Below are positions 1-64,000 of a stretch of 64,000 nucleotides of DNA, one piece after another. A program made the position numbers and the translations under genes. This DNA comes from Nanobdellota archaeon (GTDB taxonomy: Archaea; Nanobdellota; Nanobdellia; Woesearchaeales; GW2011-AR9), in NCBI GenBank assembly GCA_030697505.1, contig JAUYPX010000018.1, positions 3,265 to 67,264 on the forward strand, written 5' to 3'. Under the pieces are notes generated by a model. That model was not told where the DNA came from. It did no database searches and saw only the letters and a list, made by a program, of their open reading frames with translations. Each line of letters opens with the position of its first letter. Position 1 is the stretch's first letter.

Positions 1-9
1 GTCAAGCAC

Positions 10-321
10 ATGGAGTTATTTATAGAAGAAATAGAACAATTTTCTAAAGGTCTTTCTAAAGAAGAATTTAAAAAAAATAATTTAAAACAAAGCGCTATTC
101 TTAGAAAAATAGAGATATTGGGTGAGGCAGTCAAAAATCTTCCTGCTTCGTTCCGAAACAAATACCCCTCTGTTGAATGGAAAAAAATTACTGGTACTAG
201 AGATAAATTGATTCATCAATATTTTGGCGTTGATTTAGATTTAATGTGGGATGTTCTAAAAATAGAGCTGCCAAAACTTAAGAAAGAAATCGAGGAAATT
301 CTCCGGCTAGAAGAGCAATGA
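10..321 (+). CDS. HepT-like HEPN toxin (DUF86 family), possibly 5'-partial at the window edge
   Basis: Rx4HxY HEPN motif in TRDKLIHQY. The size and C-terminal helical region are typical of HepT. No stop codon between position 1 and the ATG at 10, so the ORF may extend upstream. The cognate MNT antitoxin would lie upstream of the window. Confidence 0.5.
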   Translation: MELFIEEIEQFSKGLSKEEFKKNNLKQSAILRKIEILGEAVKNLPASFRNKYPSVEWKKITGTRDKLIHQYFGVDLDLMWDVLKIELPKLKKEIEEILRLEEQ

Positions 322-1085
322 CTCTTAAAATACTTTCTTGGAATGTGAATGGCATCCGCGCGGTATGGAAAAAAGGTTTTCTTGATTTTGTCAAGGCAGA
401 AAATCCTGATGTCCTGTGCATTCAAGAAACCAAAGCGCATCCTGATCAAGTCGACCAAAAATTAACGGAATATGAGCATCACTTCTGGAATTCGGCAGAA
501 AGGCCCGGATATGCGGGAACGGCGGTGTTTAGTAAAGTAAAACCAATTTCAGTTCAATATAATTTTGGCCAGAAAGAAAATCACAAAGAAGAAGGAAGGA
601 TCATCACCGTAGAGTTTGCAGAATTTTATCTGGTGAATGTGTATACGCCGAATTCCGGGCGAGAGTTATTGCGCCTCAAGTATAGGGAAGAATGGGATAA
701 GCTATTTTTGAATTACGTTTTGAAACTGGAAAAGAAAAAACCAGTGATTATCTGCGGCGACTTGAATGTTGCGCATACCGAGATCGATTTAGCAAATCCC
801 AAACCGAATTACAACAAAACAGCCGGGTATATGCAAGTGGAGATCGATGGGATACAACGGATCATTGATGCGGGGTATCTTGATTCCTTTCGGGAATTTG
901 TGAAGGAGAAGGGATATTATACTTTCTGGAGCCAGATGTTCAATGCCCGGGCGCGAAATGTAGGCTGGCGGATAGATTATTTCTTAGTATCTCCGAAAAT
1001 ACGCAAGAAATTGAAGAAAGCGTTTATACTTCCCTCGGTGATGGGATCGGATCATTGTCCGGTTGGGATTGAGTTGGAAGGTTAA
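318..1085 (+). CDS. xth: exodeoxyribonuclease III / AP endonuclease (ExoIII family)
   Basis: Motifs LSWNVNG, CIQETK, ICGDLNVAH, WRIDYF and SDHCP match the EEP-fold Xth/APE1 family. Confidence 0.8.
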   Translation: MTLKILSWNVNGIRAVWKKGFLDFVKAENPDVLCIQETKAHPDQVDQKLTEYEHHFWNSAERPGYAGTAVFSKVKPISVQYNFGQKENHKEEGRIITVEFAEFYLVNVYTPNSGRELLRLKYREEWDKLFLNYVLKLEKKKPVIICGDLNVAHTEIDLANPKPNYNKTAGYMQVEIDGIQRIIDAGYLDSFREFVKEKGYYTFWSQMFNARARNVGWRIDYFLVSPKIRKKLKKAFILPSVMGSDHCPVGIELEG

Positions 1086-1115
1086 TCTTAAAAATTTTAA
1101 TTTCCAAACTGCTCA

Positions 1116-1748
1116 CTAATGATTTAATTTATAATTTGCCCCATTAAGTCTACGATTCAATCTATTTAGTATATCATTTGCATGATTTAACCTGCGATTT
1201 GCAAGTACCAGCCTGTCGTTTGCTGACAACATTCGGTAATCTAAAAGTTCCTTACACACTTGAGGAATCCTCTTTGCGTTGTCTAGCATCTTTCTCCCCT
1301 TATAGAACATGTCTTCAAGTTCTGGCTGCGGTAAAGGCTGATCAGGGACTGAGCTAAAACTTCCTGAAGGATCCCGCCAAAAAGGGACATAATCCATATT
1401 TTTTCCGTCAACAGCAAGAACAGCGTTGATCTGCATGGCATCTTTCCGCGGACCGGCAAATTCACGCATCACCATAAAATGTTCAGGGACAGGCCGCTGT
1501 TGCTCATCACACTGATAAAGTTCATCAAAGAAATGTTTTTCTTTTTGAGCAATATGGTAGCAAAACTTTCCTGCACCTTTAACTTCAAATGATGCAGAAA
1601 AGCCAACTTTTTTAGTTAAATCTAAAGAACGGCAATCTGGTTCTCGAGGTTCTGGAGCTGGTGTTGGTACTTTTGCTGATAGTGCAGCAGGAGCACAACC
1701 CATAGCTGCGACCATAGCATATATAGAAAGATAATTTTGTGGATTCAT
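1116..1748 (-). CDS. secreted lipoprotein, paralog A of a tandem pair
   Basis: Signal peptide with lipobox-like Cys (AAMGCAP). Shares blocks DCRSLDLTxKVGF, REFAGP and DYxPFWRDxSG with the adjacent ORF. Confidence 0.4.
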   Translation of the reverse strand: MNPQNYLSIYAMVAAMGCAPAALSAKVPTPAPEPREPDCRSLDLTKKVGFSASFEVKGAGKFCYHIAQKEKHFFDELYQCDEQQRPVPEHFMVMREFAGPRKDAMQINAVLAVDGKNMDYVPFWRDPSGSFSSVPDQPLPQPELEDMFYKGRKMLDNAKRIPQVCKELLDYRMLSANDRLVLANRRLNHANDILNRLNRRLNGANYKLNH

Positions 1749-1755
1749 TTTTGAC

Positions 1756-2283
1756 CTAGTGAGTTGATGGTTTATACTCTAATAATTGCTGACAAACTTC
1801 AGGAGTGGTTTTAATGACATCAAGCATATTTTTGCCTGCATCGAGCACTTTGCCAATATTCTCCGGCATTACTCCTGAAGGGAGAGTGCTTATTTTTCCA
1901 GAAGCATCACGCCAAAAAGGGATGTAATCAAAATCATTTCCAGACATTTTCAAGATATAAATCAGCTCCATAGAACCTTTATTTGGGCCGGCAAACTCAC
2001 GGATAGTTATCCCTTGTTGCGGAAGAGGCATTCCTTCACTATCGCATTCCGTTATCTTATCATAATAATGATTTTCTTTAGACGCAATAGCGTAACAGAA
2101 TCTACGTTCTGAAATGGTAAAAGAAGTATGAAATCCTACTTTCTGGGTCAGATCAAGAGAACGGCAATCGGGTAGAACTTGAGTAGGTTTTGGAGCAGGG
2201 GTTGACGTTATTTTGGCCTGTTGTAGAGAATTACTGCAACCTACCAGCAAAGCAGCAGTTAGAGATAGATATTTTGTGTTCAT
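1756..2283 (-). CDS. secreted lipoprotein, paralog B of a tandem pair
   Basis: Signal peptide plus Cys (LLVGCSNS). Conserved blocks shared with 1116..1748. Confidence 0.4.
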   Translation of the reverse strand: MNTKYLSLTAALLVGCSNSLQQAKITSTPAPKPTQVLPDCRSLDLTQKVGFHTSFTISERRFCYAIASKENHYYDKITECDSEGMPLPQQGITIREFAGPNKGSMELIYILKMSGNDFDYIPFWRDASGKISTLPSGVMPENIGKVLDAGKNMLDVIKTTPEVCQQLLEYKPSTH

Positions 2284-2389
2284 AACAAATAGTAGTTGTT
2301 AGGAGATTAAAAAGATTGTGGAAGTGGAGAGATAGAAACTTAAAGCTCCTCTCAAAACCTTTAAAAACTGATCTTTACTTTAGACACAA

Positions 2390-3311
2390 ATGGCTTTCGA
2401 TATCCTTTCCATGATCCTTATTGTAGTAGGGCTGTGTTTATTTGAAACGGTCAGCGGCATCGACAACGCGGTCATCAATGCCGAAGTTCTCAGAACTATG
2501 TCTGCCAAAGCCAGGCGATGGTTCCTGTTCTGGGGCATACTCTTTGCTTCTCCCCTGGCTGATCATCTGGTTTACCAATCCCTCTTTGGGATTTATTGGT
2601 TCATTGACGGCTACATTCAGCTCTGATCCCAAAGTGATAGAAGCGATCGAAGCCTCTGCGCCTTTATTGTTAGCAGGAGGAGGAACGTTCTTAGTGCTTT
2701 TATTCTTCCATTGGCTGTTCATGGAGCCAAAAGTGTATGGCTTGCATTTTGAAAAATTCTTTCACCGCCACGGGATTTGGTTTTTTGCAGTAGCATCAGT
2801 TATTTTATCTGCTATTGTTTGGTTCTCATTGAAGCAGAATCCCTTTATGGCTTTCTCAGCCGTACTAGGATCGACGGCGTTTTTCATCACCCACGGCTTT
2901 AAGGAAAACGCAGAGAAAGTGGAACACGATATGCTGCATAAGAAAGAAGGCCTTAGCGACATCAGCAAAATCATGTATCTGGAAGTCATTGATGCCACTT
3001 TCTCGGTGGATGCAGTCTTAGGCGCATTTGCGTTTACGTTATCAATTCCGTTAATACTGTTGGGAAACGGCTTAGGAGCATTAGTGGTGCGAAAATTGAC
3101 CACTAGCAACATTGAGCGGATCAAAAAATACAAATATCTGAAAAACGGCGCGATGTATTCAGTATTATTCTTAGGCAGCATCATGCTGGCAGAAAGTTTT
3201 GGCGCACATATTCCGGTGTTGGTCTCGCCATTGATCACGGTCGGAGCATTGGCGTATTTCTTTTATAGGTCAGTACAGGAACTTAATAAGAAACCGGTAG
3301 AAGTGGTTTGA
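2390..3311 (+). pseudogene. DUF475/TerC-superfamily integral membrane protein interrupted by a +1 frameshift at a C4 run (2552-2555)
   Basis: The 78 aa ORF (2390..2626) carries the family N-terminal motif SGIDNAVINAEVL...RRWFLFWGILFA. The continuation sits in the +1 frame (2442..3311), which holds the second repeat motif EVIDATFSVDAVLGAFAFT. Deleting one C from tcccct at 2551-2556 restores a single ORF. Confidence 0.45.
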
Positions 3312-4438
3312 TTCTTGGGTTGCACAATCTTTTTATGTACATGAACTTTTTTTGCCCTATGCAAGAAGAGCTGCTCCTGTTGGCCAATCCCAATGGCAAA
3401 AATGTCACTCCGCAAAAGATCAAGAGATTGCAAGACATCTTCCTGGAAGGAAAGGGAAAATTACAGACTACCTTGATTGTGACTAAAAATCTTTCTCAGC
3501 TCGAAAAAGTGATCACAGAATATAAAAGAGGAGGAACAAGCACGGTAGGCATCATCGGCGGCGATGGCACAGTCATGCATACCAGGACCTTGATAGAGAA
3601 CATCTGGGGTTATGCGCCGAGATATGCGTTCTTTCCACTGGGCACTATGAACAATATCCATCGCGCCCTAGGCCTGGGCAGATCCGATTCTTCTATTAGA
3701 TTAGCTCAGCATATGGTAACTGCCGCCGGCAATGATGCGCTGAAGGAATATACTATCTCTTTTCCTTCGTTAGATGCCAATGGGCGAAAGGGTTTCAATA
3801 TAGGCTTTGGGCTAATACCTAAGTTATTATGGCTGTACTATGGACATACCGCCAAACAGTACCGGGAATTAGAGGAAGCATTGCAACATTCTCCACCGAA
3901 AGAATATCAAGCGAAGTACAAAGAGATCACCAAAAAACAAGAGACTGACCTGTTTGATCTTTTATCCGAAGAACGGGGATTATGGGGAGCGGTTAAAACT
4001 ACGCTGCGATTGATGAATGGATTACGAAACTATACTGACGAGAGATATTTGCTCCATAAGCCTCTTTCCGGCGGGATCAGCTTTGATGGGCAACGGCAGC
4101 ATTTTCCCAAAGCGCCATTAGGCTTATACATCTCTTGTTACCAAGAAACCAATCTAGGATTAGGGCCTTTCAATCCCAAACCGGCGCCGGAAGCAGGAAA
4201 AGAGGAAGGGAAATTTCAGGCAGTGGTCCCTTATGGGAATCCATTTTCGATCATGCCGCAATTGCTAAAGGTCATAGCGGGGGGAAAGCTTTCCAATGCT
4301 GTCTACCAACAAGTTTCTTCGGCAGAACTTCCTTCCGAAAAATTTGCGCAGGTAGATGGAGAAATAATCTTAGAAAAAGGATTTAAGGTAAGCTATGACC
4401 GCAAACGAGAGATCATCTGCCTACCTGCAGCTGGATAA
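3308..4438 (+). CDS. lipid kinase of the diacylglycerol kinase catalytic domain family (YegS/DAGK_cat-like)
   Basis: GGDGTV motif after a beta-alpha stretch (VGIIGGDGTVMH). The true start may be the internal Met at 3359. Confidence 0.45.
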   Translation: MILGLHNLFMYMNFFCPMQEELLLLANPNGKNVTPQKIKRLQDIFLEGKGKLQTTLIVTKNLSQLEKVITEYKRGGTSTVGIIGGDGTVMHTRTLIENIWGYAPRYAFFPLGTMNNIHRALGLGRSDSSIRLAQHMVTAAGNDALKEYTISFPSLDANGRKGFNIGFGLIPKLLWLYYGHTAKQYRELEEALQHSPPKEYQAKYKEITKKQETDLFDLLSEERGLWGAVKTTLRLMNGLRNYTDERYLLHKPLSGGISFDGQRQHFPKAPLGLYISCYQETNLGLGPFNPKPAPEAGKEEGKFQAVVPYGNPFSIMPQLLKVIAGGKLSNAVYQQVSSAELPSEKFAQVDGEIILEKGFKVSYDRKREIICLPAAG

Positions 4439-4591
4439 GTAATTCTCGGGCGTGTTCTTTATCGACGCTATAGATCACCTGACGGAGAGTTGTTCCTACA
4501 GGACGGATTTGTCATCAAATATGACGGAAAGGTAAAATTCATTTCCCCACTTGCAGGTTTGTAAAAGGAGAGAATAGTTGAAGGTATCTCT

Positions 4592-4903
4592 TTACAAATT
4601 GTTTAAAAAGTACAAAAATCTATCTTTATATCCAGCAGGTTCCCAAGAATAACGGTCAAAAAAATCATGTTTAGAGAATACCCACAGACTACCATCCTGA
4701 TCTAAAGACTTCGATCTGTCTGCAGCCATTCTGTCAGCTTCTAGATAGTGTAAGACTTTAGTGGATCGGTCGTTTATATTGTTAGCTCTACAATAGTCAT
4801 CTAAACTTATTTTTGTAGCTTTGGGTAGTCCATAAAGAGTAGCACGAACACTACCTAAGGCACCAGTTTTCTCCCATGACTCTATTGAACAGGATAAATA
4901 CAT
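4592..4903 (-). CDS. hypothetical protein
   Basis: ORF only; no recognisable motif. Confidence 0.3.
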   Translation of the reverse strand: MYLSCSIESWEKTGALGSVRATLYGLPKATKISLDDYCRANNINDRSTKVLHYLEADRMAADRSKSLDQDGSLWVFSKHDFFDRYSWEPAGYKDRFLYFLNNL

Positions 4904-4958
4904 TATAATTTACTAAAAACAAAATCTTGTTTATAAGCTTTATGAATAATTTTTTCAT

Positions 4959-5558
4959 TTAATTACCATTAGATTTTAGACTCGTAAGCAATTCCCTGGC
5001 CCGTTCTTTATCCACAGCATAGATCGCCTGCAGATATTTCTCTCCCAGGACAATGCTTTCTTTGCATTCAGCATCACAAGGAAAATGAGAGATTATTACC
5101 AAATCTTGTTCACGTTTGGAGAGATTGGTATGCGGGTTAGTCGGTTTATGTTCAGGATTGCTGTTGCGAGCGCTAAAATTCTGGCAAAAAAATTCAACGC
5201 AGCAGCGAGGGTATCCTAATACTAATCCTAGATCCTGATGATTTTGCACTAATTCATAATAACTGGCCAGCCAGGCTTGCTGCTCATCGTTAGAGATATA
5301 GACAAAATACATTCCCGGCCGTCTATCGTTTTCCGGAATTCTGACCCCCTTATTGGAATAGACTCCTTCATCGGCAAAGAGCACTTTGAAGTTTGATTTA
5401 ACTAAAAATAGTTTATTTTTGTGGCAGAATTGCTCTACTTTGAACAGTTCAGAGTCATAAAAGCCATGGCGCACCACTTTTTTGGCATTTTGCTGCAAGA
5501 GCGCTATTTCCTGGGCCTTGCTCTTCGAGCCGAAGATAAGGGATAACTGCCGGATCAT
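4959..5558 (-). CDS. conserved hypothetical protein with a GYPRCC cysteine motif
   Basis: ORF with a GYPRCCVEFF motif. A short degenerate copy of its 3' end lies at 4447-4490. Confidence 0.35.
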   Translation of the reverse strand: MIRQLSLIFGSKSKAQEIALLQQNAKKVVRHGFYDSELFKVEQFCHKNKLFLVKSNFKVLFADEGVYSNKGVRIPENDRRPGMYFVYISNDEQQAWLASYYELVQNHQDLGLVLGYPRCCVEFFCQNFSARNSNPEHKPTNPHTNLSKREQDLVIISHFPCDAECKESIVLGEKYLQAIYAVDKERARELLTSLKSNGN

Positions 5559-5630
5559 GCTATATAAAATGGTTTAGGTATATATTATCTTTTCTGAATA
5601 TTTTTATAGTATACCCCCTTTTAAGAAGGA

Positions 5631-6221
5631 ATGAACAAGGAAGAGATTGAACAACTATTTGAAATTGCTCTAGAAGAATTCGAGCAAGAATGTAAAAAAG
5701 CAAAATATGCGCAAAAGGAAATTATGTGTGATAACAAGCATGGGGTCTTCATCAATTTTGCGGGCATAGAAGTAAATTATAGCACCTTCGCCTTAGCTGA
5801 TGATAATGTAGAATATTATCTTCATGTTCAAGAAGAGAAGCATAATTTATACCACAAGGTTTTGCAAGAGCATCGCTTGAAAATGAGAAAAGAATGGAAA
5901 AGCTTCAATAGCGTAGTACACTCTTTGATTCAACGCTGGACAAAACCATCGGCGCCAGAACTGGAAAAGATGATCAACCAAACCAGGATGAAAATTAGTT
6001 TTGATAAAGTTCTTACTGAAGGAGCGCGCCTAGGGAACTATTTTTTTAGAGAAGAAGTCGGCGAAGTGCCGGCAGCACTGCAAAAAACAAAAAATGCACT
6101 GATAACCCATACCGAGAATATCTACGAGAATGCTAAAGATTTATATTCTGCCGATCAAGACCGACTGCAGTATTTCAGAAATAAATATTCTTTATGGTAT
6201 GAGAAGAACGCCGTGGAATGA
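5631..6221 (+). CDS. hypothetical protein
   Basis: ORF with a TATA-like box at 5601-5608, about 27 nt upstream of the ATG. Confidence 0.35.
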   Translation: MNKEEIEQLFEIALEEFEQECKKAKYAQKEIMCDNKHGVFINFAGIEVNYSTFALADDNVEYYLHVQEEKHNLYHKVLQEHRLKMRKEWKSFNSVVHSLIQRWTKPSAPELEKMINQTRMKISFDKVLTEGARLGNYFFREEVGEVPAALQKTKNALITHTENIYENAKDLYSADQDRLQYFRNKYSLWYEKNAVE

Positions 6222-6989
6222 TGCTGCTTCAGCAATAATTTCTGCATAGATCTCTTCTATCTCTTTACCTTGCGACAAGAGTTGATGGATGAAACTAAAA
6301 GCAAGATTATGCAGACCATTTTCTGCCGGATGTTCAGTGATGATAGCTTCTCCTAAGTCAGCGATATTGTGTTCCTGAATAATTTTCATCCAAAGCAAAG
6401 AAAAAGCATAGGCTTTGGCTTCCTCATCATGCTGATTTGGCAGGGTTTTAGTCAAGACGTGGCCCAACTCATGGCCGATAGTGAGCATCACTCTTCCTAA
6501 CGTATCGTTGAGGATAAAAATTTCTGAGAGCAATCCTTGCTGGCCGCGATTCAGCGATAAGCCGATGGTGCCCGATGAAGGAGCGATCTTGCTGAATTCT
6601 TCTTGATTCAGTATGCTCATTTTAATATTAGCAGGAAACTCCTGATGGCAGATTTTTTCAAAAGCTTCTTCCACGAATTCGCGCACTTCTTCTGCCTTTC
6701 CGACAAAAGCTCCTTCTTTTCCGGGCTTAAGGAACGTATCCGGAACAAAATAGTACTCTGGTTGGATGCTTATGAAGTTATAATTTTCTTTATTTATTGG
6801 ATAAGAAGATAATTTCTCTTTCTCAATTGAGGAATAGGAAAAAATAGCATCTCGGGAAGGTATGAACATGCCATCGTTATATGATGCTGGAGGTGCGGAG
6901 ATGGAGTAAAAAGCTTGGGGGGAAGAAGTATAATTAGATGTGCTTCTGGTGATATATTCTAATCCGCTATACTGTGACCCATGATACAT
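6192..6989 (-). CDS. ImmA/IrrE-family (DUF955) zinc metallopeptidase
   Basis: HEXXH in TIGHELGHVL, followed by the E..A..FA..LL segment (EEAKAYAFSLLW) typical of ImmA/IrrE. Confidence 0.5.
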   Translation of the reverse strand: MYHGSQYSGLEYITRSTSNYTSSPQAFYSISAPPASYNDGMFIPSRDAIFSYSSIEKEKLSSYPINKENYNFISIQPEYYFVPDTFLKPGKEGAFVGKAEEVREFVEEAFEKICHQEFPANIKMSILNQEEFSKIAPSSGTIGLSLNRGQQGLLSEIFILNDTLGRVMLTIGHELGHVLTKTLPNQHDEEAKAYAFSLLWMKIIQEHNIADLGEAIITEHPAENGLHNLAFSFIHQLLSQGKEIEEIYAEIIAEAASFHGVLLIP

Positions 6990-7394
6990 AACTTTGTTGT
7001 TAAAGGCTTTCAGTAATTTAAAGAAAATCCTGAAAAGCAGCTATCCCCAGCCCTAAAGGGCGGGGATTTACGCAAGAAAAGTGACAGCGATCACTTTTCT
7101 GCGCAGAAATGAGATATTCTTCGCATTTCTTGCGCCGCTTTTCCGAGACGGATTTTCTAAAACAAGAAAAGAAACAAAGATTTCTTTTCTGTTCAGAAAT
7201 AAAGTAGTTTCTTTATTTCATGAATCAAAAATAGCGAAATCCATGCGAGCATTCACTCGCATTCGCACAGAAAGACGACGATCTTTCTGGCGTCCAAGCA
7301 AAGTCGTTGCTTTGCTCAGGACATCCCTAAACATAAATGTTAGGGATTTCTGCTTTTTTGATTTAAGCTTTTAGGAAAAACGGGGACAAAAAAG

Positions 7395-8129
7395 TCAATC
7401 CCTTCTAACAATCTCTTTGATACATAAAATAGTATCCAACATCCCAATACTGGAAGCCAAACTTTTCCTTTTGCCGTCAGGACCAACATGAGAACTAGAA
7501 GCATGAATCATTCCTGCTAAAGCTCCATCACAAACTACGGCGCCTCCACTACATCCTGGAAACGAGTCGACTTCAGCAATATATTCATAACTTACTACAT
7601 TACCATGATTATGTTCTCTATTTTCTGTAACTAATCCTGGCTCACTTTGATATAATGTAGTTCTGTTTGGGCGAGCTAGAATATAGACCTCCTGGCCTAC
7701 GACAAGACCTGGATGAATATTAAACCGTTTTATCTCTGAAAAACCTTTTCCCTTCACTAATGCTAAATCTTGTTCTTCTGCGGAATGAAATAAAAAGGAA
7801 GTTTCAAGGGCATAAAAATTACCAGAATAATCTGCCACAGAAAGAAAACCAAGACTGTCCTGCTTTTGTTCATAAACTTTCTTCCAATCTTCTTTTCTTG
7901 GAGTTATGTTATGATACGCAGTGAGAATTATATCTTTTGTAATTCGAACTCCACCACCTACATCGTGTTGCACTCCATTCTTTTCATAAACCAAGGTTAC
8001 TAAGTTTTGTTGTAAAGATTTTTCAGATTCTTCTGGAGAAAGAACTTTTTTTTCTGCAGAGCATACGAAATCATTCAATTCTTTAACATCAACTTCGGTT
8101 AATAAAAACATTTTTCTCTGCCTAAACAT
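7395..8129 (-). CDS. trypsin-like (S1 family) serine peptidase
   Basis: Catalytic His in LTAYHN, Asp region DLALVK, and Ser in GCSGGAV (a GDSGG variant). Confidence 0.5.
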   Translation of the reverse strand: MFRQRKMFLLTEVDVKELNDFVCSAEKKVLSPEESEKSLQQNLVTLVYEKNGVQHDVGGGVRITKDIILTAYHNITPRKEDWKKVYEQKQDSLGFLSVADYSGNFYALETSFLFHSAEEQDLALVKGKGFSEIKRFNIHPGLVVGQEVYILARPNRTTLYQSEPGLVTENREHNHGNVVSYEYIAEVDSFPGCSGGAVVCDGALAGMIHASSSHVGPDGKRKSLASSIGMLDTILCIKEIVRRD

Positions 8130-8516
8130 CTATGGTTTGTAACCAATAGAGTCATGATAGAACTTACGCACATCTACTGGGAGGGAAGAACCTAGTTCTT
8201 TTGAAGCTTTATCCATTGCTTCTACCATATCATGCCCTTCGATCATTAAATTCGCTGCTATTGAGGCGATATCTAAATTTCTTTGAGCACGGGAAATCTT
8301 TTGTGTTTCAGTTTCATTGGTATTTCCTTTTAATATAAAATGGCGATATGCTTCAAACAGGGTTACCATACCCTGAACATCATTTTCTTCATAAAGACGT
8401 AACATTTCACAAGGAAAATCCCACTTCTGGATAGAATCTGGTGCCCAAGGAGTGCTTACGCTCTGCAACTTCTCGGCTAGAGTTAGTTCATTAGACATAT
8501 TCAAAACTTTTTGCAA
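8130..8516 (-). CDS. hypothetical protein co-oriented with the S1 peptidase
   Basis: ORF only; the two genes abut on the same strand (8129/8130). Confidence 0.3.
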   Translation of the reverse strand: MQKVLNMSNELTLAEKLQSVSTPWAPDSIQKWDFPCEMLRLYEENDVQGMVTLFEAYRHFILKGNTNETETQKISRAQRNLDIASIAANLMIEGHDMVEAMDKASKELGSSLPVDVRKFYHDSIGYKP

Positions 8517-8553
8517 AGAACCTATTTAATACTTGCCTATAGTAACTATTTAC

Positions 8554-9102
8554 CTACTCGATGTAAACCTTACTTTCTTTGGTAGTCATAACCCCGTCAG
8601 CGATAGTGCAAGTCAAAGGTTTGTCAAAGGTCCAAGAGAACGATTCTCCAGGGTTTAGAAAGCCACTGCGCACTTCACGGCATTCACGTACGCCGATAAT
8701 CATGGCTTTATTGATTGTGCCAGACCTGGTATTTTTCCACACCACGGTGTCTCCCACTTTGATATACAATTTATCCGGGCTGAAGCCATCAGCAGTCATC
8801 TTCACGATATGTGTTGCAGCTTTTGGTTCTTCTGGCTCAACTACCACGCTTCCGGTAGGAGAGGGGGAACTTTTTTCGGTTTGAGACTGCACTGTTTGCG
8901 CAGCTTCCGGAATAGCTTCTGGAGCCGCTGGTGAGGAAGTAGATTCTTTATTAACCCCGTCAAGTGAAGCAGTCAGCCTTTCGCAGCCGGCCAAAAGGGA
9001 AACGACAATAATAAAAAGGAGCATCAATGGCAAGGCGGAGAGCAGTTTAGATTTGATCATAATGATAGAAGAACCCCTATCTTTAAAAATATTTTGGTTC
9101 AC
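8554..9102 (-). CDS. secreted lipoprotein with a cupredoxin-like beta-sandwich domain, no obvious Cu ligands
   Basis: Signal peptide plus Cys (LLAGCERL), a Ser/Pro/Glu-rich linker, and a C-terminal pattern TADGFSPDKLYIKVGDTVVWKN resembling plastocyanin-like folds. Confidence 0.35.
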   Translation of the reverse strand: MNQNIFKDRGSSIIMIKSKLLSALPLMLLFIIVVSLLAGCERLTASLDGVNKESTSSPAAPEAIPEAAQTVQSQTEKSSPSPTGSVVVEPEEPKAATHIVKMTADGFSPDKLYIKVGDTVVWKNTRSGTINKAMIIGVRECREVRSGFLNPGESFSWTFDKPLTCTIADGVMTTKESKVYIE

Positions 9103-9283
9103 TACTTTTGAATACTAAAGACCATAAACTTTATATAGGGGTGCCTATTTTAGAGTAGTAAACATCTATCACCTCTTTTTCCCCAGCCAGCCTTTCGGGG
9201 CTGGCCAGGGGTTTATATTCATTTTTCTTCATAATCATTACGCGCACTAAATTTTTATAAACCAGTTTACCGACTTTCTGAGC

Positions 9284-10468
9284 ATGAAGAAAAGTTTGGC
9301 GTATTCTATCCCCCTCTTGTTTACCGCCGCTTGCAGTGATCCTGCGCCAAAAGAAGGCAATAGCGCTTGCTTATTTCAACCTACAGAAAAAATATTGCAA
9401 CCCTATTATGAATTCTTATCTAAGAATGATAAGGTGATTTCTGGCGGAAACTTTTGTTCTTTTTCTCCAGAATTGTATCAACGGGTCTGGGACAAAATAC
9501 AAGAAGCGGAAGAGACAGGATTGCCGCCGGCAGCATCACTGCCGCAATCTTTCTACAAGATTGAAAAAGATCAAATCCAAATAACGGTGACTGCATCGGA
9601 AGCGCATGAAATCTATGCCGCTCATCTAGCTCATTCCTTATGGCGGGAAAAAAATAAAATGTTTCCCTGGAGTTTAACGGAATATACTCAAGACCAATTA
9701 GAAGATTTGCTGCAGCCAAAAGCATGGTTCAATAGCTGGGATGAACAAAAGAAAGAATATTCTTTTCGCCATCTTCTAGATTATTCTCCGAAAGAAACAT
9801 TTCAGATAGCCAATGAAAACGTCAGCTCTTTTTCTGACCAAAAAGCAGCTATGATAGATATCATAAAATCTGTCCGTTCTTTCCGGCACGGGATAGCTTT
9901 TTCGTATGATGGCGAAGGAAATCCTAATGATGATCATGATCCGCAGGAGATCGCAACCATGCAAACTATGCACGAAGAGAAAATCTCCCGGCACGGCTGC
10001 CAGACCATGTCCCCTTATATTGTACAACTGGCTAATGTATTGAATATTCCGGGAGAAACGATTCGAGGATATTACTTTGGAGCGAATCATCGTTCAGCCT
10101 TATTTGAATTTACTGATCAGGTGCTGGCCCATGGCGATGATGTCTACGGGGGGAATACGCCTTCTTCTGAATTGATGGATAGTTATAAATTCTGGGAAAA
10201 AGAAGTTCTATCATATCCAAAGGGGGATCCTACTGCAGCGCACAATAGCATGATTCACGAATATAAGATGGCTATAAAATATCCGGGGTGGGGCATATTT
10301 TATGGCTATTGCAGGAAAGGAGGAATGGGCTGGCTGATGAAGGCATTTATATTCGAAAAATTCGGACCTTTCGCCGCCATGGATGAGCTGAAGGATCTCG
10401 AGGCAAGAATCCAGGATATAACAAAAAATTGCACTACTGAGATCCCATTAGACCATCCAGACCAATGA
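9284..10468 (+). CDS. lipoprotein, hypothetical
   Basis: Signal peptide with Cys (LLFTAACSD); no catalytic motif recognised. Confidence 0.4.
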   Translation: MKKSLAYSIPLLFTAACSDPAPKEGNSACLFQPTEKILQPYYEFLSKNDKVISGGNFCSFSPELYQRVWDKIQEAEETGLPPAASLPQSFYKIEKDQIQITVTASEAHEIYAAHLAHSLWREKNKMFPWSLTEYTQDQLEDLLQPKAWFNSWDEQKKEYSFRHLLDYSPKETFQIANENVSSFSDQKAAMIDIIKSVRSFRHGIAFSYDGEGNPNDDHDPQEIATMQTMHEEKISRHGCQTMSPYIVQLANVLNIPGETIRGYYFGANHRSALFEFTDQVLAHGDDVYGGNTPSSELMDSYKFWEKEVLSYPKGDPTAAHNSMIHEYKMAIKYPGWGIFYGYCRKGGMGWLMKAFIFEKFGPFAAMDELKDLEARIQDITKNCTTEIPLDHPDQ

Positions 10469-10500
10469 TGTTAATTATCATTTAAAAAATTCAGAAATAA

Positions 10501-12327
10501 TTATCTTCTTAATCTCTTCCAATACTTTTTTATCTTCTGAAGTTTTATTTGAGATAAGACCAGCATCACCAGAACTCCAAGAATAAATCCTTGCAGCCGA
10601 TCATAGTTAATAGTTAATTTGTCAGATAGTTGTTGAGTAAAGGTTTTCTCTTCCGGAAAATAAATTCCCAAGTCGCTCATCTCTAAGGCATATTCCAAGT
10701 AGAACAACGAGGTTACCGGCTCTTGTTCTTTCAAAGAGGTGGCATACTGATAATATGAATATCCTAAAATAGGGAATTTGCCTTCGGCAGTATTTTCCGC
10801 AATGACACGTTTAACCGCGGTCATTTTACTCTGCAATACGTCAGCTAATTCGTCTTTTCCTAATCCTAAAGTGCTGAGCACAGCGTTAGCATCTCCTTTT
10901 GCCTGGATCGCTTTCATCAGGCAAAGCTCGTATTCATTTTTTTGTGAAGCATCTTTTGCTGCAGCAATTTTCTTGGCGATCGCCCCCACATTGCTTTCTC
11001 CAATAAAGAGACCTATGTACTGCTCCCGCTCTTCCGCTTCCTGGATTTTTTGCAGGCAAGACCGTTGCAGATGTTCTTTATCCAAGACTAATTTTTTTCC
11101 AGGCATAGAAAAGAATTGAGTCCAGGCTACCGCAGAGAAATACCGCTCTTCGCTATAACTCAAGATGCCGTATGCCTCTTCTTTCTTCTCTGTATCCCGG
11201 GGCATTTCTTTAAATTGGGCAAGCTGTTCCTTTACATCGTTAAGACGGTCTTTTACGATAATCAAAGTCTGTAGATCAGTGATTGTTTCTATTTTTTGTA
11301 AAGATACATTTTGTTCTAAGGATCGAACCCTATCTTCCAATCTCAAGAATTTATCCCAAAGCTTGGAAAGAGTCAGTTTTTTTTGGTTATAATAATGGGA
11401 ACGCAAGGCGATGCTGGCAGTAAAGCAATAACTGGCAGCAGAATAATAATCTTTCTGCAGAGTAGCATTATCCGCTTTTGCTTTTTGTTCTTCTATTCGT
11501 TGGGAAACATTTTCATCAAGCCGAAGGCCTTCTTGATATAATTCAAATTCTATCTTTTCTGCCCGGGTACAGAGGAGATCACGCAAATCACTCATGATCT
11601 GCGTATATTCTTTATCTTCTTCTACCTTTATCTCTTTTTGATTAAGATTTTTTCCAGTAAGATGAAAGACCACTTCGTCAAGATCGCTTACTTCCACCAC
11701 TTCGATATTGAGATTTTCTGCGGCATATTGAGTAAGATTGAGATATTTTTGTACAGAAGTATTATTGCTATTGCTTTGATTGCTGCGGTCAGTATTCGTT
11801 TCTGGCAGAGGCACAGCCGTCCCTTCTGCGATAAGCACCTTGGTAAGGCCTAAATGTGAAGCAGCTTCAATTTTTTCTTTGGTGCCGCCGACCGGGCCGA
11901 CAATGCCGCCAGAGTTGATCGTCCCGGTGATGGCAGTATCGCCATTATGATAGTCTAAATCTAACACCGCGATGGTGGTTAACGCTGCGATAGCGGCTCC
12001 GGCGGAAGGCCCGCCGATAATATTGGTTTGCGCTTTGATGGTATATATAAAATCATATTTCTGGCAGGGCAGCTTGTATTGATGACAGGCAATCTCTTTG
12101 GCAAATCGCGTCGAAATCTGAGTGTCCATTTTAGGGACAGGAAAAGTGTCCAGGAAAACTCTGCCTGATCCTTCTTTTAGTTCCAGGTAGAGATCAGCCC
12201 CGCTGCCGCTGAGCGTTCCATTGGGATTTTCCTGAACCGCCAACAGTTTAAGCGTGTATTGTTTCTGCGCTAAGGCCGAAGAGCTGAGAAGCAGTACTAG
12301 CAGTAAAAACCACCACATCTTTTTCAT
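10501..12327 (-). CDS. secreted S16-family (Lon proteolytic domain) serine peptidase
   Basis: N-terminal signal peptide. Lon catalytic Ser motif GGPSAGAAIA and the Lys-region GGTKEKIEAA....VLI, which parallels Lon GGLKEKLLAA...VLIP. A C-terminal TM helix is present. Confidence 0.6.
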   Translation of the reverse strand: MKKMWWFLLLVLLLSSSALAQKQYTLKLLAVQENPNGTLSGSGADLYLELKEGSGRVFLDTFPVPKMDTQISTRFAKEIACHQYKLPCQKYDFIYTIKAQTNIIGGPSAGAAIAALTTIAVLDLDYHNGDTAITGTINSGGIVGPVGGTKEKIEAASHLGLTKVLIAEGTAVPLPETNTDRSNQSNSNNTSVQKYLNLTQYAAENLNIEVVEVSDLDEVVFHLTGKNLNQKEIKVEEDKEYTQIMSDLRDLLCTRAEKIEFELYQEGLRLDENVSQRIEEQKAKADNATLQKDYYSAASYCFTASIALRSHYYNQKKLTLSKLWDKFLRLEDRVRSLEQNVSLQKIETITDLQTLIIVKDRLNDVKEQLAQFKEMPRDTEKKEEAYGILSYSEERYFSAVAWTQFFSMPGKKLVLDKEHLQRSCLQKIQEAEEREQYIGLFIGESNVGAIAKKIAAAKDASQKNEYELCLMKAIQAKGDANAVLSTLGLGKDELADVLQSKMTAVKRVIAENTAEGKFPILGYSYYQYATSLKEQEPVTSLFYLEYALEMSDLGIYFPEEKTFTQQLSDKLTINYDRLQGFILGVLVMLVLSQIKLQKIKKYWKRLRR

Positions 12328-12375
12328 AAAGGTAAGAAGAATTTTTAGGATTATAAAGGTTTTGGCTGGTACTAA

Positions 12376-12876
12376 TTACGGGCTTAGAATTTTTTCCAAG
12401 CCTAACTGTTTGAATTTTTCCGGATATTGTTTCTGGTACTGTTCGGCAAATTCATGCAATTCTTGCTGATAGAGTTTCTTTTCTGTTTCCAGAAGCTGGC
12501 CATGAGTGGAATCATTACTTTGAGTATTGAAAGTCCCTTCAACTCCGCCGATGCTGAACCAGGGTTTTTCTATTTTCACAGCATCCAGAATCCCGTCACG
12601 ATTGCTGTCACTATAGCGTCGATTGCCCCGACCAAAAGGATCGGTACGGTATAGGACAAGATCATTTCTGGCGTACGAAATCTCTATGCTGCTATGAGCA
12701 ATCCACCAGCCATCTTTCTTGTATAAGGTAAGTGTGTAAGGAGAATCCTCCATCACGTTAGTATGAGCAACAGAATTCCATAGCGCAGGACCACTCATAG
12801 TTATGGCGGCAGTGATGGTGCTTCCGATTAACATACGTTTATTTTCGGATACTACTTCGCGCAGCTTTTTGAACAT
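12376..12876 (-). CDS. hypothetical secreted protein
   Basis: ORF with an N-terminal hydrophobic segment. Confidence 0.3.
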   Translation of the reverse strand: MFKKLREVVSENKRMLIGSTITAAITMSGPALWNSVAHTNVMEDSPYTLTLYKKDGWWIAHSSIEISYARNDLVLYRTDPFGRGNRRYSDSNRDGILDAVKIEKPWFSIGGVEGTFNTQSNDSTHGQLLETEKKLYQQELHEFAEQYQKQYPEKFKQLGLEKILSP

Positions 12877-12939
12877 CAGAAGTACATGACTTGAAGAAGA
12901 TATAAGGATTCTGATTAAACAGTATAATAGTGAATATAC

Positions 12940-13392
12940 TTATTCTACCTTCTTAACCTTACCCATATCCTTATGCCAGACCTGCACTTTCTTTCCGGTC
13001 TTGGCATGCTGGAGCATCACTTTCTTGCCGGACATGATCACGTTATAGGTTTCGTCGTGATATTCGACCTGGTCGCCTTTCTTGAAAGGCACGGCCCGGA
13101 AGAGGACCGTTAAGCGATAGACCGGCTTGCCTTCCTTGCGGGTGAACAAAGTAGCGGTTACGACAAATTCTCCACCATATTTTTCCTGTAAGGTCTTACC
13201 TAGATTTTTAGTCAGATTAGCATTGCCCAGATAGTAGTCATGGCCGTTGGTGACCGGCTTTACTTTGGCTACAAAAATGTTCTTCTTTCCTATTTCTTTA
13301 TCCACAAAAACGATTATCTCATCTGTGACATTACGTAATTGTAAGATCGCCTCATAGTACTCGGAATGCTTGCCGTGGATCGGTTTGACCAT
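12940..13392 (-). CDS. hypothetical protein; its first 29 nt are duplicated at 14016-14044
   Basis: ORF MVKPIHGKHS... The start codon sits at the edge of a 29 bp direct repeat. Confidence 0.4.
   Translation of the reverse strand: MVKPIHGKHSEYYEAILQLRNVTDEIIVFVDKEIGKKNIFVAKVKPVTNGHDYYLGNANLTKNLGKTLQEKYGGEFVVTATLFTRKEGKPVYRLTVLFRAVPFKKGDQVEYHDETYNVIMSGKKVMLQHAKTGKKVQVWHKDMGKVKKVE
13364..13392. repeat. 29 bp perfect direct repeat, copy 1 (gaatgcttgccgtggatcggtttgaccat)
   Basis: Identical to 14016-14044. Together they flank a 623 bp two-gene cassette. Confidence 0.9.
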
Positions 13393-13407
13393 TTTTCGAG
13401 AGGATAA

Positions 13408-13722
13408 TTAGGCCGGTATGATCTTTATTCCATTGTCTTCTGGAATTATGGTTACTTTTTCGTCATTTCTGAAATGGTACCTCTCAACTAATTCTTTGGG
13501 AATTCTTACGCCTAAACTCAGGCCCCATTTGGAGAGCTTAGCATGATATTTTCTCATCTCCCTATAAACTTGAGCAACATCATGCAATTGTTTCATGTTG
13601 ACGATTTCCTCTCCGCACTTCTCGCACTTGAAATATTTATATTCAACACCTTCAGGCGTTTCGTCTACGAGCTCTGCCATTTTCCCATTACATTCAGCGC
13701 ATTTTTTCATGTTGGTTTTCAC
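13408..13722 (-). CDS. putative antitoxin: N-terminal CxxC..CxxC zinc ribbon fused to an AbrB/MazE-like swapped-hairpin domain
   Basis: CAECNGK...CEKCGE followed by LSLGVRIPKELVERYHF..EKVTIIPEDNGIKIIP, an AbrB/SpoVT fold signature. It overlaps the upstream DUF4258 ORF by 4 nt. Confidence 0.45.
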   Translation of the reverse strand: MKTNMKKCAECNGKMAELVDETPEGVEYKYFKCEKCGEEIVNMKQLHDVAQVYREMRKYHAKLSKWGLSLGVRIPKELVERYHFRNDEKVTIIPEDNGIKIIPA

Positions 13723-13949
13723 CTTTTTGTTTCGATAGTTATGATTTTTATTTTAACCCCGACAATTTCTCCGACACAGATCACTGTAAAGTTTTTGTAC
13801 TCCTTCTGAAACTTCAGGTTGTTTTTTCCAAAGCTCTGGATTTTGCCGCCTTTCAGCGTAGCTTCAATCATATCGGGAGTTACGCCGCGCTGCATGGCCC
13901 TGATGAAAGCGTGCCGCTTGAGTTCAATCTCGTACTTAGTCCTGTCCAT
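13719..13949 (-). CDS. DUF4258-family putative toxin
   Basis: HAxxRxxxRGV motif (HAFIRAMQRGV) and the length are typical of DUF4258. Confidence 0.45.
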   Translation of the reverse strand: MDRTKYEIELKRHAFIRAMQRGVTPDMIEATLKGGKIQSFGKNNLKFQKEYKNFTVICVGEIVGVKIKIITIETKR

Positions 13950-14015
13950 TCTTCTCCCTCAAACATATCAAATGATATCATAAGATATATTTAAATGTTT
14001 CTTGACAAAATATAA

Positions 14016-14044
14016 GAATGCTTGCCGTGGATCGGTTTGACCAT
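14016..14044. repeat. 29 bp perfect direct repeat, copy 2; encodes a truncated duplicate of the N-terminus (MVKPIHGKHS) of gene 12940..13392
   Basis: Exact match to 13364-13392. The downstream reading frame terminates after about 17 codons. Confidence 0.9.
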
Positions 14045-14102
14045 GGTTTGCTAGAAAGAGGGGAATATATTTTAAGGTTTCTGGGAAAAATTGAGTAAAG
14101 AT

Positions 14103-14110
14103 TTTTAAAG
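14103..14110 (+). promoter_or_regulatory. archaeal TATA-box-like element about 26 nt upstream of the ATG at 14132
   Basis: tttttaaa at the canonical -26 distance from the start codon, implying a leaderless transcript. Confidence 0.35.
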
Positions 14111-14131
14111 GATTACTAACCTAAACGTTTC

Positions 14132-14710
14132 ATGAACAGAAATCTAGATAATTTTGAAAAGTTTTGTAGATTAACTGATGAGGGCTTTGAGGCAGAAGGA
14201 GATTTTTATAAAAGTCTACATTCATTGCTCAAAGCTAATTCAATAGACGCAGCAATTAGAGAATTTCCTCAAATTGGTGGAGGAGCTTGTTATTCAATAG
14301 AAATACCAGACAAGAAAATAAAAGTATATGGATTCCTCTCTTATGATATTTCTTCTTCTTATTTTTTAGGGTTAGAAGATTTTGATAAACAAATTACAGA
14401 AGAACCAAATATAAGTGAATTAATTCGAAAAGCTTCTGATCCAAAAATAATTGATTTAGTAGCAAATAATGCTGAAAATTTTTGTATAGGCACTTATCGT
14501 AGTATTGATAATATCTTAATTGATCCTAAAAATAGTATTCCTCAAATTATGGCTTATCAACCTAAAACTAATTGGTTAAATATAACATACCAATTTTTAC
14601 AAAATAATTCTGTTGATGATATTGTTGAAGTAGTAGGAAATAAAATGGAAGAAATTAATAGTGGTTGGTTTAAAACAATTCGGAAATATGTTAAGAAACT
14701 TATTGGTTAA
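14132..14710 (+). CDS. hypothetical protein
   Basis: ORF with an upstream TATA-like element. Confidence 0.35.
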   Translation: MNRNLDNFEKFCRLTDEGFEAEGDFYKSLHSLLKANSIDAAIREFPQIGGGACYSIEIPDKKIKVYGFLSYDISSSYFLGLEDFDKQITEEPNISELIRKASDPKIIDLVANNAENFCIGTYRSIDNILIDPKNSIPQIMAYQPKTNWLNITYQFLQNNSVDDIVEVVGNKMEEINSGWFKTIRKYVKKLIG

Positions 14711-14718
14711 AATTTATC

Positions 14719-14916
14719 TCACTTCCTTCTCGTCCTTCCCTTCCCGCCAACTTTATACGGAGTGTATCTTCCTTTCTCTTTTTGAGAAGTCCGCTCTCCT
14801 ACGAATGTTCCTTCCACCAGCTCATCATAGCCGCAGCTTTTGCAAGTAAGGAACTGAATATCTTCCTTATGCACTATGACGTTGAAAGAGCCGCATTGGG
14901 GACATTTTGGCTTCAT
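14719..14916 (-). CDS. small zinc-ribbon protein with a basic C-terminus
   Basis: CPQCGS...CKSCGY plus a C-terminal KGRTRRK. Confidence 0.35.
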   Translation of the reverse strand: MKPKCPQCGSFNVIVHKEDIQFLTCKSCGYDELVEGTFVGERTSQKEKGRYTPYKVGGKGRTRRK

Positions 14917-15042
14917 GGGATTTAGGTAAACAATTATTCTTTAAAAAGATTCATAAAAATTTACTAAATTTTTAGACGTTTTTGCTCATAAAATTCACAA
15001 AAACATTCATAAACATTTTTAAATGCACTCTAGATATACTTT

Positions 15043-16211
15043 CTATGTTAACACCCGAAGCTAAAGCAGAACTAGAAAAGCAGCAATACCGTATCGTAGG
15101 CAGCCACAGCGCGGTGAAGACCTGCGGCTGGACTAAGAATATGATCAATGGCGAAGGAGGCTGTTACAAGTTGAAATTCTATGGTATCATGAGCAACCAA
15201 TGCATGCAGATGACGACTAGTATCAGCTGCGCCAATAGATGCACCTTCTGCTGGAGAGGATACAAAGCACCAGTTTCCAAGGAATGGAAGTGGTCTGTAG
15301 ATGAACCAGAGATGATTTTAGAAGAAAGTAAAAAAGCGCATCACAAATTGCTGATTGGGTTTAAAGGATCACCGGTAGCGAATAAAGCTGCCTATGAAAA
15401 ATCCACCCAGATCAGGCATGTGGCACTATCGTTGACGGGTGAACCGATCACCTATCCGAGGATGAATGAGTTGATCGACGGATTTCACAAAGATCATATC
15501 TCTACTTTTTTGGTCACTAACTCACAGTATCCAGAGCAGATCAAGAATCTAAAACCTATCACTCAATTATACTGCAGCGTGGATGCGCCGACCAAAGAGA
15601 TGCTCAAAGAAGTGGACAAGCCTTTATTTCTCGATTTCTGGGAAAGGATGATTCTAAGTTTGGATTATTTGGCGCAGAAAAAACAACGCACCTGTATCAG
15701 ATTAACCATGATCAAACACATCAATATGACCGCATTGGATCAGTACGCAGAATTAATTAAACGGGGAAGTCCTGATTTTCTGGAAGTGAAAGCATACATG
15801 CACGTCGGCCCGTCACAAGAAAGACTGAGCAAAGAGAATATGCCTTTGCATGAAGAAGTGATTGTATTTTCCAAAGAATTAGTACAACATCTGCCCGAGT
15901 ATGAGATCGTCTCAGAACATATCGCTTCCAGGGTAGTGATGTTTGCCAAGAAAAAATACAAAGTTGACGGTGTCTGGAAGACTTGGATTGATTTTCCTAA
16001 ATTTCACCAGCTCTATGATGAATATCTGAAAACTGGAACAGAATTCACTTCTGACGATTACCTGCTCAGAACACCGCAGGTAGGATTGAGCGGCAAAGGG
16101 ACATTATATCACATGCCGGAAGAGAAACGCAAGAAGTACCTGATAGAACACCCGGAAGCGCATGTCTTTGTGGATGAACAGACCCAGGAATTGAGTTTTT
16201 ATGAGGGGTAA
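15043..16211 (+). CDS. taw1: tRNA 4-demethylwyosine synthase (radical SAM, TYW1/Taw1 family)
   Basis: Radical-SAM CxxxCxxC (CANRCTFC), upstream Cys cluster (KTCGW...GGCYK), LSLTGEPITYP and CSVDAP blocks typical of TYW1. Start chosen at the Met 25 nt after a TATA-like box (15015-15025); the ORF could extend to 14982. Confidence 0.7.
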
Positions 16212-16213
16212 AG

Positions 16214-16221
16214 TTTATAAA
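16214..16221 (+). promoter_or_regulatory. archaeal BRE/TATA element (aaag tttataaa) about 26 nt upstream of the ATG at 16244
   Basis: Canonical TATA at -26 with an A-rich BRE-like sequence upstream; supports archaeal transcription signals. Confidence 0.4.
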
Positions 16222-16243
16222 TATAGCCACTTATATACTTACT

Positions 16244-16468
16244 ATGGCAACCACCATACAAGTCAGCAGGGATCTATTAGAAACTCTACAGAAAAGAAAG
16301 CTCTACAATAAAGAAAGCTATGAAGAAGTGATCTGGGATTTAGTAGAGGATTCTATGGAATTAAGCGAAGAGACCAAACGAGACATTGAGAAAGCGCGCG
16401 CAGAGATTAAAGCTGGAAAATTCTACACTCACGAACAAGTTAAAAAGAGGCTTGGCTTGAAAGTTTAA
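16244..16468 (+). CDS. putative antitoxin partner of the RelE/ParE toxin
   Basis: Small acidic protein immediately upstream (13 nt) of the RelE-like ORF. Confidence 0.45.
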   Translation: MATTIQVSRDLLETLQKRKLYNKESYEEVIWDLVEDSMELSEETKRDIEKARAEIKAGKFYTHEQVKKRLGLKV

Positions 16469-16480
16469 GAGAGTGATTTT

Positions 16481-16738
16481 GTGTATACTTTAATTTATTC
16501 TGAAAAGGCAGATAAACAATTGGGAAAGCTGCCCAGTGATATTAGAGAAAGAATAATCATTGCTTTAGAAAGGCTACGAATACGCCCTGAATCGTGCGAT
16601 ATCAAAAAACTAGTAGGTGTGGCAGGATATAGATTTAGGGTTGGTGATTATAGGATTATCTTTGATAAGGAAGAAGAAAAATTACTTATCTTTGTTATTA
16701 AAGTAGGACATCGAAAGAATATTTATGATAATTATTGA
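16481..16738 (+). CDS. RelE/ParE-family type II toxin
   Basis: YRFRVGDYRIIF...LLIFVIKVGHRKNIY matches the RelE/ParE core. Confidence 0.6.
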   Translation: MYTLIYSEKADKQLGKLPSDIRERIIIALERLRIRPESCDIKKLVGVAGYRFRVGDYRIIFDKEEEKLLIFVIKVGHRKNIYDNY

Positions 16739-16811
16739 GTTTTTATGAAGGGTAAATAAGACTGAAAAACAGTGCAAAACCTTTATAAAACCCCTCTTTC
16801 TTTAGCCAGAT

Positions 16812-17012
16812 ATGATGGTCTTAAGCAAGGAAGAAAAAGCAGTATTGAGGATATTGGTAGAGAAAGAGCTCCATCACGTCAAGAAAGATGACCAGGGTTT
16901 CTTGATCAGCAATGCGCCTTTTCTTGGAAAGTCCGATGATCCAGATTTACCTTTTTTGAAGAGCTTAAGATTATATAAGGATTTCTTAGAACAGTTGAAG
17001 AAGAAATTGTAA
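16812..17012 (+). CDS. small hypothetical protein upstream of pfdA
   Basis: ORF only; it sits where archaea often encode a small ribosomal or assembly protein. Confidence 0.3.
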   Translation: MMVLSKEEKAVLRILVEKELHHVKKDDQGFLISNAPFLGKSDDPDLPFLKSLRLYKDFLEQLKKKL

Positions 17013-17014
17013 CC

Positions 17015-17422
17015 ATGGCGGAAGAGAAGAATGTTGAAGACAAGTACATGCAGCTCCAACTATTGCAGCAGCAGGCAGAGCAGATTGCAGAGTATCTGGA
17101 GAAGCTTCAGCTGCAGCAAAAAGAGCTTGATAATTCCTTAGAAGCGCTTACGGAACTGCAAAAAATCAAAGTAAATACGGAGATTTTAGCCCCGATCGCA
17201 AATGGCCTATTTCTGAAAGCAGAACTGAAAGACAATCAGAGATTAGTGGTCAATGTCGGAGCAGAAGCTACGGTAGAGAAAACCATTCCCGAAGTGATCA
17301 GCTTATTGCAAGAGCAAAAAGAAAAAATAACTGAAAATATTTCTGAAGCGGAAGGTGTCCTTCAGGAATTGCATGAACAGGGACGCAGAATGTATCAAGA
17401 GACTAGCGAGGCTGCAGAATAA
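17015..17422 (+). CDS. pfdA: prefoldin alpha subunit
   Basis: Coiled coil, two beta hairpins (ILAPIANGLFLKAEL..DNQRLVVNVGAEATVEKT), coiled coil. The conserved archaeal pfdA-ftsY adjacency is present. Confidence 0.65.
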   Translation: MAEEKNVEDKYMQLQLLQQQAEQIAEYLEKLQLQQKELDNSLEALTELQKIKVNTEILAPIANGLFLKAELKDNQRLVVNVGAEATVEKTIPEVISLLQEQKEKITENISEAEGVLQELHEQGRRMYQETSEAAE

Positions 17423-17424
17423 AA

Positions 17425-18777
17425 ATGTTTGGAAAATTAAAAGAAAAACTGAAGCAGGCAGTATCTATCTTCTCCCAGAAGACTGAAGAAGAGGCAGTCG
17501 AGGCTCCTGTTGAAAAAAAGGTTGAAGAGAAAAAACCAGAGAAGAAAGTTGAGAAAAAAAGTACCAAGCAGGATAAAACAAAAAAAGGGAAAAAGCCAAA
17601 GAAAGAAAGAAAAGAACGATCTCAGAAAGAAAAAAAAGCAGAAAAGAAGGAAAAAGAAGCAGCTGCTACAGAAATAATAACAGAAGAGATCAAAGAGGAA
17701 TCAGAAAAAACTCCGGCAGAGACGAAAGAGACGGTAACTGAAGAACCATCTGAAAAGAAATCATTCTTTAAGAGATTATTTGGCAAGAAAGAAGAAGCAA
17801 CTGGAGAAGCTAAGGAAGAAACTAAAGAAAAGGAAAAAGAAGAGACCATAGAGAAAGCACAAAGAAGCAAAGCTTCCAGTGCCTCGAAAGCAGAGCCTTC
17901 TGCGGATTCTTTCTTTGGCAAGATCAAAACTTCGTTGACCACCAAGAAGATTTCCGCAGAGAAATTTGAAGAGTTATTCTGGGAGTTAGAGCTTATCTTA
18001 TTGGAGAATAATGTTTCTGTAGAAGTGATCGAGAAGATCAAAGATGATCTGAAAACAGAATTGGTTGACAAGCCCTTGCCCCGAGATGTTCCTACAAAAA
18101 TCGAAGAGACCCTGAAACGGACCTTGACAGAAATCTTATCATTTGAACGAATCGATTTATTGCAAAAAGTACAGGGAAAAGATGGCCCTTATGTGATCGC
18201 TTTCTTCGGCATCAATGGAACCGGGAAGACTACCTCCATCGCTAAACTGGCGCATTATTTTCAGAAGCATAAATTATCCGTCGTTCTGGCCGCCTGCGAC
18301 ACCTTTAGAGCTGCGGCAATCCAGCAGCTGGAAGAGCATGCTGACAAACTGGGAGTAAAAATAATCAAGCATGATTATGGCGCCGATGCGGCCGCGGTAG
18401 CTTTTGACGCAGTTAAGTACGCAGAAAAGAATAATATCAAAGTAGTGCTGTTAGATACCGCGGGAAGATTACATTCTAATGCCAATCTGATGCAGGAATT
18501 GGAAAAGATAATGCGGGTGGCCAAACCCGATTTCAAGATTTTCGTAGGAGAGAGCATCACCGGAAATGACTGCATCGAGCAGGCTAAGCAGTTCAATAAG
18601 CTAGTGGAAATGGACGGCGCGATCTTGACCAAAGCCGATGTAGATGAAAAGGGCGGGGCACCGTTATCTATTTCCTATACCATCAAGAAACCGATCTTGT
18701 TCTTAGGAGTAGGGCAGAGATATGAAGATTTGGAAGAATTTGATGCTGAAAAGATTCTTGCCAGATTAGGCTTTTGA
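17425..18777 (+). CDS. ftsY: signal recognition particle receptor FtsY with a long K/E-rich low-complexity N-terminal extension
   Basis: NG domain with GINGTGKTTSIAKLA (G1), DTAGR (G3) and TKAD (G4). The N-terminal ~160 aa is a KE-rich repeat (17440-17900). Confidence 0.85.
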   Translation: MFGKLKEKLKQAVSIFSQKTEEEAVEAPVEKKVEEKKPEKKVEKKSTKQDKTKKGKKPKKERKERSQKEKKAEKKEKEAAATEIITEEIKEESEKTPAETKETVTEEPSEKKSFFKRLFGKKEEATGEAKEETKEKEKEETIEKAQRSKASSASKAEPSADSFFGKIKTSLTTKKISAEKFEELFWELELILLENNVSVEVIEKIKDDLKTELVDKPLPRDVPTKIEETLKRTLTEILSFERIDLLQKVQGKDGPYVIAFFGINGTGKTTSIAKLAHYFQKHKLSVVLAACDTFRAAAIQQLEEHADKLGVKIIKHDYGADAAAVAFDAVKYAEKNNIKVVLLDTAGRLHSNANLMQELEKIMRVAKPDFKIFVGESITGNDCIEQAKQFNKLVEMDGAILTKADVDEKGGAPLSISYTIKKPILFLGVGQRYEDLEEFDAEKILARLGF

Positions 18778-18881
18778 CCTGAACTTTATTGATGAACAGT
18801 ATAGGCGGATATAGAAGGGATATACATAAGATTTAACTATCGTCTAGCCATTACTGGCCCAAATACTTTTGAAGATACACC

Positions 18882-19472
18882 ATGGACAACAACGATCCGG
18901 ATGATGATTATCTGCCGATCAGAAAAAAGCGACATCTTTACTTGGCTGTTGATAATGATCCAGAGTATCATGAAAGGCCCGGCGTTAAAGGGCTGGAAGA
19001 ACAGAAAGAAAAAGAGGTTAAGAAATCGGTCTCGACCAAAAAGAAAGAGAAGGAAAACAAAGGAAGCAAAGGAAAGGTGATTCTAACAGAAGAAGAACAC
19101 CAAGAATATATAGACACGATAAATAATTCAAAAAGTAAAATTGCGCGATACCAGTATGGCATACTGGGAGCCTTGACCATGGGGATGCTGGCAGGATTTT
19201 ATTTCAGACCTACTCTTCAAGAAGACATGCCTGAAAATAAGCCCGCTGAAATAGTCCCATTATATAAGGATTTAAACCATGACGGCATTCCGGATGCATA
19301 TGTGAAATTACAAAATGGACACAAGGTCCCTATGTATGGCATGCGTAATGGCAGCGGCAATAGCATCAGGTATGTTACGGCAGAAGAGATGAAGAAAAGA
19401 GGTAACATTGATGATTATGATGCCTTGGAATATCGCCTTAACTATCCTCCAGAAAATTCAAGATATTTTTAA
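18882..19472 (+). CDS. hypothetical protein with one TM segment
   Basis: ORF; the K/E-rich N-terminus is followed by a hydrophobic helix. Confidence 0.3.
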   Translation: MDNNDPDDDYLPIRKKRHLYLAVDNDPEYHERPGVKGLEEQKEKEVKKSVSTKKKEKENKGSKGKVILTEEEHQEYIDTINNSKSKIARYQYGILGALTMGMLAGFYFRPTLQEDMPENKPAEIVPLYKDLNHDGIPDAYVKLQNGHKVPMYGMRNGSGNSIRYVTAEEMKKRGNIDDYDALEYRLNYPPENSRYF

Positions 19473-19518
19473 GTGTTAAATTAAGCTTAAAGCAAATAGC
19501 ATAAAAGTTCGATAACAT

Positions 19519-19528
19519 TTTTAAAATA
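19519..19528 (+). promoter_or_regulatory. archaeal TATA-box-like element about 24 nt upstream of the ATG at 19547
   Basis: ttttaaaata at the appropriate distance from the start codon. Confidence 0.35.
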
Positions 19529-19546
19529 AGAAGCCAAAAAAGGCTT

Positions 19547-20821
19547 ATGACTACTTTTCATATCCAGACTTCAGGATGCTCGACCAACCAGGCTGATGCT
19601 GAGCAGATGGCCGGCTTGCTAAAACAAGCAAAATTTGAGTTAGTGGAGACCATCGAAGATGCAGATGTGGTGGTGTTTAATGCCTGCACCGTAAAGGCTC
19701 CTCGGGAAAATTCTTTTTTCACAGAATTAGAGCAGTTCAAGAAAGAACATCCCTATAAAATAGCGATCATCGCCGGGTGCGCCCTCCAGGCGGATAAGCA
19801 GAAATTAAAAGCTTATGCTCTTCTCGGCACTAAGCGGATCCATAACATCGTCCAGGTGGTTGAAGAAGCATTGCATGATAATGTCTTGCAATTGTTGAAC
19901 AATGAAGAAATGCCCCCGCTGAATTTGCCGAGAGTAAGGAAGAATCTTCTGATAGAAATTCTCCCCATCAGCAGAGGCTGTTTAGGAGCTTGCCCATCTT
20001 GTAAAACAAAAAAAACGCGGGGAAATCTGGCATCGTATCCGATGGCAGAAATCGTAGAGGCAGCAAAAAAAGCAGTATCAGAAGGAGTGAAAGAAATCTG
20101 GCTGGCCTCTCACGATACATTCTGCTATGGTTTTGATATAGGAACCGATTTGCCGGCCTTGCTTGAACAGTTAGTGCTGATCCAAGGGGATTTCAAGATC
20201 CGCATCGGGATGGGAAATCCCGACCATATGCCCAAATTTGAAACTAAGCTGGTAGAACTCTACAGAAATCCTAAAATCTTCAAATTTCTGCATCTTCCTT
20301 TGCAGGCCGGCCATGATGAAACCCTGAAGGCGATGCGCCGCTGTCATACTGTAGAAGAATATGTACATGTCGTAAATCTGTTCCAAAGAGAGATTCCGGA
20401 GATAAATATCATGACCGACATCATGGTCGGCTATCCTACCGAAACAGATGATCATTATTGGGGAACGTTGGAAGTAGTACGTAAAACCACACCCGATGCG
20501 ATTAATATTTCCCGCTTCTGGCCCCGGCCGGAAACTGCAGTGGTTAATCTAGAAGAACTGCCGGAAGAAGTAGTTGCCCACCGATCCAAAGTATTGACAG
20601 ATATCTTTCACAATGTTTCCAAACTGCGGAATGAACGTTGGGTAGATTGGAAAGGCGAAATTATCATTGATGAAAAAGGAAAAGAAGAACGGCAGTGGAT
20701 CGGCAGGAATGATTCTTATAAACAGATTGTCGTCGAAGGGGATTTTAAGTTAGGCGATAAGCTGAAAGTGCAGATCGTGAAAGCGGAGACCTTTGAGTTA
20801 CGAGGGAAAGTGATTTTGTGA
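19547..20821 (+). CDS. mtaB: tRNA threonylcarbamoyladenosine methylthiotransferase (MiaB-like radical SAM, archaeal/eukaryal MtaB-CDKAL1 type)
   Basis: N-terminal MTTase domain (GCSTNQADAE...NACTV), radical SAM Cys motif (SRGCLGACPSC) and a C-terminal TRAM-like domain. Confidence 0.7.
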   Translation: MTTFHIQTSGCSTNQADAEQMAGLLKQAKFELVETIEDADVVVFNACTVKAPRENSFFTELEQFKKEHPYKIAIIAGCALQADKQKLKAYALLGTKRIHNIVQVVEEALHDNVLQLLNNEEMPPLNLPRVRKNLLIEILPISRGCLGACPSCKTKKTRGNLASYPMAEIVEAAKKAVSEGVKEIWLASHDTFCYGFDIGTDLPALLEQLVLIQGDFKIRIGMGNPDHMPKFETKLVELYRNPKIFKFLHLPLQAGHDETLKAMRRCHTVEEYVHVVNLFQREIPEINIMTDIMVGYPTETDDHYWGTLEVVRKTTPDAINISRFWPRPETAVVNLEELPEEVVAHRSKVLTDIFHNVSKLRNERWVDWKGEIIIDEKGKEERQWIGRNDSYKQIVVEGDFKLGDKLKVQIVKAETFELRGKVIL

Positions 20822-20902
20822 TTTGGAGTTATAAAACCTAAAAATTCTAATAAGTGCAAAATGGAGGAATATTTATAAAAGAGATACTTTCTGGAGTCTT
20901 GT

Positions 20903-21673
20903 ATGAAATTTATTAGAGTTAATAATGGAAAATTATCAACGCCAGTAGTCCAATATAGGAGAGGAGATTCAACTATTACCGCAATAGGTGTTATCCACCT
21001 CGGTGAGAAGAGATATTATCATCAAGTGCAAAAGGTACTAGACTCGGTTAGCTATGGATTTTATGAAGGGGTAAGGCCGGTGTCTGATCTAAATTCTGTA
21101 CCAGAAGGTAGACAGAAGTATCTTACCCAGTTCGCATCACTGAGTGAAACCTACAGAACACTTGCTACTTATTTTGGTTTGGTAGCCCAGAAGGACAACT
21201 TGGCCTATGCAGATGGCTGGCGTAATTCAGACATTACTCTTGATCAACTTATTGTTGCTTCTCCAGAAAAAGTATTAAAGAAATTCAGTCGTCTTCCTGA
21301 GAGTATGGAGAAAATGCGACTATATCATGAAGCTGATCCTCAGGCTTTGGCTAGGGTGGTGAAAGGAGCGAGTATGTTTATGTTCAAGTATCTCGGGTTA
21401 GCAATTACCGCCATGAATTGGAGTTGGAATAAAGTTATCCTGGATCAGCGTAACCAAACTTTGTTCAAGTCTCTAGAACCTGATCTCGAGAAGGAAGATT
21501 TGGGGATTATCTACGGTGCAGGCCATCTGAAAGGAATTGATAGGTATCTAAGAAAAAATGGTTTCAAGCAGGAAGGAGCAGAATGGCTCCCAGCTTGGGA
21601 ACTTGATCAAGAGCTGTCTTTCTCAGAAGCACTTAAAAGGATATCAACGGTGCAGAATAAATCAAAGAAATAA
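20903..21673 (+). CDS. TraB/GumN-family-like protein
   Basis: The N-terminal TAIGVIHLGEKRYYH resembles the GTxHV motif region of the TraB family; weak. Confidence 0.3.
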   Translation: MKFIRVNNGKLSTPVVQYRRGDSTITAIGVIHLGEKRYYHQVQKVLDSVSYGFYEGVRPVSDLNSVPEGRQKYLTQFASLSETYRTLATYFGLVAQKDNLAYADGWRNSDITLDQLIVASPEKVLKKFSRLPESMEKMRLYHEADPQALARVVKGASMFMFKYLGLAITAMNWSWNKVILDQRNQTLFKSLEPDLEKEDLGIIYGAGHLKGIDRYLRKNGFKQEGAEWLPAWELDQELSFSEALKRISTVQNKSKK

Positions 21674-21747
21674 CTAAAATTCATTATTTTAATTCAAAAA
21701 CTTTATTCTTATTTTATATAGGATGCAATTGTTTATGGTGCAAAGCC

Positions 21748-22332
21748 TTACATTTCGGCACTTGATTCTTTTCTCATCTCTTCTTCAACTTTCCTCATGA
21801 TCTCTGCTTCTTTCAGAGGCGCTATCTTCTTTCCTTCATATGATTGGAGCAAGTTTTTGACCTGGCCATAAATATAGGCAGTGTCACCAACTAGTTGGCG
21901 AAGAAAATCTTCTTCGATCCGGAATTTATATATATATTTGTGGATCACACTCCTCATAAAATACGAGAAGGGCTTAAGGCCCCAACGGCCTTCATGGTTG
22001 GTTATGGACCAGGCGTCAAAGGCGATAAGCACATCGCCTTGCTGGTATTTTTGTTTGACTCCGGACACTTCTTTCATGGTTTCTGTGATAGTATCCAAAG
22101 TGATACGGATCTTGATCATCAGCTGCAGGTACGGAGAAACGCTTTTGGAGGGCCGTAATTCCAATTGCAGCAATCTTCCTTCGGGGGTCACCAATTCCTC
22201 GTTCTTCTTTTCGCTTTTTCCGTATCCTCTCTCTTCTATAGCATGATGTATGACTGAGAGCAGTTCACTGGTCCGAAAAACGCCGTGATAGACGATTTTC
22301 TTATTATTGATGAGCAGATTTTTTTCTACCAT
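21748..22332 (-). CDS. member 1 of an unknown three-paralog family in this window
   Basis: Shares the pattern Y.G.F....L..VI.....E.GY...EK and downstream blocks with 22335..22847 and 27599..28129. Confidence 0.4.
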   Translation of the reverse strand: MVEKNLLINNKKIVYHGVFRTSELLSVIHHAIEERGYGKSEKKNEELVTPEGRLLQLELRPSKSVSPYLQLMIKIRITLDTITETMKEVSGVKQKYQQGDVLIAFDAWSITNHEGRWGLKPFSYFMRSVIHKYIYKFRIEEDFLRQLVGDTAYIYGQVKNLLQSYEGKKIAPLKEAEIMRKVEEEMRKESSAEM

Positions 22333-22334
22333 GT

Positions 22335-22847
22335 TTATCTCCCATAGGCATGAGTGAAGGAATTAAGATATGTTTTTATCTTGTTATGCAGATCTTCCAC
22401 ATCACTCTTAAGCCAGGTCTCTGCTTTGCGATAATGCTCTTTAAAGAAATATTTTTCAAAGAGGATGCTCATGAACCAGTATAAAGGCTTTTCACTCCAT
22501 TTATTCTTACGGTCGCTGATAACATAGCCGTCAAAGACAACCCGCAGCGTGCCCTGGCTGGTTTTGATGACCGTGCTGCCGGCTTGAACATCAACATCCT
22601 TTAGATCAATGACATTCATCTTGATAGAGATGATCAGCTTGTAATAATCAGTGATATTTTTCCAGGGCTCTAAGATGATGCGCATCTGCTTTCCGGAAGA
22701 AGTTACCGTGACTTGGTTCATCTTTTCATACCAGTCGTAGCCTTTTTCATAAAAGAAAGAAGATATTACGTTGTGCAGTTCATCTAGATTGAATAACCCT
22801 TCGTAGGTAAATTTCAGGCGGTCCACAACCAGGTAGCGTTCAACCAT
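22335..22847 (-). CDS. member 2 of the unknown paralog family (tandem with member 1)
   Basis: Collinear similarity to 21748..22332; abuts member 1 on the same strand. Confidence 0.4.
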   Translation of the reverse strand: MVERYLVVDRLKFTYEGLFNLDELHNVISSFFYEKGYDWYEKMNQVTVTSSGKQMRIILEPWKNITDYYKLIISIKMNVIDLKDVDVQAGSTVIKTSQGTLRVVFDGYVISDRKNKWSEKPLYWFMSILFEKYFFKEHYRKAETWLKSDVEDLHNKIKTYLNSFTHAYGR

Positions 22848-22896
22848 TTTTAGAAGGAGAGAATTTAGGCTTATAAATTATACTGTGGGGAATACA

Positions 22897-23017
22897 GGAA
22901 AGCCGCCGCCATGGCCAAGATGCGTCGAGCTAAGAGAGACTTTAGCCAAGGTTAAGTTACTTTTTCCTCCAGTGTTTAGCGAGAAAAAGGCGAAGGGCGC
23001 GGCCAAGGCGGCTTTCC
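22897..23017. ncRNA. candidate structured RNA, copy 1 of a ~125 nt element closed by an 11 bp terminal helix
   Basis: 5' GGAAAGCCGCC pairs perfectly with 3' GGCGGCTTTCC. Internal blocks (GCCATGGCCAAGA, GAGCTAAG, GTT(T)AAGTT, GAAAAAGRCGA) are shared with the second copy at 56794-56919. Confidence 0.35.
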
Positions 23018-23084
23018 GTTAGTATTTATCCATTCCACCATCTAAATCATTAAAAGTTTGTTTTTAATCTTTTAAGAGTCATGA

Positions 23085-23156
23085 AAGTGCGGGAAAGCGT
23101 CTCACCTCGCTCTAAAGAGCGAGGCTTGAAAAGAGACGCTTTCTAATCCCCGCACT
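23085..23156. repeat. about 70 nt nested perfect hairpin in a structured non-coding island
   Basis: Outer stem aagtgcggg/cccgcactt, middle stem aaagcgtctc/gagacgcttt, inner stem cctcgctc/gagcgagg with a taaa loop. Confidence 0.7.
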
Positions 23157-23238
23157 TTGTGACACAAGAAATCAAACGAAGATTTGATTTCTGTGCAGAA
23201 GGACAATGTCCTTCTTGCATAAATAGGCTAGAAAGCAT

Positions 23239-23325
23239 TCGCACAATAAAGCAACGACTTTATTGGCGCATGAGATCAGGAAACTACCCGATTTCAGCGC
23301 AGAAATAAAGTAGTTTCTTTATTTC
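23239..23325. repeat. two AATAAAG-N6-7-CTTTATT hairpin modules (23239-23270 and 23301-23325), diverged members of the structured repeat family seen at 28.6 kb and 40.3 kb
   Basis: cagaaataaagtagtttctttatttc is shared verbatim with 7194-7222 and 40373-40397; gcacaataaagcaacgactttattggc parallels 40476-40500. Confidence 0.7.
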
Positions 23326-23534
23326 TTGCGTCCCAGAAAAATCGTTGTTTTTCTGTGGACATCCTCGTCTTAAAAGACGAGGCTTTCTGCCTATTTAATG
23401 TAAATAAAGAGATAACCTATTCCCTAGACCACAAGAAGGCTGAGCCTTCTGTGCCGAAGGGATGTATCCCTTCGAGCACCAAAAACTTTAATAAGCACAA
23501 TAAAATCGTAAGCCAAAGGGGTGCGTGAAAAAAG

Positions 23535-24170
23535 ATGGTGTCGTTTTTAAAAAGCCTGTTCAAGAAACTGTCATCGAATCCTTTTAGTAAAAAGAGCCAT
23601 ATCAAATTAGGATTGTATGGGCCTCCCAATGGAGGTAAGTCTACCTTAGCCAATAAGATCTGCCAGGACTGGCTGGGAGAAGAGATGTCTACGGTTTCTC
23701 ATATCGCGCACGAGACCAGAGAGATCAAAATCAAGGAGCAGGTCAATATCAAGAACAAGAAAGGCAAGGAACTGACTTTTTCTCTGGTGGACACGCCCGG
23801 TATTTCCACTAAAATCGATTATGAGGAATTCATCCGCAAAGGATTGAAGAAAGTTGAAGCGAAGAAGCGGGCCAAAGAAGCGACCAAGGGAGTGATCGAC
23901 TCCATTAAATGGCTGGATGATATGGATTCAGTAGTAGTGGTCTTAGATGCGACCAAGGATCCTTATTCTCAAGTTAATATTACCATCATCGGAAACTTAC
24001 AGGCCCGTAATATTCCGGTGCTTATCGCCGCTAACAAAGTCGATTTAAAAAAAGCAGGCATTGATACCGTCAAAGCAGCATTTCCGCAGTACAAAGTGGT
24101 GGGAATTTCTGCCAAGTATGGTAAAAATATCGAAGAGTTTTATGAGCAGCTCTTCACTCTTACCAGCTAA
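23535..24170 (+). CDS. small GTP-binding protein of the archaeal GTPase/DUF2073/DUF2072 trio
   Basis: P-loop GPPNGGKST, G3 DTPG, G4 NKVD. Confidence 0.6.
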   Translation: MVSFLKSLFKKLSSNPFSKKSHIKLGLYGPPNGGKSTLANKICQDWLGEEMSTVSHIAHETREIKIKEQVNIKNKKGKELTFSLVDTPGISTKIDYEEFIRKGLKKVEAKKRAKEATKGVIDSIKWLDDMDSVVVVLDATKDPYSQVNITIIGNLQARNIPVLIAANKVDLKKAGIDTVKAAFPQYKVVGISAKYGKNIEEFYEQLFTLTS

Positions 24171-24278
24171 AGAGTTTTCAAGAGCAAGTATTAAAACAGT
24201 AAATGTTAAAAAGGCCAAAAGATTACTATCACTAGGATATAGAGATTAGAAAGAGTTTCCAAAAGAGGTATAGAAGAG

Positions 24279-24674
24279 ATGGTTACGTTTAAGTTTGTAC
24301 CGTATTATGAAATTGAAGGTCTTTCTTCCGCTAAGAGAGTCAATAAACTGCTCAAGATTGTCAAAGAAGACAAGATCGTGATCATGGAAGGACGCCTGCG
24401 TAAGCAGGAAGAAGCCGATTTAATAGAAATCACCATGGAAGAGATTTCCCCCAAGTTTAAAGGGATAGAGTTAAGCGTCATCTATCCCGATAAGGATAAA
24501 CAGGATGCATTGCAAAAACTCAAAGGGATGATGGCGAGTACGTTGCTGGGTGACCGGCAGGGACTTACCATCGTAGGCCCAGCTTCAGTGGTAAAAAAGA
24601 TTGAAAACAATCCTGATAAAATAGAATTATTTACTCGGGAAAGTAGAGCTAAGCAACGGGTAAAGCGCTCATAG
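24279..24674 (+). CDS. DUF2073-family protein (archaeal, usually adjacent to a GTPase and the DUF2072 Zn-ribbon protein)
   Basis: Size and position between the GTPase and the Zn-ribbon protein; assignment by gene order and overall pattern. Confidence 0.4.
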   Translation: MVTFKFVPYYEIEGLSSAKRVNKLLKIVKEDKIVIMEGRLRKQEEADLIEITMEEISPKFKGIELSVIYPDKDKQDALQKLKGMMASTLLGDRQGLTIVGPASVVKKIENNPDKIELFTRESRAKQRVKRS

Positions 24675-24730
24675 GAAGTATATAGTGTTCAATAGAAACT
24701 TATAAAAATAGTAAAATCTACGGTTTCTCT

Positions 24731-25132
24731 ATGCCACATCAATGCGTCCGTTGCAATACCTTCTTTCCTGATGGAGCTGCCGAGATCCTCAAAGGATGCA
24801 GCTGCGGCGCACGCTTGTTCTTTTATATCAAAAAGAAAGATATTGAGTACGGCAAAGAACTGCTTACCAACCTTAGTGAGGAAGATAAGATCAACATCGA
24901 AAAAGATGTGGCAGAAGTGCTGAGCATCCGGGAAGAAGAGCCTGATGCGCCGGTAATTCTTGATCTAGAATCTATCCGCGTGGTAAAGCCCGGGAAATTT
25001 GAAATCGATCTGGTGCATCTGTTCAAGAAAGATCCGTTGATCATCAAGTTGGAAGAAGGAAAATATATGATTGATCTTCCTCAGGCGTTCAAGAAAATGA
25101 AGGAAGATAATGAAGAGAAGGAGAAGAAATAA
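24731..25132 (+). CDS. Zn-ribbon-containing protein (DUF2072-like)
   Basis: N-terminal C4 ribbon (CVRCNT...CSCG) followed by a conserved acidic region; completes the conserved trio. Confidence 0.45.
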   Translation: MPHQCVRCNTFFPDGAAEILKGCSCGARLFFYIKKKDIEYGKELLTNLSEEDKINIEKDVAEVLSIREEEPDAPVILDLESIRVVKPGKFEIDLVHLFKKDPLIIKLEEGKYMIDLPQAFKKMKEDNEEKEKK

Positions 25133-25135
25133 AAA

Positions 25136-25537
25136 ATGAATTTCCAAAATAGATTCTATGCATCAATCTTATCAAGCGCAGCGGTTCTAAATTGTGCTGG
25201 TGGAATGCCTGAACTGCGCAATCCAGAGACACGGCCATTATTTGAAGGAGTATACGTAGGGGAGGTTGAAGGAAGACCGGCACGATATACGGTGGAGAAA
25301 GAAACCTGCATCTTCATTACCAATCAGAAAGTTTCTTTTCCCTATGGATGGGAGATAAGGACCGTATTCATAAGAGATGTTGGTTGCGATAATACTGTTG
25401 ATTCAGCTTCTGATAAATATGGAGTTGTACGAGGTCGTGACTATTTTGTTCAAGAAGGAACCGTCGATGAATTAGATTTTTTACTAGAGCAAGGACAAGG
25501 ATTGGTAAAAAAGGAAAACAGGATTAAAGAAGAATAA
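25136..25537 (+). CDS. hypothetical secreted protein
   Basis: N-terminal hydrophobic signal-like segment. Confidence 0.3.
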   Translation: MNFQNRFYASILSSAAVLNCAGGMPELRNPETRPLFEGVYVGEVEGRPARYTVEKETCIFITNQKVSFPYGWEIRTVFIRDVGCDNTVDSASDKYGVVRGRDYFVQEGTVDELDFLLEQGQGLVKKENRIKEE

Positions 25538-26053
25538 TTACAATTTACTTCTCTGCGCTTTGTCTGAGATAATTGCGCTATGGCCGGAAGGATCTTCAAT
25601 GATTATTTTTAATGGCTCTCGTCCGACTAAAACTTTGTTTAATTTCTTGATCAGATTTTTGGCTTTGGTTTTGGCAGCCGGATCATCTTCTTCCGCATCC
25701 GCAGCAGACTGAATCATGGCTTTGACTTTCTCTAACAATCCTTCCACATTAGTGATGTATCCCTCTGAAGCCGGACCAGATTCGATAGTTATAACCCTCG
25801 GAATTTTTACGGTCGCTTCAGCAGACTTGATGATCTTGATGTTAAGGTCGGCATCAGAAGTGACTTCCAAGGTATATCGGCAGGGCTCCTTTTGTTCAGC
25901 AGGTTCAACATCCGCCTTGCGGTAGCCGCAGCCGGTACAATCCATGGAGAGGACAAAGACCCGGCCAAAGAAAGGTATCTCTACTTCTTCTTCTCTCAGG
26001 GTAAGTTTATTCTCACCGCAAAAGGCGCATTGCTGACCAGTCATTTCTGCCAT
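25538..26053 (-). CDS. ZPR1-type zinc finger protein
   Basis: CAFCGE...CTGCGY C4 zinc finger with IPFFGRV..LSMDC spacing, and a ZPR1-like beta domain after it. Start taken at the internal Met (MAEMTGQQC); the ORF extends to 26095. Confidence 0.55.
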   Translation of the reverse strand: MAEMTGQQCAFCGENKLTLREEEVEIPFFGRVFVLSMDCTGCGYRKADVEPAEQKEPCRYTLEVTSDADLNIKIIKSAEATVKIPRVITIESGPASEGYITNVEGLLEKVKAMIQSAADAEEDDPAAKTKAKNLIKKLNKVLVGREPLKIIIEDPSGHSAIISDKAQRSKL

Positions 26054-26167
26054 GAAAATGTAGAAAGGGAGTTGATTTAAAAAGATTTTGTTCAACCTTG
26101 TTAACTACTTCCCAAATATACTTTCAAGGCTCAAAATCCATATAATTCATGAATTGGCCTTCAGCAT

Positions 26168-27010
26168 ATGAAATATATTAATTTTAACCTAAAAGAACAG
26201 CAAGATTTCATGAAAATAGTTAAAACTAATTCTAATCTTACCTGGAAAGCAATTGCTTATTCTCTTGGGATAAGTAGAAGTATGATCTTTTGTTATCTAA
26301 ACGGAAAATCAAAGATTTCAAAAGAAAACTATGAAAAGCTGTCTGAAATGGCAAAAATTGAACCCCAGTACAATTCTTATGTAATCATAAAGAACAAAAC
26401 TCAAAATATTAACACTCCTAAGCAAATAGATGAAAAACTGGCTGAGTTTATAGGATTATTAGCTGGAGATGGACATGTCTCTAAAATAAATTATGAAATA
26501 TCTGTTACTTGTCATAAAAAATTGGATAAAGATTATGTAAATAACAGAGTAAGTAAGTTATTTCTCGATTTATTTTCAATAGACGCTAAAATTAGAGAGA
26601 GTAAGGAAAACAATGTAGTAAGGTGTTCAGTTCATTCAAAATTGCTTTCAGAATACTTAACCACCAATTTTCTAATACCTCGTGGCAAAAAGAAAGGGAA
26701 ACTTCATATTCCTACACAAATCAGAACTGAAAAAGAACTTTTAATTCCTTACATTAGAGGTTTATTTGATACTGATGGAAGCATTTATTGTCGTAGAAAG
26801 AAAAGCTTAGTCGTTTCAATAATAAGTAGGGATCCAGTATTTCTCAACGAGGTGAAGAATGTTTTAACAGAATTAGGTTATTCTCCCAGCGTGAGCGGAA
26901 AAAACTTATATATTTACAATCAGGAACAAGTCAAGAGATTTATGATTGAAATAAAACCATCAAATCTAAAACATCTTAATAGATACGATAATTTTATAAA
27001 TAAAGTATAA
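26168..27010 (+). CDS. free-standing double-motif LAGLIDADG endonuclease-like protein with an N-terminal HTH domain
   Basis: Two LAGLIDADG-type motifs (FIGLLAGDGHV and RGLFDTDGSI) separated by about 100 aa. The N-terminal 60 aa resembles an HTH (IAYSLGISRSMIFCYLNG). Confidence 0.6.
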   Translation: MKYINFNLKEQQDFMKIVKTNSNLTWKAIAYSLGISRSMIFCYLNGKSKISKENYEKLSEMAKIEPQYNSYVIIKNKTQNINTPKQIDEKLAEFIGLLAGDGHVSKINYEISVTCHKKLDKDYVNNRVSKLFLDLFSIDAKIRESKENNVVRCSVHSKLLSEYLTTNFLIPRGKKKGKLHIPTQIRTEKELLIPYIRGLFDTDGSIYCRRKKSLVVSIISRDPVFLNEVKNVLTELGYSPSVSGKNLYIYNQEQVKRFMIEIKPSNLKHLNRYDNFINKV

Positions 27011-27024
27011 TGGTTTAAGCTTAT

Positions 27025-27197
27025 GCACCGGTGGTCCAACGGCTAAGAGATCTCTAAAAAAAGAACTAGCAAACTTCGGCCTTCCAAGCCGACTATCCGG
27101 GTTCGAATCAAATGTCACGCCATTTGCGAGGCGGAGGGATTTCGCTCTGGCTCAATCCCATAATCGTGACAATTTGTCGAAAGTCCCGGCCGGTGCA
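27025..27197 (+). tRNA. tRNA, probably Gly (anticodon UCC), interrupted by two putative non-canonical introns (about 27054-27075 near position 26/27, and about 27109-27184 in the T-loop/T-stem junction)
   Basis: Acceptor 5' GCACCGG (27025-31) pairs with 3' CCGGTGC (27190-96), discriminator A, no encoded CCA. Anticodon arm TCGGC-CTTCCAA-GCCGA (27076-92). T-arm CCGGG-TTCGAAT (27097-108) pairs with CCCGG (27185-89), which lies immediately 5' of the acceptor 3' strand. Exon lengths 29+34+13 sum to 76 nt. Confidence 0.5.
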
Positions 27198-27218
27198 TTC
27201 CTTTCTTAAAACCATCAC

Positions 27219-27548
27219 TCAAAAATCCATCCTATACTCATTCCCATGCTTCTTAAACCCTAACTTTTCATAAAGATGATGTGCGCGTTCATTAGAGAAT
27301 CTGCTGGTACAGATCAATTTATAACATCCGCGTTTCTGCGCTTCTTCGATGATGGCGGCGGTGATCTTCTCCCCATAGCCTTTTCCCCTGAATACTTCTT
27401 CTACAAAGATGTCTTCCATCAAGCCGAAAGGTTGGGCATGCAGATCGTTATGTAAAATATATAGAAACCCTCGGCCTAGGGTTTGCCCATTTTCTTCAAG
27501 CATTATTTTCACACCGGAAGCGGAAATATTTTGGGTTAATGTTGGCAT
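27219..27548 (-). CDS. GNAT-family N-acetyltransferase
   Basis: Acetyl-CoA binding motif A region FRGKGYGEKITAAIIEEA and C-terminal YEKLGF. Confidence 0.6.
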   Translation of the reverse strand: MPTLTQNISASGVKIMLEENGQTLGRGFLYILHNDLHAQPFGLMEDIFVEEVFRGKGYGEKITAAIIEEAQKRGCYKLICTSRFSNERAHHLYEKLGFKKHGNEYRMDF

Positions 27549-27598
27549 TAGAAGTTAAACCATTGAATTATTTAAAAATCTTAGGAAAAGATACGTGA

Positions 27599-28129
27599 CT
27601 ACTCCCCTTCGGCCAAATAGCCTTGGTAAGGGAATTTCTTAGCCTGCATGTCAAAATATTTTTTTATCTGAGCATGCAGATTCCAGACCCGATAGTAAAG
27701 CTGGTCAAAGTACACCGTCTCGATAGGATTCATATGCGGCAGTCTGTAAAACCATTTTCCCAGCAGCTGGGCAAACTTGCTTCCGCCAAATTTCTTCTGC
27801 CAATCATGCTCGATAGCACTATTGATGATGATGTATAATCTTGCTCTCATCAGCGGTTTCTTACGGCCTTCTGCAGCTACATCCTTCACTTCCCACATAT
27901 GGACAGTGAACAGGATATCATACTTGATGAATTCAGTCACGTTATTGGTGAGCTGCCAAGCTAGCTCTTGCTCTGCGCCTTCCGCGCCGGGAACTTTGTG
28001 CTTAAAAGAAGATTCATGCCACATATAGCCGTTCTTCTTGGCCCATTCGTGCACTTCAGCATACAATGCATCAAAATCAAATACGCCGTTATAGCGCAAG
28101 GTAATTTGGGGAAGAGGGACTTTCAACAT
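27599..28129 (-). CDS. member 3 of the unknown three-paralog family
   Basis: LRYNGVFDFDALYAEVHEWAKKNGY parallels the N-termini of 21748..22332 and 22335..22847. Confidence 0.4.
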   Translation of the reverse strand: MLKVPLPQITLRYNGVFDFDALYAEVHEWAKKNGYMWHESSFKHKVPGAEGAEQELAWQLTNNVTEFIKYDILFTVHMWEVKDVAAEGRKKPLMRARLYIIINSAIEHDWQKKFGGSKFAQLLGKWFYRLPHMNPIETVYFDQLYYRVWNLHAQIKKYFDMQAKKFPYQGYLAEGE

Positions 28130-28198
28130 AATTGGAAGAGTCTTGGAAGATATATAAAGATTTCTGAGAGAGAATAGATAGTGGAGAGGAAATCGAGG

Positions 28199-28624
28199 TT
28201 ATTTTTTTTCTCGCGCTGGTTCTACCCTCATCACGACGTAACCTAAATTAATCGTTCTTCGTTCTCTAAATAAAACCATTTCATCTTCAATAGGAATTCT
28301 GCCACTTTCATTAATTGCACTTTCTAAACTATCATAGAATTCTTGAGCAGCTTTATCCCATTCTTCCGGGGTTGCACTTGGTGATGGCACTGGTGCTGTT
28401 ACTCCAACATTAAGAAAATAACCCTCCTCCATCGGTCTCCAAGCTTCTGAAAAATTAATTCCATCAAAAATATGAAAATAAACATCAGCATGTCTTCCTA
28501 CGATAAAACCGCCGTCAGGACATCCACTACATAAATCATCAAAATCTCTTCTAGTAAGAACTAATTCATACTTTCTTTTTCCATCATAATTTGATTTTGT
28601 TATTCTCATATTTTTTATATTCAT
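28199..28624 (-). CDS. hypothetical protein; start trimmed to the internal Met because the upstream 26 codons run into the structured repeat
   Basis: ORF 28199..28702, but codons upstream of MNIKNM are read from repeat element C (28626-28897). Confidence 0.35.
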   Translation of the reverse strand: MNIKNMRITKSNYDGKRKYELVLTRRDFDDLCSGCPDGGFIVGRHADVYFHIFDGINFSEAWRPMEEGYFLNVGVTAPVPSPSATPEEWDKAAQEFYDSLESAINESGRIPIEDEMVLFRERRTINLGYVVMRVEPAREKK

Positions 28625-28625
28625 T

Positions 28626-28897
28626 AAAATCTGCTTTTTCCACCAGTGTCCTGAGAAGCGAAGCTTCTGGGATGCCAATAAAGTAGTTTCTTTATTGTGC
28701 ATATTTCACTGGTGGTAAATCGTTGATTTCACCTTGATTGGAAAAAGCAGGGTCGGAAATTCGACCGAGCGAAGCATGAAATAAAGAAACTACTTTATTT
28801 CAGCACTGAAAATTAATCGTTGTTAATTTTCATGTGTTTCTTTTCTTGAGCGACCATGCCACTGGTGTGTTCGCCAGTGGTGTCGAATTTCTTTGAC
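28626..28897. repeat. about 272 bp highly structured element, copy C; inverted copy of 40277-40548
   Basis: Reverse complement matches copy D end to end at about 95% identity. Contains several hairpins: ccaccagtg...cactggtgg, two AATAAAG..CTTTATT modules, ccactggtg-tgttcg-ccagtggtg, and a long-range pair ctgctttttcc/ggaaaaagcag. Confidence 0.85.
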
Positions 28898-28906
28898 TAT
28901 TCTCAG

Positions 28907-31900
28907 TTACAATTTCTCAAAATAAGCGCTAAACTCTTCATCCTTAACTTTGAATGTTCCAGTATGCTTATACTTCCTCTGCGGTTCATACAGTACAATA
29001 TCAAAGACATGCGCGCCTACTTTGAGCTGCATCTCATTCTTTAACGAAGTTAACATTTTCTTCATCCCAGCACTAACTTTCAGATAAAGCACAATCTTAT
29101 CAGTCTTCTGCATTTCCGCTTTTTTGCGCAGCTCCTGCACGTTGCGGGCAGCTTCCCGGGCAAATCCTTCTGCTTCTAGTTCTCCCGTTCGCTCGGTATT
29201 TACCAACACCGTGATATCTTTGTATTCAGATAAAGTATAATTGTGCGGCGCTTCACGTTCTACGATCACCATTTCCGGGGTAACTTCCACCGTCTGGTTG
29301 TTGATGGTGAAAGAATATTTTCCTTCTTTCTGAAGATGATTCATGATTGACTGCGGACTATCTAAAGCTAGTTTAGCGATGATCTGTGGGGATAATTTTC
29401 CGAAGGCTGGACCGATCTTAGCATAGTCCGGTTTTATTTTAAGCTGCATCTCTGTACTGTGTGAAGCGGCAGTAATCACTTTGGCATTCAGCTGGGAGCA
29501 TACCACATCTTGTAATTTTGAGACTACGCTTTTTACCACAGGATTTTCGCTGATGACCTGCACTTCTTGTACCGGCCATCTGACCCCTAGTTTTGCTTTC
29601 TCCCGGGCGTGCAGGCCGGCCTGGATGATTCCTTGCGCCAAGGACATCTGCTGTTCTAATTTTTGATTTATTTTTTTAGGATCTGCTTTCGGCCAGGCAT
29701 AGTGCATGATGCTTTCTTCTTTGAGCTTGAATTCATCTTTCAAATTTAGGTAGATAGCTTCAGAAACGAAGGGCGCGATAATGCTGAACATCTTTACCGA
29801 TTCCAGCAACACCTGTCCGATAGTATAGACACAAGCTTCTTTCTCTTCCTCGCTGCCGGTCGAGCTTTTTTCGCGGATCATCTGAATGTACGTTCGTGAT
29901 AATTCTAAGAATAATTCTTCCAGCGGAGCGATAACTTCATCCAAGCGATATTCATCCAGCAGTTTGGTGACTTGCTTGATCACTGAATGTAATCTGGAAA
30001 AGATATATTTCTCTTCCATCTCAAAATTCTTTTCTACTGCTGTAGCTTTAAGAGAGTAAGAATCTATTCTGGTCTCCTTGGCCAGGTTGATTAAAAATTT
30101 GTGAGTGTTCCAAAGCACAGTAAGGTTGCGCACTTTAGCTTTGCATTCTTCCCAGCTGAAATTGATATCTTCTCCGGCATTGGTCTGGCACAGGTAATAG
30201 CGCAGGGTATCAGCACCGTGCTTGTCGATCAATTCATACGGCGAGATGATGTTGCCCAAGGATTTAGACATCTTTACATCGTTAACATCAGTGACAAATC
30301 CATTCATGTAGACGCTTTTGAAGGAGGGTTTGTTGAAAGCCAAAAAGGAAGCGACCATCAGCAGATTGAACCAGCCGCGGACTTGATCCTTTCCTTCCAG
30401 GATAAAATCAGCAGGGAAGAGCTGCTCAAATAATTTTTCGTCTCTCGGGTAATTCAAGCAGTTCCAAGAGACCGTACCGGCATCGATCCAGACGTCTAGT
30501 ACATCCGGAATTCTGCGATATACTTTCCCGCTTTTTTTGACCAAAATTTTATCGATGTCCGGAATATGCATATTAGTCACTTTCTGTCCAGAAAGTTTTT
30601 CTAATTCTTTGACGCTGCCGACCACCAGATAATCTCCGTCATCTGCCTGCCAGATGGGAACAGCAGTCCCCCAGTAGCGCTGTTTGGTGATGGAATTATC
30701 CCGTAGATTTTCCAGCCAAGACTTAAAGGCGTGTTTCGCAGCCTGAGGATTCCAGGATATTTTTTCATTGGCGGCAATCATCTTCCCCTTAAGATCTTCT
30801 ACTTTGAAGAACCATTGTTTTGTCGTTCTGAAAATGACCGGCTCATGGCTTCGTTCTCCATGCGGATAATCGTGGCTGTACGATTCTTTGGCAACTAAGA
30901 CTTCTGCTTCCTGCAGCGCCTGGATGAATTTTTTATCGTCTGTTTTTGCTTTCCAGCCGCTGAATAGGCCGAAGTTATCAAAGTGTCCCGATTCATTCAC
31001 GCAGTTAAACGGCATTAAACCATTACGATAGCCTACTTCATAATCCTCAGGGCCGCAGCCGGGAGCGCAGTGGACTAAACCGGTACCGGCGCTGTCATCA
31101 ACATATTCTTTGCTGAGAAGGATGGAAAATAATTTCTGATTTTTTTGCAGTTCCGGGGGTAGAGATTTCTGAGTGTTTAATGGATGGAGATATTTTTTTC
31201 CTTCTAACTCAGAACCCTTAAACTTGCGGACAATCTTGTAATCATTAATTTTTGCTTTTCCTGTAAGATGCCCGACTAAATTTTCTGCAATAACCCATTT
31301 TTCATTTTTGGCATGTTCAGTATTTACCATAACTTCCGCATAGGTAAGATCGGGATTAACCATGATCGCTAAGTTAAGCGGAATAGTCCAGGGAGTGGTG
31401 GTCCAAACCAAATAAAATTTTGTTTTGTCTTCTTTGCTTTGGAATTTCAGGTAAATAGAAGTATCAGTGATTTTCTTATATTCCAATTCGTGTTTAGCTA
31501 CGGCAGTCTGGGTAGCGGCATCCCAGTGCATGGTTCGCAATCCTTGGTAAAGCCTTTTTTTTTCATAGGCTTGCTTGATCAGCCACCATTCCGCTTCCAT
31601 GAATTCTTTCTTGATGGGCTGATAGGGATCAGAAAAATCTAAGGTCGCGCCTAAACGCTGGAAATCCTGGTCCATCTTATGCATCATCTCGATGCAAAAT
31701 TTTTCACATTCCTGGGTGAATCTCTTTACGCCGAATCTCTCGATATCTTCTTTATCGCGAAGCTCCAACTTAGCCATGGCTTTCTGTTCCGTAGGAAGGC
31801 CGTGCATGTCGTAGCCCATGCGGTCCCAGACCTTGAATCCCTGAGCGCGCTTATAGCGGAGCATCATATCTTTCAAGCTCATATTCCAGGCATGTCCTAG

Positions 31901-32056
31901 ATGGATGTGTCCAGAAGTATAAGGAGGCCCCTGCAGAAAATAGAATTTCTTTCCTTTCTGGTTGCGCTTGCGTAATGAATCTAAAACTTTATTTTTCTTC
32001 CAGAATTCTAAGATCTGCGGTTCAAGCTGCTGAGCATTATAATCAGGAAATTTCAT
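28907..32056 (-). CDS. ileS: isoleucyl-tRNA synthetase, archaeal/eukaryal type
   Basis: HIGH region PPYTSGHIHLGHAWN, KMSKS as KMSKSLGN, CP1 editing-domain blocks, 1049 aa. Confidence 0.9.
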   Translation of the reverse strand: MKFPDYNAQQLEPQILEFWKKNKVLDSLRKRNQKGKKFYFLQGPPYTSGHIHLGHAWNMSLKDMMLRYKRAQGFKVWDRMGYDMHGLPTEQKAMAKLELRDKEDIERFGVKRFTQECEKFCIEMMHKMDQDFQRLGATLDFSDPYQPIKKEFMEAEWWLIKQAYEKKRLYQGLRTMHWDAATQTAVAKHELEYKKITDTSIYLKFQSKEDKTKFYLVWTTTPWTIPLNLAIMVNPDLTYAEVMVNTEHAKNEKWVIAENLVGHLTGKAKINDYKIVRKFKGSELEGKKYLHPLNTQKSLPPELQKNQKLFSILLSKEYVDDSAGTGLVHCAPGCGPEDYEVGYRNGLMPFNCVNESGHFDNFGLFSGWKAKTDDKKFIQALQEAEVLVAKESYSHDYPHGERSHEPVIFRTTKQWFFKVEDLKGKMIAANEKISWNPQAAKHAFKSWLENLRDNSITKQRYWGTAVPIWQADDGDYLVVGSVKELEKLSGQKVTNMHIPDIDKILVKKSGKVYRRIPDVLDVWIDAGTVSWNCLNYPRDEKLFEQLFPADFILEGKDQVRGWFNLLMVASFLAFNKPSFKSVYMNGFVTDVNDVKMSKSLGNIISPYELIDKHGADTLRYYLCQTNAGEDINFSWEECKAKVRNLTVLWNTHKFLINLAKETRIDSYSLKATAVEKNFEMEEKYIFSRLHSVIKQVTKLLDEYRLDEVIAPLEELFLELSRTYIQMIREKSSTGSEEEKEACVYTIGQVLLESVKMFSIIAPFVSEAIYLNLKDEFKLKEESIMHYAWPKADPKKINQKLEQQMSLAQGIIQAGLHAREKAKLGVRWPVQEVQVISENPVVKSVVSKLQDVVCSQLNAKVITAASHSTEMQLKIKPDYAKIGPAFGKLSPQIIAKLALDSPQSIMNHLQKEGKYSFTINNQTVEVTPEMVIVEREAPHNYTLSEYKDITVLVNTERTGELEAEGFAREAARNVQELRKKAEMQKTDKIVLYLKVSAGMKKMLTSLKNEMQLKVGAHVFDIVLYEPQRKYKHTGTFKVKDEEFSAYFEKL

Positions 32057-32159
32057 GAAGGTTGAGAAGAAGAGAGGTCTTTAAAAATTATTCCATCAGA
32101 TTATATTTATACGATTAAAGAGTAGCAAGGGAACAGTCAAATAAGATCACATATAGTTT

Positions 32160-33347
32160 TTATCCCTTTAAAGCCAGGTAAAGCTCTCGCATCTTTCTAT
32201 TCTTTCCTAGTTTTTCCAATGCTTGCGCTTCCAGCTGCCTGATCCGTTCACGGCTTAATCCATGCCTATCGCCTATCTGCTGCAGTTTGAGAGGTTCTTC
32301 ATCAAAGCCAATACGTTTATTGATAATATCCAACTCCATGGGGGTTAAAATTGATTTCAAAGTACGGTGAACGATCTCTTTTTGTTGATCTCGAAATACC
32401 TGCTCCAAAGGTGAAGCTGAAGCTTTGTCCTCAAGGACGGAATGAAAACTTAGGCCTGGAAAGTCATCTTCCTGAGTTTGAATTTTGTCTAACGAAAAAG
32501 GTTCGGCATCCAGCAAGGCATCCACCACTACTCTAGCAGGAAATTTAGTAGCCTTAACTATCTCTTCGACGCTTACATGGTCCTGGCCCTTTTTCTGTCG
32601 CAGCTGGATATGGGCCGTTTTTACTTTGTTAAAAACTGCTTCCGCCTGTACAGGTATGCGGATAGTTCGGCTGGTGTTGCTGATGGCCCGGCCTATTTCC
32701 TGCCGTATCCACCAAGTAGAGTAAGTAACAAATTTGAAACCTTTTCTATAATCAAAACCATCTACGCCTCGATAAAGACCTTCGTTTCCTTCTTGGATAC
32801 AATCAAGCAAACTCATTTTACCGCGGCGGGCATATCTCTTAGCGATAGAAACAACAAAACGTAAATTGTGTTTCGCAAGTAAGTCTCTCGATTCTTCCCA
32901 GACGGAAACCAGTTCTTCCAACTGTTCCCGTTTCTTATTGATTTTGCTGAGACTTGATCTGGAACGCCCATAAAGTACCTGCTCTTCATCCTGATTGAGT
33001 TTTTGCTGATAGGCCCCTACCACCGTTTTGTAGGTGCTGGTAAAGGGGACAATCTGACGCAATACTTCGATACGCCCATAGAATTTCTTTTCTGAAGTTG
33101 CTCTGACAGTTAAAAGGCGTTTCACTGCCTGTTTATTTTTCTTCTCCTCTTGCGGCAGCTGATCCAGAAAATAAGTTGTTAAAAATGCCGGGTCGGATCG
33201 GAATACCGTCCAGAGAATCTTGTTGCCATTTCGCTCAATCTGCTGAGCTGCGGCAATTTCTTCATCACGATTGAGAGGAGAATATCCTCCAATTTCTCGT
33301 AAATAAGTCTCAATGTTCTTACCGGTTACAGTAGGTTTTATCATCAT
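32160..33347 (-). CDS. bacterial-type RNA polymerase sigma-70 family factor (regions 1.2, 2, 3 and 4 all present)
   Basis: Region 1.2 YLREIGGYSPLNRDEEIAAAQ. Region 2 NLRFVVSIAKRYARRGKMSLLDCIQEGNEGLYRGVDGFDYRKGFKFVTYSTWWIRQEIGRAI. Region 3 TIRIPVQAEAVFNKV. Region 4 HTH TPMELDIINKRIGFDEEPLKLQQIGDRHGLSRERIRQLEAQALEKL. Confidence 0.8.
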   Translation of the reverse strand: MMIKPTVTGKNIETYLREIGGYSPLNRDEEIAAAQQIERNGNKILWTVFRSDPAFLTTYFLDQLPQEEKKNKQAVKRLLTVRATSEKKFYGRIEVLRQIVPFTSTYKTVVGAYQQKLNQDEEQVLYGRSRSSLSKINKKREQLEELVSVWEESRDLLAKHNLRFVVSIAKRYARRGKMSLLDCIQEGNEGLYRGVDGFDYRKGFKFVTYSTWWIRQEIGRAISNTSRTIRIPVQAEAVFNKVKTAHIQLRQKKGQDHVSVEEIVKATKFPARVVVDALLDAEPFSLDKIQTQEDDFPGLSFHSVLEDKASASPLEQVFRDQQKEIVHRTLKSILTPMELDIINKRIGFDEEPLKLQQIGDRHGLSRERIRQLEAQALEKLGKNRKMRELYLALKG

Positions 33348-33382
33348 TCAATCCATAAACACCTAAACCACACTAAAAACCT

Positions 33383-34108
33383 CTAATTAGACTTAAGAAT
33401 CAGTATATTTCCACGTCCCTTTTTAATCTTTTCTACTTTTCCTTTATGTTCCAGCTCAGTTACAATGAGGCTTACTTTGGCTTCAGAGAGGTACATCATT
33501 TCCTTGCGCAGCTCTTTCTGGTTGATCCGGCCGTCATGTTTTTTGATGATCTCTAACGCTTGATCAAGGTATCCTGGCTCCTTAGCCAGCTCTTCCTTAT
33601 GCTGCTCCATAGTTTTTTGGCTATCTTCTTTGATTTTTTTACGGAAGACCAGGAGAGAGCCGTATTTTTTCCTGGTGTAGATGATCCTTGCTAGGAGTAC
33701 AGTAAAAATGATTCCAGCGATGATCCAGGACCATAAAGGAAGGGGAGTTTCTTCGGTCTCCAGAGGAAGTTCCTGCTGGGTCTCCTGCCATAATTCGTCT
33801 TCTTCTACAAAATCTGGCAGCAGGAAAAGGTCTAAGATGTATTCTCCTTGAGCGGAAGTGATTTCTACTTGTTCGCTGATAATATACTGATCATTTTTAG
33901 CGGTGAGGGCGTACTTTCCGACTGGTAAATCAAAGGAATAGCTGCCGGTTTTAGCTAAATATTTCTGCTGGGGAATGGTGTTGATCTCGACTAAAACATC
34001 TTGAGCTACATCTAAATTTTCATCGTAGATGCTGCCTTTGAGGGTTGCTGCGGAAGCTAAAGGAGTCATGAGTAAGATGAATAAGAAAATGCTTAGTCCG
34101 TGCTTCAT
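33383..34108 (-). CDS. membrane-anchored putative transcription regulator: signal peptide, extracellular carboxypeptidase-regulatory-like beta domain, one TM helix, cytoplasmic winged HTH
   Basis: Signal peptide (LMTPLASAA), TM WSWIIAGIIFTVLLARIIY, and a C-terminal wHTH-like ALEIIKKHDGRINQKELRKEMMYLSEAKVSLIVTELEHKGKVEKIK. Confidence 0.45.
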   Translation of the reverse strand: MKHGLSIFLFILLMTPLASAATLKGSIYDENLDVAQDVLVEINTIPQQKYLAKTGSYSFDLPVGKYALTAKNDQYIISEQVEITSAQGEYILDLFLLPDFVEEDELWQETQQELPLETEETPLPLWSWIIAGIIFTVLLARIIYTRKKYGSLLVFRKKIKEDSQKTMEQHKEELAKEPGYLDQALEIIKKHDGRINQKELRKEMMYLSEAKVSLIVTELEHKGKVEKIKKGRGNILILKSN

Positions 34109-34228
34109 GAAGCGTATTACTCTAAAAGGATATAAAAAGATATCGGGAATAAGTTCAAAATAAAGGTTTTAATCTTTCTAAACCTTCCTAAAGTGTCCTA
34201 AAGTATCCTGTAAAGTATTCCCAAAAGT

Positions 34229-35575
34229 ATGTTTAAAAAGAAGTTAGGCCGCGTAGTTCTCATAAATTCAAACGGAGGTCACAAAATGACATCATTCAAA
34301 CAAAAATTAAGCGCCATGCTGGTGTTGTCGCTCTTTTTATTGAGCGTCTTGCCAGCAGGATTAGCTGATGAAGGAAAAAACATGGTAGATGTTGATGCAG
34401 AAGTTCATCTAGAATCAGATGCAGCTGATGCAGAAGTAAAGACAGAATCAAAGACCGAAGTGGAATCTAAAGACAATGATTCTGAGACAGAAGAAGAAGT
34501 AAAAGTTAAAACAAAAGTAAGAGATGGTTCTCTTAAAAGTTCAAAATTAGTTAAAAGAGAAGTAAAAGAACTGAAGAGAGATTTACACCAAGCTCGGGAA
34601 CGATTAGAAGAAGCGAAAGAGCGCTATAAGGAAGCAAAGGAAGAGCAGCGCGAACACCGCCAGAAAGTGCTGGATTTAGATAAAGCAGCGAAGCGCTGTA
34701 ATCCTGAGAAAAGAGATTGTGCGACTCTAAAAATGGAATTGCGGACAGGAGTCAAAAATCATCTGCTCAAATCAGTTCAAGTAGTGGAACGGTCTTTGGA
34801 AAAGCTTACCAAGACTATTGAAAAGATGGAAGACTTGTCTGAAGAAGAGAAAGAAAATGCTTTAGCCCTAGTTGCTGATCTAGAAGCAGAATTAGATGCG
34901 CAGAAAGCAAAGATCAACAGCTTTACCGATGAAACTTCTAAGGAAGAGATCAGAGCTGCTATCAAGGACTTGAAGGAATTGAACCAAAAAGTGCATAAAT
35001 TGCAGCGACGCTTGGTCGGCTTGTTAGTAAACGCTAAGCTTCAGGTCTTAGTGGAGAAGCAGGCTGAGCTCCATGCTGGAATGCAAGCACGCATTGATGC
35101 TTTAGCAGCAACTGGCGCAGACGTATCTGAACTAGAAGCAATCCTCGCTGAATTTGACGCTAAAGTTGAAGAGTTAAAGCAGGATTACCAAACTGCCCAG
35201 CAGAAATGGATGGAAGCAAAAACTGCAGAAGACTTTGACCAGTTCAACCGCAATTTACGGGAAGCTCAGCATCAAGTCAGAAAAGACTTGCAGGATCTTA
35301 AGAAGATTCTACGAGATTTCCTTCATACACACAAGGAACTAAAGGAAGGCTCGGAAGAAGATGAAAACGAATCAGAGAAGGAAACAGAAAAAGAATCTGA
35401 AGACTCTGAGGAAGATACTGCTGAAAATGAGTCAGAAGACGCAAATGATTCTGATGATGAAGAAAGCGAGGATGCAGAAGAAGCTGATCATAAGAACGAA
35501 AGCGAAGAGTCTGATGATGAAGCTGAAAGCAACACCACTTTGGAAGCTAACACCAGCGCAACAGCAACTGCATAA
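34229..35575 (+). CDS. secreted coiled-coil protein with a highly acidic Asp/Glu/Ser-rich C-terminal tail
   Basis: Signal peptide, long heptad-like K/E/L-rich region, and an acidic low-complexity tail (35340-35540). Confidence 0.4.
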   Translation: MFKKKLGRVVLINSNGGHKMTSFKQKLSAMLVLSLFLLSVLPAGLADEGKNMVDVDAEVHLESDAADAEVKTESKTEVESKDNDSETEEEVKVKTKVRDGSLKSSKLVKREVKELKRDLHQARERLEEAKERYKEAKEEQREHRQKVLDLDKAAKRCNPEKRDCATLKMELRTGVKNHLLKSVQVVERSLEKLTKTIEKMEDLSEEEKENALALVADLEAELDAQKAKINSFTDETSKEEIRAAIKDLKELNQKVHKLQRRLVGLLVNAKLQVLVEKQAELHAGMQARIDALAATGADVSELEAILAEFDAKVEELKQDYQTAQQKWMEAKTAEDFDQFNRNLREAQHQVRKDLQDLKKILRDFLHTHKELKEGSEEDENESEKETEKESEDSEEDTAENESEDANDSDDEESEDAEEADHKNESEESDDEAESNTTLEANTSATATA

Positions 35576-35577
35576 AG

Positions 35578-35817
35578 GTGAGCAAGATGAAAATCGTACG
35601 AATTTCATTGTTGCTGCTTATCTTAGCAGTAGCTATAGTCAGCGGCTGTAAAGCTGCTCAAGACATCTCCAGCGAGCCAGGAACCTTGTTAAGCGAAGGA
35701 GCAAATCCTTCCGAGCAAGCGGTGGACAGCGGATTACAGGAATTAGATGAGATCGATTCCTTAGCCGAAGAGACCGACTTAGGCTTAGAAGAGCTGGAGA
35801 AGATAGAGTTAGAATAA
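35578..35817 (+). CDS. small acidic lipoprotein
   Basis: Signal peptide with lipobox-like IVSGC. Confidence 0.3.
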   Translation: MSKMKIVRISLLLLILAVAIVSGCKAAQDISSEPGTLLSEGANPSEQAVDSGLQELDEIDSLAEETDLGLEELEKIELE

Positions 35818-35824
35818 GATTTTT

Positions 35825-36643
35825 TTATTTTTTATCTTTTTCTTTTTTCTGATATTTAATTGCTTTATACCCAGCCTGTTGCAGACTGTTTTCTGGGTTA
35901 CCAGCCAGCAAAGCCCCGTAATGAGCCTGTTGTTCTCCTACTGAACGCATAATATGGGTTTTTTTATGTTTAAATCCCCGTTCTTCAAAAATAGGAGTAA
36001 GATATTTGGCCATATCGGTTCGGTCTTCTTCAGAAAGTATACCCTCCAAGGCCTTCTTATTTAAAAAAATATTGTAACTTTTCTTTACCCGCTCAGACAT
36101 ATTTTTTAATTCATCAATAAGCTCAACCTTTTTCTTCCCTTTTAATCGTTTAATGTATGAATCGCTTAAGATGTTTTGTGGGTTTCCTTCGTCATCAAAA
36201 TGAAACTGGCCCATAAACTGCCCTTTTAACTCCCGTAATTCTTTTTTATCCATCTTATTTTCTTTCTGAGCATGATCCATTGCTTTCTTAAATCCGCTCC
36301 CCATAGCTTGCTGCAGGAATGTGTCAGCATAGGTGTCTAATATTTCCGCTAATTTATCCTCATCCTCTAACTTTTCATCATCTTCTTTGACATGCTTATC
36401 TAATTTTTTATATGCTTCATTAAACGCTCCAGGATAGTCTTTCTCTTTTCCTGGTCTTCCGAAAATAGTATAATGAGCGTGATGGGCAAAAACCGCACCA
36501 TGAATACTCTCTGGATCATAGAATTCTTCAAATTTCTTAATACGATCCTTGAATTCTTTTCCAGCTTTATGATGATATTTTTGATAGTCTGCAATAATTT
36601 CTTCTACGGTCTTGGGCTTCTTCTTATCACCTTTTTGAGACAT
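35825..36643 (-). CDS. hypothetical protein
   Basis: ORF, K/E-rich; no motif recognised. Confidence 0.3.
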   Translation of the reverse strand: MSQKGDKKKPKTVEEIIADYQKYHHKAGKEFKDRIKKFEEFYDPESIHGAVFAHHAHYTIFGRPGKEKDYPGAFNEAYKKLDKHVKEDDEKLEDEDKLAEILDTYADTFLQQAMGSGFKKAMDHAQKENKMDKKELRELKGQFMGQFHFDDEGNPQNILSDSYIKRLKGKKKVELIDELKNMSERVKKSYNIFLNKKALEGILSEEDRTDMAKYLTPIFEERGFKHKKTHIMRSVGEQQAHYGALLAGNPENSLQQAGYKAIKYQKKEKDKK

Positions 36644-36725
36644 GGCTTTGATAAGCTAAACAGAATATTTAAAGATTTCTCATTTGGGCAGAGTAATAAC
36701 TACTTAGTAGTTACACAACAGAAGG

Positions 36726-36733
36726 TTTAAAAA
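36726..36733 (+). promoter_or_regulatory. archaeal TATA-box-like element about 27 nt upstream of the ATG at 36756
   Basis: tttaaaaa preceded by gg at the canonical spacing. Confidence 0.35.
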
Positions 36734-36755
36734 GGATTGGCAAATTAAGCTTAAG

Positions 36756-38252
36756 ATGGTACAGGATCTCGTTAAAACCAGAGAAGAATTAGAAGAAATA
36801 GCTGGCGCTTTGGCCTCTGAAATTGCTAATCCGAATGAAAATATTGTCTCTCGATATCTCAGAGTAATTTATGATCAAGTTTCCTTTATGAACGGAAAGA
36901 AATACCAACAAAGAGGAGGCGATGGCAACATCAACAAGGAGTTCATGGATCGGGGTATTTACAATCAATGCCCTATTGACGACCTAGTGCCTTCTCATAA
37001 TTTTCGCGATCTGGTAGTAGCCAGGGATTTGCGTATGACCAGATTCCCTTTCGCGAAGAAAAATGTCGAATTACCACCAGAACAAGAAGTTTTCTTTGAA
37101 GAAATTCCTTCTGAGATAGACTTCTACAACCTCGAATTAGCCGAGTTTACAAAAGAACATCCAAACACGCGCTTCACCAGAGTTTTTGCAGTAGAGCAAC
37201 GGGTTATAGTAAATTCCAAAGGCGGAGTAGCAATCCAGTCTATCCCGTTTTTTAGAATTTCTTATTCGCATGGTTATGAACCCATCCCTACTTCCAGAGA
37301 ACTCGCAGCAGTGTGTACTTCTGCTCAAGACATCCACAATTATACCAAATTAATAGCGTTCATCCCTGATCCCACCATTGATAAAAAAGTTAAAAAGGCG
37401 TCATCTTTTTCAGAAGCTTTCCATGAGCTTTACCTCATATCTAAGTTACGCCATGGAAGTTTAGAGGAAGCAGGAATACCATTAGCAGGATTATATGATG
37501 TAGTAGTTTTAACCGGGACACCCGCTCATGAGGTTTTTGGCCATCATTTTGAGGAGCCGGTCAGATTCTTAAATTATGGTGAATCAGCCACTTTCAAGGC
37601 AGGACAGGATATTAAAAATGATACTATTACTTTGAAAGATGATCCTCATCAACGTATAGATAATTTACGGGTACAAGGTTTTACCCATGTTGATGCCTAT
37701 GGAAGAAAAAGAGAAACACGAACGCACATCAAAGATGGAAAATGCCTTGAGTTTTTAGGAAGCGAATACGCTGATCCAGAAATGTTACGACCTTATTTAA
37801 ATGTGGATACAAATATGTTTTTGGGCAATGCTTCTCAGCACCTAGATGGTCGTTTCCCACAAGCTAGAATGAGCTGCACCGTCTTAGACGGGAAAACAGA
37901 AGAGATTGACCTTGAAGGAAAAATTCTAATTGTGTCCCAAGAAGGCCATACTTCTCCACAGGATAAAACATATTCATTAGGTGCAAGAGAAGCATATGTA
38001 GTCAGAAATGGAGAACCACAGAGAATTGTTCCTCTACGAATAACAGGAGCAATAAATCAGGCCTTAGCAAACGTCACATTATTAGAAGATTGGAACTATA
38101 ACATTGGTTGCTGTGGAAAACCCTCTCCCTTAGATGAAGGATATGCTACCATTATTGTATCTGAACTTACCAGGAATCAATTATGGCGTCAACAGCAAGT
38201 GTATCCTGTACCTGTTTCTCCCGATCACTTACAGATATTACGCGGCTATTAA
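36756..38252 (+). CDS. TldD/PmbA-family (peptidase U62) metallopeptidase-like protein
   Basis: HExxxGH-type motif in TPAHEVFGHHFEEP and a length (498 aa) typical of TldD. Confidence 0.45.
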   Translation: MVQDLVKTREELEEIAGALASEIANPNENIVSRYLRVIYDQVSFMNGKKYQQRGGDGNINKEFMDRGIYNQCPIDDLVPSHNFRDLVVARDLRMTRFPFAKKNVELPPEQEVFFEEIPSEIDFYNLELAEFTKEHPNTRFTRVFAVEQRVIVNSKGGVAIQSIPFFRISYSHGYEPIPTSRELAAVCTSAQDIHNYTKLIAFIPDPTIDKKVKKASSFSEAFHELYLISKLRHGSLEEAGIPLAGLYDVVVLTGTPAHEVFGHHFEEPVRFLNYGESATFKAGQDIKNDTITLKDDPHQRIDNLRVQGFTHVDAYGRKRETRTHIKDGKCLEFLGSEYADPEMLRPYLNVDTNMFLGNASQHLDGRFPQARMSCTVLDGKTEEIDLEGKILIVSQEGHTSPQDKTYSLGAREAYVVRNGEPQRIVPLRITGAINQALANVTLLEDWNYNIGCCGKPSPLDEGYATIIVSELTRNQLWRQQQVYPVPVSPDHLQILRGY

Positions 38253-38355
38253 CTAATTTTATTAAGTATACTGATTTTTAAGTGCCTGACCAAAACGTCC
38301 CACTTTGGAAAGAAATAAATATAAGCATTTAAAATATAGATTAAAAACACAGTAA

Positions 38356-40263
38356 TTGTTGTCGCAGGAGGAAAATATCATGGCTAAAAAATCAAAATCT
38401 ATGCAACCTACAGAGATCAAAGCGGCCGAAACCGGCTTGCCTTTACCTTCTAATCTTCCTAACATCCCTCCGGAAATGGAGAAGAAGCTGAAAGCTATCA
38501 AAGATAAATTAGACAAATTCAAAGAGAAAGTCCTGGAAAAGTTTGGAGATTATATCGTAGGCATCGCTCTTCTGCCTCCGGAAAAGGCACAAAAAGAAGG
38601 GGAACAGGGCAAGGAAGGGGAAGAAAAACCCGATGATAAGAAAGATGAAAATAAGATCCATGTCTTAGTAGTTGTTGATGACACCACTTCGCAAAAGATG
38701 ACTAAAGATGAACTGTTCAACAAGTTCTCCTCCGCCGTAAAGCAGATCGGTGAAGAAGTAGACAAAGATATCGCTTCTCAATGCGCATTATTAACGGACC
38801 TATGGCAGAATTGTTATGATGCTAAGTATGATCTAAACCGGCTTATCTCCATGAGCGCGCCATTGCATGATACCGGAATGTTAGCAGCCATCAAGATCGC
38901 AGAAATCCACAAAAGCATGGTCATCAAGAAGTTTGAGAAATACATCCTCAGCTACGTTTTAGCTGGTTCTTTGACGCAGGGAAAAGCAACTCCTACCTCT
39001 GACATTGATGTATGGATCGTCATCGATGATACTGACGTCAAGAAGATGAGCAGATTAGAATTGAAAGATAAACTGCGGGCGATCATCATCGGCATGGGCG
39101 CCGAAGCCGGGGAGATGACCGGCATAAAAAATAAACTGAATATCCAAGTCTATATCTTAACTGACTTCTGGGAATCGTTGAAAGAAGCAAATCCGATCAT
39201 CTTTACTTTGCTGCGCGACGGAGTCCCTTTCTACGACCGCGGCATTTTCATGCCCTGGAAGCAGCTGCTGAGAATGGGGCGGATCAAGCCCAGCCGGGAA
39301 GCGATCGATCTGTTCATGAGCACCGGCGAACAAAGTATCAGCAGAGTAAAAGGCAGATTAAAAGAGATGGGCATGGAAGATACTTATTATGCGATCTTAA
39401 CTCCCTCGCAAGCAGCGATCATGTTGTATGGATTGCCGCCGCCCACACCGCGAGAGACTCCTGACGTGCTGGAAGAGATCTTTGTTAAGAAAGAAAAGAT
39501 GCTGGAAGCGGAATATGTAAAAATCCTCCGCAATAACGTGGACATCCGCAAGAAGATCGAGCACGGCGACAAAAAAGAATTGAGCGGAACAGAATTAGAC
39601 AAATTGATCAATGATGCAGAAAAGTTCCTGAAACGGATCAAGGAATTGTTTACCGAGATCGAAGCTAAGCATGATGAGCGAAGCATTATCATGCTCTACG
39701 ATGAAGTCATGACTATCATTCGCGATGTCCTCAAGCTAGAGGGAATCGAAAAAGCGCAGGATACGCAATTAATTAAATTTTTTGAAGATGAATTGGTAAG
39801 CACCGGAAAAGTGCCAGCGAGATTTTTGCGCGATCTGAACGAGATCATCGAAGCCAAACAGAAGCATGACCAGAAGAAGCTGACCAAGACCGACATCGAA
39901 AAAGCAAGAAAAGGCAGTTCCGGCTTGTTTAAGTTCTTAGTCGAGTATATGCAGCGCAAGCGCGGGCAGGAAATGGAACGCGCCAGAGTTCGGGTAAAGC
40001 ACGGCGAGAAGTTTGGTGAAGTCATTTTACTGGACACTATAGCTTTTGTCATTCATGACTTGGATGCAAAAGAGCAGCAGATTGAGAAAGCTGCTATCCG
40101 AGAGAATGGAAGCCTCGGCCCATTAGAGAAAACTAATCTGGAAGAATTTGAGAAGGAGTTAGCAAAAGCGAAATTTCCTAAGCGCGTATTTGTGAAAGAA
40201 CCTTTGTTCGAGAGTTTGAAAGGCATCTTCGGGCATGATGTGGAAGTGCTGCTGCAATACTAA
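38356..40263 (+). CDS. large protein with Pol-beta-superfamily nucleotidyltransferase domain(s) and a C-terminal helical, possibly HEPN-like, region
   Basis: Minimal NTase signature GSLTQGKATPTSDIDVWIVIDD. An earlier NTase-like stretch HVLVVVDDTTSQ lacks the Gly-Ser motif. C-terminal helical region IEAKHDERSIIMLYDEVMTIIRDVLKLEG. Confidence 0.4.
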   Translation: MLSQEENIMAKKSKSMQPTEIKAAETGLPLPSNLPNIPPEMEKKLKAIKDKLDKFKEKVLEKFGDYIVGIALLPPEKAQKEGEQGKEGEEKPDDKKDENKIHVLVVVDDTTSQKMTKDELFNKFSSAVKQIGEEVDKDIASQCALLTDLWQNCYDAKYDLNRLISMSAPLHDTGMLAAIKIAEIHKSMVIKKFEKYILSYVLAGSLTQGKATPTSDIDVWIVIDDTDVKKMSRLELKDKLRAIIIGMGAEAGEMTGIKNKLNIQVYILTDFWESLKEANPIIFTLLRDGVPFYDRGIFMPWKQLLRMGRIKPSREAIDLFMSTGEQSISRVKGRLKEMGMEDTYYAILTPSQAAIMLYGLPPPTPRETPDVLEEIFVKKEKMLEAEYVKILRNNVDIRKKIEHGDKKELSGTELDKLINDAEKFLKRIKELFTEIEAKHDERSIIMLYDEVMTIIRDVLKLEGIEKAQDTQLIKFFEDELVSTGKVPARFLRDLNEIIEAKQKHDQKKLTKTDIEKARKGSSGLFKFLVEYMQRKRGQEMERARVRVKHGEKFGEVILLDTIAFVIHDLDAKEQQIEKAAIRENGSLGPLEKTNLEEFEKELAKAKFPKRVFVKEPLFESLKGIFGHDVEVLLQY

Positions 40264-40276
40264 TTTTATCTTTAAT

Positions 40277-40548
40277 GTCAAAGAAATTCGACACCACTGG
40301 TGAACACACCAGTGGCATGCTCGCTCAAGAAAAGAAACACATGAAAATTAACAACGATTAATTTTCAGTGCTGAAATAAAGTAGTTTCTTTATTTCATGC
40401 TTCGCTTGGTCGAATTTCCGACCCTGCTTTTTCCAGCCTAGGTGAAATCATTGATTCACCACCAGTGAAATATGCACAATAAAGAAACTACTTTATTGGC
40501 ATCCCAGAAGCTTCGCTTCTCAGGACACTGGTGGAAAAAGCAGATTTT
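40277..40548. repeat. about 272 bp highly structured element, copy D; inverted copy of 28626-28897, lying between convergent gene ends
   Basis: See copy C. Contains gctgaaataaagtagtttctttatttcatgc and cacaataaagaaactactttattggc hairpin modules and the ccactggtg-aaca-caccagtgg hairpin. Confidence 0.85.
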
Positions 40549-40552
40549 ATAT

Positions 40553-41407
40553 TTATTTCTTCACTACATAAAACAATTCATTAGCAAATTCTAAAATAGT
40601 ATATCCATACCCTAGACGTTTACATAACCATTCCATCCAGCTTCGTCTGGGAGCAGTCATGGCTTTGCCGCTCATAGTCTTGGTGGCGAAACTTACTACG
40701 ATATATTTTGCAGGAATTTTCTGGAGGAGCTCTTCTGTTTTCTTATGCCCTTTACCCTGATCGATGACATCGGTCATCTTGAAGAGGAAAGCAAGATCGG
40801 CCTTAGGGAAGGTAACATTGGCAGCAGCAATATCGAAAATCAAGGCTTTTCCAATGAATGAAGGATTTTCTTGGTGTAACATTTGGAAATAGTGATTTAT
40901 TGATTGTATCTCTTCTTCATTGATATCGTAGACATGATAAGTACATTGGCCTAATTTCATATAACTAAAAGAAAAAGGATTGATGCCACCGCCAAGATCG
41001 AGAATTGTTCTTGGTTTTCCGGTGATAGAGAATATTTTTGAATATAATTGTTCGTAGACAGGCAAGCGTTCCTGCGTTGAAGAATGAGTGGAAAGAATCT
41101 GCTGGACGAGAGCAGCTCTTTTTGCTGGCGGCGCTTCTAATAATTCCTGAATTAATTTTTTCCTTTCTTGAGGATCATCGCGGAAAAGGCCATAGACTCT
41201 TCGCAACTGGGAGCGGACTTGTTTAACCACGGTTGAATAGGCTTTTGATTTGGGGTTGAAATTCTCCTGCAATGATTTCAGAAGTTTTTGCTCCTGCTGC
41301 AGATACTTGCGCAGGGATTCTTCTACGAAATGATCGTCGATGCTCTGCAGCTCTTTTTTTTTCTTGATCTCTTGTATTAAGAGGGTGATTTTATCTTTAT
41401 CCAGCAT
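40553..41407 (-). CDS. putative class I SAM-dependent methyltransferase, possibly an rRNA or tRNA methyltransferase
   Basis: Glycine-rich motif I-like ILDLGGGINPF followed by an acidic loop (YDINEEE) and FDIA, after an N-terminal helical region; weak. Confidence 0.3.
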   Translation of the reverse strand: MLDKDKITLLIQEIKKKKELQSIDDHFVEESLRKYLQQEQKLLKSLQENFNPKSKAYSTVVKQVRSQLRRVYGLFRDDPQERKKLIQELLEAPPAKRAALVQQILSTHSSTQERLPVYEQLYSKIFSITGKPRTILDLGGGINPFSFSYMKLGQCTYHVYDINEEEIQSINHYFQMLHQENPSFIGKALIFDIAAANVTFPKADLAFLFKMTDVIDQGKGHKKTEELLQKIPAKYIVVSFATKTMSGKAMTAPRRSWMEWLCKRLGYGYTILEFANELFYVVKK

Positions 41408-41466
41408 GAAGTATACTAAAACTTTCAGTTATAAAAAGCTTTTTAAAGCGGGAGAGAATAAGCAGA

Positions 41467-42108
41467 GTGATGGATAAAGGTGGAAAGCTCAAGAAAGCCT
41501 GGCACTTCTTTTGGCATGAAGATTCCCTAGCCAGTTTTGCAGTAAACATAGGAGTAGCACTTTTAGTGATCATATACGTGGTCTATCCGCTCTTAGGAAT
41601 GGTTTTAGGGACTAGTTTTCCTATCGTGGCAGTGATCAGCGAAAGTATGCAGCATGGGCTGCATAACGGAAAATTATGTGATGCGTACTTTGTTGAATTC
41701 AAAGAATCCTTTGACAATTACTGGGATGTTTGCGGATCTTGGTATGAAGAGCAGGGGATCAGCAAAGAAAGGTTCAAAAGCTTTCCTTTTGCCCAGGGAT
41801 TTAATAAAGGGGATGTGATCGTGCTCTGGAGAGCAAATAAAGATAACCTTGAAGTAGGTGACATTTTAGTTTTTCAAAACGACCGGCCTCAACCGATCAT
41901 CCATCGGATGGTGCAGATCGAGGAGGAAGACGGAAAATCTTTTTATCACACCAAAGGCGACCATAACCGCGGTTCTATCGCAGGAGAAGAGAAAATAGAT
42001 CAAGGCAGGATTTATGGCAAAGGGTTATTTCGGGTGCCCTATTTAGGCTGGGTAAAGATATTGTTTGTGGAACTGGTACGGCCGTTAGGCTGGAATATCC
42101 AGAGATAG
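41467..42108 (+). CDS. signal peptidase I (S26 family)
   Basis: N-terminal TM helix, catalytic Ser box VISESMQHGL, and box E-like KGDHNRGS. Confidence 0.55.
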   Translation: MMDKGGKLKKAWHFFWHEDSLASFAVNIGVALLVIIYVVYPLLGMVLGTSFPIVAVISESMQHGLHNGKLCDAYFVEFKESFDNYWDVCGSWYEEQGISKERFKSFPFAQGFNKGDVIVLWRANKDNLEVGDILVFQNDRPQPIIHRMVQIEEEDGKSFYHTKGDHNRGSIAGEEKIDQGRIYGKGLFRVPYLGWVKILFVELVRPLGWNIQR

Positions 42109-42111
42109 AAA

Positions 42112-42786
42112 TTATTTTAAGAGTTCTAGTTTGATCTCGGCGATTTTTTGTTTGAGGAGTAAAGAATGAGTTTCTTCTGTTCCTAGATAATCTTTAAATT
42201 CTTCAAAATAATGGAAATCATTTAGTTTAGTGATATAAACGCCACGAGGAGTAGCAGTAAGGTCATGATAGCGGAAGGAAATATTATTGTTTTTTAGATA
42301 TCGCAAAGATTCATCAAACAGATCCGGCCTTTTGCTTCGCCAATCATGAAGATCTGCTTCTACTCCGTCAACTACATACCAATCCGCTTTTCCGCCATGA
42401 GCAATTCCTACCACTGCTTTTTGAACAGCATATTTTTCAGTTAAATGATTCCGCAGGCCTTCATGGAAATCCATAGCATGAACACAAAAAGAAGTTGCCT
42501 CTGGAATATCATGGAGGGCAGAATCAAGATCTTTAAGAGAAGTATACTTCCCTATAATCAGGTTTAAATCGTGCTGTATTTCTTGGTCATTAGTCGGTAA
42601 AGCGAGAACTTGGCAAGGACGGCTTTCAAAAGAACCATAAAATGCTCTTTCTGTCGGGAACAAGAGATGCTCTTTATCATCGCAGAGGATCACTTCCGTT
42701 TCCTTGGGCCTTTCCAGCGAAATCTGCACCGGAGAGCCGTACTGCCGTTCCAAGGCCTTGATTAAGGAACGTATTTTCTTATCCAT
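42112..42786 (-). CDS. hypothetical protein
   Basis: ORF only. Confidence 0.3.
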   Translation of the reverse strand: MDKKIRSLIKALERQYGSPVQISLERPKETEVILCDDKEHLLFPTERAFYGSFESRPCQVLALPTNDQEIQHDLNLIIGKYTSLKDLDSALHDIPEATSFCVHAMDFHEGLRNHLTEKYAVQKAVVGIAHGGKADWYVVDGVEADLHDWRSKRPDLFDESLRYLKNNNISFRYHDLTATPRGVYITKLNDFHYFEEFKDYLGTEETHSLLLKQKIAEIKLELLK

Positions 42787-42909
42787 TGCTCTTACGCTAG
42801 CCCATGGATATAAATAGTTTATGCCTTTCCAATTAGATAAAGTATATAAAGAACCAGCTGATTTCTGGATAAAATAAACAATGGTTAAGATAGAGATAGG
42901 TGAGATATA

Positions 42910-43221
42910 ATGTTCTGTCCGACATGTGGTTCAATATTACGGCCGAAAGACAAGGCCGGGAAAAAGGTTCTTTTTTGCAGCTGCGGCTTTAGCAAGGCTC
43001 CCGAAGAGGAAACCGCGGAATTGAAAGAGAAAGTAAAGGGAACTAAAAAGATCGAAGTGATTGAGCAGGTAGAGACTCATCCTAAAATCAAGACCCCTTG
43101 TCCTAAATGCGATAACAAAGCAGCATATTTCTGGACTCAGCAGACTCGGGGCGCAGACGAGCCGGAAACCAGGTTCTTTAAATGCACGAAATGTAATTAT
43201 ACTTGGAGAGAGTATTCGTAA
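42910..43221 (+). CDS. tfs: transcription factor S / RNA polymerase subunit M-like (TFIIS-type C-terminal zinc ribbon)
   Basis: N-terminal Zn ribbon CPTCGS...CSCG. The C-terminal TFIIS-type ribbon CPKCDNKAAYFWTQQTRGADEPETRFFKCTKCNYTWRE carries the acidic RGADE loop motif. Confidence 0.75.
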   Translation: MFCPTCGSILRPKDKAGKKVLFCSCGFSKAPEEETAELKEKVKGTKKIEVIEQVETHPKIKTPCPKCDNKAAYFWTQQTRGADEPETRFFKCTKCNYTWREYS

Positions 43222-43731
43222 ATGGCTCTTACACCGGCAGAGATCCTGAAGAAAGTAGAAGTTAGTGTAGCATTTTCAAGCTGGAAAAAGAAGCATCCGC
43301 AAGGATATCTTTCTCATTTCTTTTGTCCGATCAGCCATGACTGTGAATTGAAAAGCGATTGGGAAATCGGATTTTACGATGCTGATTCGGAGAAGATGAG
43401 CGTCTTTGCCTGCGGGGAAGCAATTACCGTAAAAGAAAATGAAGATGAAGTGTTCAAGAAGCCGGAACAGAAAGTAGAAGAATTGAAGATCAAAGCAGTT
43501 GACACTTCTTATGAGAAAGCAGTTGATGTCTTTGCTGCGCAGGTAGAAGAATTGTTTCCTAAAGCCGGCCGGGGAGATGGTTTTGTCATCCTGCAAAATC
43601 TAGAAGGGAAATCGTTATGGAATTTTACTTTCATCACCAGTGACCTGAAATTCATCAACATCAAGATCAATACCAAAACCGGAGAAGTTGATTCTCATCT
43701 GAGTATGGATTTGATCGATAGGGGACAGTGA
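43222..43731 (+). CDS. hypothetical protein
   Basis: ORF only. Confidence 0.3.
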   Translation: MALTPAEILKKVEVSVAFSSWKKKHPQGYLSHFFCPISHDCELKSDWEIGFYDADSEKMSVFACGEAITVKENEDEVFKKPEQKVEELKIKAVDTSYEKAVDVFAAQVEELFPKAGRGDGFVILQNLEGKSLWNFTFITSDLKFINIKINTKTGEVDSHLSMDLIDRGQ

Positions 43732-44075
43732 ATATGAAAGAACCAGAACTTAGTCAACTCGCAGTCCTTGCCGATGCCTTAGTCGCTGACCCTAAAGGAT
43801 ATAAAGAACTCCTTGACGAAGCTCGACTGGATTCAACCATGTCGCATCGAGAACTGCAACATGCAATTGATTATTTAGAAAATTCATTTGATAAATACTT
43901 CAGTACGTCGCCTAGTAATAGACCATTACCTAAAACTTATGCAGATCTGCAATGCGTAGTAAATGACCTCTATGCGAAAAGAAGAATTGTGGCGCGGCAC
44001 GCAGCGAACATGCTTTCAGCCGTATTAGATGATTGGGATACTAAAGGATATTATCAGGTTGCTGAAGACTACTAA
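43728..44075 (+). CDS. hypothetical protein
   Basis: ORF only. Confidence 0.3.
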   Translation: MNMKEPELSQLAVLADALVADPKGYKELLDEARLDSTMSHRELQHAIDYLENSFDKYFSTSPSNRPLPKTYADLQCVVNDLYAKRRIVARHAANMLSAVLDDWDTKGYYQVAEDY

Positions 44076-44346
44076 TTCTAACACTATAGTTTCCATATCA
44101 ACAGTCTTTATATAGTTCAAGAAGCTTCTTTTTTCCACGATAGATGTTTAGTAAAAGAGGTAAAGAAGGATTCGTCCTTCTAACCTCTTTTTGAGTGCAA
44201 AGCGTTAAAAAGAGGTGATAGATTTTTGTCTAAAGACAGCCCCAAGATTTCTTTCAATGCGCAGAAGAAGTGCAAGAAGCTAGATTCATTCTTCGGTGAA
44301 AATAAAGAAGACGAGCGCAAGAAAGAAAATTAAAAAACCAAACCTA

Positions 44347-45114
44347 TCATCTAAGGTTCTGCTGATAAAATTCTCTGGCCTGCTGTTTGGAATATTCGAT
44401 ACTTACTCCTGCATCCATATAGGCTAGCTTGACTCCCAATGAAGCAAAGAGATTTCTGAATTCCTCGCTTTCAAAATGCGGTTTAAGTTTGAGCTGGAAT
44501 TCTAGGTTTTCAAATTTGCAGTTGTCATCTTTTTCCCTGTCGGCAAGACGCTGCATCACTTCAGCTGCATCTTTAATAGTGGGGATAGCCAAATAATCCA
44601 TGGGATGTTCAGCACAATATTTATTGCCAGGGATAGACATGATTTCAGCAATGCTTAAATCTTCACCTACGTCTAAGGCGCTTTGCCTCTGGAAAGTGAT
44701 GGAAGAGGAAAAAGATCTGCTTTGATAAACATCAATTCCTTTTTGCAGCAAGGGAACCAGGAGCTGCTCATAGAGGATATGCCGGTCCAGCGCATACGCT
44801 TCTGCCACTGCCCGAGGAGAATAGGAACGGCCATTTCTAGCAATCAACTCATTTCGGATATATCTTCCGATTCCGCAAAAAGTCGGCTCGGAAGTGATGA
44901 CTACATCAAAATTCCCAATAAGATCAGTAGGAGAGGGATGGTAGTCATTATTTTTCCAAAACTCGTGGATGTCATAGACACGTTTCCCTTCTTTTTTTGC
45001 TTCTTCGACAAAAGTGCCCAGAAAAACCCCTTTCCCTACACCGTCTAACCCATCAACAACAACTTGTCTTCCTTTTTTCTGGTTCATTTTCTCACTTTCT
45101 CGCATAGGTAACAA
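44347..45114 (-). CDS. thymidylate kinase-like protein with an atypical P-loop
   Basis: VVVDGLDGVGKG resembles the Tmk EGxDGxGKT(T) motif, but the residue after Lys is Gly, not Ser/Thr. Co-oriented with folA and thyA. Confidence 0.45.
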   Translation of the reverse strand: MLPMRESEKMNQKKGRQVVVDGLDGVGKGVFLGTFVEEAKKEGKRVYDIHEFWKNNDYHPSPTDLIGNFDVVITSEPTFCGIGRYIRNELIARNGRSYSPRAVAEAYALDRHILYEQLLVPLLQKGIDVYQSRSFSSSITFQRQSALDVGEDLSIAEIMSIPGNKYCAEHPMDYLAIPTIKDAAEVMQRLADREKDDNCKFENLEFQLKLKPHFESEEFRNLFASLGVKLAYMDAGVSIEYSKQQAREFYQQNLR

Positions 45115-45646
45115 AAGAATATCCTTGCTTATCCTCTCTCTTTTGCTCTTGCCATTGAGCAGGATCTATTTTTGGAAAATAACGCAGCTCCCGGCCTTCA
45201 ACCTGCTGCTGAACCTTCGTTATTTCTAAAGATGTTGCATAGGGCATCGCTGCTTCATAGACCTGCTGTCCGCCGCCGATAAATACCTTAGAATAGTCTA
45301 TGCCCTGAATCTGGAATCTTCGGTCTCCCAGATGATGGAGAGCTTCTTCCAAAGAACGGCTGATGTAGACATCTTTTTCACGGAAAGATACATCGCCAGT
45401 GAGAACTACATTCTGTCTTCCCGGCAGGGGACGGAATTTGGGAGGGATTGATTCATAGGTAACCCGTCCCATGACGATGGGGTAACCTACAGTCAATTTT
45501 TTGAAATGATCAAAATCGTCCTTGATCAGTTCCTGATTTTTTTTTCGGTCTTTATGCCAGGGAATATTTCCATCTACGCCGATAACATTATTTTCTGATA
45601 CGGCTGCTATTAACACGATTTCCGATACTATTGCTGGTTCTTTCAT
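45092..45646 (-). CDS. folA: dihydrofolate reductase
   Basis: AVSENNVIGVDGNIPWH, GRVTYESIP, and PGRQNVVLT. Confidence 0.75.
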   Translation of the reverse strand: MKEPAIVSEIVLIAAVSENNVIGVDGNIPWHKDRKKNQELIKDDFDHFKKLTVGYPIVMGRVTYESIPPKFRPLPGRQNVVLTGDVSFREKDVYISRSLEEALHHLGDRRFQIQGIDYSKVFIGGGQQVYEAAMPYATSLEITKVQQQVEGRELRYFPKIDPAQWQEQKREDKQGYSFVTYARK

Positions 45647-45661
45647 CTAGATCTCCTCCTT

Positions 45662-46528
45662 TTAGACGGCAATATCAAACTTGATGAACGCATGGTGCTG
45701 ATAATTCAACACTTTCGTGTCTGTGTATTTCCACTCAAAAATAGATTTGAAATTTTCAGTTTCAATTGACGGAAGTGGAAATGGTTTTCTGGTGAGCTGT
45801 TCTTTTGCTTTATCTTCATGATTGACATAAATATGGGTGTCAGCTAAAAAGCCAGTCAGTTTTCCTTCCTTGTATCCTGTTTCTTTTGCTAATAAATGAA
45901 GTAAGGTAGCATAACTAGCTATGTTGAAGGGAAGTCCCAGCATTACATCAATTGAACGTTGATTCCAGACCAAATTAAGTTTTCCGTCAAGTATATTCAC
46001 CTGGAAACTATAATGGCAGGGAGGCAAACCCATCTGATATAATTGAGTGGGATTCCAGGAATTGACAATCATTCTCCTGTCGGTAGGATTGGTTTTAATC
46101 ATAGTAACTAATTGGCTAAGCTGGTCAAAACCCTGTCCATCATAATTAACTCCTAACCCTTTATACTCTGCGCCAAAGTGCCGCCATTGAAAACCGTAAA
46201 TCGGCCCTAAATCAGGTTCTTCTCTCATCCGCCGCTTGCTTTCTTGATCATGACCATACGGAACTTTTTCAGGATTAGCCCAATCATCCCAGATGTGGTT
46301 CTTTCGTTCCTGCAACCAGCGCTTGTCAGTCAATCCCTTGATGAAAAATTCTAATTCGCTGAAAACTCCCTCATGCCGCATTTTTTTTGTGGTCAGTAAA
46401 GGAAAACCATTAACCATATCGTGTTCAAACTTTTCTCCAAAAACGGTTAGAGTAGTTATGCCGGTGCGATTTTCTTTCCTGACCCCTTTTTGCAGAATTC
46501 TCTCTACAATTTCTAAATAAGCATCCAT
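45662..46528 (-). CDS. thyA: thymidylate synthase (ThyA)
   Basis: GPIYGFQWRHFGAEY, RRMIVNSWNP, catalytic Cys in LPPCHYSFQ, and DVMLGLPFNIASYA. Confidence 0.85.
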   Translation of the reverse strand: MDAYLEIVERILQKGVRKENRTGITTLTVFGEKFEHDMVNGFPLLTTKKMRHEGVFSELEFFIKGLTDKRWLQERKNHIWDDWANPEKVPYGHDQESKRRMREEPDLGPIYGFQWRHFGAEYKGLGVNYDGQGFDQLSQLVTMIKTNPTDRRMIVNSWNPTQLYQMGLPPCHYSFQVNILDGKLNLVWNQRSIDVMLGLPFNIASYATLLHLLAKETGYKEGKLTGFLADTHIYVNHEDKAKEQLTRKPFPLPSIETENFKSIFEWKYTDTKVLNYQHHAFIKFDIAV

Positions 46529-46613
46529 CGCTGAAGTAAGAAAAGTAATCTCTTTAAAACCATTTAGGAGTTGAGAAATAATAATTAAAATTCATTATTA
46601 CTGGAAAGTAGAA

Positions 46614-46847
46614 TTATAGCACTTCCAGCACTTTCTGCCGGCTCGTTTCCCCAGATTTTATGCGCACTGAAAGTTTGTATTCTTTCTTAAAATATTTTAT
46701 CAATTCGATGTTTGCTTTTCCTTTTTCTGGAGCAGACTTGAGATATAATTTTAATTTTCCATTTTCTTCTTTCAATTCGGTTCTGCCGGACTGAGGAATG
46801 ACTTTGATCTTCAGTCTGCCATTATCAATGTATTTATTGATGTCCAT
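46614..46847 (-). CDS. DUF167 (YggU-like) family protein
   Basis: KVIPQSGRTEL...KSAPEKGKANIELIKYFKKEYKL matches the DUF167 core. Start trimmed to the internal Met (MDINKYI); the ORF runs to 46913. Confidence 0.5.
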   Translation of the reverse strand: MDINKYIDNGRLKIKVIPQSGRTELKEENGKLKLYLKSAPEKGKANIELIKYFKKEYKLSVRIKSGETSRQKVLEVL

Positions 46848-47694
46848 GGGCAGCCAGAGCACGGGAAACGTAGAGGCTGAGCCAAGACAGGAAGAAGGCG
46901 GCCAGAAGAACATTCAGCAAGGTTGAAGAGAGAGGATAAAACAATAAGGCTTTACGGATCGGCAAAAGAATGACCGTTGCCAGCAACGCGGTAACGGTAG
47001 CAAAGAAGGCCACCAGGAGTGCTTTTTTCCAGTTTTTCTTGAAGCTGCTGAACCCTGCGCCGATGGATTCCCAGATTTTATACGATTTCACGAAATGATC
47101 GTAGACTAAAAAGATGATCACCATAAATAACACCACCAGATAAAAGAGAGTTGCGCCATCCAGCATGACTCGGATATTTTCCATCAAGGCAGTATGAGTG
47201 ATGTAAAAAACTGGCATGAGTTTTTCCGGAAGGCTGAGCAGCAGCAGCATGGCCAGTTTTACGACTAAGATTACTGCCAAGAAAAGTAAAAGCGGCACTA
47301 ATAAGGAAAGGTTAAGCAGATTCCAGCGCCAGTAATTTTTGCTATTCACTCTTTTGCCCTGCAGATGATTCCAGATTCGGGCGCGGGAATAGGAGAATAA
47401 GAATACTGAGCCGATAAGTAAGACCACTAATCCGATCAATGAAGAGATCAGAAACCATTTCAAGGCGCTCATGAAAGGCATCAGCTGTTGAGGGCTTAAG
47501 GAGATGAGCATCTGCTGCAGTTCCTCAGTAGTACGTCCCTGCAATAGGGCAAGAGAACGCGCCTGCGTATACGAAGAAAACCAGGTGAAGACAAAAACGA
47601 TAATGGAAATACTAAGCAGATCAATCAGAAAAGTACGCACAAACTCTTTTCCCAACCTGAAGGAATCAAGATATTGCTGTAGGTGTTTATTCAT
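46834..47694 (-). CDS. polytopic membrane protein, hypothetical
   Basis: At least 6 hydrophobic segments. Confidence 0.4.
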   Translation of the reverse strand: MNKHLQQYLDSFRLGKEFVRTFLIDLLSISIIVFVFTWFSSYTQARSLALLQGRTTEELQQMLISLSPQQLMPFMSALKWFLISSLIGLVVLLIGSVFLFSYSRARIWNHLQGKRVNSKNYWRWNLLNLSLLVPLLLFLAVILVVKLAMLLLLSLPEKLMPVFYITHTALMENIRVMLDGATLFYLVVLFMVIIFLVYDHFVKSYKIWESIGAGFSSFKKNWKKALLVAFFATVTALLATVILLPIRKALLFYPLSSTLLNVLLAAFFLSWLSLYVSRALAAHGHQ

Positions 47695-47750
47695 GTGAGT
47701 TCAGCATCTTTACGTTTTATAATCTTTTCTCTGCTCTTCTATCTCTATCC

Positions 47751-50381
47751 CTACCAGTCGGTATTCTTGCTTACTCCGCCCTGTTTCTGGGAAACGCTGG
47801 TAGAACCCTGTCCAGAGCGCTGCCAGTTGACTTCTCCGATAGAGGAAGTGACCGCACTGAAGCAGACATTATCTATTTTACCGAAACCGATGGCTGCTCC
47901 CTCACGCCCGGCTACATTCATGCTGATCGGCGCTTGATTCCAGACAATGCAAGCCTGGTCGTAGAGATTAGTTGAATATTTGATGATGACGTCCCGATCC
48001 GACGCGCCGTTCTGAAGTTGGATGGGCGAGGCAACATTGCCGTTAAGATTGTAGATGGGAGTAGCCTGCTCGCCTTTTTTGAGGAAGATGTTAAAGGATA
48101 CGGCAACACCGTTTTCATCTTTCAAGGGCGTAAAGGCTTCATCCCGCGGAGCGGAAGCAGCCCAGGTTATTTTATAGAAATATCCTTTCAGCGGATTTTT
48201 ACTGTCAGGAGCGCCATCACGATCTTCATCAGCATAACAGAATTGGTCTTTGACGCAGACCTGTCTTCTGTCGCAGATAAATTGTTGATCCGCTTCTTCA
48301 TCCGGATTCTTGTGGCAGAGGATAGGAGTCGCTTCCTGAGAGCGTTCCATCTGTATTGAAGCGACCGCCTGATAGGTTCCGGAGATAGTTTTGATCACCG
48401 CCTTTCCTTCCGGCTCGATGTCTTTCCAGTGCAATTCATCATTTTCACAGATCGCGGAAGGGATCCAGTTAGATCCCAGCAAGGGAGCGAAAGCTTTATC
48501 CATACCGCTGCGCCAGTCCTTATAGAACGTTGCTTTTCCGAAGATAAGATTGCTGATAGCCGGATAAGATTTGATACTGTTGGTGACCGCGTAGATGGAT
48601 TGGAGCGCACCTTGCGCTTGCGCTAAAGAACCTTGAGTGCTGGAATAACGATCGTCGGCTAATTTTTTGTTTTTTTCATTGGCAAGAAACTTATTGGCAA
48701 CATCAACTCCGAGAGGTTCTTCTCCCTTGGGCTGACCCTCTAATTCCGCTGCTGCCCAATTCCCTTTTTCATCTTTGGTTATTAGGCCTTTATTTCCATC
48801 TTTATCTGTGACTTCAAATAAGCCAGTATATCCTTTTTCTCCTCGCTGAGCAGCAATTCCGCTTCCATCAGGAAGTATCGTTCCTTCCTGTCTTCCGGTA
48901 AGAGGATTGAAAAGTTCCTTATCTTCTAATTTACGATTTGCGCCAGTGAATTCACGATCTGCCCCGGTAGGAGTTTTATAATCATAATCGATTAAATAAG
49001 ACTGGGGCTTTCCATCGGCATCGGAGATAGTGGCAGTACCACCGGTAGGAACCCAACAACCTCCTTTAGTAGAACATCCTGACTCGCCGTCTTTGTAATA
49101 ATCAATTTTCAAAGATTGTGATTCCTGAGTTTTGATAATCTGCATGGTTTCTTTATCGTAATCTACAGCAGTCATAACACCATCCTTTAACTGCATAAAG
49201 CCAGAAGATTCACCTTTCTCGCCAGGGAGCTGGATTCCTTGCGATAAGTCGCTTTTGCTGTCGGCAATATTTTTATCTTTAGGGAATTTATAAGAAGCAT
49301 CGCCGACTTTTACATTGCCACTCTCTGCTTCTTGGCTAATTAAGATTTGAGTATTTTTGATCAGGTATGTTTCAACTAACTTACCGTTTGCGAAACGATT
49401 TGCTTCCAATATTCCGTCTTCTCCTGCTTTCTTGTCAACAATTACCTCTCCGCCGCTGCCGCTCATAACTAACGTTCCCGCAGTTCCCGCACCCGGCCTT
49501 TCAAATATATTTTTTACTTTTCCTATACTTTTTTCAAACTGCTGGTAGCTAGAGCCGAGAGATTCTTGCAATTGAGATTTGGTATCCGGATTTATACCTG
49601 AAGCGGCTGCATTTTCTTGTAATTTTTGTAATGCCTGTGCTTCGGTTACTTTTACACCAGTTCCTTTGCTATTAACGATAAAATATTCCCCTTTACTGTT
49701 CTTAAAAACCGTTCCTTCTTTATGAAAGTCTTTATCTGTTTCCTTAGTCCAAGTAGGTATATTATTAGAAGTAGGAGTTGCCGCTGGTTGTTTTGCTGTT
49801 GTTGCAGTAGGTTGTTGTGATGAGGAAGTTCCTGCAGGAGTTGTTGATTTTGGAGTGGGCTGTGGCAATCCTCCCTTTACAAGATCAATCGGCACATTTT
49901 TATATCCTGCAGAATAAGTTGCTCCTTTAGTATCTACACAGCCGGCTTCAAGACACTCACATAATTGTCCCGAACACTGCCATCCTCCTGAGGAGGCCGC
50001 AGGAGTTGTAGATGGTGCCGGTTGCTGTTCTGGGGTACTAGGAACAGAATATTGTCCCTGCACCATATCTGTAATTGGCGCTGTTTTTCCTGAGCTATAT
50101 TTTTTACCATTAACGTCATAACAAACCAATACGGAATGACAAGTACATACAGAGCCTGTACATTCCCATAACACGGCAGATCCCACCAACGGCTCAGAGC
50201 GGTCAAACCAGGCTTTACCGGCTCTTGCTTCTTTGCTGCCGAATAAGAACTGCCAGATCTTGCATCCAAGATTGCAATCTGCAGGAGCTTCACTAGAGGA
50301 ATCATTTGTTTCTTGCGCTATCGCAAAGATGGAACTACATAAAAGGAAAAGTACCAACATCACAACCACTTTTTTCATCAT
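47751..50381 (-). CDS. large secreted Cys-rich protein with Thr/Pro/Ser-rich linkers, hypothetical surface protein
   Basis: Signal peptide, repeated Cys-containing modules (SGQLCECLEAGC, VCTCHSVLVC) and PT/S-rich linkers. Confidence 0.4.
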   Translation of the reverse strand: MMKKVVVMLVLFLLCSSIFAIAQETNDSSSEAPADCNLGCKIWQFLFGSKEARAGKAWFDRSEPLVGSAVLWECTGSVCTCHSVLVCYDVNGKKYSSGKTAPITDMVQGQYSVPSTPEQQPAPSTTPAASSGGWQCSGQLCECLEAGCVDTKGATYSAGYKNVPIDLVKGGLPQPTPKSTTPAGTSSSQQPTATTAKQPAATPTSNNIPTWTKETDKDFHKEGTVFKNSKGEYFIVNSKGTGVKVTEAQALQKLQENAAASGINPDTKSQLQESLGSSYQQFEKSIGKVKNIFERPGAGTAGTLVMSGSGGEVIVDKKAGEDGILEANRFANGKLVETYLIKNTQILISQEAESGNVKVGDASYKFPKDKNIADSKSDLSQGIQLPGEKGESSGFMQLKDGVMTAVDYDKETMQIIKTQESQSLKIDYYKDGESGCSTKGGCWVPTGGTATISDADGKPQSYLIDYDYKTPTGADREFTGANRKLEDKELFNPLTGRQEGTILPDGSGIAAQRGEKGYTGLFEVTDKDGNKGLITKDEKGNWAAAELEGQPKGEEPLGVDVANKFLANEKNKKLADDRYSSTQGSLAQAQGALQSIYAVTNSIKSYPAISNLIFGKATFYKDWRSGMDKAFAPLLGSNWIPSAICENDELHWKDIEPEGKAVIKTISGTYQAVASIQMERSQEATPILCHKNPDEEADQQFICDRRQVCVKDQFCYADEDRDGAPDSKNPLKGYFYKITWAASAPRDEAFTPLKDENGVAVSFNIFLKKGEQATPIYNLNGNVASPIQLQNGASDRDVIIKYSTNLYDQACIVWNQAPISMNVAGREGAAIGFGKIDNVCFSAVTSSIGEVNWQRSGQGSTSVSQKQGGVSKNTDW

Positions 50382-50382
50382 T

Positions 50383-50703
50383 TTAGACTATTTTTATTCC
50401 ATTTTTTACTGCTTCTTGCACTACACCTAACTCATTTTTTTTTCCACGAAATTCTTTGGGGGTTAAACAGACAAAATCAACAGGATAATCTAAATTCCAC
50501 TTCATATATAGTTGAGGAGCTCTTTGTAATCTTCGTTTTCCAATAAATTCTTTTGAGACTAATAATAAGTCTACGTCACTGCTTCTTTTTGCTTTCCCTG
50601 TTGCACGGGAACCAAATAAGTACATTTTATCTACAGAAATATCATCTGATACTTCTTGGGCAAAACCCTTCAACGCTTTCACTAAAGCTGCTTTTTTATC
50701 CAT
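50383..50703 (-). CDS. minimal nucleotidyltransferase (MNT antitoxin-like)
   Basis: LFGSRATGKAKRSSDVDLLLV is the GS..DxD Pol-beta NTase signature. Overlaps the upstream HEPN ORF. Confidence 0.6.
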   Translation of the reverse strand: MDKKAALVKALKGFAQEVSDDISVDKMYLFGSRATGKAKRSSDVDLLLVSKEFIGKRRLQRAPQLYMKWNLDYPVDFVCLTPKEFRGKKNELGVVQEAVKNGIKIV

Positions 50704-51053
50704 ATCAACACCTCTCCTGCCATTCCTAAGATTTCTTCTGCTTCATTCTTATTAATCTTGTCGGCAGGCAATTCATTACCTTCAGGATAACGAACTTCTA
50801 CATATACTGGATTGATTTCCGCGCACTTCTTAACTATTTCTAAAGGAGCATTCACTTCTCTCGCTAACTTAACCACATCATGGATTCGTAATAATTCCCC
50901 TTTCTCTTTAAGATATAAAGATTTTAATGCTTTCTCTACTGCTTGCTGTGATAGTAATGCAGAAACATAATAATCTTTAGAGTTAAAACTATTCTTTGAG
51001 CTCTTTAAATCACGTTCCGCTTGTTTCCACCACACCTCAATTTCTCTTTTCAT
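50682..51053 (-). CDS. HEPN-domain protein (putative toxin partner of the MNT)
   Basis: Helical protein with ALLSQQAVEKALK and a conserved R...H region (LLRIHDVVKL), typical of HEPN paired with MNT. Confidence 0.5.
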   Translation of the reverse strand: MKREIEVWWKQAERDLKSSKNSFNSKDYYVSALLSQQAVEKALKSLYLKEKGELLRIHDVVKLAREVNAPLEIVKKCAEINPVYVEVRYPEGNELPADKINKNEAEEILGMAGEVLIWIKKQL

Positions 51054-51054
51054 T

Positions 51055-54000
51055 TTATACTACTCCAAAGGTGCCGCCGACCGCGTCACAGTAATTCAAT
51101 CCGCCATTCTTGAAGTCGGCGATGACTGTGGTCAGGAAGCCGGCAACACTTTCTATGATTCCTATAATATCCCAAATAAAGTAGGCGTAGCTGCACGCTG
51201 ATGAACCCGTATTACTGACTGAACATAATGAACTGCATGTTACTATCGTTAAGGTATGGGCTATCGCAATAGGATCAGCTAAGGCCTTAGCCAATCCATT
51301 AATTATCTGATCGAAGAATTGGGAGAAGGGCAGGATATACCACAATTCTCCTACCACATATTTACAGACCAGCATATCTTCTAATTCTTCACACATGCTT
51401 ACTGTCGCCAATCCTGATCTGACTTCATTCTCCAGGCAGACAATTTTCCTACATTTGATCTGCCTGAGCTTATCAAGATTCTTGATGATTCCAGGAATGC
51501 ACAAACCGGCAATAGAAAGGAAGAGATTGTCGCGGATGTCCCGGGCAGGAAATGCTTCATTTTTTCCCAAAGGATCTCCCGGTGCTTTGAGCAATTCTAT
51601 TTTGTACACTTCAAGGATAAATGACTGCCATTTCCCATACCAGCCTAGATCAGCTTTCCCAGTCGGACGACAGGATAACACTTGAACTATTTTATCAATA
51701 ATATCGGAACCTTTACGCACTCCTTCTGATGCGCCGCTGAATCCAAAACAAGCGGCAGTCCGTCCAGCTTCTCCAATGCCGGGAATAACTTTAAAAGATT
51801 CAGTCCCTAATTTTCCTGCACTCTCAAATACGCCGATGATGGTTACTACGATATTGTAAATCTGCACTAAATAATCCACATACTTCAAAATATTAGCTAA
51901 TACACCAATTATATCCCAGGCAGTATTGATATCGTCACGAGCATCTTTGATCACTTGCTCTAGATTCTCATCCTGCGCTCCTAAGGCGGAAAAGGCAAAC
52001 GGCACCAGCACTTTCACCTGCTGCACTTCTGCTGCTCTGATGGCATTCTTGCCGACCTGAGAAAATATTTTCAAGGTACAGACATATTCGACTTCCTGTT
52101 TTACAAATTGGGTCTCTTCTTTCTGTCCGATCTGGAACATGGAACGCCCGTCAAACGGCTCAAACTCCACGATCACATTCGGCGTTGGCGCATAATCGCC
52201 GGCAGCAGATACGCCGCCGTATAATATAGCGCGGCTGATCTTCGGTGAATTGCTGTTAGTCTCCTCTTTCGCTGCTGTTTCTTTACCTGCAGCTTTCTTA
52301 CTGTCAGCAGTAGGAACCGCACAATTGACTAATTGGATATCCAGCGCTTTTACGTCGCTGAGATCAGAACTCAAAGATACTTTGAATGGCAATCGGGTAT
52401 AGGTAAGCTGGGTAGTATCTAAATCAATAAAGGCATTGGCGCCGCCGGCAGGAACAACTTTGCGCACTTCCCAGAAGTCAGGGTTTTCTTCCGTCGATAA
52501 TCCCAGCAAATCGAGAGTGATAGAAGCTTGCTCTTTGCCGCTCTTGAATCTCTTGGCATTCTTAGGCTCATTTTCTGATAAAGGCCAGCTCACCGCATCA
52601 TTTCCGGCGGTATCCTGCACTTGAACCGGAATTTCTACCCCGGATTCAGGACCACTTTTGATAGGCTCAGTCTCCAGCGCACATTCCCAGTGCCCTTCCA
52701 TCCGTTTACAATCCTGATCGGTAAAGATAACCCAGCCATCTTCGTCAATAAAATCATTGGCCGGATATTTATTCTCTGCGTCCAACAAGAGATCCTGGAC
52801 ATTCACTAAAACCCGCAGGCCGCTGCTTTCCGAGGCGCGCAAGACAATCTTCAGTTTATCATTGCTTTGAAAATAATTTTTATCGCCAACTTCAGAGACG
52901 CCGAATATTTCCACCGCTTCTACTTTCGGACCGGTGTTGTCGACCACAAATTCATATTCCGGCGCAGCGCCTTCGTTGCCGACGTTATCTTCAAATCGGG
53001 ATAAGCCGAAGGTTAATACCCCTTCATTGACATTTTCATCTACATCCCAATAGCATTCTAAAACGCCGGCCGTCTCCTGGCAGGCAGTCGGCTCAGCAAG
53101 ATTGCTCAGGCCGAAGCCGACTAAATTAGCGCGGATGCCTTCTTTGCTTATGCCTGCGCCTTGGTCATCAGCTCGCAAAATAATTCTATTCTCGCCGTCT
53201 TTCAAATGACTTTTTCCTTCAAACTGCCTGGCGGTGCCAAAGAACTTGATGCTCGGAGCAGAATTATCGACTACAAAAGTAGAAGATAAACTTTTCTCAG
53301 CCGCATTGCCTTTGGCATCCGTAGCTTTTACTAAGATCGCTATGCTGCTGGCAGGATCAACTTTCACATCCTTCCAGGTGCAATGCCAGAGATCATCGAT
53401 ATCGGCATCAGCTTCACAGCTGGCGGCATCGCCGTCAAGATCAGCCTGCTGAGAGTGCCCTATCACCACAGGAACACTTTTTTCCACTACCTCAACTACA
53501 ATATCGGTGGAAGAGGCAAACTCCCCGATGAATTTGCCAAATTTAGTGAAATTTAATTGGTTGCCGATCTGCGGCTTGATAAAGTCAGCAAAAAATGATA
53601 CCGAAGAGCTGAAGGAGACATGGCCTAAATTATCTTCAGCGCGGATCTTCAATTTTTTAATTCCATCACCGCTTAATTGCTGGGACTGCAAAATTCCTTC
53701 AAAGCCAGCATCATTAAGGTAACTAAAGGTTTCTTTTCCTTCAGGAAGGTCGATAGCCTGAAGAACATTGGCAGTATCGCTGTCGATAATATCAATTTTC
53801 TTTAATCCGGCAGAGGGAAAACCTTCTTTTTTATCATTCACGGTGAAATCAAGCTTGACTTTCCCGTCTTTATCCTGGCTTACTTTTCCCGGAGAGAAAA
53901 AAATCTGCGGAGCTGAGCCGTCTGCTTTGATCACTTCGCCGGCGGAAGCGCTCTCTTGTTTCAAGGCGGCATTGAGGAAAGAGTAAATCACTTGGAAGGC

Positions 54001-54351
54001 ATATTCTCCTTCCTGAATTCCATCAGTAAGCGGACTGATATATTTACACAATACTCCTAAGGTGCTGGGCGAACAGGAAGTGAAAGGAGCCTGATTATCG
54101 CCGATCTTAACTTTCACATCTTCCGGCTTGACGCTGGCATTACTGGTTCCTGCACCTGAGATCAACGCTTCCACGGTCCAGACGTCGCCTTGCGCATCAA
54201 TATGTTGCTGAAGTGCTGCTTCACCTTCATTTTTGGTGATCTGCACAGATGAAGCCAAAGCACTGGCAGAATACACCGGCATGCTTAGGACTAGCAGTAC
54301 CATAAACAAACCAGCCATGCTCCAGATGTTTTTTGCGTTTTGTGATTTCAT
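51055..54351 (-). CDS. giant secreted protein (1098 aa), hypothetical surface or adhesion protein
   Basis: Signal peptide, long beta-rich repeats, and a Cys-rich hydrophobic C-terminal region. Confidence 0.45.
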   Translation of the reverse strand: MKSQNAKNIWSMAGLFMVLLVLSMPVYSASALASSVQITKNEGEAALQQHIDAQGDVWTVEALISGAGTSNASVKPEDVKVKIGDNQAPFTSCSPSTLGVLCKYISPLTDGIQEGEYAFQVIYSFLNAALKQESASAGEVIKADGSAPQIFFSPGKVSQDKDGKVKLDFTVNDKKEGFPSAGLKKIDIIDSDTANVLQAIDLPEGKETFSYLNDAGFEGILQSQQLSGDGIKKLKIRAEDNLGHVSFSSSVSFFADFIKPQIGNQLNFTKFGKFIGEFASSTDIVVEVVEKSVPVVIGHSQQADLDGDAASCEADADIDDLWHCTWKDVKVDPASSIAILVKATDAKGNAAEKSLSSTFVVDNSAPSIKFFGTARQFEGKSHLKDGENRIILRADDQGAGISKEGIRANLVGFGLSNLAEPTACQETAGVLECYWDVDENVNEGVLTFGLSRFEDNVGNEGAAPEYEFVVDNTGPKVEAVEIFGVSEVGDKNYFQSNDKLKIVLRASESSGLRVLVNVQDLLLDAENKYPANDFIDEDGWVIFTDQDCKRMEGHWECALETEPIKSGPESGVEIPVQVQDTAGNDAVSWPLSENEPKNAKRFKSGKEQASITLDLLGLSTEENPDFWEVRKVVPAGGANAFIDLDTTQLTYTRLPFKVSLSSDLSDVKALDIQLVNCAVPTADSKKAAGKETAAKEETNSNSPKISRAILYGGVSAAGDYAPTPNVIVEFEPFDGRSMFQIGQKEETQFVKQEVEYVCTLKIFSQVGKNAIRAAEVQQVKVLVPFAFSALGAQDENLEQVIKDARDDINTAWDIIGVLANILKYVDYLVQIYNIVVTIIGVFESAGKLGTESFKVIPGIGEAGRTAACFGFSGASEGVRKGSDIIDKIVQVLSCRPTGKADLGWYGKWQSFILEVYKIELLKAPGDPLGKNEAFPARDIRDNLFLSIAGLCIPGIIKNLDKLRQIKCRKIVCLENEVRSGLATVSMCEELEDMLVCKYVVGELWYILPFSQFFDQIINGLAKALADPIAIAHTLTIVTCSSLCSVSNTGSSACSYAYFIWDIIGIIESVAGFLTTVIADFKNGGLNYCDAVGGTFGVV

Positions 54352-54356
54352 TTTCT

Positions 54357-56732
54357 CTATTCAAATATTGGTTCTAATTGCGGCCGTAACTTTTGAGATA
54401 AATTTCCCAGCTCCGCCATGGTGTTCAAGTCTTCTAAGATACGCACATGTTCCTGTTCGGGAACTCCTTCTAAATTGAAAGTAAGGACATTGAAAGTGAT
54501 CTTCCCGGCGCTGTAGAGCTGCTCCGGAGTGACCGTGAGATAGGTCTTCGGCTGATCCCATTGCAATCTTCCTGATAATAATTCATCGATAGCCTGCTGC
54601 TCATAAGTAAAACAGGTGATTAGGTTAGGACAGCGCTTTTCTTTAGGAATAATAAGAGGTTTTGAACTGGTCACTAAAGAAGTGACTTCATACACACCGG
54701 GGACTAATTCTAAAGAAGCAGTACCGTCTCCAGTCACCGTTGCAGCAGAAGAAAATTCTTCACTGAAAATTCCCGGAAGCGTATCGGAAACGCGCTTGAG
54801 CATGACTACAGCAGTTTCTTCTTTCGCAAGCGGCTTAGCCTGATTCAAAAATGACCAACTATGCTGCTCATGGAGAGATTCAGGAGCATAGGTATAGACA
54901 GAATTTCCGGGAGCAGCAAATAATCCCTGGGTGAAACATTCCCGATCCTGTCCCTCTTCATCAGCGATGCATTTTTCTAAACTCTTTTTACGAACGGACA
55001 TATTTACAAATACTTTTTTGTGCAGAGGAACAACTACGTCGGGAACCCCGGCAACTGCATAGCCGATCGTTCCGGTGCTTTCTCTGAATCTGTAAGTATC
55101 GACAGGATAAAAGCTGGTTAAATATTCTGATTTGACAAAGGAAGCGACTCCGCCGTAGACGGCAGGATATTTGCTTTCCAATACGCCGTGATTATCGGTG
55201 CTTCCCATCTGGCAATCATCTTGTTCAGGGATAGAGAATCCAACCTGTACTGCTTCTAAAGGCTTAAGCTCGCTGCTGTCTACGACCACAGTTTTTACCA
55301 ATCCAGTGTTGCGCTTGTCCGGATCGCAGACCATGCTGGGCTGCAATGCCGCTATCGGGGGAGGCTGGGTATATCCTTCAATAGGGACTTGATTGTTACG
55401 GAGATTTGCTTCTAAGGCAAAAGCAAAAGTGTATCCTCTGCCTTCAAGAGCATTAGGATCGCGAAGGGTAACTAAGACCGGATAACTTATATCGTACGTG
55501 GAATAATAACGATTTATATCAAGTGGTATTTTTGGCATGGGGGGAACTAGAGGGCCAATAAAAGTGCTAGGCTCGATATTGCCGCCCTTGTCATTCATAT
55601 CAAAATAGGTATTCCAGCCAAAATAATCAAAGTTGACATCCATTCCCTGTGCGGTCTCCAAAGGAAGAATCATGTTATCATAATGTTTCTGGTAAAGGTC
55701 GCGCAGGCCAAGGATAGCCCCTTCTTCCTGCGAGTATTCAAAGCGGTAGAAATTAGTGCTTCCCAAATAGCGCAGCAATGGAACACTGGAAGACAACAAG
55801 CTTTCTGTTTTCAATTTGACCTCGGATTCCGCCCAGACCACCGGAACCAGAGAGTTAAACGTCATCTGTTCCATGGGCGGCAGGCGAGTGTGATCGACAC
55901 CGGCGTAAGCAGTGATTAAGTCTAAAGCCTGTAATTCTAAGAAGCTGTGATTCTTTTCCACCGCAGCAAGTTCTGCAGCTGCATCATACATCTGTTTCAA
56001 GCGGATCGGCACAGGAACATAAAATTGATTCATTTCCGTCTCGGCATCACCTTTGCTGGCTTCAAGATCCATCTTCAGCCAGAAATTCACGCTTTGATCG
56101 GCGACCGTGACTTGCACTTCTTTCAATTCTTTGGAGCCTTCTTCCAGAGCAGGCGCTTCTATGGTAAATCCTTCGCTCTGCAGAGCAGCATAGTTGTTTA
56201 AGCATTCGCCGATATTTTCTTCTGCAAACCTGGACAATTGCGCTTCAATACTTAATTCAGGATCTTCGCGGGCATATAAAGCCGGCCTTTTAGAAGAATA
56301 CGATACCTGCGGATTGGCGTTGGGCAGAACGTTGTAATGCCAATAGGGAACTTTGATCGGCTCTAAATCCAGGCCATCGGTATCAGTAGGATCGGCAGCG
56401 GAATATTTCCCGGCTAATTCCGGATAGATGTAGCCGCCCTGCTGGCCTAAGACTAACAAGCCCCGCCTTCCTATCTGGGCCAGACAATTTTCTGTATACA
56501 ATTGCAGCGGCTGGAATTCCTGAGGGACAGCAGCGACAATGGGTTCGCCGGCAGCGGTAAGCTCTTCTTTGGTAGTGACTTTAGTGATATACAGAATTCC
56601 CGAAAAAACGAATAAAACGATGATGCCGATGATGATAAAAATAGTGACCTGTCCCTGTTTAGCCGGTGGAAAGATTTTATGATTAAAATTACTACTAAAA
56701 GTACTACTAGAGCTACCTCTTTTTTGCTTCAT
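54357..56732 (-). CDS. large (791 aa) protein with an N-terminal archaeal class III (type IV pilin-like) signal peptide
   Basis: N-terminal KQG followed by QVTIFIIIGIIVLFVFSGILYI fits the [KR][GA] then hydrophobic-helix prepilin pattern. Immediately upstream of the giant protein on the same strand. Confidence 0.45.
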   Translation of the reverse strand: MKQKRGSSSSTFSSNFNHKIFPPAKQGQVTIFIIIGIIVLFVFSGILYITKVTTKEELTAAGEPIVAAVPQEFQPLQLYTENCLAQIGRRGLLVLGQQGGYIYPELAGKYSAADPTDTDGLDLEPIKVPYWHYNVLPNANPQVSYSSKRPALYAREDPELSIEAQLSRFAEENIGECLNNYAALQSEGFTIEAPALEEGSKELKEVQVTVADQSVNFWLKMDLEASKGDAETEMNQFYVPVPIRLKQMYDAAAELAAVEKNHSFLELQALDLITAYAGVDHTRLPPMEQMTFNSLVPVVWAESEVKLKTESLLSSSVPLLRYLGSTNFYRFEYSQEEGAILGLRDLYQKHYDNMILPLETAQGMDVNFDYFGWNTYFDMNDKGGNIEPSTFIGPLVPPMPKIPLDINRYYSTYDISYPVLVTLRDPNALEGRGYTFAFALEANLRNNQVPIEGYTQPPPIAALQPSMVCDPDKRNTGLVKTVVVDSSELKPLEAVQVGFSIPEQDDCQMGSTDNHGVLESKYPAVYGGVASFVKSEYLTSFYPVDTYRFRESTGTIGYAVAGVPDVVVPLHKKVFVNMSVRKKSLEKCIADEEGQDRECFTQGLFAAPGNSVYTYAPESLHEQHSWSFLNQAKPLAKEETAVVMLKRVSDTLPGIFSEEFSSAATVTGDGTASLELVPGVYEVTSLVTSSKPLIIPKEKRCPNLITCFTYEQQAIDELLSGRLQWDQPKTYLTVTPEQLYSAGKITFNVLTFNLEGVPEQEHVRILEDLNTMAELGNLSQKLRPQLEPIFE

Positions 56733-56793
56733 TCTATCAGCTATGAGGAAAGAATGAAGGTATATAAAGATTACTAAAGCTCAGGCTTATTTT

Positions 56794-56919
56794 GAAAAGT
56801 CGCCGCCATGGCCAAGAGGCGAACCGAGCTAAGCTAGGCGTAAGCTAAAAGTTTAAGTTTCTTTTTCTTACTTTATTCAAACGGGAAAAAGACGAGGTGA
56901 GCGGCCAAGGCGACTTTTT
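56794..56919. ncRNA. candidate structured RNA, copy 2 of the ~125 nt element
   Basis: 5' (G)AAAAGTCGCC pairs with 3' GGCGACTTTT(T). Relative to copy 1 the helix differs at paired positions (C to T together with G to A), preserving pairing. Internal conserved blocks are shared with copy 1. Confidence 0.35.
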
Positions 56920-57553
56920 ACGAATTATGATACGTTGCTACTACTTTGCCGTCACGGAGTTTTTCAATCTTAGAAGGTTGTTCGATTGGCTGGTAGTCAC
57001 GTTCGACTAAGTGAGTTTTAGGATGATGACTATGAAAATTTCTTCCAAAGCCTTTTTCAGCTTCTTTTTTACCCTTTAAAATATATGCTCGAATAGTATC
57101 TCCAGCTTCAAAATGAGGCCAACCATTGAATTGTAGTTTTTGAACAAGAGGTAGTTTTTGAACAAGAGAATCACTCTTCACAGATAACTCCGTATGCAAA
57201 AAATGACCTGTCTTATAGGACGAGATAGGAGGACCACCGTAACGAACTTCTCCATCGGTAGCACGCCCAGTTCTTTGATAAAAATTAACGCTCTCAACGA
57301 CGCATTCCAAACCAACGGTTAATTCTTCTTCTGTTTTTGCTTTTGCACGTAATTCTTGGTCGTATTGTTCTGCTTTCTGTCGTGCGCTTTCAAAGAGATC
57401 ATCAAAAGTAACATCTTCAATTGGTCCAAGAATTTTATCTATCTTTTGTTTGTTTTCTTTCTCTTCATCATTAAGAGGCCCTAAAGCACTTTTTTGTTTT
57501 TTATCCACATCGAGAATGTATGGAGAATTGTTTAAATTATTTATTGTTTTCAA
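56918..57553 (-). CDS. hypothetical protein with an internal 19 bp tandem duplication
   Basis: ORF only. gtagtttttgaacaagag occurs twice in tandem (57135-57175), giving VQKLPLVQKL. Confidence 0.3.
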   Translation of the reverse strand: MKTINNLNNSPYILDVDKKQKSALGPLNDEEKENKQKIDKILGPIEDVTFDDLFESARQKAEQYDQELRAKAKTEEELTVGLECVVESVNFYQRTGRATDGEVRYGGPPISSYKTGHFLHTELSVKSDSLVQKLPLVQKLQFNGWPHFEAGDTIRAYILKGKKEAEKGFGRNFHSHHPKTHLVERDYQPIEQPSKIEKLRDGKVVATYHNS

Positions 57554-57576
57554 GAATATATCTTACTATTTACTAC

Positions 57577-59664
57577 TTACCGCACTTTCGCCCCATCATT
57601 AACCGTATGCACTCTTACTTCTTCCAAAGATGAAATCAGCTTCTTGCCGGCATAGAATACTTTACCGGCTTGTACGGTCATGTTTACTTTCAGGAATTCG
57701 TCAAAAGTTATCTCTGCATGCACATTTTCCGTACCTTCAAAGTGAACTTCTTCCCCTGGATCGAGCTTCTGCACTTCAAGAATAGAAACATGTGCGCCAT
57801 CGTCAGCAGCTAAAATCATGGCTTCACTCATCTCCCCGCGCAGTTTGGCCGGCTTCATGTTGGCGACAAAGATCGCTTTTCTTCCTTGCAAAAGATCTTT
57901 GGAGAAATGTTTCTTCAAACCGGCAACTACCTGTCTCTTACCAAGTTTGCCAAGATCAACGCTCAACAAGTACAAGCTGTCGGCATTGGAATGGTCTTTC
58001 ACTTCCAAGATTTTTCCCACGGTCAATTGCAGGGGAAAACTTTCTTTGCGGACTATTTCCACTTTGTTCACCAGCAGCGGCACTTTGTGAACTTTTCCTT
58101 TCCATCTGAAATTGATATCGCTAAAGACAAGATTCTTTTCTCCCAGGACGCTGAATACTTTTGCACTAAATTCAGGAAGCACGGGGTTGATCAGGATAGC
58201 TAAATTCCTGGCTAGATTGATGCACCAGGAAACTGCTTTCTTGGTTTTTTCATCATCTTTAGATTTCCAAGGTTCTGCTTTCTGGAAGTAGGCATTGCCT
58301 AGATCAGCAACAACTAAAATATTTTTCATGGCGGCGTGGTAGTCTTGCGCCAGGTAATTCTTCTTGATTTTTTCCGACAGAGATAATACTTTTTTAGTTA
58401 AGGCCTTGTTTTCCGCAGCCGCTGGAAGCAGAGGATAATTTTTTTCCGCGAAAGTAAGCGACCGATAACAGAAATTACCTAATTTGCCGACTAAGACGTT
58501 ATTTACGACCGCGGCAAATTCATCGAAGTTCAGGTCTACATCAACTACCTTGCGCTGCAAGTGGCTGGCATAGTAAAAGCGCAACGCTTCCGCGCCATAG
58601 AGCTTATGGAATTCTTTGGCGGTAAAAAAAGTTCCCCGCGACTTGCTCATCTTTTGGCCATTGACGGTGATAAAGCCATGCACGGTTAATTTTGGCAGAG
58701 GGATGCCCATAGCCATCAACATGGCCGGCCAGAACAAGAAATGAAAGTAGGAAATATCTTTGCCGATAAAGTGCTGTGCTTTTCCACCCTTCCAGTAATC
58801 TTCCCAAGCGCAATTTTTTTGTTTTTGATTTTGTTTACCACAATAATTCTGAGTGGAAGAGAGGTATCCGATCGGCGCATCCAGCCAGACGTAGAAATAT
58901 TTCACTTCACCGCATTCTTTCTTGCTGTCAGGAATTTCGAAACCAAAATAAGGCGCGTCGCGGGAGATGCACCAGTCTTCCAACCCTTTGTCCAGCCATC
59001 CCTTCAGCCAGTTTCTCACTTCCGGCTGTAAATCGGCCCGCTTGGAGTTGATCCATTTTTTGAGCTTGCCGGCAAATGCGCTTAATTTGAAAAAGTAATG
59101 CGGGCTGGATTTGATTTGCGGAGTTGTCCCGCAGATAGAGCATTTAGGATTAAGTAAATCCGTACCTTTCAGGACACTGCCGCAGCCTTCGCAGATGTCA
59201 CCGTACTGGTCAGCGGTGCCGCATAATGGGCAGGCGCCGCGGATATAACGATCGGGAAGTGATCTCTGGCAGCTGGGACAGTAAATAACGTCCATATTTT
59301 TTATGTAGATGTATTTCTTTTTCTTGAGCCCGGTAAAGAAGTATTCAGATAATTCTTTGTTTTCTTTGGAATGGGTCTTATAAAAATTATCAAAGGAAAT
59401 CAAAAAAGAAGCGGCATCCTGCTGATGTTCTTTCCAATACTTTTCAACAAATTTTTCCGGCTCCAGGCCTGCTTTCCGGGCATTTATTTCTATAGGGGTG
59501 CCGTGCATGTCAGAAGCGCAGATGTAGAGAACTTCTTTTCGTAAAGACCTGAGAACCCGAGCGTAAATATCTGCCTGTATAGCTTCTAAAAGAAATCCTA
59601 TATGCATAGGGCCGTTGGCATAGGGCAGCGCTGCGGTAATGACTGTCTTTGAAGGTGATTTCAT
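57577..59664 (-). CDS. metG: methionyl-tRNA synthetase with a C-terminal tRNA-binding (EMAP/Trbp111-like) domain
   Basis: ALPYANGPMHIGF (HIGH region), KMSKS as KMSKSRGT, zinc knuckles CPSCQ...CPLCG and CEGCG...CSICG, and a C-terminal OB-fold region VGKILEVKDHSNADSLYLLSVDLG. Confidence 0.85.
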   Translation of the reverse strand: MKSPSKTVITAALPYANGPMHIGFLLEAIQADIYARVLRSLRKEVLYICASDMHGTPIEINARKAGLEPEKFVEKYWKEHQQDAASFLISFDNFYKTHSKENKELSEYFFTGLKKKKYIYIKNMDVIYCPSCQRSLPDRYIRGACPLCGTADQYGDICEGCGSVLKGTDLLNPKCSICGTTPQIKSSPHYFFKLSAFAGKLKKWINSKRADLQPEVRNWLKGWLDKGLEDWCISRDAPYFGFEIPDSKKECGEVKYFYVWLDAPIGYLSSTQNYCGKQNQKQKNCAWEDYWKGGKAQHFIGKDISYFHFLFWPAMLMAMGIPLPKLTVHGFITVNGQKMSKSRGTFFTAKEFHKLYGAEALRFYYASHLQRKVVDVDLNFDEFAAVVNNVLVGKLGNFCYRSLTFAEKNYPLLPAAAENKALTKKVLSLSEKIKKNYLAQDYHAAMKNILVVADLGNAYFQKAEPWKSKDDEKTKKAVSWCINLARNLAILINPVLPEFSAKVFSVLGEKNLVFSDINFRWKGKVHKVPLLVNKVEIVRKESFPLQLTVGKILEVKDHSNADSLYLLSVDLGKLGKRQVVAGLKKHFSKDLLQGRKAIFVANMKPAKLRGEMSEAMILAADDGAHVSILEVQKLDPGEEVHFEGTENVHAEITFDEFLKVNMTVQAGKVFYAGKKLISSLEEVRVHTVNDGAKVR

Positions 59665-59708
59665 CAGCTCTTTAAAATGAAGAAGTTATTTAAAGTTTGC
59701 TGTGATCT

Positions 59709-60233
59709 TTATTTCAGGGACGGAGGCCCCGGCTGTCCAGGAGGCAGTACTATTTCACAGTTACAACCGATGGTATTCCCAGATTTATCTGCCTTACAAT
59801 TTTTGACGCTAGGCATACGTAAGTACGTTACCACTTGATCAGCTCGATTTATTTCTGTTTCACTGTCGGCATAATAACAGGAGATGGCGCTTTCAACGCA
59901 TCGAACATCGACGACTTTTAGGGATTGAAATCCCCATCCCTCTGCTAACTTCCAATGCTGTTCGGCAGCGGACTCTAAAGCGGAGGGACATTCCTGAAAG
60001 AAAATCTTTTCACCTGATCTGATAGCAGCCGCCACTTTCGCTTCTTGCGCAGACGAGGCTAACTGCCTCGTTTCTTCAACACGCTGCCGGATAGCTTCCC
60101 CAGCTATTGTCTCTAAGTCAGTAGTGCGCTGAAGAATATATGCGGTAATGCCTAGAAGGACGATAATCACAAACACGGAGACTAAAAACCAATGATGCCG
60201 GGAAGATTTTCGCACAGGTTTTTTTTGTTTCAC
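59709..60233 (-). CDS. hypothetical membrane-anchored protein
   Basis: N-terminal TM helix followed by a Cys-containing domain. Confidence 0.3.
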   Translation of the reverse strand: MKQKKPVRKSSRHHWFLVSVFVIIVLLGITAYILQRTTDLETIAGEAIRQRVEETRQLASSAQEAKVAAAIRSGEKIFFQECPSALESAAEQHWKLAEGWGFQSLKVVDVRCVESAISCYYADSETEINRADQVVTYLRMPSVKNCKADKSGNTIGCNCEIVLPPGQPGPPSLK

Positions 60234-60327
60234 TATCTGCTGCCTCTTTTAAGCGAAAGAAAAGAAAAGAGGTATTTAATGCTTTCCTCTTTGTTTTGCT
60301 GAAGTAGTATCTGGATATTTTTTCCCT

Positions 60328-60759
60328 TCACTTCTCAAATTTCTTTCCTAGATTCCATTTCTGCCCTGCCCCGCTCAACAGCAAACTTACATTCGCCAGC
60401 AGGAGAAGAAGAACGAACTCATACCCTCCATTAAGAATGGAAAATCCTTTTGGTAAATGAAACACCAGCAGGGCAGTCAGCATATCGATTGCCAATAACA
60501 AAGCCGCGTATCTGGTAAAAAGACCGAGCAATAGCGCAGCACCGCCAAGAGTTTCTACTAAAGCGACCACCCAAGCGAAGAACAGGGCAACTGGAATCCC
60601 TATGCCGACAAAAAAGTTTGCCGTTCCGCTTATCCCTAAAGCAGTAGGCCCTATGTTGAATAATTTCCCGACTCCGTGAACGAAGAAAATAATTCCTACC
60701 CCCAAACGCAGAAAAAGGGCGCTCCAAGATGCATATTTTTTAATCATTCTGTCTAACAT
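60328..60759 (-). CDS. DoxX-family membrane protein
   Basis: LFLRLGVGIIFFVHGVGKL and a four-TM topology typical of DoxX. Confidence 0.55.
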   Translation of the reverse strand: MLDRMIKKYASWSALFLRLGVGIIFFVHGVGKLFNIGPTALGISGTANFFVGIGIPVALFFAWVVALVETLGGAALLLGLFTRYAALLLAIDMLTALLVFHLPKGFSILNGGYEFVLLLLLANVSLLLSGAGQKWNLGKKFEK

Positions 60760-60853
60760 TTTTCATTACCTCCTTTTTATACTAAAAATCCTTGATTTTC
60801 GAACAGAAAATCAGGATTTTGGTATATACCAAAGGAATTAGTTTGTTCGAAAA

Positions 60854-61054
60854 CTAATTCCTTTTAGTATATTCCACCATCTCAAGTTCTTCCAAGGCAG
60901 CATCCAAATCGTCAGGATATTGCGCCAGTACCTCTTCATCGCTCGGTCCTGAAACAGGCGGCGATTCTGAAATTTCTTGCTGTTCTATGCATCCTGTAAT
61001 AATAAAACTCGAAAAGAGTAAGAGGACTATTACGAGCATTGCGGTAATTTTCAT
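60854..61054 (-). CDS. small secreted protein
   Basis: Signal peptide plus Cys (FIITGCIEQ). Confidence 0.3.
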   Translation of the reverse strand: MKITAMLVIVLLLFSSFIITGCIEQQEISESPPVSGPSDEEVLAQYPDDLDAALEELEMVEYTKRN

Positions 61055-62301
61055 GCTTCTACTTTCACCTTTTTCATCAATTCAATCCACGCTTTCCGCG
61101 CTTCCAAGATAATCGTGCGGCGCTCTTCCTTGGTTGTCGCTTGGTTAAATGCCAATTTTGATTCCTCCATCGTAACTACGAATAAAGTAACATCGTCCTC
61201 GCTTAATTTTCCCTCTTCCATAAGCTCTTCTGCCTCTTCTTCAAGGTTGTAGAGCCTGAATTTAATTAAGCCATACGCTTTCTCGCGCAGTTCCTGATTG
61301 CAGTTTTCGCGCTTTCCTGCATCTAAGGCATTGCAGTTTGCTTGTTCGGCAAGAATTTCACCTAACTTGAGCTGGCGTTTCACGCAGGCGATCCTTGAAG
61401 GGCCGTTAGGAAAATCCCAGCATTCCTGCACTGCCCTATAGACTTGTAAACAGGTTTCTTGATCACTTCTGGCTTTACATTCCTCGGGAAAGAAATTTTC
61501 ATATTCATCGGCCTGCTCTTCCCGCAATCGCAATCTGCATCGTACCCGATCAGCTAAATCAATATATCCGCCGCATTTTAGTTTCTTTCCAGTCTCTTCT
61601 ACTGCTACCGCTTTTTCCTCTTCTAACTCTTTACGGCAAGCAATCTTTGAGTAAGTGTAGTACTGGCCTATACATCGAGGATGGGAGATCTGCACTGTTT
61701 CAAGCAAGGGAAGAAGCTCTGTTTCCACGGTAAAATTATCTGATGACGTTTTGGTGATTTGGAAGTTCTTCAGCTCAGAAGAGATCGACGCTTTAGAACG
61801 CTTGAAAAGGCGCGAGGAATCCTGCTGCTTGAATTGGTATTCCAAATCTTCCGGAGATGTTCCTATACCGCCTAAGAAAAATCGAACTTTCACTTTACCT
61901 TGGATCTGCTGGCAGTCCTGCGCCTGCAACTTCATCAAGGTACAACTGAAGGCAAGACCTGGACAAGTGACATCTTTATCGCCATATTTGGGATCCTTCA
62001 CTATATATGCGCCGGCTTTAACCAACAATGCTTCATCTGAAGTAAATTTGCTGCTCCTCCAGCTGCCGGAAACTATTTTCTCATTTCCATCCGGATCGTC
62101 AATGGTAACTTCCCATTCTGCTCCACGGGTGAAACTAAGCACACCGGTGTCGCTGCATTTTAAATCAGAATAAGGGCTTGTGCTCCCCCCACCGCTGCCG
62201 CTCCCACCGCCACCACCACCTCCTCCACCGCCGCCCCCGGCGGCTAAGACTAGGGCTATGGAAAACAGAAGAACAACAACGTAAATCAATGATTTTCTCA
62301 T
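61051..62301 (-). CDS. secreted protein with an N-terminal poly-Gly tract, hypothetical
   Basis: Signal peptide followed by G13-SGSGGGS, encoded by a GGN repeat at about 62175-62250. Confidence 0.4.
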   Translation of the reverse strand: MRKSLIYVVVLLFSIALVLAAGGGGGGGGGGGGSGSGGGSTSPYSDLKCSDTGVLSFTRGAEWEVTIDDPDGNEKIVSGSWRSSKFTSDEALLVKAGAYIVKDPKYGDKDVTCPGLAFSCTLMKLQAQDCQQIQGKVKVRFFLGGIGTSPEDLEYQFKQQDSSRLFKRSKASISSELKNFQITKTSSDNFTVETELLPLLETVQISHPRCIGQYYTYSKIACRKELEEEKAVAVEETGKKLKCGGYIDLADRVRCRLRLREEQADEYENFFPEECKARSDQETCLQVYRAVQECWDFPNGPSRIACVKRQLKLGEILAEQANCNALDAGKRENCNQELREKAYGLIKFRLYNLEEEAEELMEEGKLSEDDVTLFVVTMEESKLAFNQATTKEERRTIILEARKAWIELMKKVKVEA

Positions 62302-62339
62302 TCTATCACTGCAGATTATTCCTACTGTATAAATTATAA

Positions 62340-62759
62340 CTATTTAATTTTTCCTAATATTCCCTTGATCTTTTTGAGCTTCTTGGTCACCGGTATTATC
62401 TCCTTACAATGCTGACAGGCAACCACAAATGATTGAACTCCTTTGTAATTTTTTCGTTTATATTGCGCAGTTGATTCTCCTTCCTTTCCACAGTACGGAC
62501 AAGTGTATTTGGCTTGCAACTGCAGACTTTCTTCATGTTCTTGCTTCTGTTCGATGTAGCCGCAGGCAGGACAGACATATTCTTCTGCACGGGTTTTTAC
62601 TTTTCCTTTCACGACCGGCTTGCCCATCTTGGCTTTCTTGCATTTTGGACAGTCTTTCCGATACACCCAGGCGGTAACTTCGCCGTCATCGATAGAACGA
62701 TTGGTAAAATAGATGCATTCATCCATTGATTGCGGAGTTCTTAGAGTTATATATTTCAC
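62340..62759 (-). CDS. multi-zinc-ribbon protein
   Basis: Three CxxC...CxxC pairs (CPKCKK, CPACGY, CPYCGK, CQHCKE). Confidence 0.35.
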   Translation of the reverse strand: MKYITLRTPQSMDECIYFTNRSIDDGEVTAWVYRKDCPKCKKAKMGKPVVKGKVKTRAEEYVCPACGYIEQKQEHEESLQLQAKYTCPYCGKEGESTAQYKRKNYKGVQSFVVACQHCKEIIPVTKKLKKIKGILGKIK

Positions 62760-62998
62760 CTTTCCTCTGAGATTTTATCTTCTAAACTATTTTTTATACC
62801 TTCAATACTAAAACCTCCCAGCTGATTGTTGAACACATACAATAAACCTTGTGGAGGAAAATCTTCTGTATTTAAAGAGATACTAATTACTCTAGCTTTA
62901 TATTTTTTACAAAATGGATTGACGTATAGCTTATCTTCTAGTACAAGGGAAACAAACTCATTATATTTTAGGGATGGTTCGTAGATCTCTGTTGTCAT
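62756..62998 (-). CDS. hypothetical protein
   Basis: ORF only. Confidence 0.25.
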   Translation of the reverse strand: MTTEIYEPSLKYNEFVSLVLEDKLYVNPFCKKYKARVISISLNTEDFPPQGLLYVFNNQLGGFSIEGIKNSLEDKISEER

Positions 62999-63867
62999 TC
63001 AATCAACCTTTTCACTTCAATAGATATTGCTGGTTTGTTTAACCTGATATATCTCGGACATTCGGTCCACGGCAAGTTATTATGCTTGCAGTAGTTTATA
63101 AGACTTTCTTTCTGAGAAAGTTCAAAATGCGAAGTCATTTTGTTAGTTTCTTTTTCTGTTTGATTTTTATATTTGACTACGACCACAAAACCGAGATCAT
63201 TTCTGTGGACAAGATCAAAGTTCTTCAGGTCTTTGATAATCTTTTTTCTTTTCTGGGTAAGAAACAAAATTCTTTCGGGAAGTTCCCGGATTTTTTGGAG
63301 AATTATCTTTAATGATCCTATTTCGGTTAGTACAGCTATATCCTTATTTACTTTTTCAAATAACGCTTTATCTTTGCAGGAAATAAATCCTCCGGCTTTC
63401 GCTTCCACTAACTTCCATTCTCCGAAGCTGCCTACCAAAACATCGGCATAACTGCCATCACATAATTTTGTTCCGATCGAACCAGAGACATCCATGATAA
63501 CCAGACAATTATTTGTTTGGCAGAGAGAATAGATTTCCTTCATGGGCTGTTCCGCAAAATAACCGCCTGGATTCTGGTAAAGAAGCGCGCCGCAGGAATA
63601 TTCTTTTAATTTGTTTCGCAGATCCTGCAGGTTTATTTTTGCGTCGTCGCATTTTACTTCAATAACCTTGAGGCCTAATTTTGCTGGTATCTTAGGATAG
63701 CTTAACCAGCCGCCTTCTTCAGGGATGAGAACAGTTTTATCTTTTGAAACAAGAGAAAGAGCGGCCGCTATAGCGGCATCTCCCCGAGGGGTTATTTCTA
63801 CATACTTATGACCAGTCAATTTCTGCAGTGCTGAGATTATTTCTTCTTTTATTTCTCGTCTAATCAT
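62995..63867 (-). CDS. hypothetical protein, possibly a Rossmann-like or PLP-fold enzyme
   Basis: ORF; GDAAIAAALSL and a beta-alpha pattern; no firm assignment. Confidence 0.25.
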   Translation of the reverse strand: MIRREIKEEIISALQKLTGHKYVEITPRGDAAIAAALSLVSKDKTVLIPEEGGWLSYPKIPAKLGLKVIEVKCDDAKINLQDLRNKLKEYSCGALLYQNPGGYFAEQPMKEIYSLCQTNNCLVIMDVSGSIGTKLCDGSYADVLVGSFGEWKLVEAKAGGFISCKDKALFEKVNKDIAVLTEIGSLKIILQKIRELPERILFLTQKRKKIIKDLKNFDLVHRNDLGFVVVVKYKNQTEKETNKMTSHFELSQKESLINYCKHNNLPWTECPRYIRLNKPAISIEVKRLIE

Positions 63868-64000
63868 AGAATAAAGAAAACAGCAGGTTATTTTTAATGC
63901 TTGCGGCGGAATTATTTTTTGGGTGATCTCTTCTGTTTTAGTTCTTTCATTCCCACCCCAAACTTCAGCGCCAAAACTAATCTCTGCATCACTTTTCTTT

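Follow-up and report, generated by a model that had tools for sequence, protein, structure and literature searches.

Inverted 273-nt repeats around ileS and a sigma-70-like gene in a Nanobdellota archaeon are probably copies of a PATE-like non-autonomous element

The inverted copies and their folded parts

Two inverted copies of one structured sequence, C and D, lie in the 64-kb window (the whole stretch of 64,000 nt analysed here) on either side of 11,379 nt that encode, according to Pfam, IleRS, sigma-70-like, DUF7343 wHTH, TldD/PmbA-like and NTase-domain proteins, as an earlier sequence-only reading had proposed. That reading had also described the copies as near-identical inverted repeats of about 272 bp, and its coordinates proved right to within one base. 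A repeat search of the window against itself gave arms of 273 nt, 97% complementary, at 28625-28897 (C) and 40277-40549 (D), and direct comparison of C with the reverse complement of D gave identity at 264 of 273 positions (96.7%), with nine mismatches and no indels. The longest perfect tracts are 92 and 86 nt, and the identity breaks off sharply at both element ends. The differences fall at 28717, 28722, 28723, 28735, 28737, 28738, 28767, 28854 and 28873, so that six of the nine crowd into 22 nt (28717-28738). Inversion of a loop was considered for this cluster and dropped, as it is no more parsimonious than substitutions.

Copy C lies 10 nt past the ileS stop codon and immediately adjoins the ATG at 28624 of a small ORF, and copy D takes up all the space between the NTase and FmrO genes, which are convergent and have stop codons that end at 40263 and begin at 40553, respectively. 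The sole ORF overlap of the two copies is a spurious extension of ORF 28199..28702, which, as previously pointed out, runs 26 codons into C; the first in-frame ATG beyond the element is 28624. The window contains two further related elements, A and B, and together the four fill its largest intergenic spaces. The elements and their parts are as follows.

7018..7366 (about), minus strand: element A (A-type), with a left-end-like 5' end, TTAA followed by ATCAAAAAAGCAGAA, and a hairpin at 7323-7347
23085..23403 (far boundary approximate), minus strand: element B, related to A, with a left-end-like 5' end TTAAATAGGCAGAA and a hairpin at 23363-23382
28625..28897, plus strand (inferred top strand): copy C, a C/D-type element, 5' TAAAATCTGC ... 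TTTCTTTGAC 3'
28631..28750, plus strand: 5' domain of C by folding, closed by the long-range stem CTGCTTTTTCC/GGAAAAAGCAG
28649..28706, plus strand: nested insert 1 of C, with hairpins 28650-28671 and 28676-28697 in the loop of the 5' near-terminal palindrome
28751..28891, plus strand: 3' domain of C, with the long-range stem GGAAATTCGAC/GTCGAATTTC (28756-28765 with 28882-28891)
28773..28838, minus strand: nested hairpin-pair module of C, unit U and inverted U, with hairpins 28777-28802 and 28807-28832
28859..28880, plus strand: 3' near-terminal palindrome CCACTGGTGTGTTCGCCAGTGG of C, followed by a 17-nt tail, TGTCGAATTTCTTTGAC
40277..40549, minus strand (inferred top strand): copy D, 96.7% identical to C
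40336..40401, plus strand: nested hairpin-pair module of D, found with covariance model R1

The hairpins that had been predicted from the letters are all present. Two AATAAAG-N6-CTTTATT hairpins lie at 28676-28697 and 28777-28802, a CCACTGGTG/C(A/G)CCAGTGG hairpin lies at 28859-28880 (perfect in D, with one mismatch in C), and the long-range pair is formed by 28631-28641 with 28740-28750. Compared with shuffled sequences, both strands are much more stable (z = -9.4 and -8.4). Inside the 5' domain, a near-terminal palindrome, ACCAGTG...CACTGGT (28642-28648 with 28707-28713), is followed by a hairpin at 28714-28733, and the 3' domain holds the nested hairpin pair and the 3' near-terminal palindrome. 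The long-range stems of both domains are supported by comparison with related copies, as the 5' stem covaries against loci L114 and L104 (ATGATTTTTCC/GGAAAAATCAT) and the 3' stem shows compensatory changes against L100 (GAAAACCGCC/GGCGGTTTTC).

Both nested inserts are common to C and D. Insert 1 is missing from the uncluttered scaffolds of L100, L114a and L114b, and an extra hairpin pair of 59-62 nt stands at its site in L109 and L127. Likewise, the module at 28773..28838 has no counterpart in the L100 and L114 scaffolds, and covariance model R1 scores the modules of C and D at 88 bits each.

Related copies and the tie to IS200/IS605 elements

Stripped of the nested inserts, the C/D type is a conserved scaffold of about 145 nt, strongly folded and with sharp ends (5' TAAAAT(C/A)TG ... 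TTTGAC 3'). Its 5' end occurs in at least eight contexts besides C and D, including L100, L102, L104, L109, L114 (twice) and L127, and the 3' tail is present too in five contexts (L100, L102, L104, L114a and L114b). Copies of this type are non-coding, 145-433 nt long and too short for a transposase gene. No terminal inverted repeats were found in C and D, the 5' end TAAAATCTGC showing no match to the reverse-complemented 3' end GTCAAAGAAA. A CCACCAGTG...CACTGGTGG palindrome begins 17 nt from the 5' end and a CCACTGGTG...CGCCAGTGG palindrome ends 17 nt from the 3' end, and these near-terminal CCACYRGTG palindromes are arranged alike in L100, L104 and L114.

All C/D-type copies start with TAAA (TATA in one), and the flanks of nine of them carry no duplication when the copies are compared with each other. 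Clean empty sites for B, C and D were not found in the relatives L003 and L032, where the spacers are too diverged or filled with other cargo. B is an insertion relative to L003, which also lacks C, the site of D in L032 is a 16-nt spacer, and the spacers of C and D carry different cargo in relatives. The full-length 273-nt element was not found beyond the window in 81 genome loci or 87 metagenome loci, which yielded scaffold relatives and modules. The A type occurs in at least ten contexts with unrelated flanks, and an A-type end is present in L030, among the closest relatives (IleRS 87%). Groundwater metagenomes hold dozens of family members in unrelated contexts, with copy counts that are biased by the use of a family 20-mer to pick the loci. 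In a scan of viral contigs this 20-mer matched once, by chance, in a giant-virus bin of high AT content. Of 97 hairpin clusters, 72 lie in non-coding DNA, which makes up about 15% of the sequence.

The A/B type can be tied to an element that bears a transposase. With tblastn, an IS200-type tnpA with the HUH motif DHIHVI was found in L114; among its 171 homologues the best 120 are all PF01797, and one homologue is annotated as a Woesearchaeota IS200/IS605 transposase. The queries included IS608 and RAYT sequences, and the tnpA match was validated through PF01797 on the homologues. Six copies of the IS have a common left end, TTAA followed by ATAAcTTCTGAGCAAGAA and ATCCCCACGCTTTAGCGTTGGGGAT, and a right-end hairpin ATCCCCRCCMTTTAKGGYTGGGGAG followed by GTCAA. 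The minus strand of the A type aligns with both IS ends, and the hairpin ATCCCCGCCATTTATGGTGAGGGAT of the A-type copy in L102 matches the right end ATCCCCGCCATTTATGGCTGGGGAG of the IS in L173. In the A/B type as a whole, the alignment to the tnpA-bearing IS of L114, L172 and L173 covers the leader of the left end as well as both hairpins. On the minus strand of element A, the hairpin at 7043-7067 resembles a right end and six unit hairpins alternate in orientation; the two ends of the A type have only TTAAA/TTTAA in common.

The strand preference of the elements fits this alignment. A(-), B(-), C(+) and D(-) fold better than the opposite strands (9-10 G.U pairs versus 0-3), and the better-folding strands are also the ones aligned with the top strand of the IS; the asymmetry is weaker in truncated metagenome copies (72 versus 46 G.U pairs). 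For the C/D type, the likeness to the IS is short and confined to the 3' tail (TGTCGAATT versus TGTCAATTA). The tnpA-bearing IS shares its hairpins with the A/B type only, and no autonomous element bearing the C/D-type CCACYRGTG hairpins was found. Among the approximately 70 genes of the window, Pfam detected no transposase (tnpA, tnpB), integrase or recombinase domain. Other Woesearchaeota contigs do carry tnpA; three Logan contigs with tnpA were checked, and all came from runs other than the source run, SRR13727529. An E. coli RAYT query gave no significant match in 1.9 Mb of loci. A mobilising enzyme encoded in cis was also considered and dropped, as clustering of 308 ORFs less than 800 nt from hairpin units gave no recurrent protein family.

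Assignment to a known kind of element

C and D probably arose recently as two copies of one non-autonomous element of the PATE kind. PATEs are gene-less relatives of IS200/IS605 elements that have palindromes near both termini, no inverted terminal repeats and no target duplication (PMC3119063). They are known from Haloquadratum walsbyi (Dyall-Smith et al. 2011, PMC3119063), and non-autonomous elements derived from IS200/IS605 have also been described in Geobacillus (PMC10055086). We assign C and D to this kind because their scaffold has sharp ends and similar near-terminal palindromes, without terminal inverted repeats and, judged from the flanks of different copies, apparently without target duplication. 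As in PATEs, the copies are too short for a transposase, are heterogeneous and have a short conserved oligonucleotide at the terminus, and a tnpA-bearing IS has palindromes near its ends that match those of the A/B type. Unlike the Haloquadratum PATEs, they reside in a DPANN host and their scaffold consists of two closed multibranch domains with covarying long-range stems, and the partner seen is an IS200 type with tnpA only (for the A/B type), not an IS1341/tnpB type. The kind of element is a known one, in a lineage where narrow literature searches for hairpin repeats or such elements in Woesearchaeota or DPANN found no published description. A classical MITE, moved by a DDE enzyme, was rejected for both the 273-nt element and the scaffold, which have no terminal inverted repeats with target-site duplication; the nested pairs of 59-62 nt, for their part, have inverted ends of 7 nt and junction repeats of 2-3 nt.

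In the most likely course, C and D inserted recently and independently of each other, mobilised in trans as single-stranded DNA. The scaffold was enlarged to 273 nt in this genome through nested insertion of small hairpin pairs, after which the complete composite was copied to a second site, where it sits in opposite orientation. Recent copying is suggested by the sharing of both nested inserts and by the low number of differences (9 of 273). A Y1 (HUH) TnpA supplied in trans would recognise the folded near-terminal hairpins on the top strand, excise this strand as a single-stranded circle and let the circle insert beside an AT-rich tetranucleotide, TTAA or TAAA. Elements of the IS200/IS605 type are known to favour the template of the lagging strand. 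This model draws on the A/B siblings, which carry the left- and right-end hairpins of an IS200-family element present in Woesearchaeota contigs. Small, streamlined DPANN (Woesearchaeota) genomes thus appear to carry active-looking, gene-less elements derived from IS200/IS605.

The nested pairs invite comparison with other small repeats. First, SMR-A elements of Haloquadratum target PATEs and IS605-type elements by inserting into the palindromes near their termini, and the way in which SMR-A is mobilised was called enigmatic in the 2011 study (PMC3119063). Like SMR-A, the nested pairs are small elements bounded by inverted repeats (here CAWGAAA...TTTCWTG) inside PATE-like elements, and some of them (insert 1 of C; L032 9749-9872) lie within a near-terminal palindrome, in its loop. 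They differ from SMR-A in being half the size (53-62 nt versus about 110 bp), in lacking sequence similarity, in consisting of two opposed 33-nt hairpin units of fixed polarity with a bulged A and the loop MARCKA, and in their junction repeats of 2-3 nt, which show complementarity to the central dinucleotide as well. The six-base loop of the unit is conserved and its Watson-Crick stems covary freely.

Second, the bacterial REP/BIME/REPIN sequences are mobilised by RAYT Y1 transposases (PMC3733652, PMC3116915), and the definition of REP includes a GTAG or CGTC tag at the palindrome end (PMC3733652). Similarities are the imperfect, bulged palindromes of 20-40 nt, their occurrence as singles, inverted pairs and mosaic clusters in intergenic DNA, the tie to the IS200/IS605 transposase family and, for REP hairpins, recognition as single-stranded DNA. 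Unlike REP, the units have xyCA-WGAAA at the start and TTTCW-G at the end, with GTAG only inside the stem-loop junction of one variant; no GTAG/CGTC tag stands at the hairpin foot, the loops are conserved instead of a terminal tag, and the host is archaeal. In contrast to REPtrons, no RAYT gene flanked by units was found in the 1.9 Mb of loci or among the 308 neighbouring ORFs. Third, BOX, RUP and SPRITE of Streptococcus pneumoniae are modular, structured intergenic repeats that insert into one another (PMC10969869), and the variable number of internal modules and the nesting are similar here, whereas BOX and RUP have terminal inverted repeats, are thought to be moved by DDE enzymes, are unrelated in sequence and have a bacterial host.

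As a tentative proposal, the nested pairs of 53-62 nt may form a distinct class of very small mobile DNA that specifically colonises the folded hairpins and loops of IS200/IS605-type elements in DPANN, moved by the same Y1 enzyme or by an unknown enzyme acting on single-stranded DNA hairpins, and the 145-nt scaffold might double as a trans-acting, guide-RNA-like scaffold. If so, the nested pairs would be a second, independent case of small mobile repeats attacking PATEs, as seen in haloarchaea, with units small enough for in vitro tests. Their strict polarity and three-way dinucleotide relation make them a compact system in which to study how small mobile repeats that target PATEs move.

Alternative accounts of the repeats

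An unlikely alternative is that the elements are functional structured RNAs, either ncRNA genes (for example TnpB-type guide scaffolds) or cis-acting terminator, insulator or stabiliser modules of UTRs. It would account for the extreme fold z-scores across the elements (-8 to -14), the covariation of the long-range stems between copies, the excess of G.U pairs on one strand, the T-rich tracts near the ends, and the placement of D next to two stop codons and of C after that of ileS. However, Rfam 15 gave no match at the gathering threshold in the whole window and, in the D and B regions, nothing beyond chance-level matches with E values of at most 10, and a tRNA and tmRNA scan found none. The covariation in hairpin stems is nearly all Watson-Crick, with G.T in 3 of 640 cells, and the orthologous sites of close relatives lack the elements, so they are not terminators conserved in related genomes. 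A terminator or 3'-UTR function was rejected as a general explanation, since hairpin clusters are equally frequent in divergent and convergent spacers (11 and 11) and the better-folding strand of C is antisense to ileS.

It is also improbable that C and D serve as the recombination substrate, homologous or site-specific, of an invertible 11.4-kb segment with two genome isomers in the population. An identity of 86-92 nt suffices for RadA-type recombination, so the perfect tracts in these 96.7% identical arms make C and D a plausible substrate, in partial support of the sequence-only reading, and inversion of the 28.9-40.3 kb segment by homologous recombination could be mediated by them; the difference cluster at 28717-28738 could be a conversion patch. 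On the other hand, the relatives without the repeats show a single orientation, the same as that of the window, Pfam detected no recombinase gene in the window, whether inside the segment or close to it, the C-specific variants are reproduced beside the ileS flank in Logan contigs, and the family occurs mostly as single, unpaired copies. The Logan contigs reach 27-74 nt into the repeats, too short to phase the flanks of C and D.

The sequence-only reading had further suggested that a composite mobile or acquired island could have its ends at C and D. On such a view, a composite transposon or island would have imported ileS, the sigma-70 gene and their neighbours. The view starts from mobile-type repeats around a segment with a bacterial-type sigma-70 gene, and the sigma-70-like gene, the TldD-like gene and ORF 35825-36643 are indeed patchy among relatives. 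It did not hold up and is now very improbable. In the relatives L003, L026 and L032 (IleRS 84%, 86% and 63% identical), which have neither repeat, FmrO, the NTase gene, the w34229 homologue, the wHTH gene, ileS and the w27599 homologue are collinear with the window and in the same orientation, and so are genes farther out on both sides. Homologues of the sigma-70 gene share its position between the wHTH gene and ileS in L030, L031, L034 and L017. The GC content of the segment (0.36-0.46) is similar to that of the flanks, the window has no mobility genes, and C and D are just two of its four related elements.

Since relatives without the repeats keep the gene order and orientation, the intervening 11.4 kb belongs to the ordinary core chromosome, has been inherited vertically and lies in its ancestral orientation. 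The position of C and D on either side of ileS and the sigma gene is incidental, the outcome of two insertions that hit permissive spacers separately. Moreover, if the copies are of the IS200/IS605 type, a Y1 transposase could not, by its known mechanism, mobilise the C-D segment, because in inverted copies the top strands lie on opposite DNA strands and the enzyme would be unable to pair ends across them. A false lead is thereby removed: the block with ileS and sigma-70 is not a recently acquired island, and the repeats around it are selfish DNA.

Such repeats break short-read assemblies, seed spurious ORFs and could drive rearrangements, so their recognition improves the assembly and annotation of MAGs. 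An assembly artefact as the source of the pair itself (a collapsed or duplicated repeat, or a chimeric join) is scarcely credible, even for metagenome-derived contigs and short-read assemblers that break at the repeat, given that both joins fit the gene order of relatives, that the copies differ at nine positions and that three of the four junctions recur at 100% identity in separately built Logan contigs of SRR13727529. These three contigs break off after 74, 27 and 30 nt of repeat sequence, as is expected of k-mer assembly at a repeat with several copies, and their agreement with the window shows that the repeat is not the product of one assembly.

Copies C and D of the inverted repeat

Copies C and D are probably two recent copies, in opposite orientations, of a non-autonomous element resembling PATEs (palindrome-associated transposable elements, gene-less relatives of IS200/IS605), each lying in a permissive spacer of the core chromosome. 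The comparisons demonstrate that the elements form a family, and they establish where its members end, how they are nested and that synteny is conserved. The inverted repeat itself is real and its meaning is ordinary; this kind of element is already known, and a narrow literature search found no published description of such elements in DPANN archaea.

28625-28897, copy C: 10 nt past the ileS stop codon, adjoining a small lineage-specific ORF at its ATG (28624)
40277-40549, copy D, reverse complement of C: takes up all of the spacer separating two convergent genes, NTase and FmrO

A repeat search of the window recovered the two copies as reverse complements over 273 nt, and direct comparison gave 264 of 273 identical positions, with nine mismatches and no indels, which confirmed the near-identical inverted repeats claimed by the sequence-only reading; the hairpins and long-range pair it had named were all found where it had placed them. 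Six of the nine differences were clustered in 28717-28738, and the longest identical tracts were 92 and 86 nt. Three Logan contigs from a separate assembly (run SRR13727529) matched the window exactly and ended 74, 27 and 30 nt within the repeats, as expected for a true multi-copy repeat; the 74-nt end is the point where 31-mers no longer cover the last C-specific variant. The small ORF beside C (28199-28624, minus strand, ~136-141 aa), with its first ATG directly at the edge of the copy, had neither a Pfam match nor a homologue among the fetched loci, and is an insertion between ileS and w27599 (window genes are named by coordinate), with or beside copy C.

The dispersed family and its link to IS200/IS605

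In a scan of the window, perfect hairpins were concentrated in four intergenic places, C, D and two related elements, A (~7.0-7.4 kb) and B (23.1-23.5 kb; fold z = -10.8 and -14.3 for A and B), and these four take up the largest spacers in a window that is otherwise compact. Scanning metagenomes with a 20-mer from one hairpin gave 87 loci, mostly from groundwater, and by blastn A, B and D were mosaics of modules common to many of them. At least 10 contigs had A-type elements whose ends are sharp and whose flanks are unrelated. For the C/D type, an uncluttered scaffold of ~145 nt was found in the fetched loci L100 (7782-7926) and L114 (twice), a 433-nt version in L104, and relatives of the 5' domain in L109 and L127. 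All copies start with TAAAAT(C/A)TG(C/A)TTTTTCC and full copies end with (T)TTTCTTTGAC, while a short form with one hairpin (L102) ends with TTTTTGAC. Flanks varied from copy to copy, neither an inverted terminal repeat nor a flank duplication was seen among the C/D-type copies compared, and a near-terminal palindrome, CCACYRGTG...CACTGGTGG, lies 17 nt from either end. These features agree with the published definition of PATEs (PMC3119063), which have near-terminal palindromes, lack inverted terminal repeats and target duplications, and leave no room for a transposase gene. Compared with the scaffold, C and D each contain two nested inserts, one at 28649-28706 inside the 5' palindrome loop and the other, a hairpin pair plus adjoining sequence, in the 3' domain. 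Because both inserts are common to C and D, the 273-nt composite was copied whole, as one unit, and recently.

With an approximate IS608 TnpA sequence as the tblastn query, a match was obtained at L114 8259-8700 (E = 2e-16), in an ORF with an HUH motif that, by eye, adjoins putative ribosomal protein S13 and S4 ORFs. This tnpA had 171 homologues at E <= 1e-10, the majority on ~1 kb contigs; the best 120 of the 171 were all PF01797, and one among those listed was annotated as a Woesearchaeota IS200/IS605 transposase. Six IS copies (L114, L172-L176) have common ends. On the left, TTAA or TTAC leads into ATAAcTTCTGAGCAAGAA and the bulged-T hairpin ATCCCCACGCTTTAGCGTTGGGGAT; on the right, the hairpin ATCCCCRCCMTTTAKGGYTGGGGAG is followed by GTCAA. 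The minus strands of A and its metagenome siblings could be aligned to both ends, with TTAA abutting ATCAAAAAAGCAGAA plus ATCCCTAACATTTATGTTTAGGGAT on the left and a nearly identical right-end hairpin, and B(-) has the same left-end leader. At the sequence level, these alignments link the A/B type to a tnpA-bearing IS. The better-folding strands, A(-), B(-), C(+) and D(-), are those aligning with the IS top strand (the strand supposedly moved), and they hold 9-10 G.U pairs versus 0-3 on the opposite strands, an asymmetry less marked in truncated metagenome copies. The likeness of the C/D type to the IS comprises only the 3' tail (TGTCGAATT vs TGTCAATTA) and the overall anatomy, and our search found no autonomous partner of this type; a Y1 transposase would mobilise it by acting on the top strand. 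The L114 contig that carries the tnpA IS also holds another ~120-nt repeat (CTTAACTGGGTCTAATACCCCATAG...CCCAGTTAAG...) at 1100-1230 and 8840-8960, one copy of which adjoins a family hairpin.

The commonest hairpins are a 33-nt unit, xy-C-A-WGAAA-N3-5-loop-N3-5-TTTCW-G-y'x', in which the bulge side perfectly predicts how the six-base loop is oriented (5' bulged A with loop MARCKA, 14 cases; 3' bulged T with loop TMGYTK, 14; crossed, 0). Two opposed units with two bases in common make up a module, 59-62 nt long and in one instance 53 nt, whose covariance model matched throughout the family and also in ~8 of 80 unbiased ileS-centred loci. Across 32 distinct copies, stem covariation was nearly all Watson-Crick, with G.T in 3 of 640 cells (pair 13-26, for example: TA 7, CG 10, GC 13, AT 2). 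In six filled-versus-empty comparisons, entire pairs (53-62 nt) were present or missing with junction repeats of 2-3 nt, and at L032 9749-9872 one hairpin pair lies within the loop of another hairpin. The flanking dinucleotides were identical in 25 of the 32 copies (shuffle mean 6.3) and complementary to the central dinucleotide in 26-27, and simple target duplication does not explain this complementarity. The nesting runs parallel to that of the SMR-A repeats of Haloquadratum, for which PATEs and IS605-type elements serve as hosts at their near-terminal palindromes, with a mode of movement that the Haloquadratum study called enigmatic (PMC3119063).

Folding, distribution and a possible RNA role

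The two strands of the repeat folded at -108 and -94 kcal/mol (z = -9.4 and -8.4 against dinucleotide shuffles), with two closed multibranch domains predicted, and two long-range stems covary between copies (CTGC...GCAG vs ATGA...TCAT; GAAATTCGAC/GTCGAATTTC vs GAAAACCGCC/GGCGGTTTTC). Such strong folding, together with the covarying stems and the G.U strand bias, would suit an RNA role, including that of a guide-RNA-like scaffold, but single-stranded DNA transposition accounts for all three equally well, and we consider an RNA role unlikely. No Rfam family matched. Hairpin clusters lay in non-coding DNA, which is ~15% of the sequence, in 72 of 97 cases; their spacers were tandem (37), convergent (11) or divergent (11), and no recurring family was found among the adjoining proteins. 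Tolerated insertion of selfish DNA accounts for this distribution better than a dedicated role as terminator or promoter would. Two further structures were seen in the window. Beside B, a stretch at 22880-23035 is closed by the stem GGAAAGCCGCC ... GGCGGCTTTCC, has 8 versus 2 G.U pairs by strand, and is absent in L003. A lone perfect 14-bp hairpin, AAAGGAATTAGTTT GTTCGA AAACTAATTCCTTT (60831-60864), in the spacer after the DoxX gene, is not of the family unit type.

Gene order around the bracketed segment

The host genes are archaeal in character: IleRS (28907-32056, minus strand) has its nearest relatives, at no more than 87% identity, in MAGs labelled Woesearchaeota, Nanoarchaeota or Nanoarchaeia, and elsewhere the window encodes archaeal housekeeping proteins (prefoldin, NMD3, ZPR1, TYW1, TFS, FtsY, MetRS, ThyA, DHFR). 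When window proteins were compared with the fetched loci by tblastn, L003, L026 and L032 (IleRS identity 84%, 86% and 63%) had in common the order w45092, w43222, w42910, w41467, FmrO, NTase, (variable genes), w34229, wHTH, ileS. Downstream of ileS, w27599, w25538, w24731, w24279, w23535 and further genes follow in L003 and L032, the two loci in which this flank is seen, as the L026 contig stops at ileS. Relative strands are those of the window throughout, and none of the three loci has the 273-nt element. Since relatives without the element share both order and strands, the segment between C and D is vertically inherited and in its ancestral orientation. The sequence-only reading had proposed that such inverted repeats can drive recombinational inversion; homologous recombination between the two copies could in principle invert the 11.4-kb segment, which we consider unlikely. 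The suggestion that C and D mark the ends of an island was not borne out, as the region is collinear in the three loci without the element. None of the window genes showed a transposase, integrase or recombinase domain. If C and D are of the IS200/IS605 type, their opposite orientations would make it impossible to move the 11.4-kb block as a composite.

The spacers holding the two PATE-like copies are variable hot spots. Between ileS and w27599, L003 has 135 nt, L002 two ORFs, and L004 and L005 an ORF pair read by eye as a putative RHH antitoxin and PIN toxin; between FmrO and NTase, L032 has 16 nt and L003 three small ORFs. Inside the segment, the sigma-70-like gene, the TldD-like gene and the ORF 35825-36643 are patchy among relatives. 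The sigma-70-like gene (32160-33347, minus strand), of bacterial type with Sigma70 regions 1.2, 2 and 4, has the wHTH gene and ileS as its neighbours on this archaeal contig. L002, L003, L004 and L026 lack it; L030, L031, L034 and L017 have diverged homologues (29-57% identity) at the corresponding position. Sigma-70 genes in Woesearchaeota were reported earlier by Castelle et al. 2021 (PMC8204110).

At L005 14509-15680, the w25538 homologue lies in the opposite orientation to that seen in the window and L003, with a tRNA-gene-like sequence with an intron (~14690-14830, read by eye) on one side and a hairpin element closed by GTGAGTGATGGC/GCCATCACTCAC (15440-15680) on the other; this may be a small rearrangement linked to such hairpin elements. 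Next to B, an operon for a GTPase (MMR_HSR1) and the origin-associated proteins OapB and OapC (23535-25132, plus strand) comes after the window's longest intergenic stretch (22848-23534). A replication origin may lie nearby; no orc1/cdc6 gene was seen within the window. A free-standing LAGLIDADG endonuclease gene (26168-27010, plus strand) in a low-GC patch (GC 0.30) has a homologue at the same place in L002 (83% identity over the available part) and is absent from L003. Pfam gave no domain for three consecutive large ORFs at 47751-56732 (minus strand; 876, 1098 and 791 aa), which, from their N-termini by eye, are putative secreted or surface proteins. Toxin-antitoxin-like pairs lie at 10-321, where the window opens with a HepT-like RNase, and at 50383-51053, where an MNT (NTP_transf_2) and HEPN pair is found, and a MazE-type antitoxin domain lies at ~13408-13710. 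Two tandem paralogous, lipoprotein-like genes (1116-2283, minus strand; 210 and 175 aa) account for the direct-repeat families D2 and D3 of the window repeat search.
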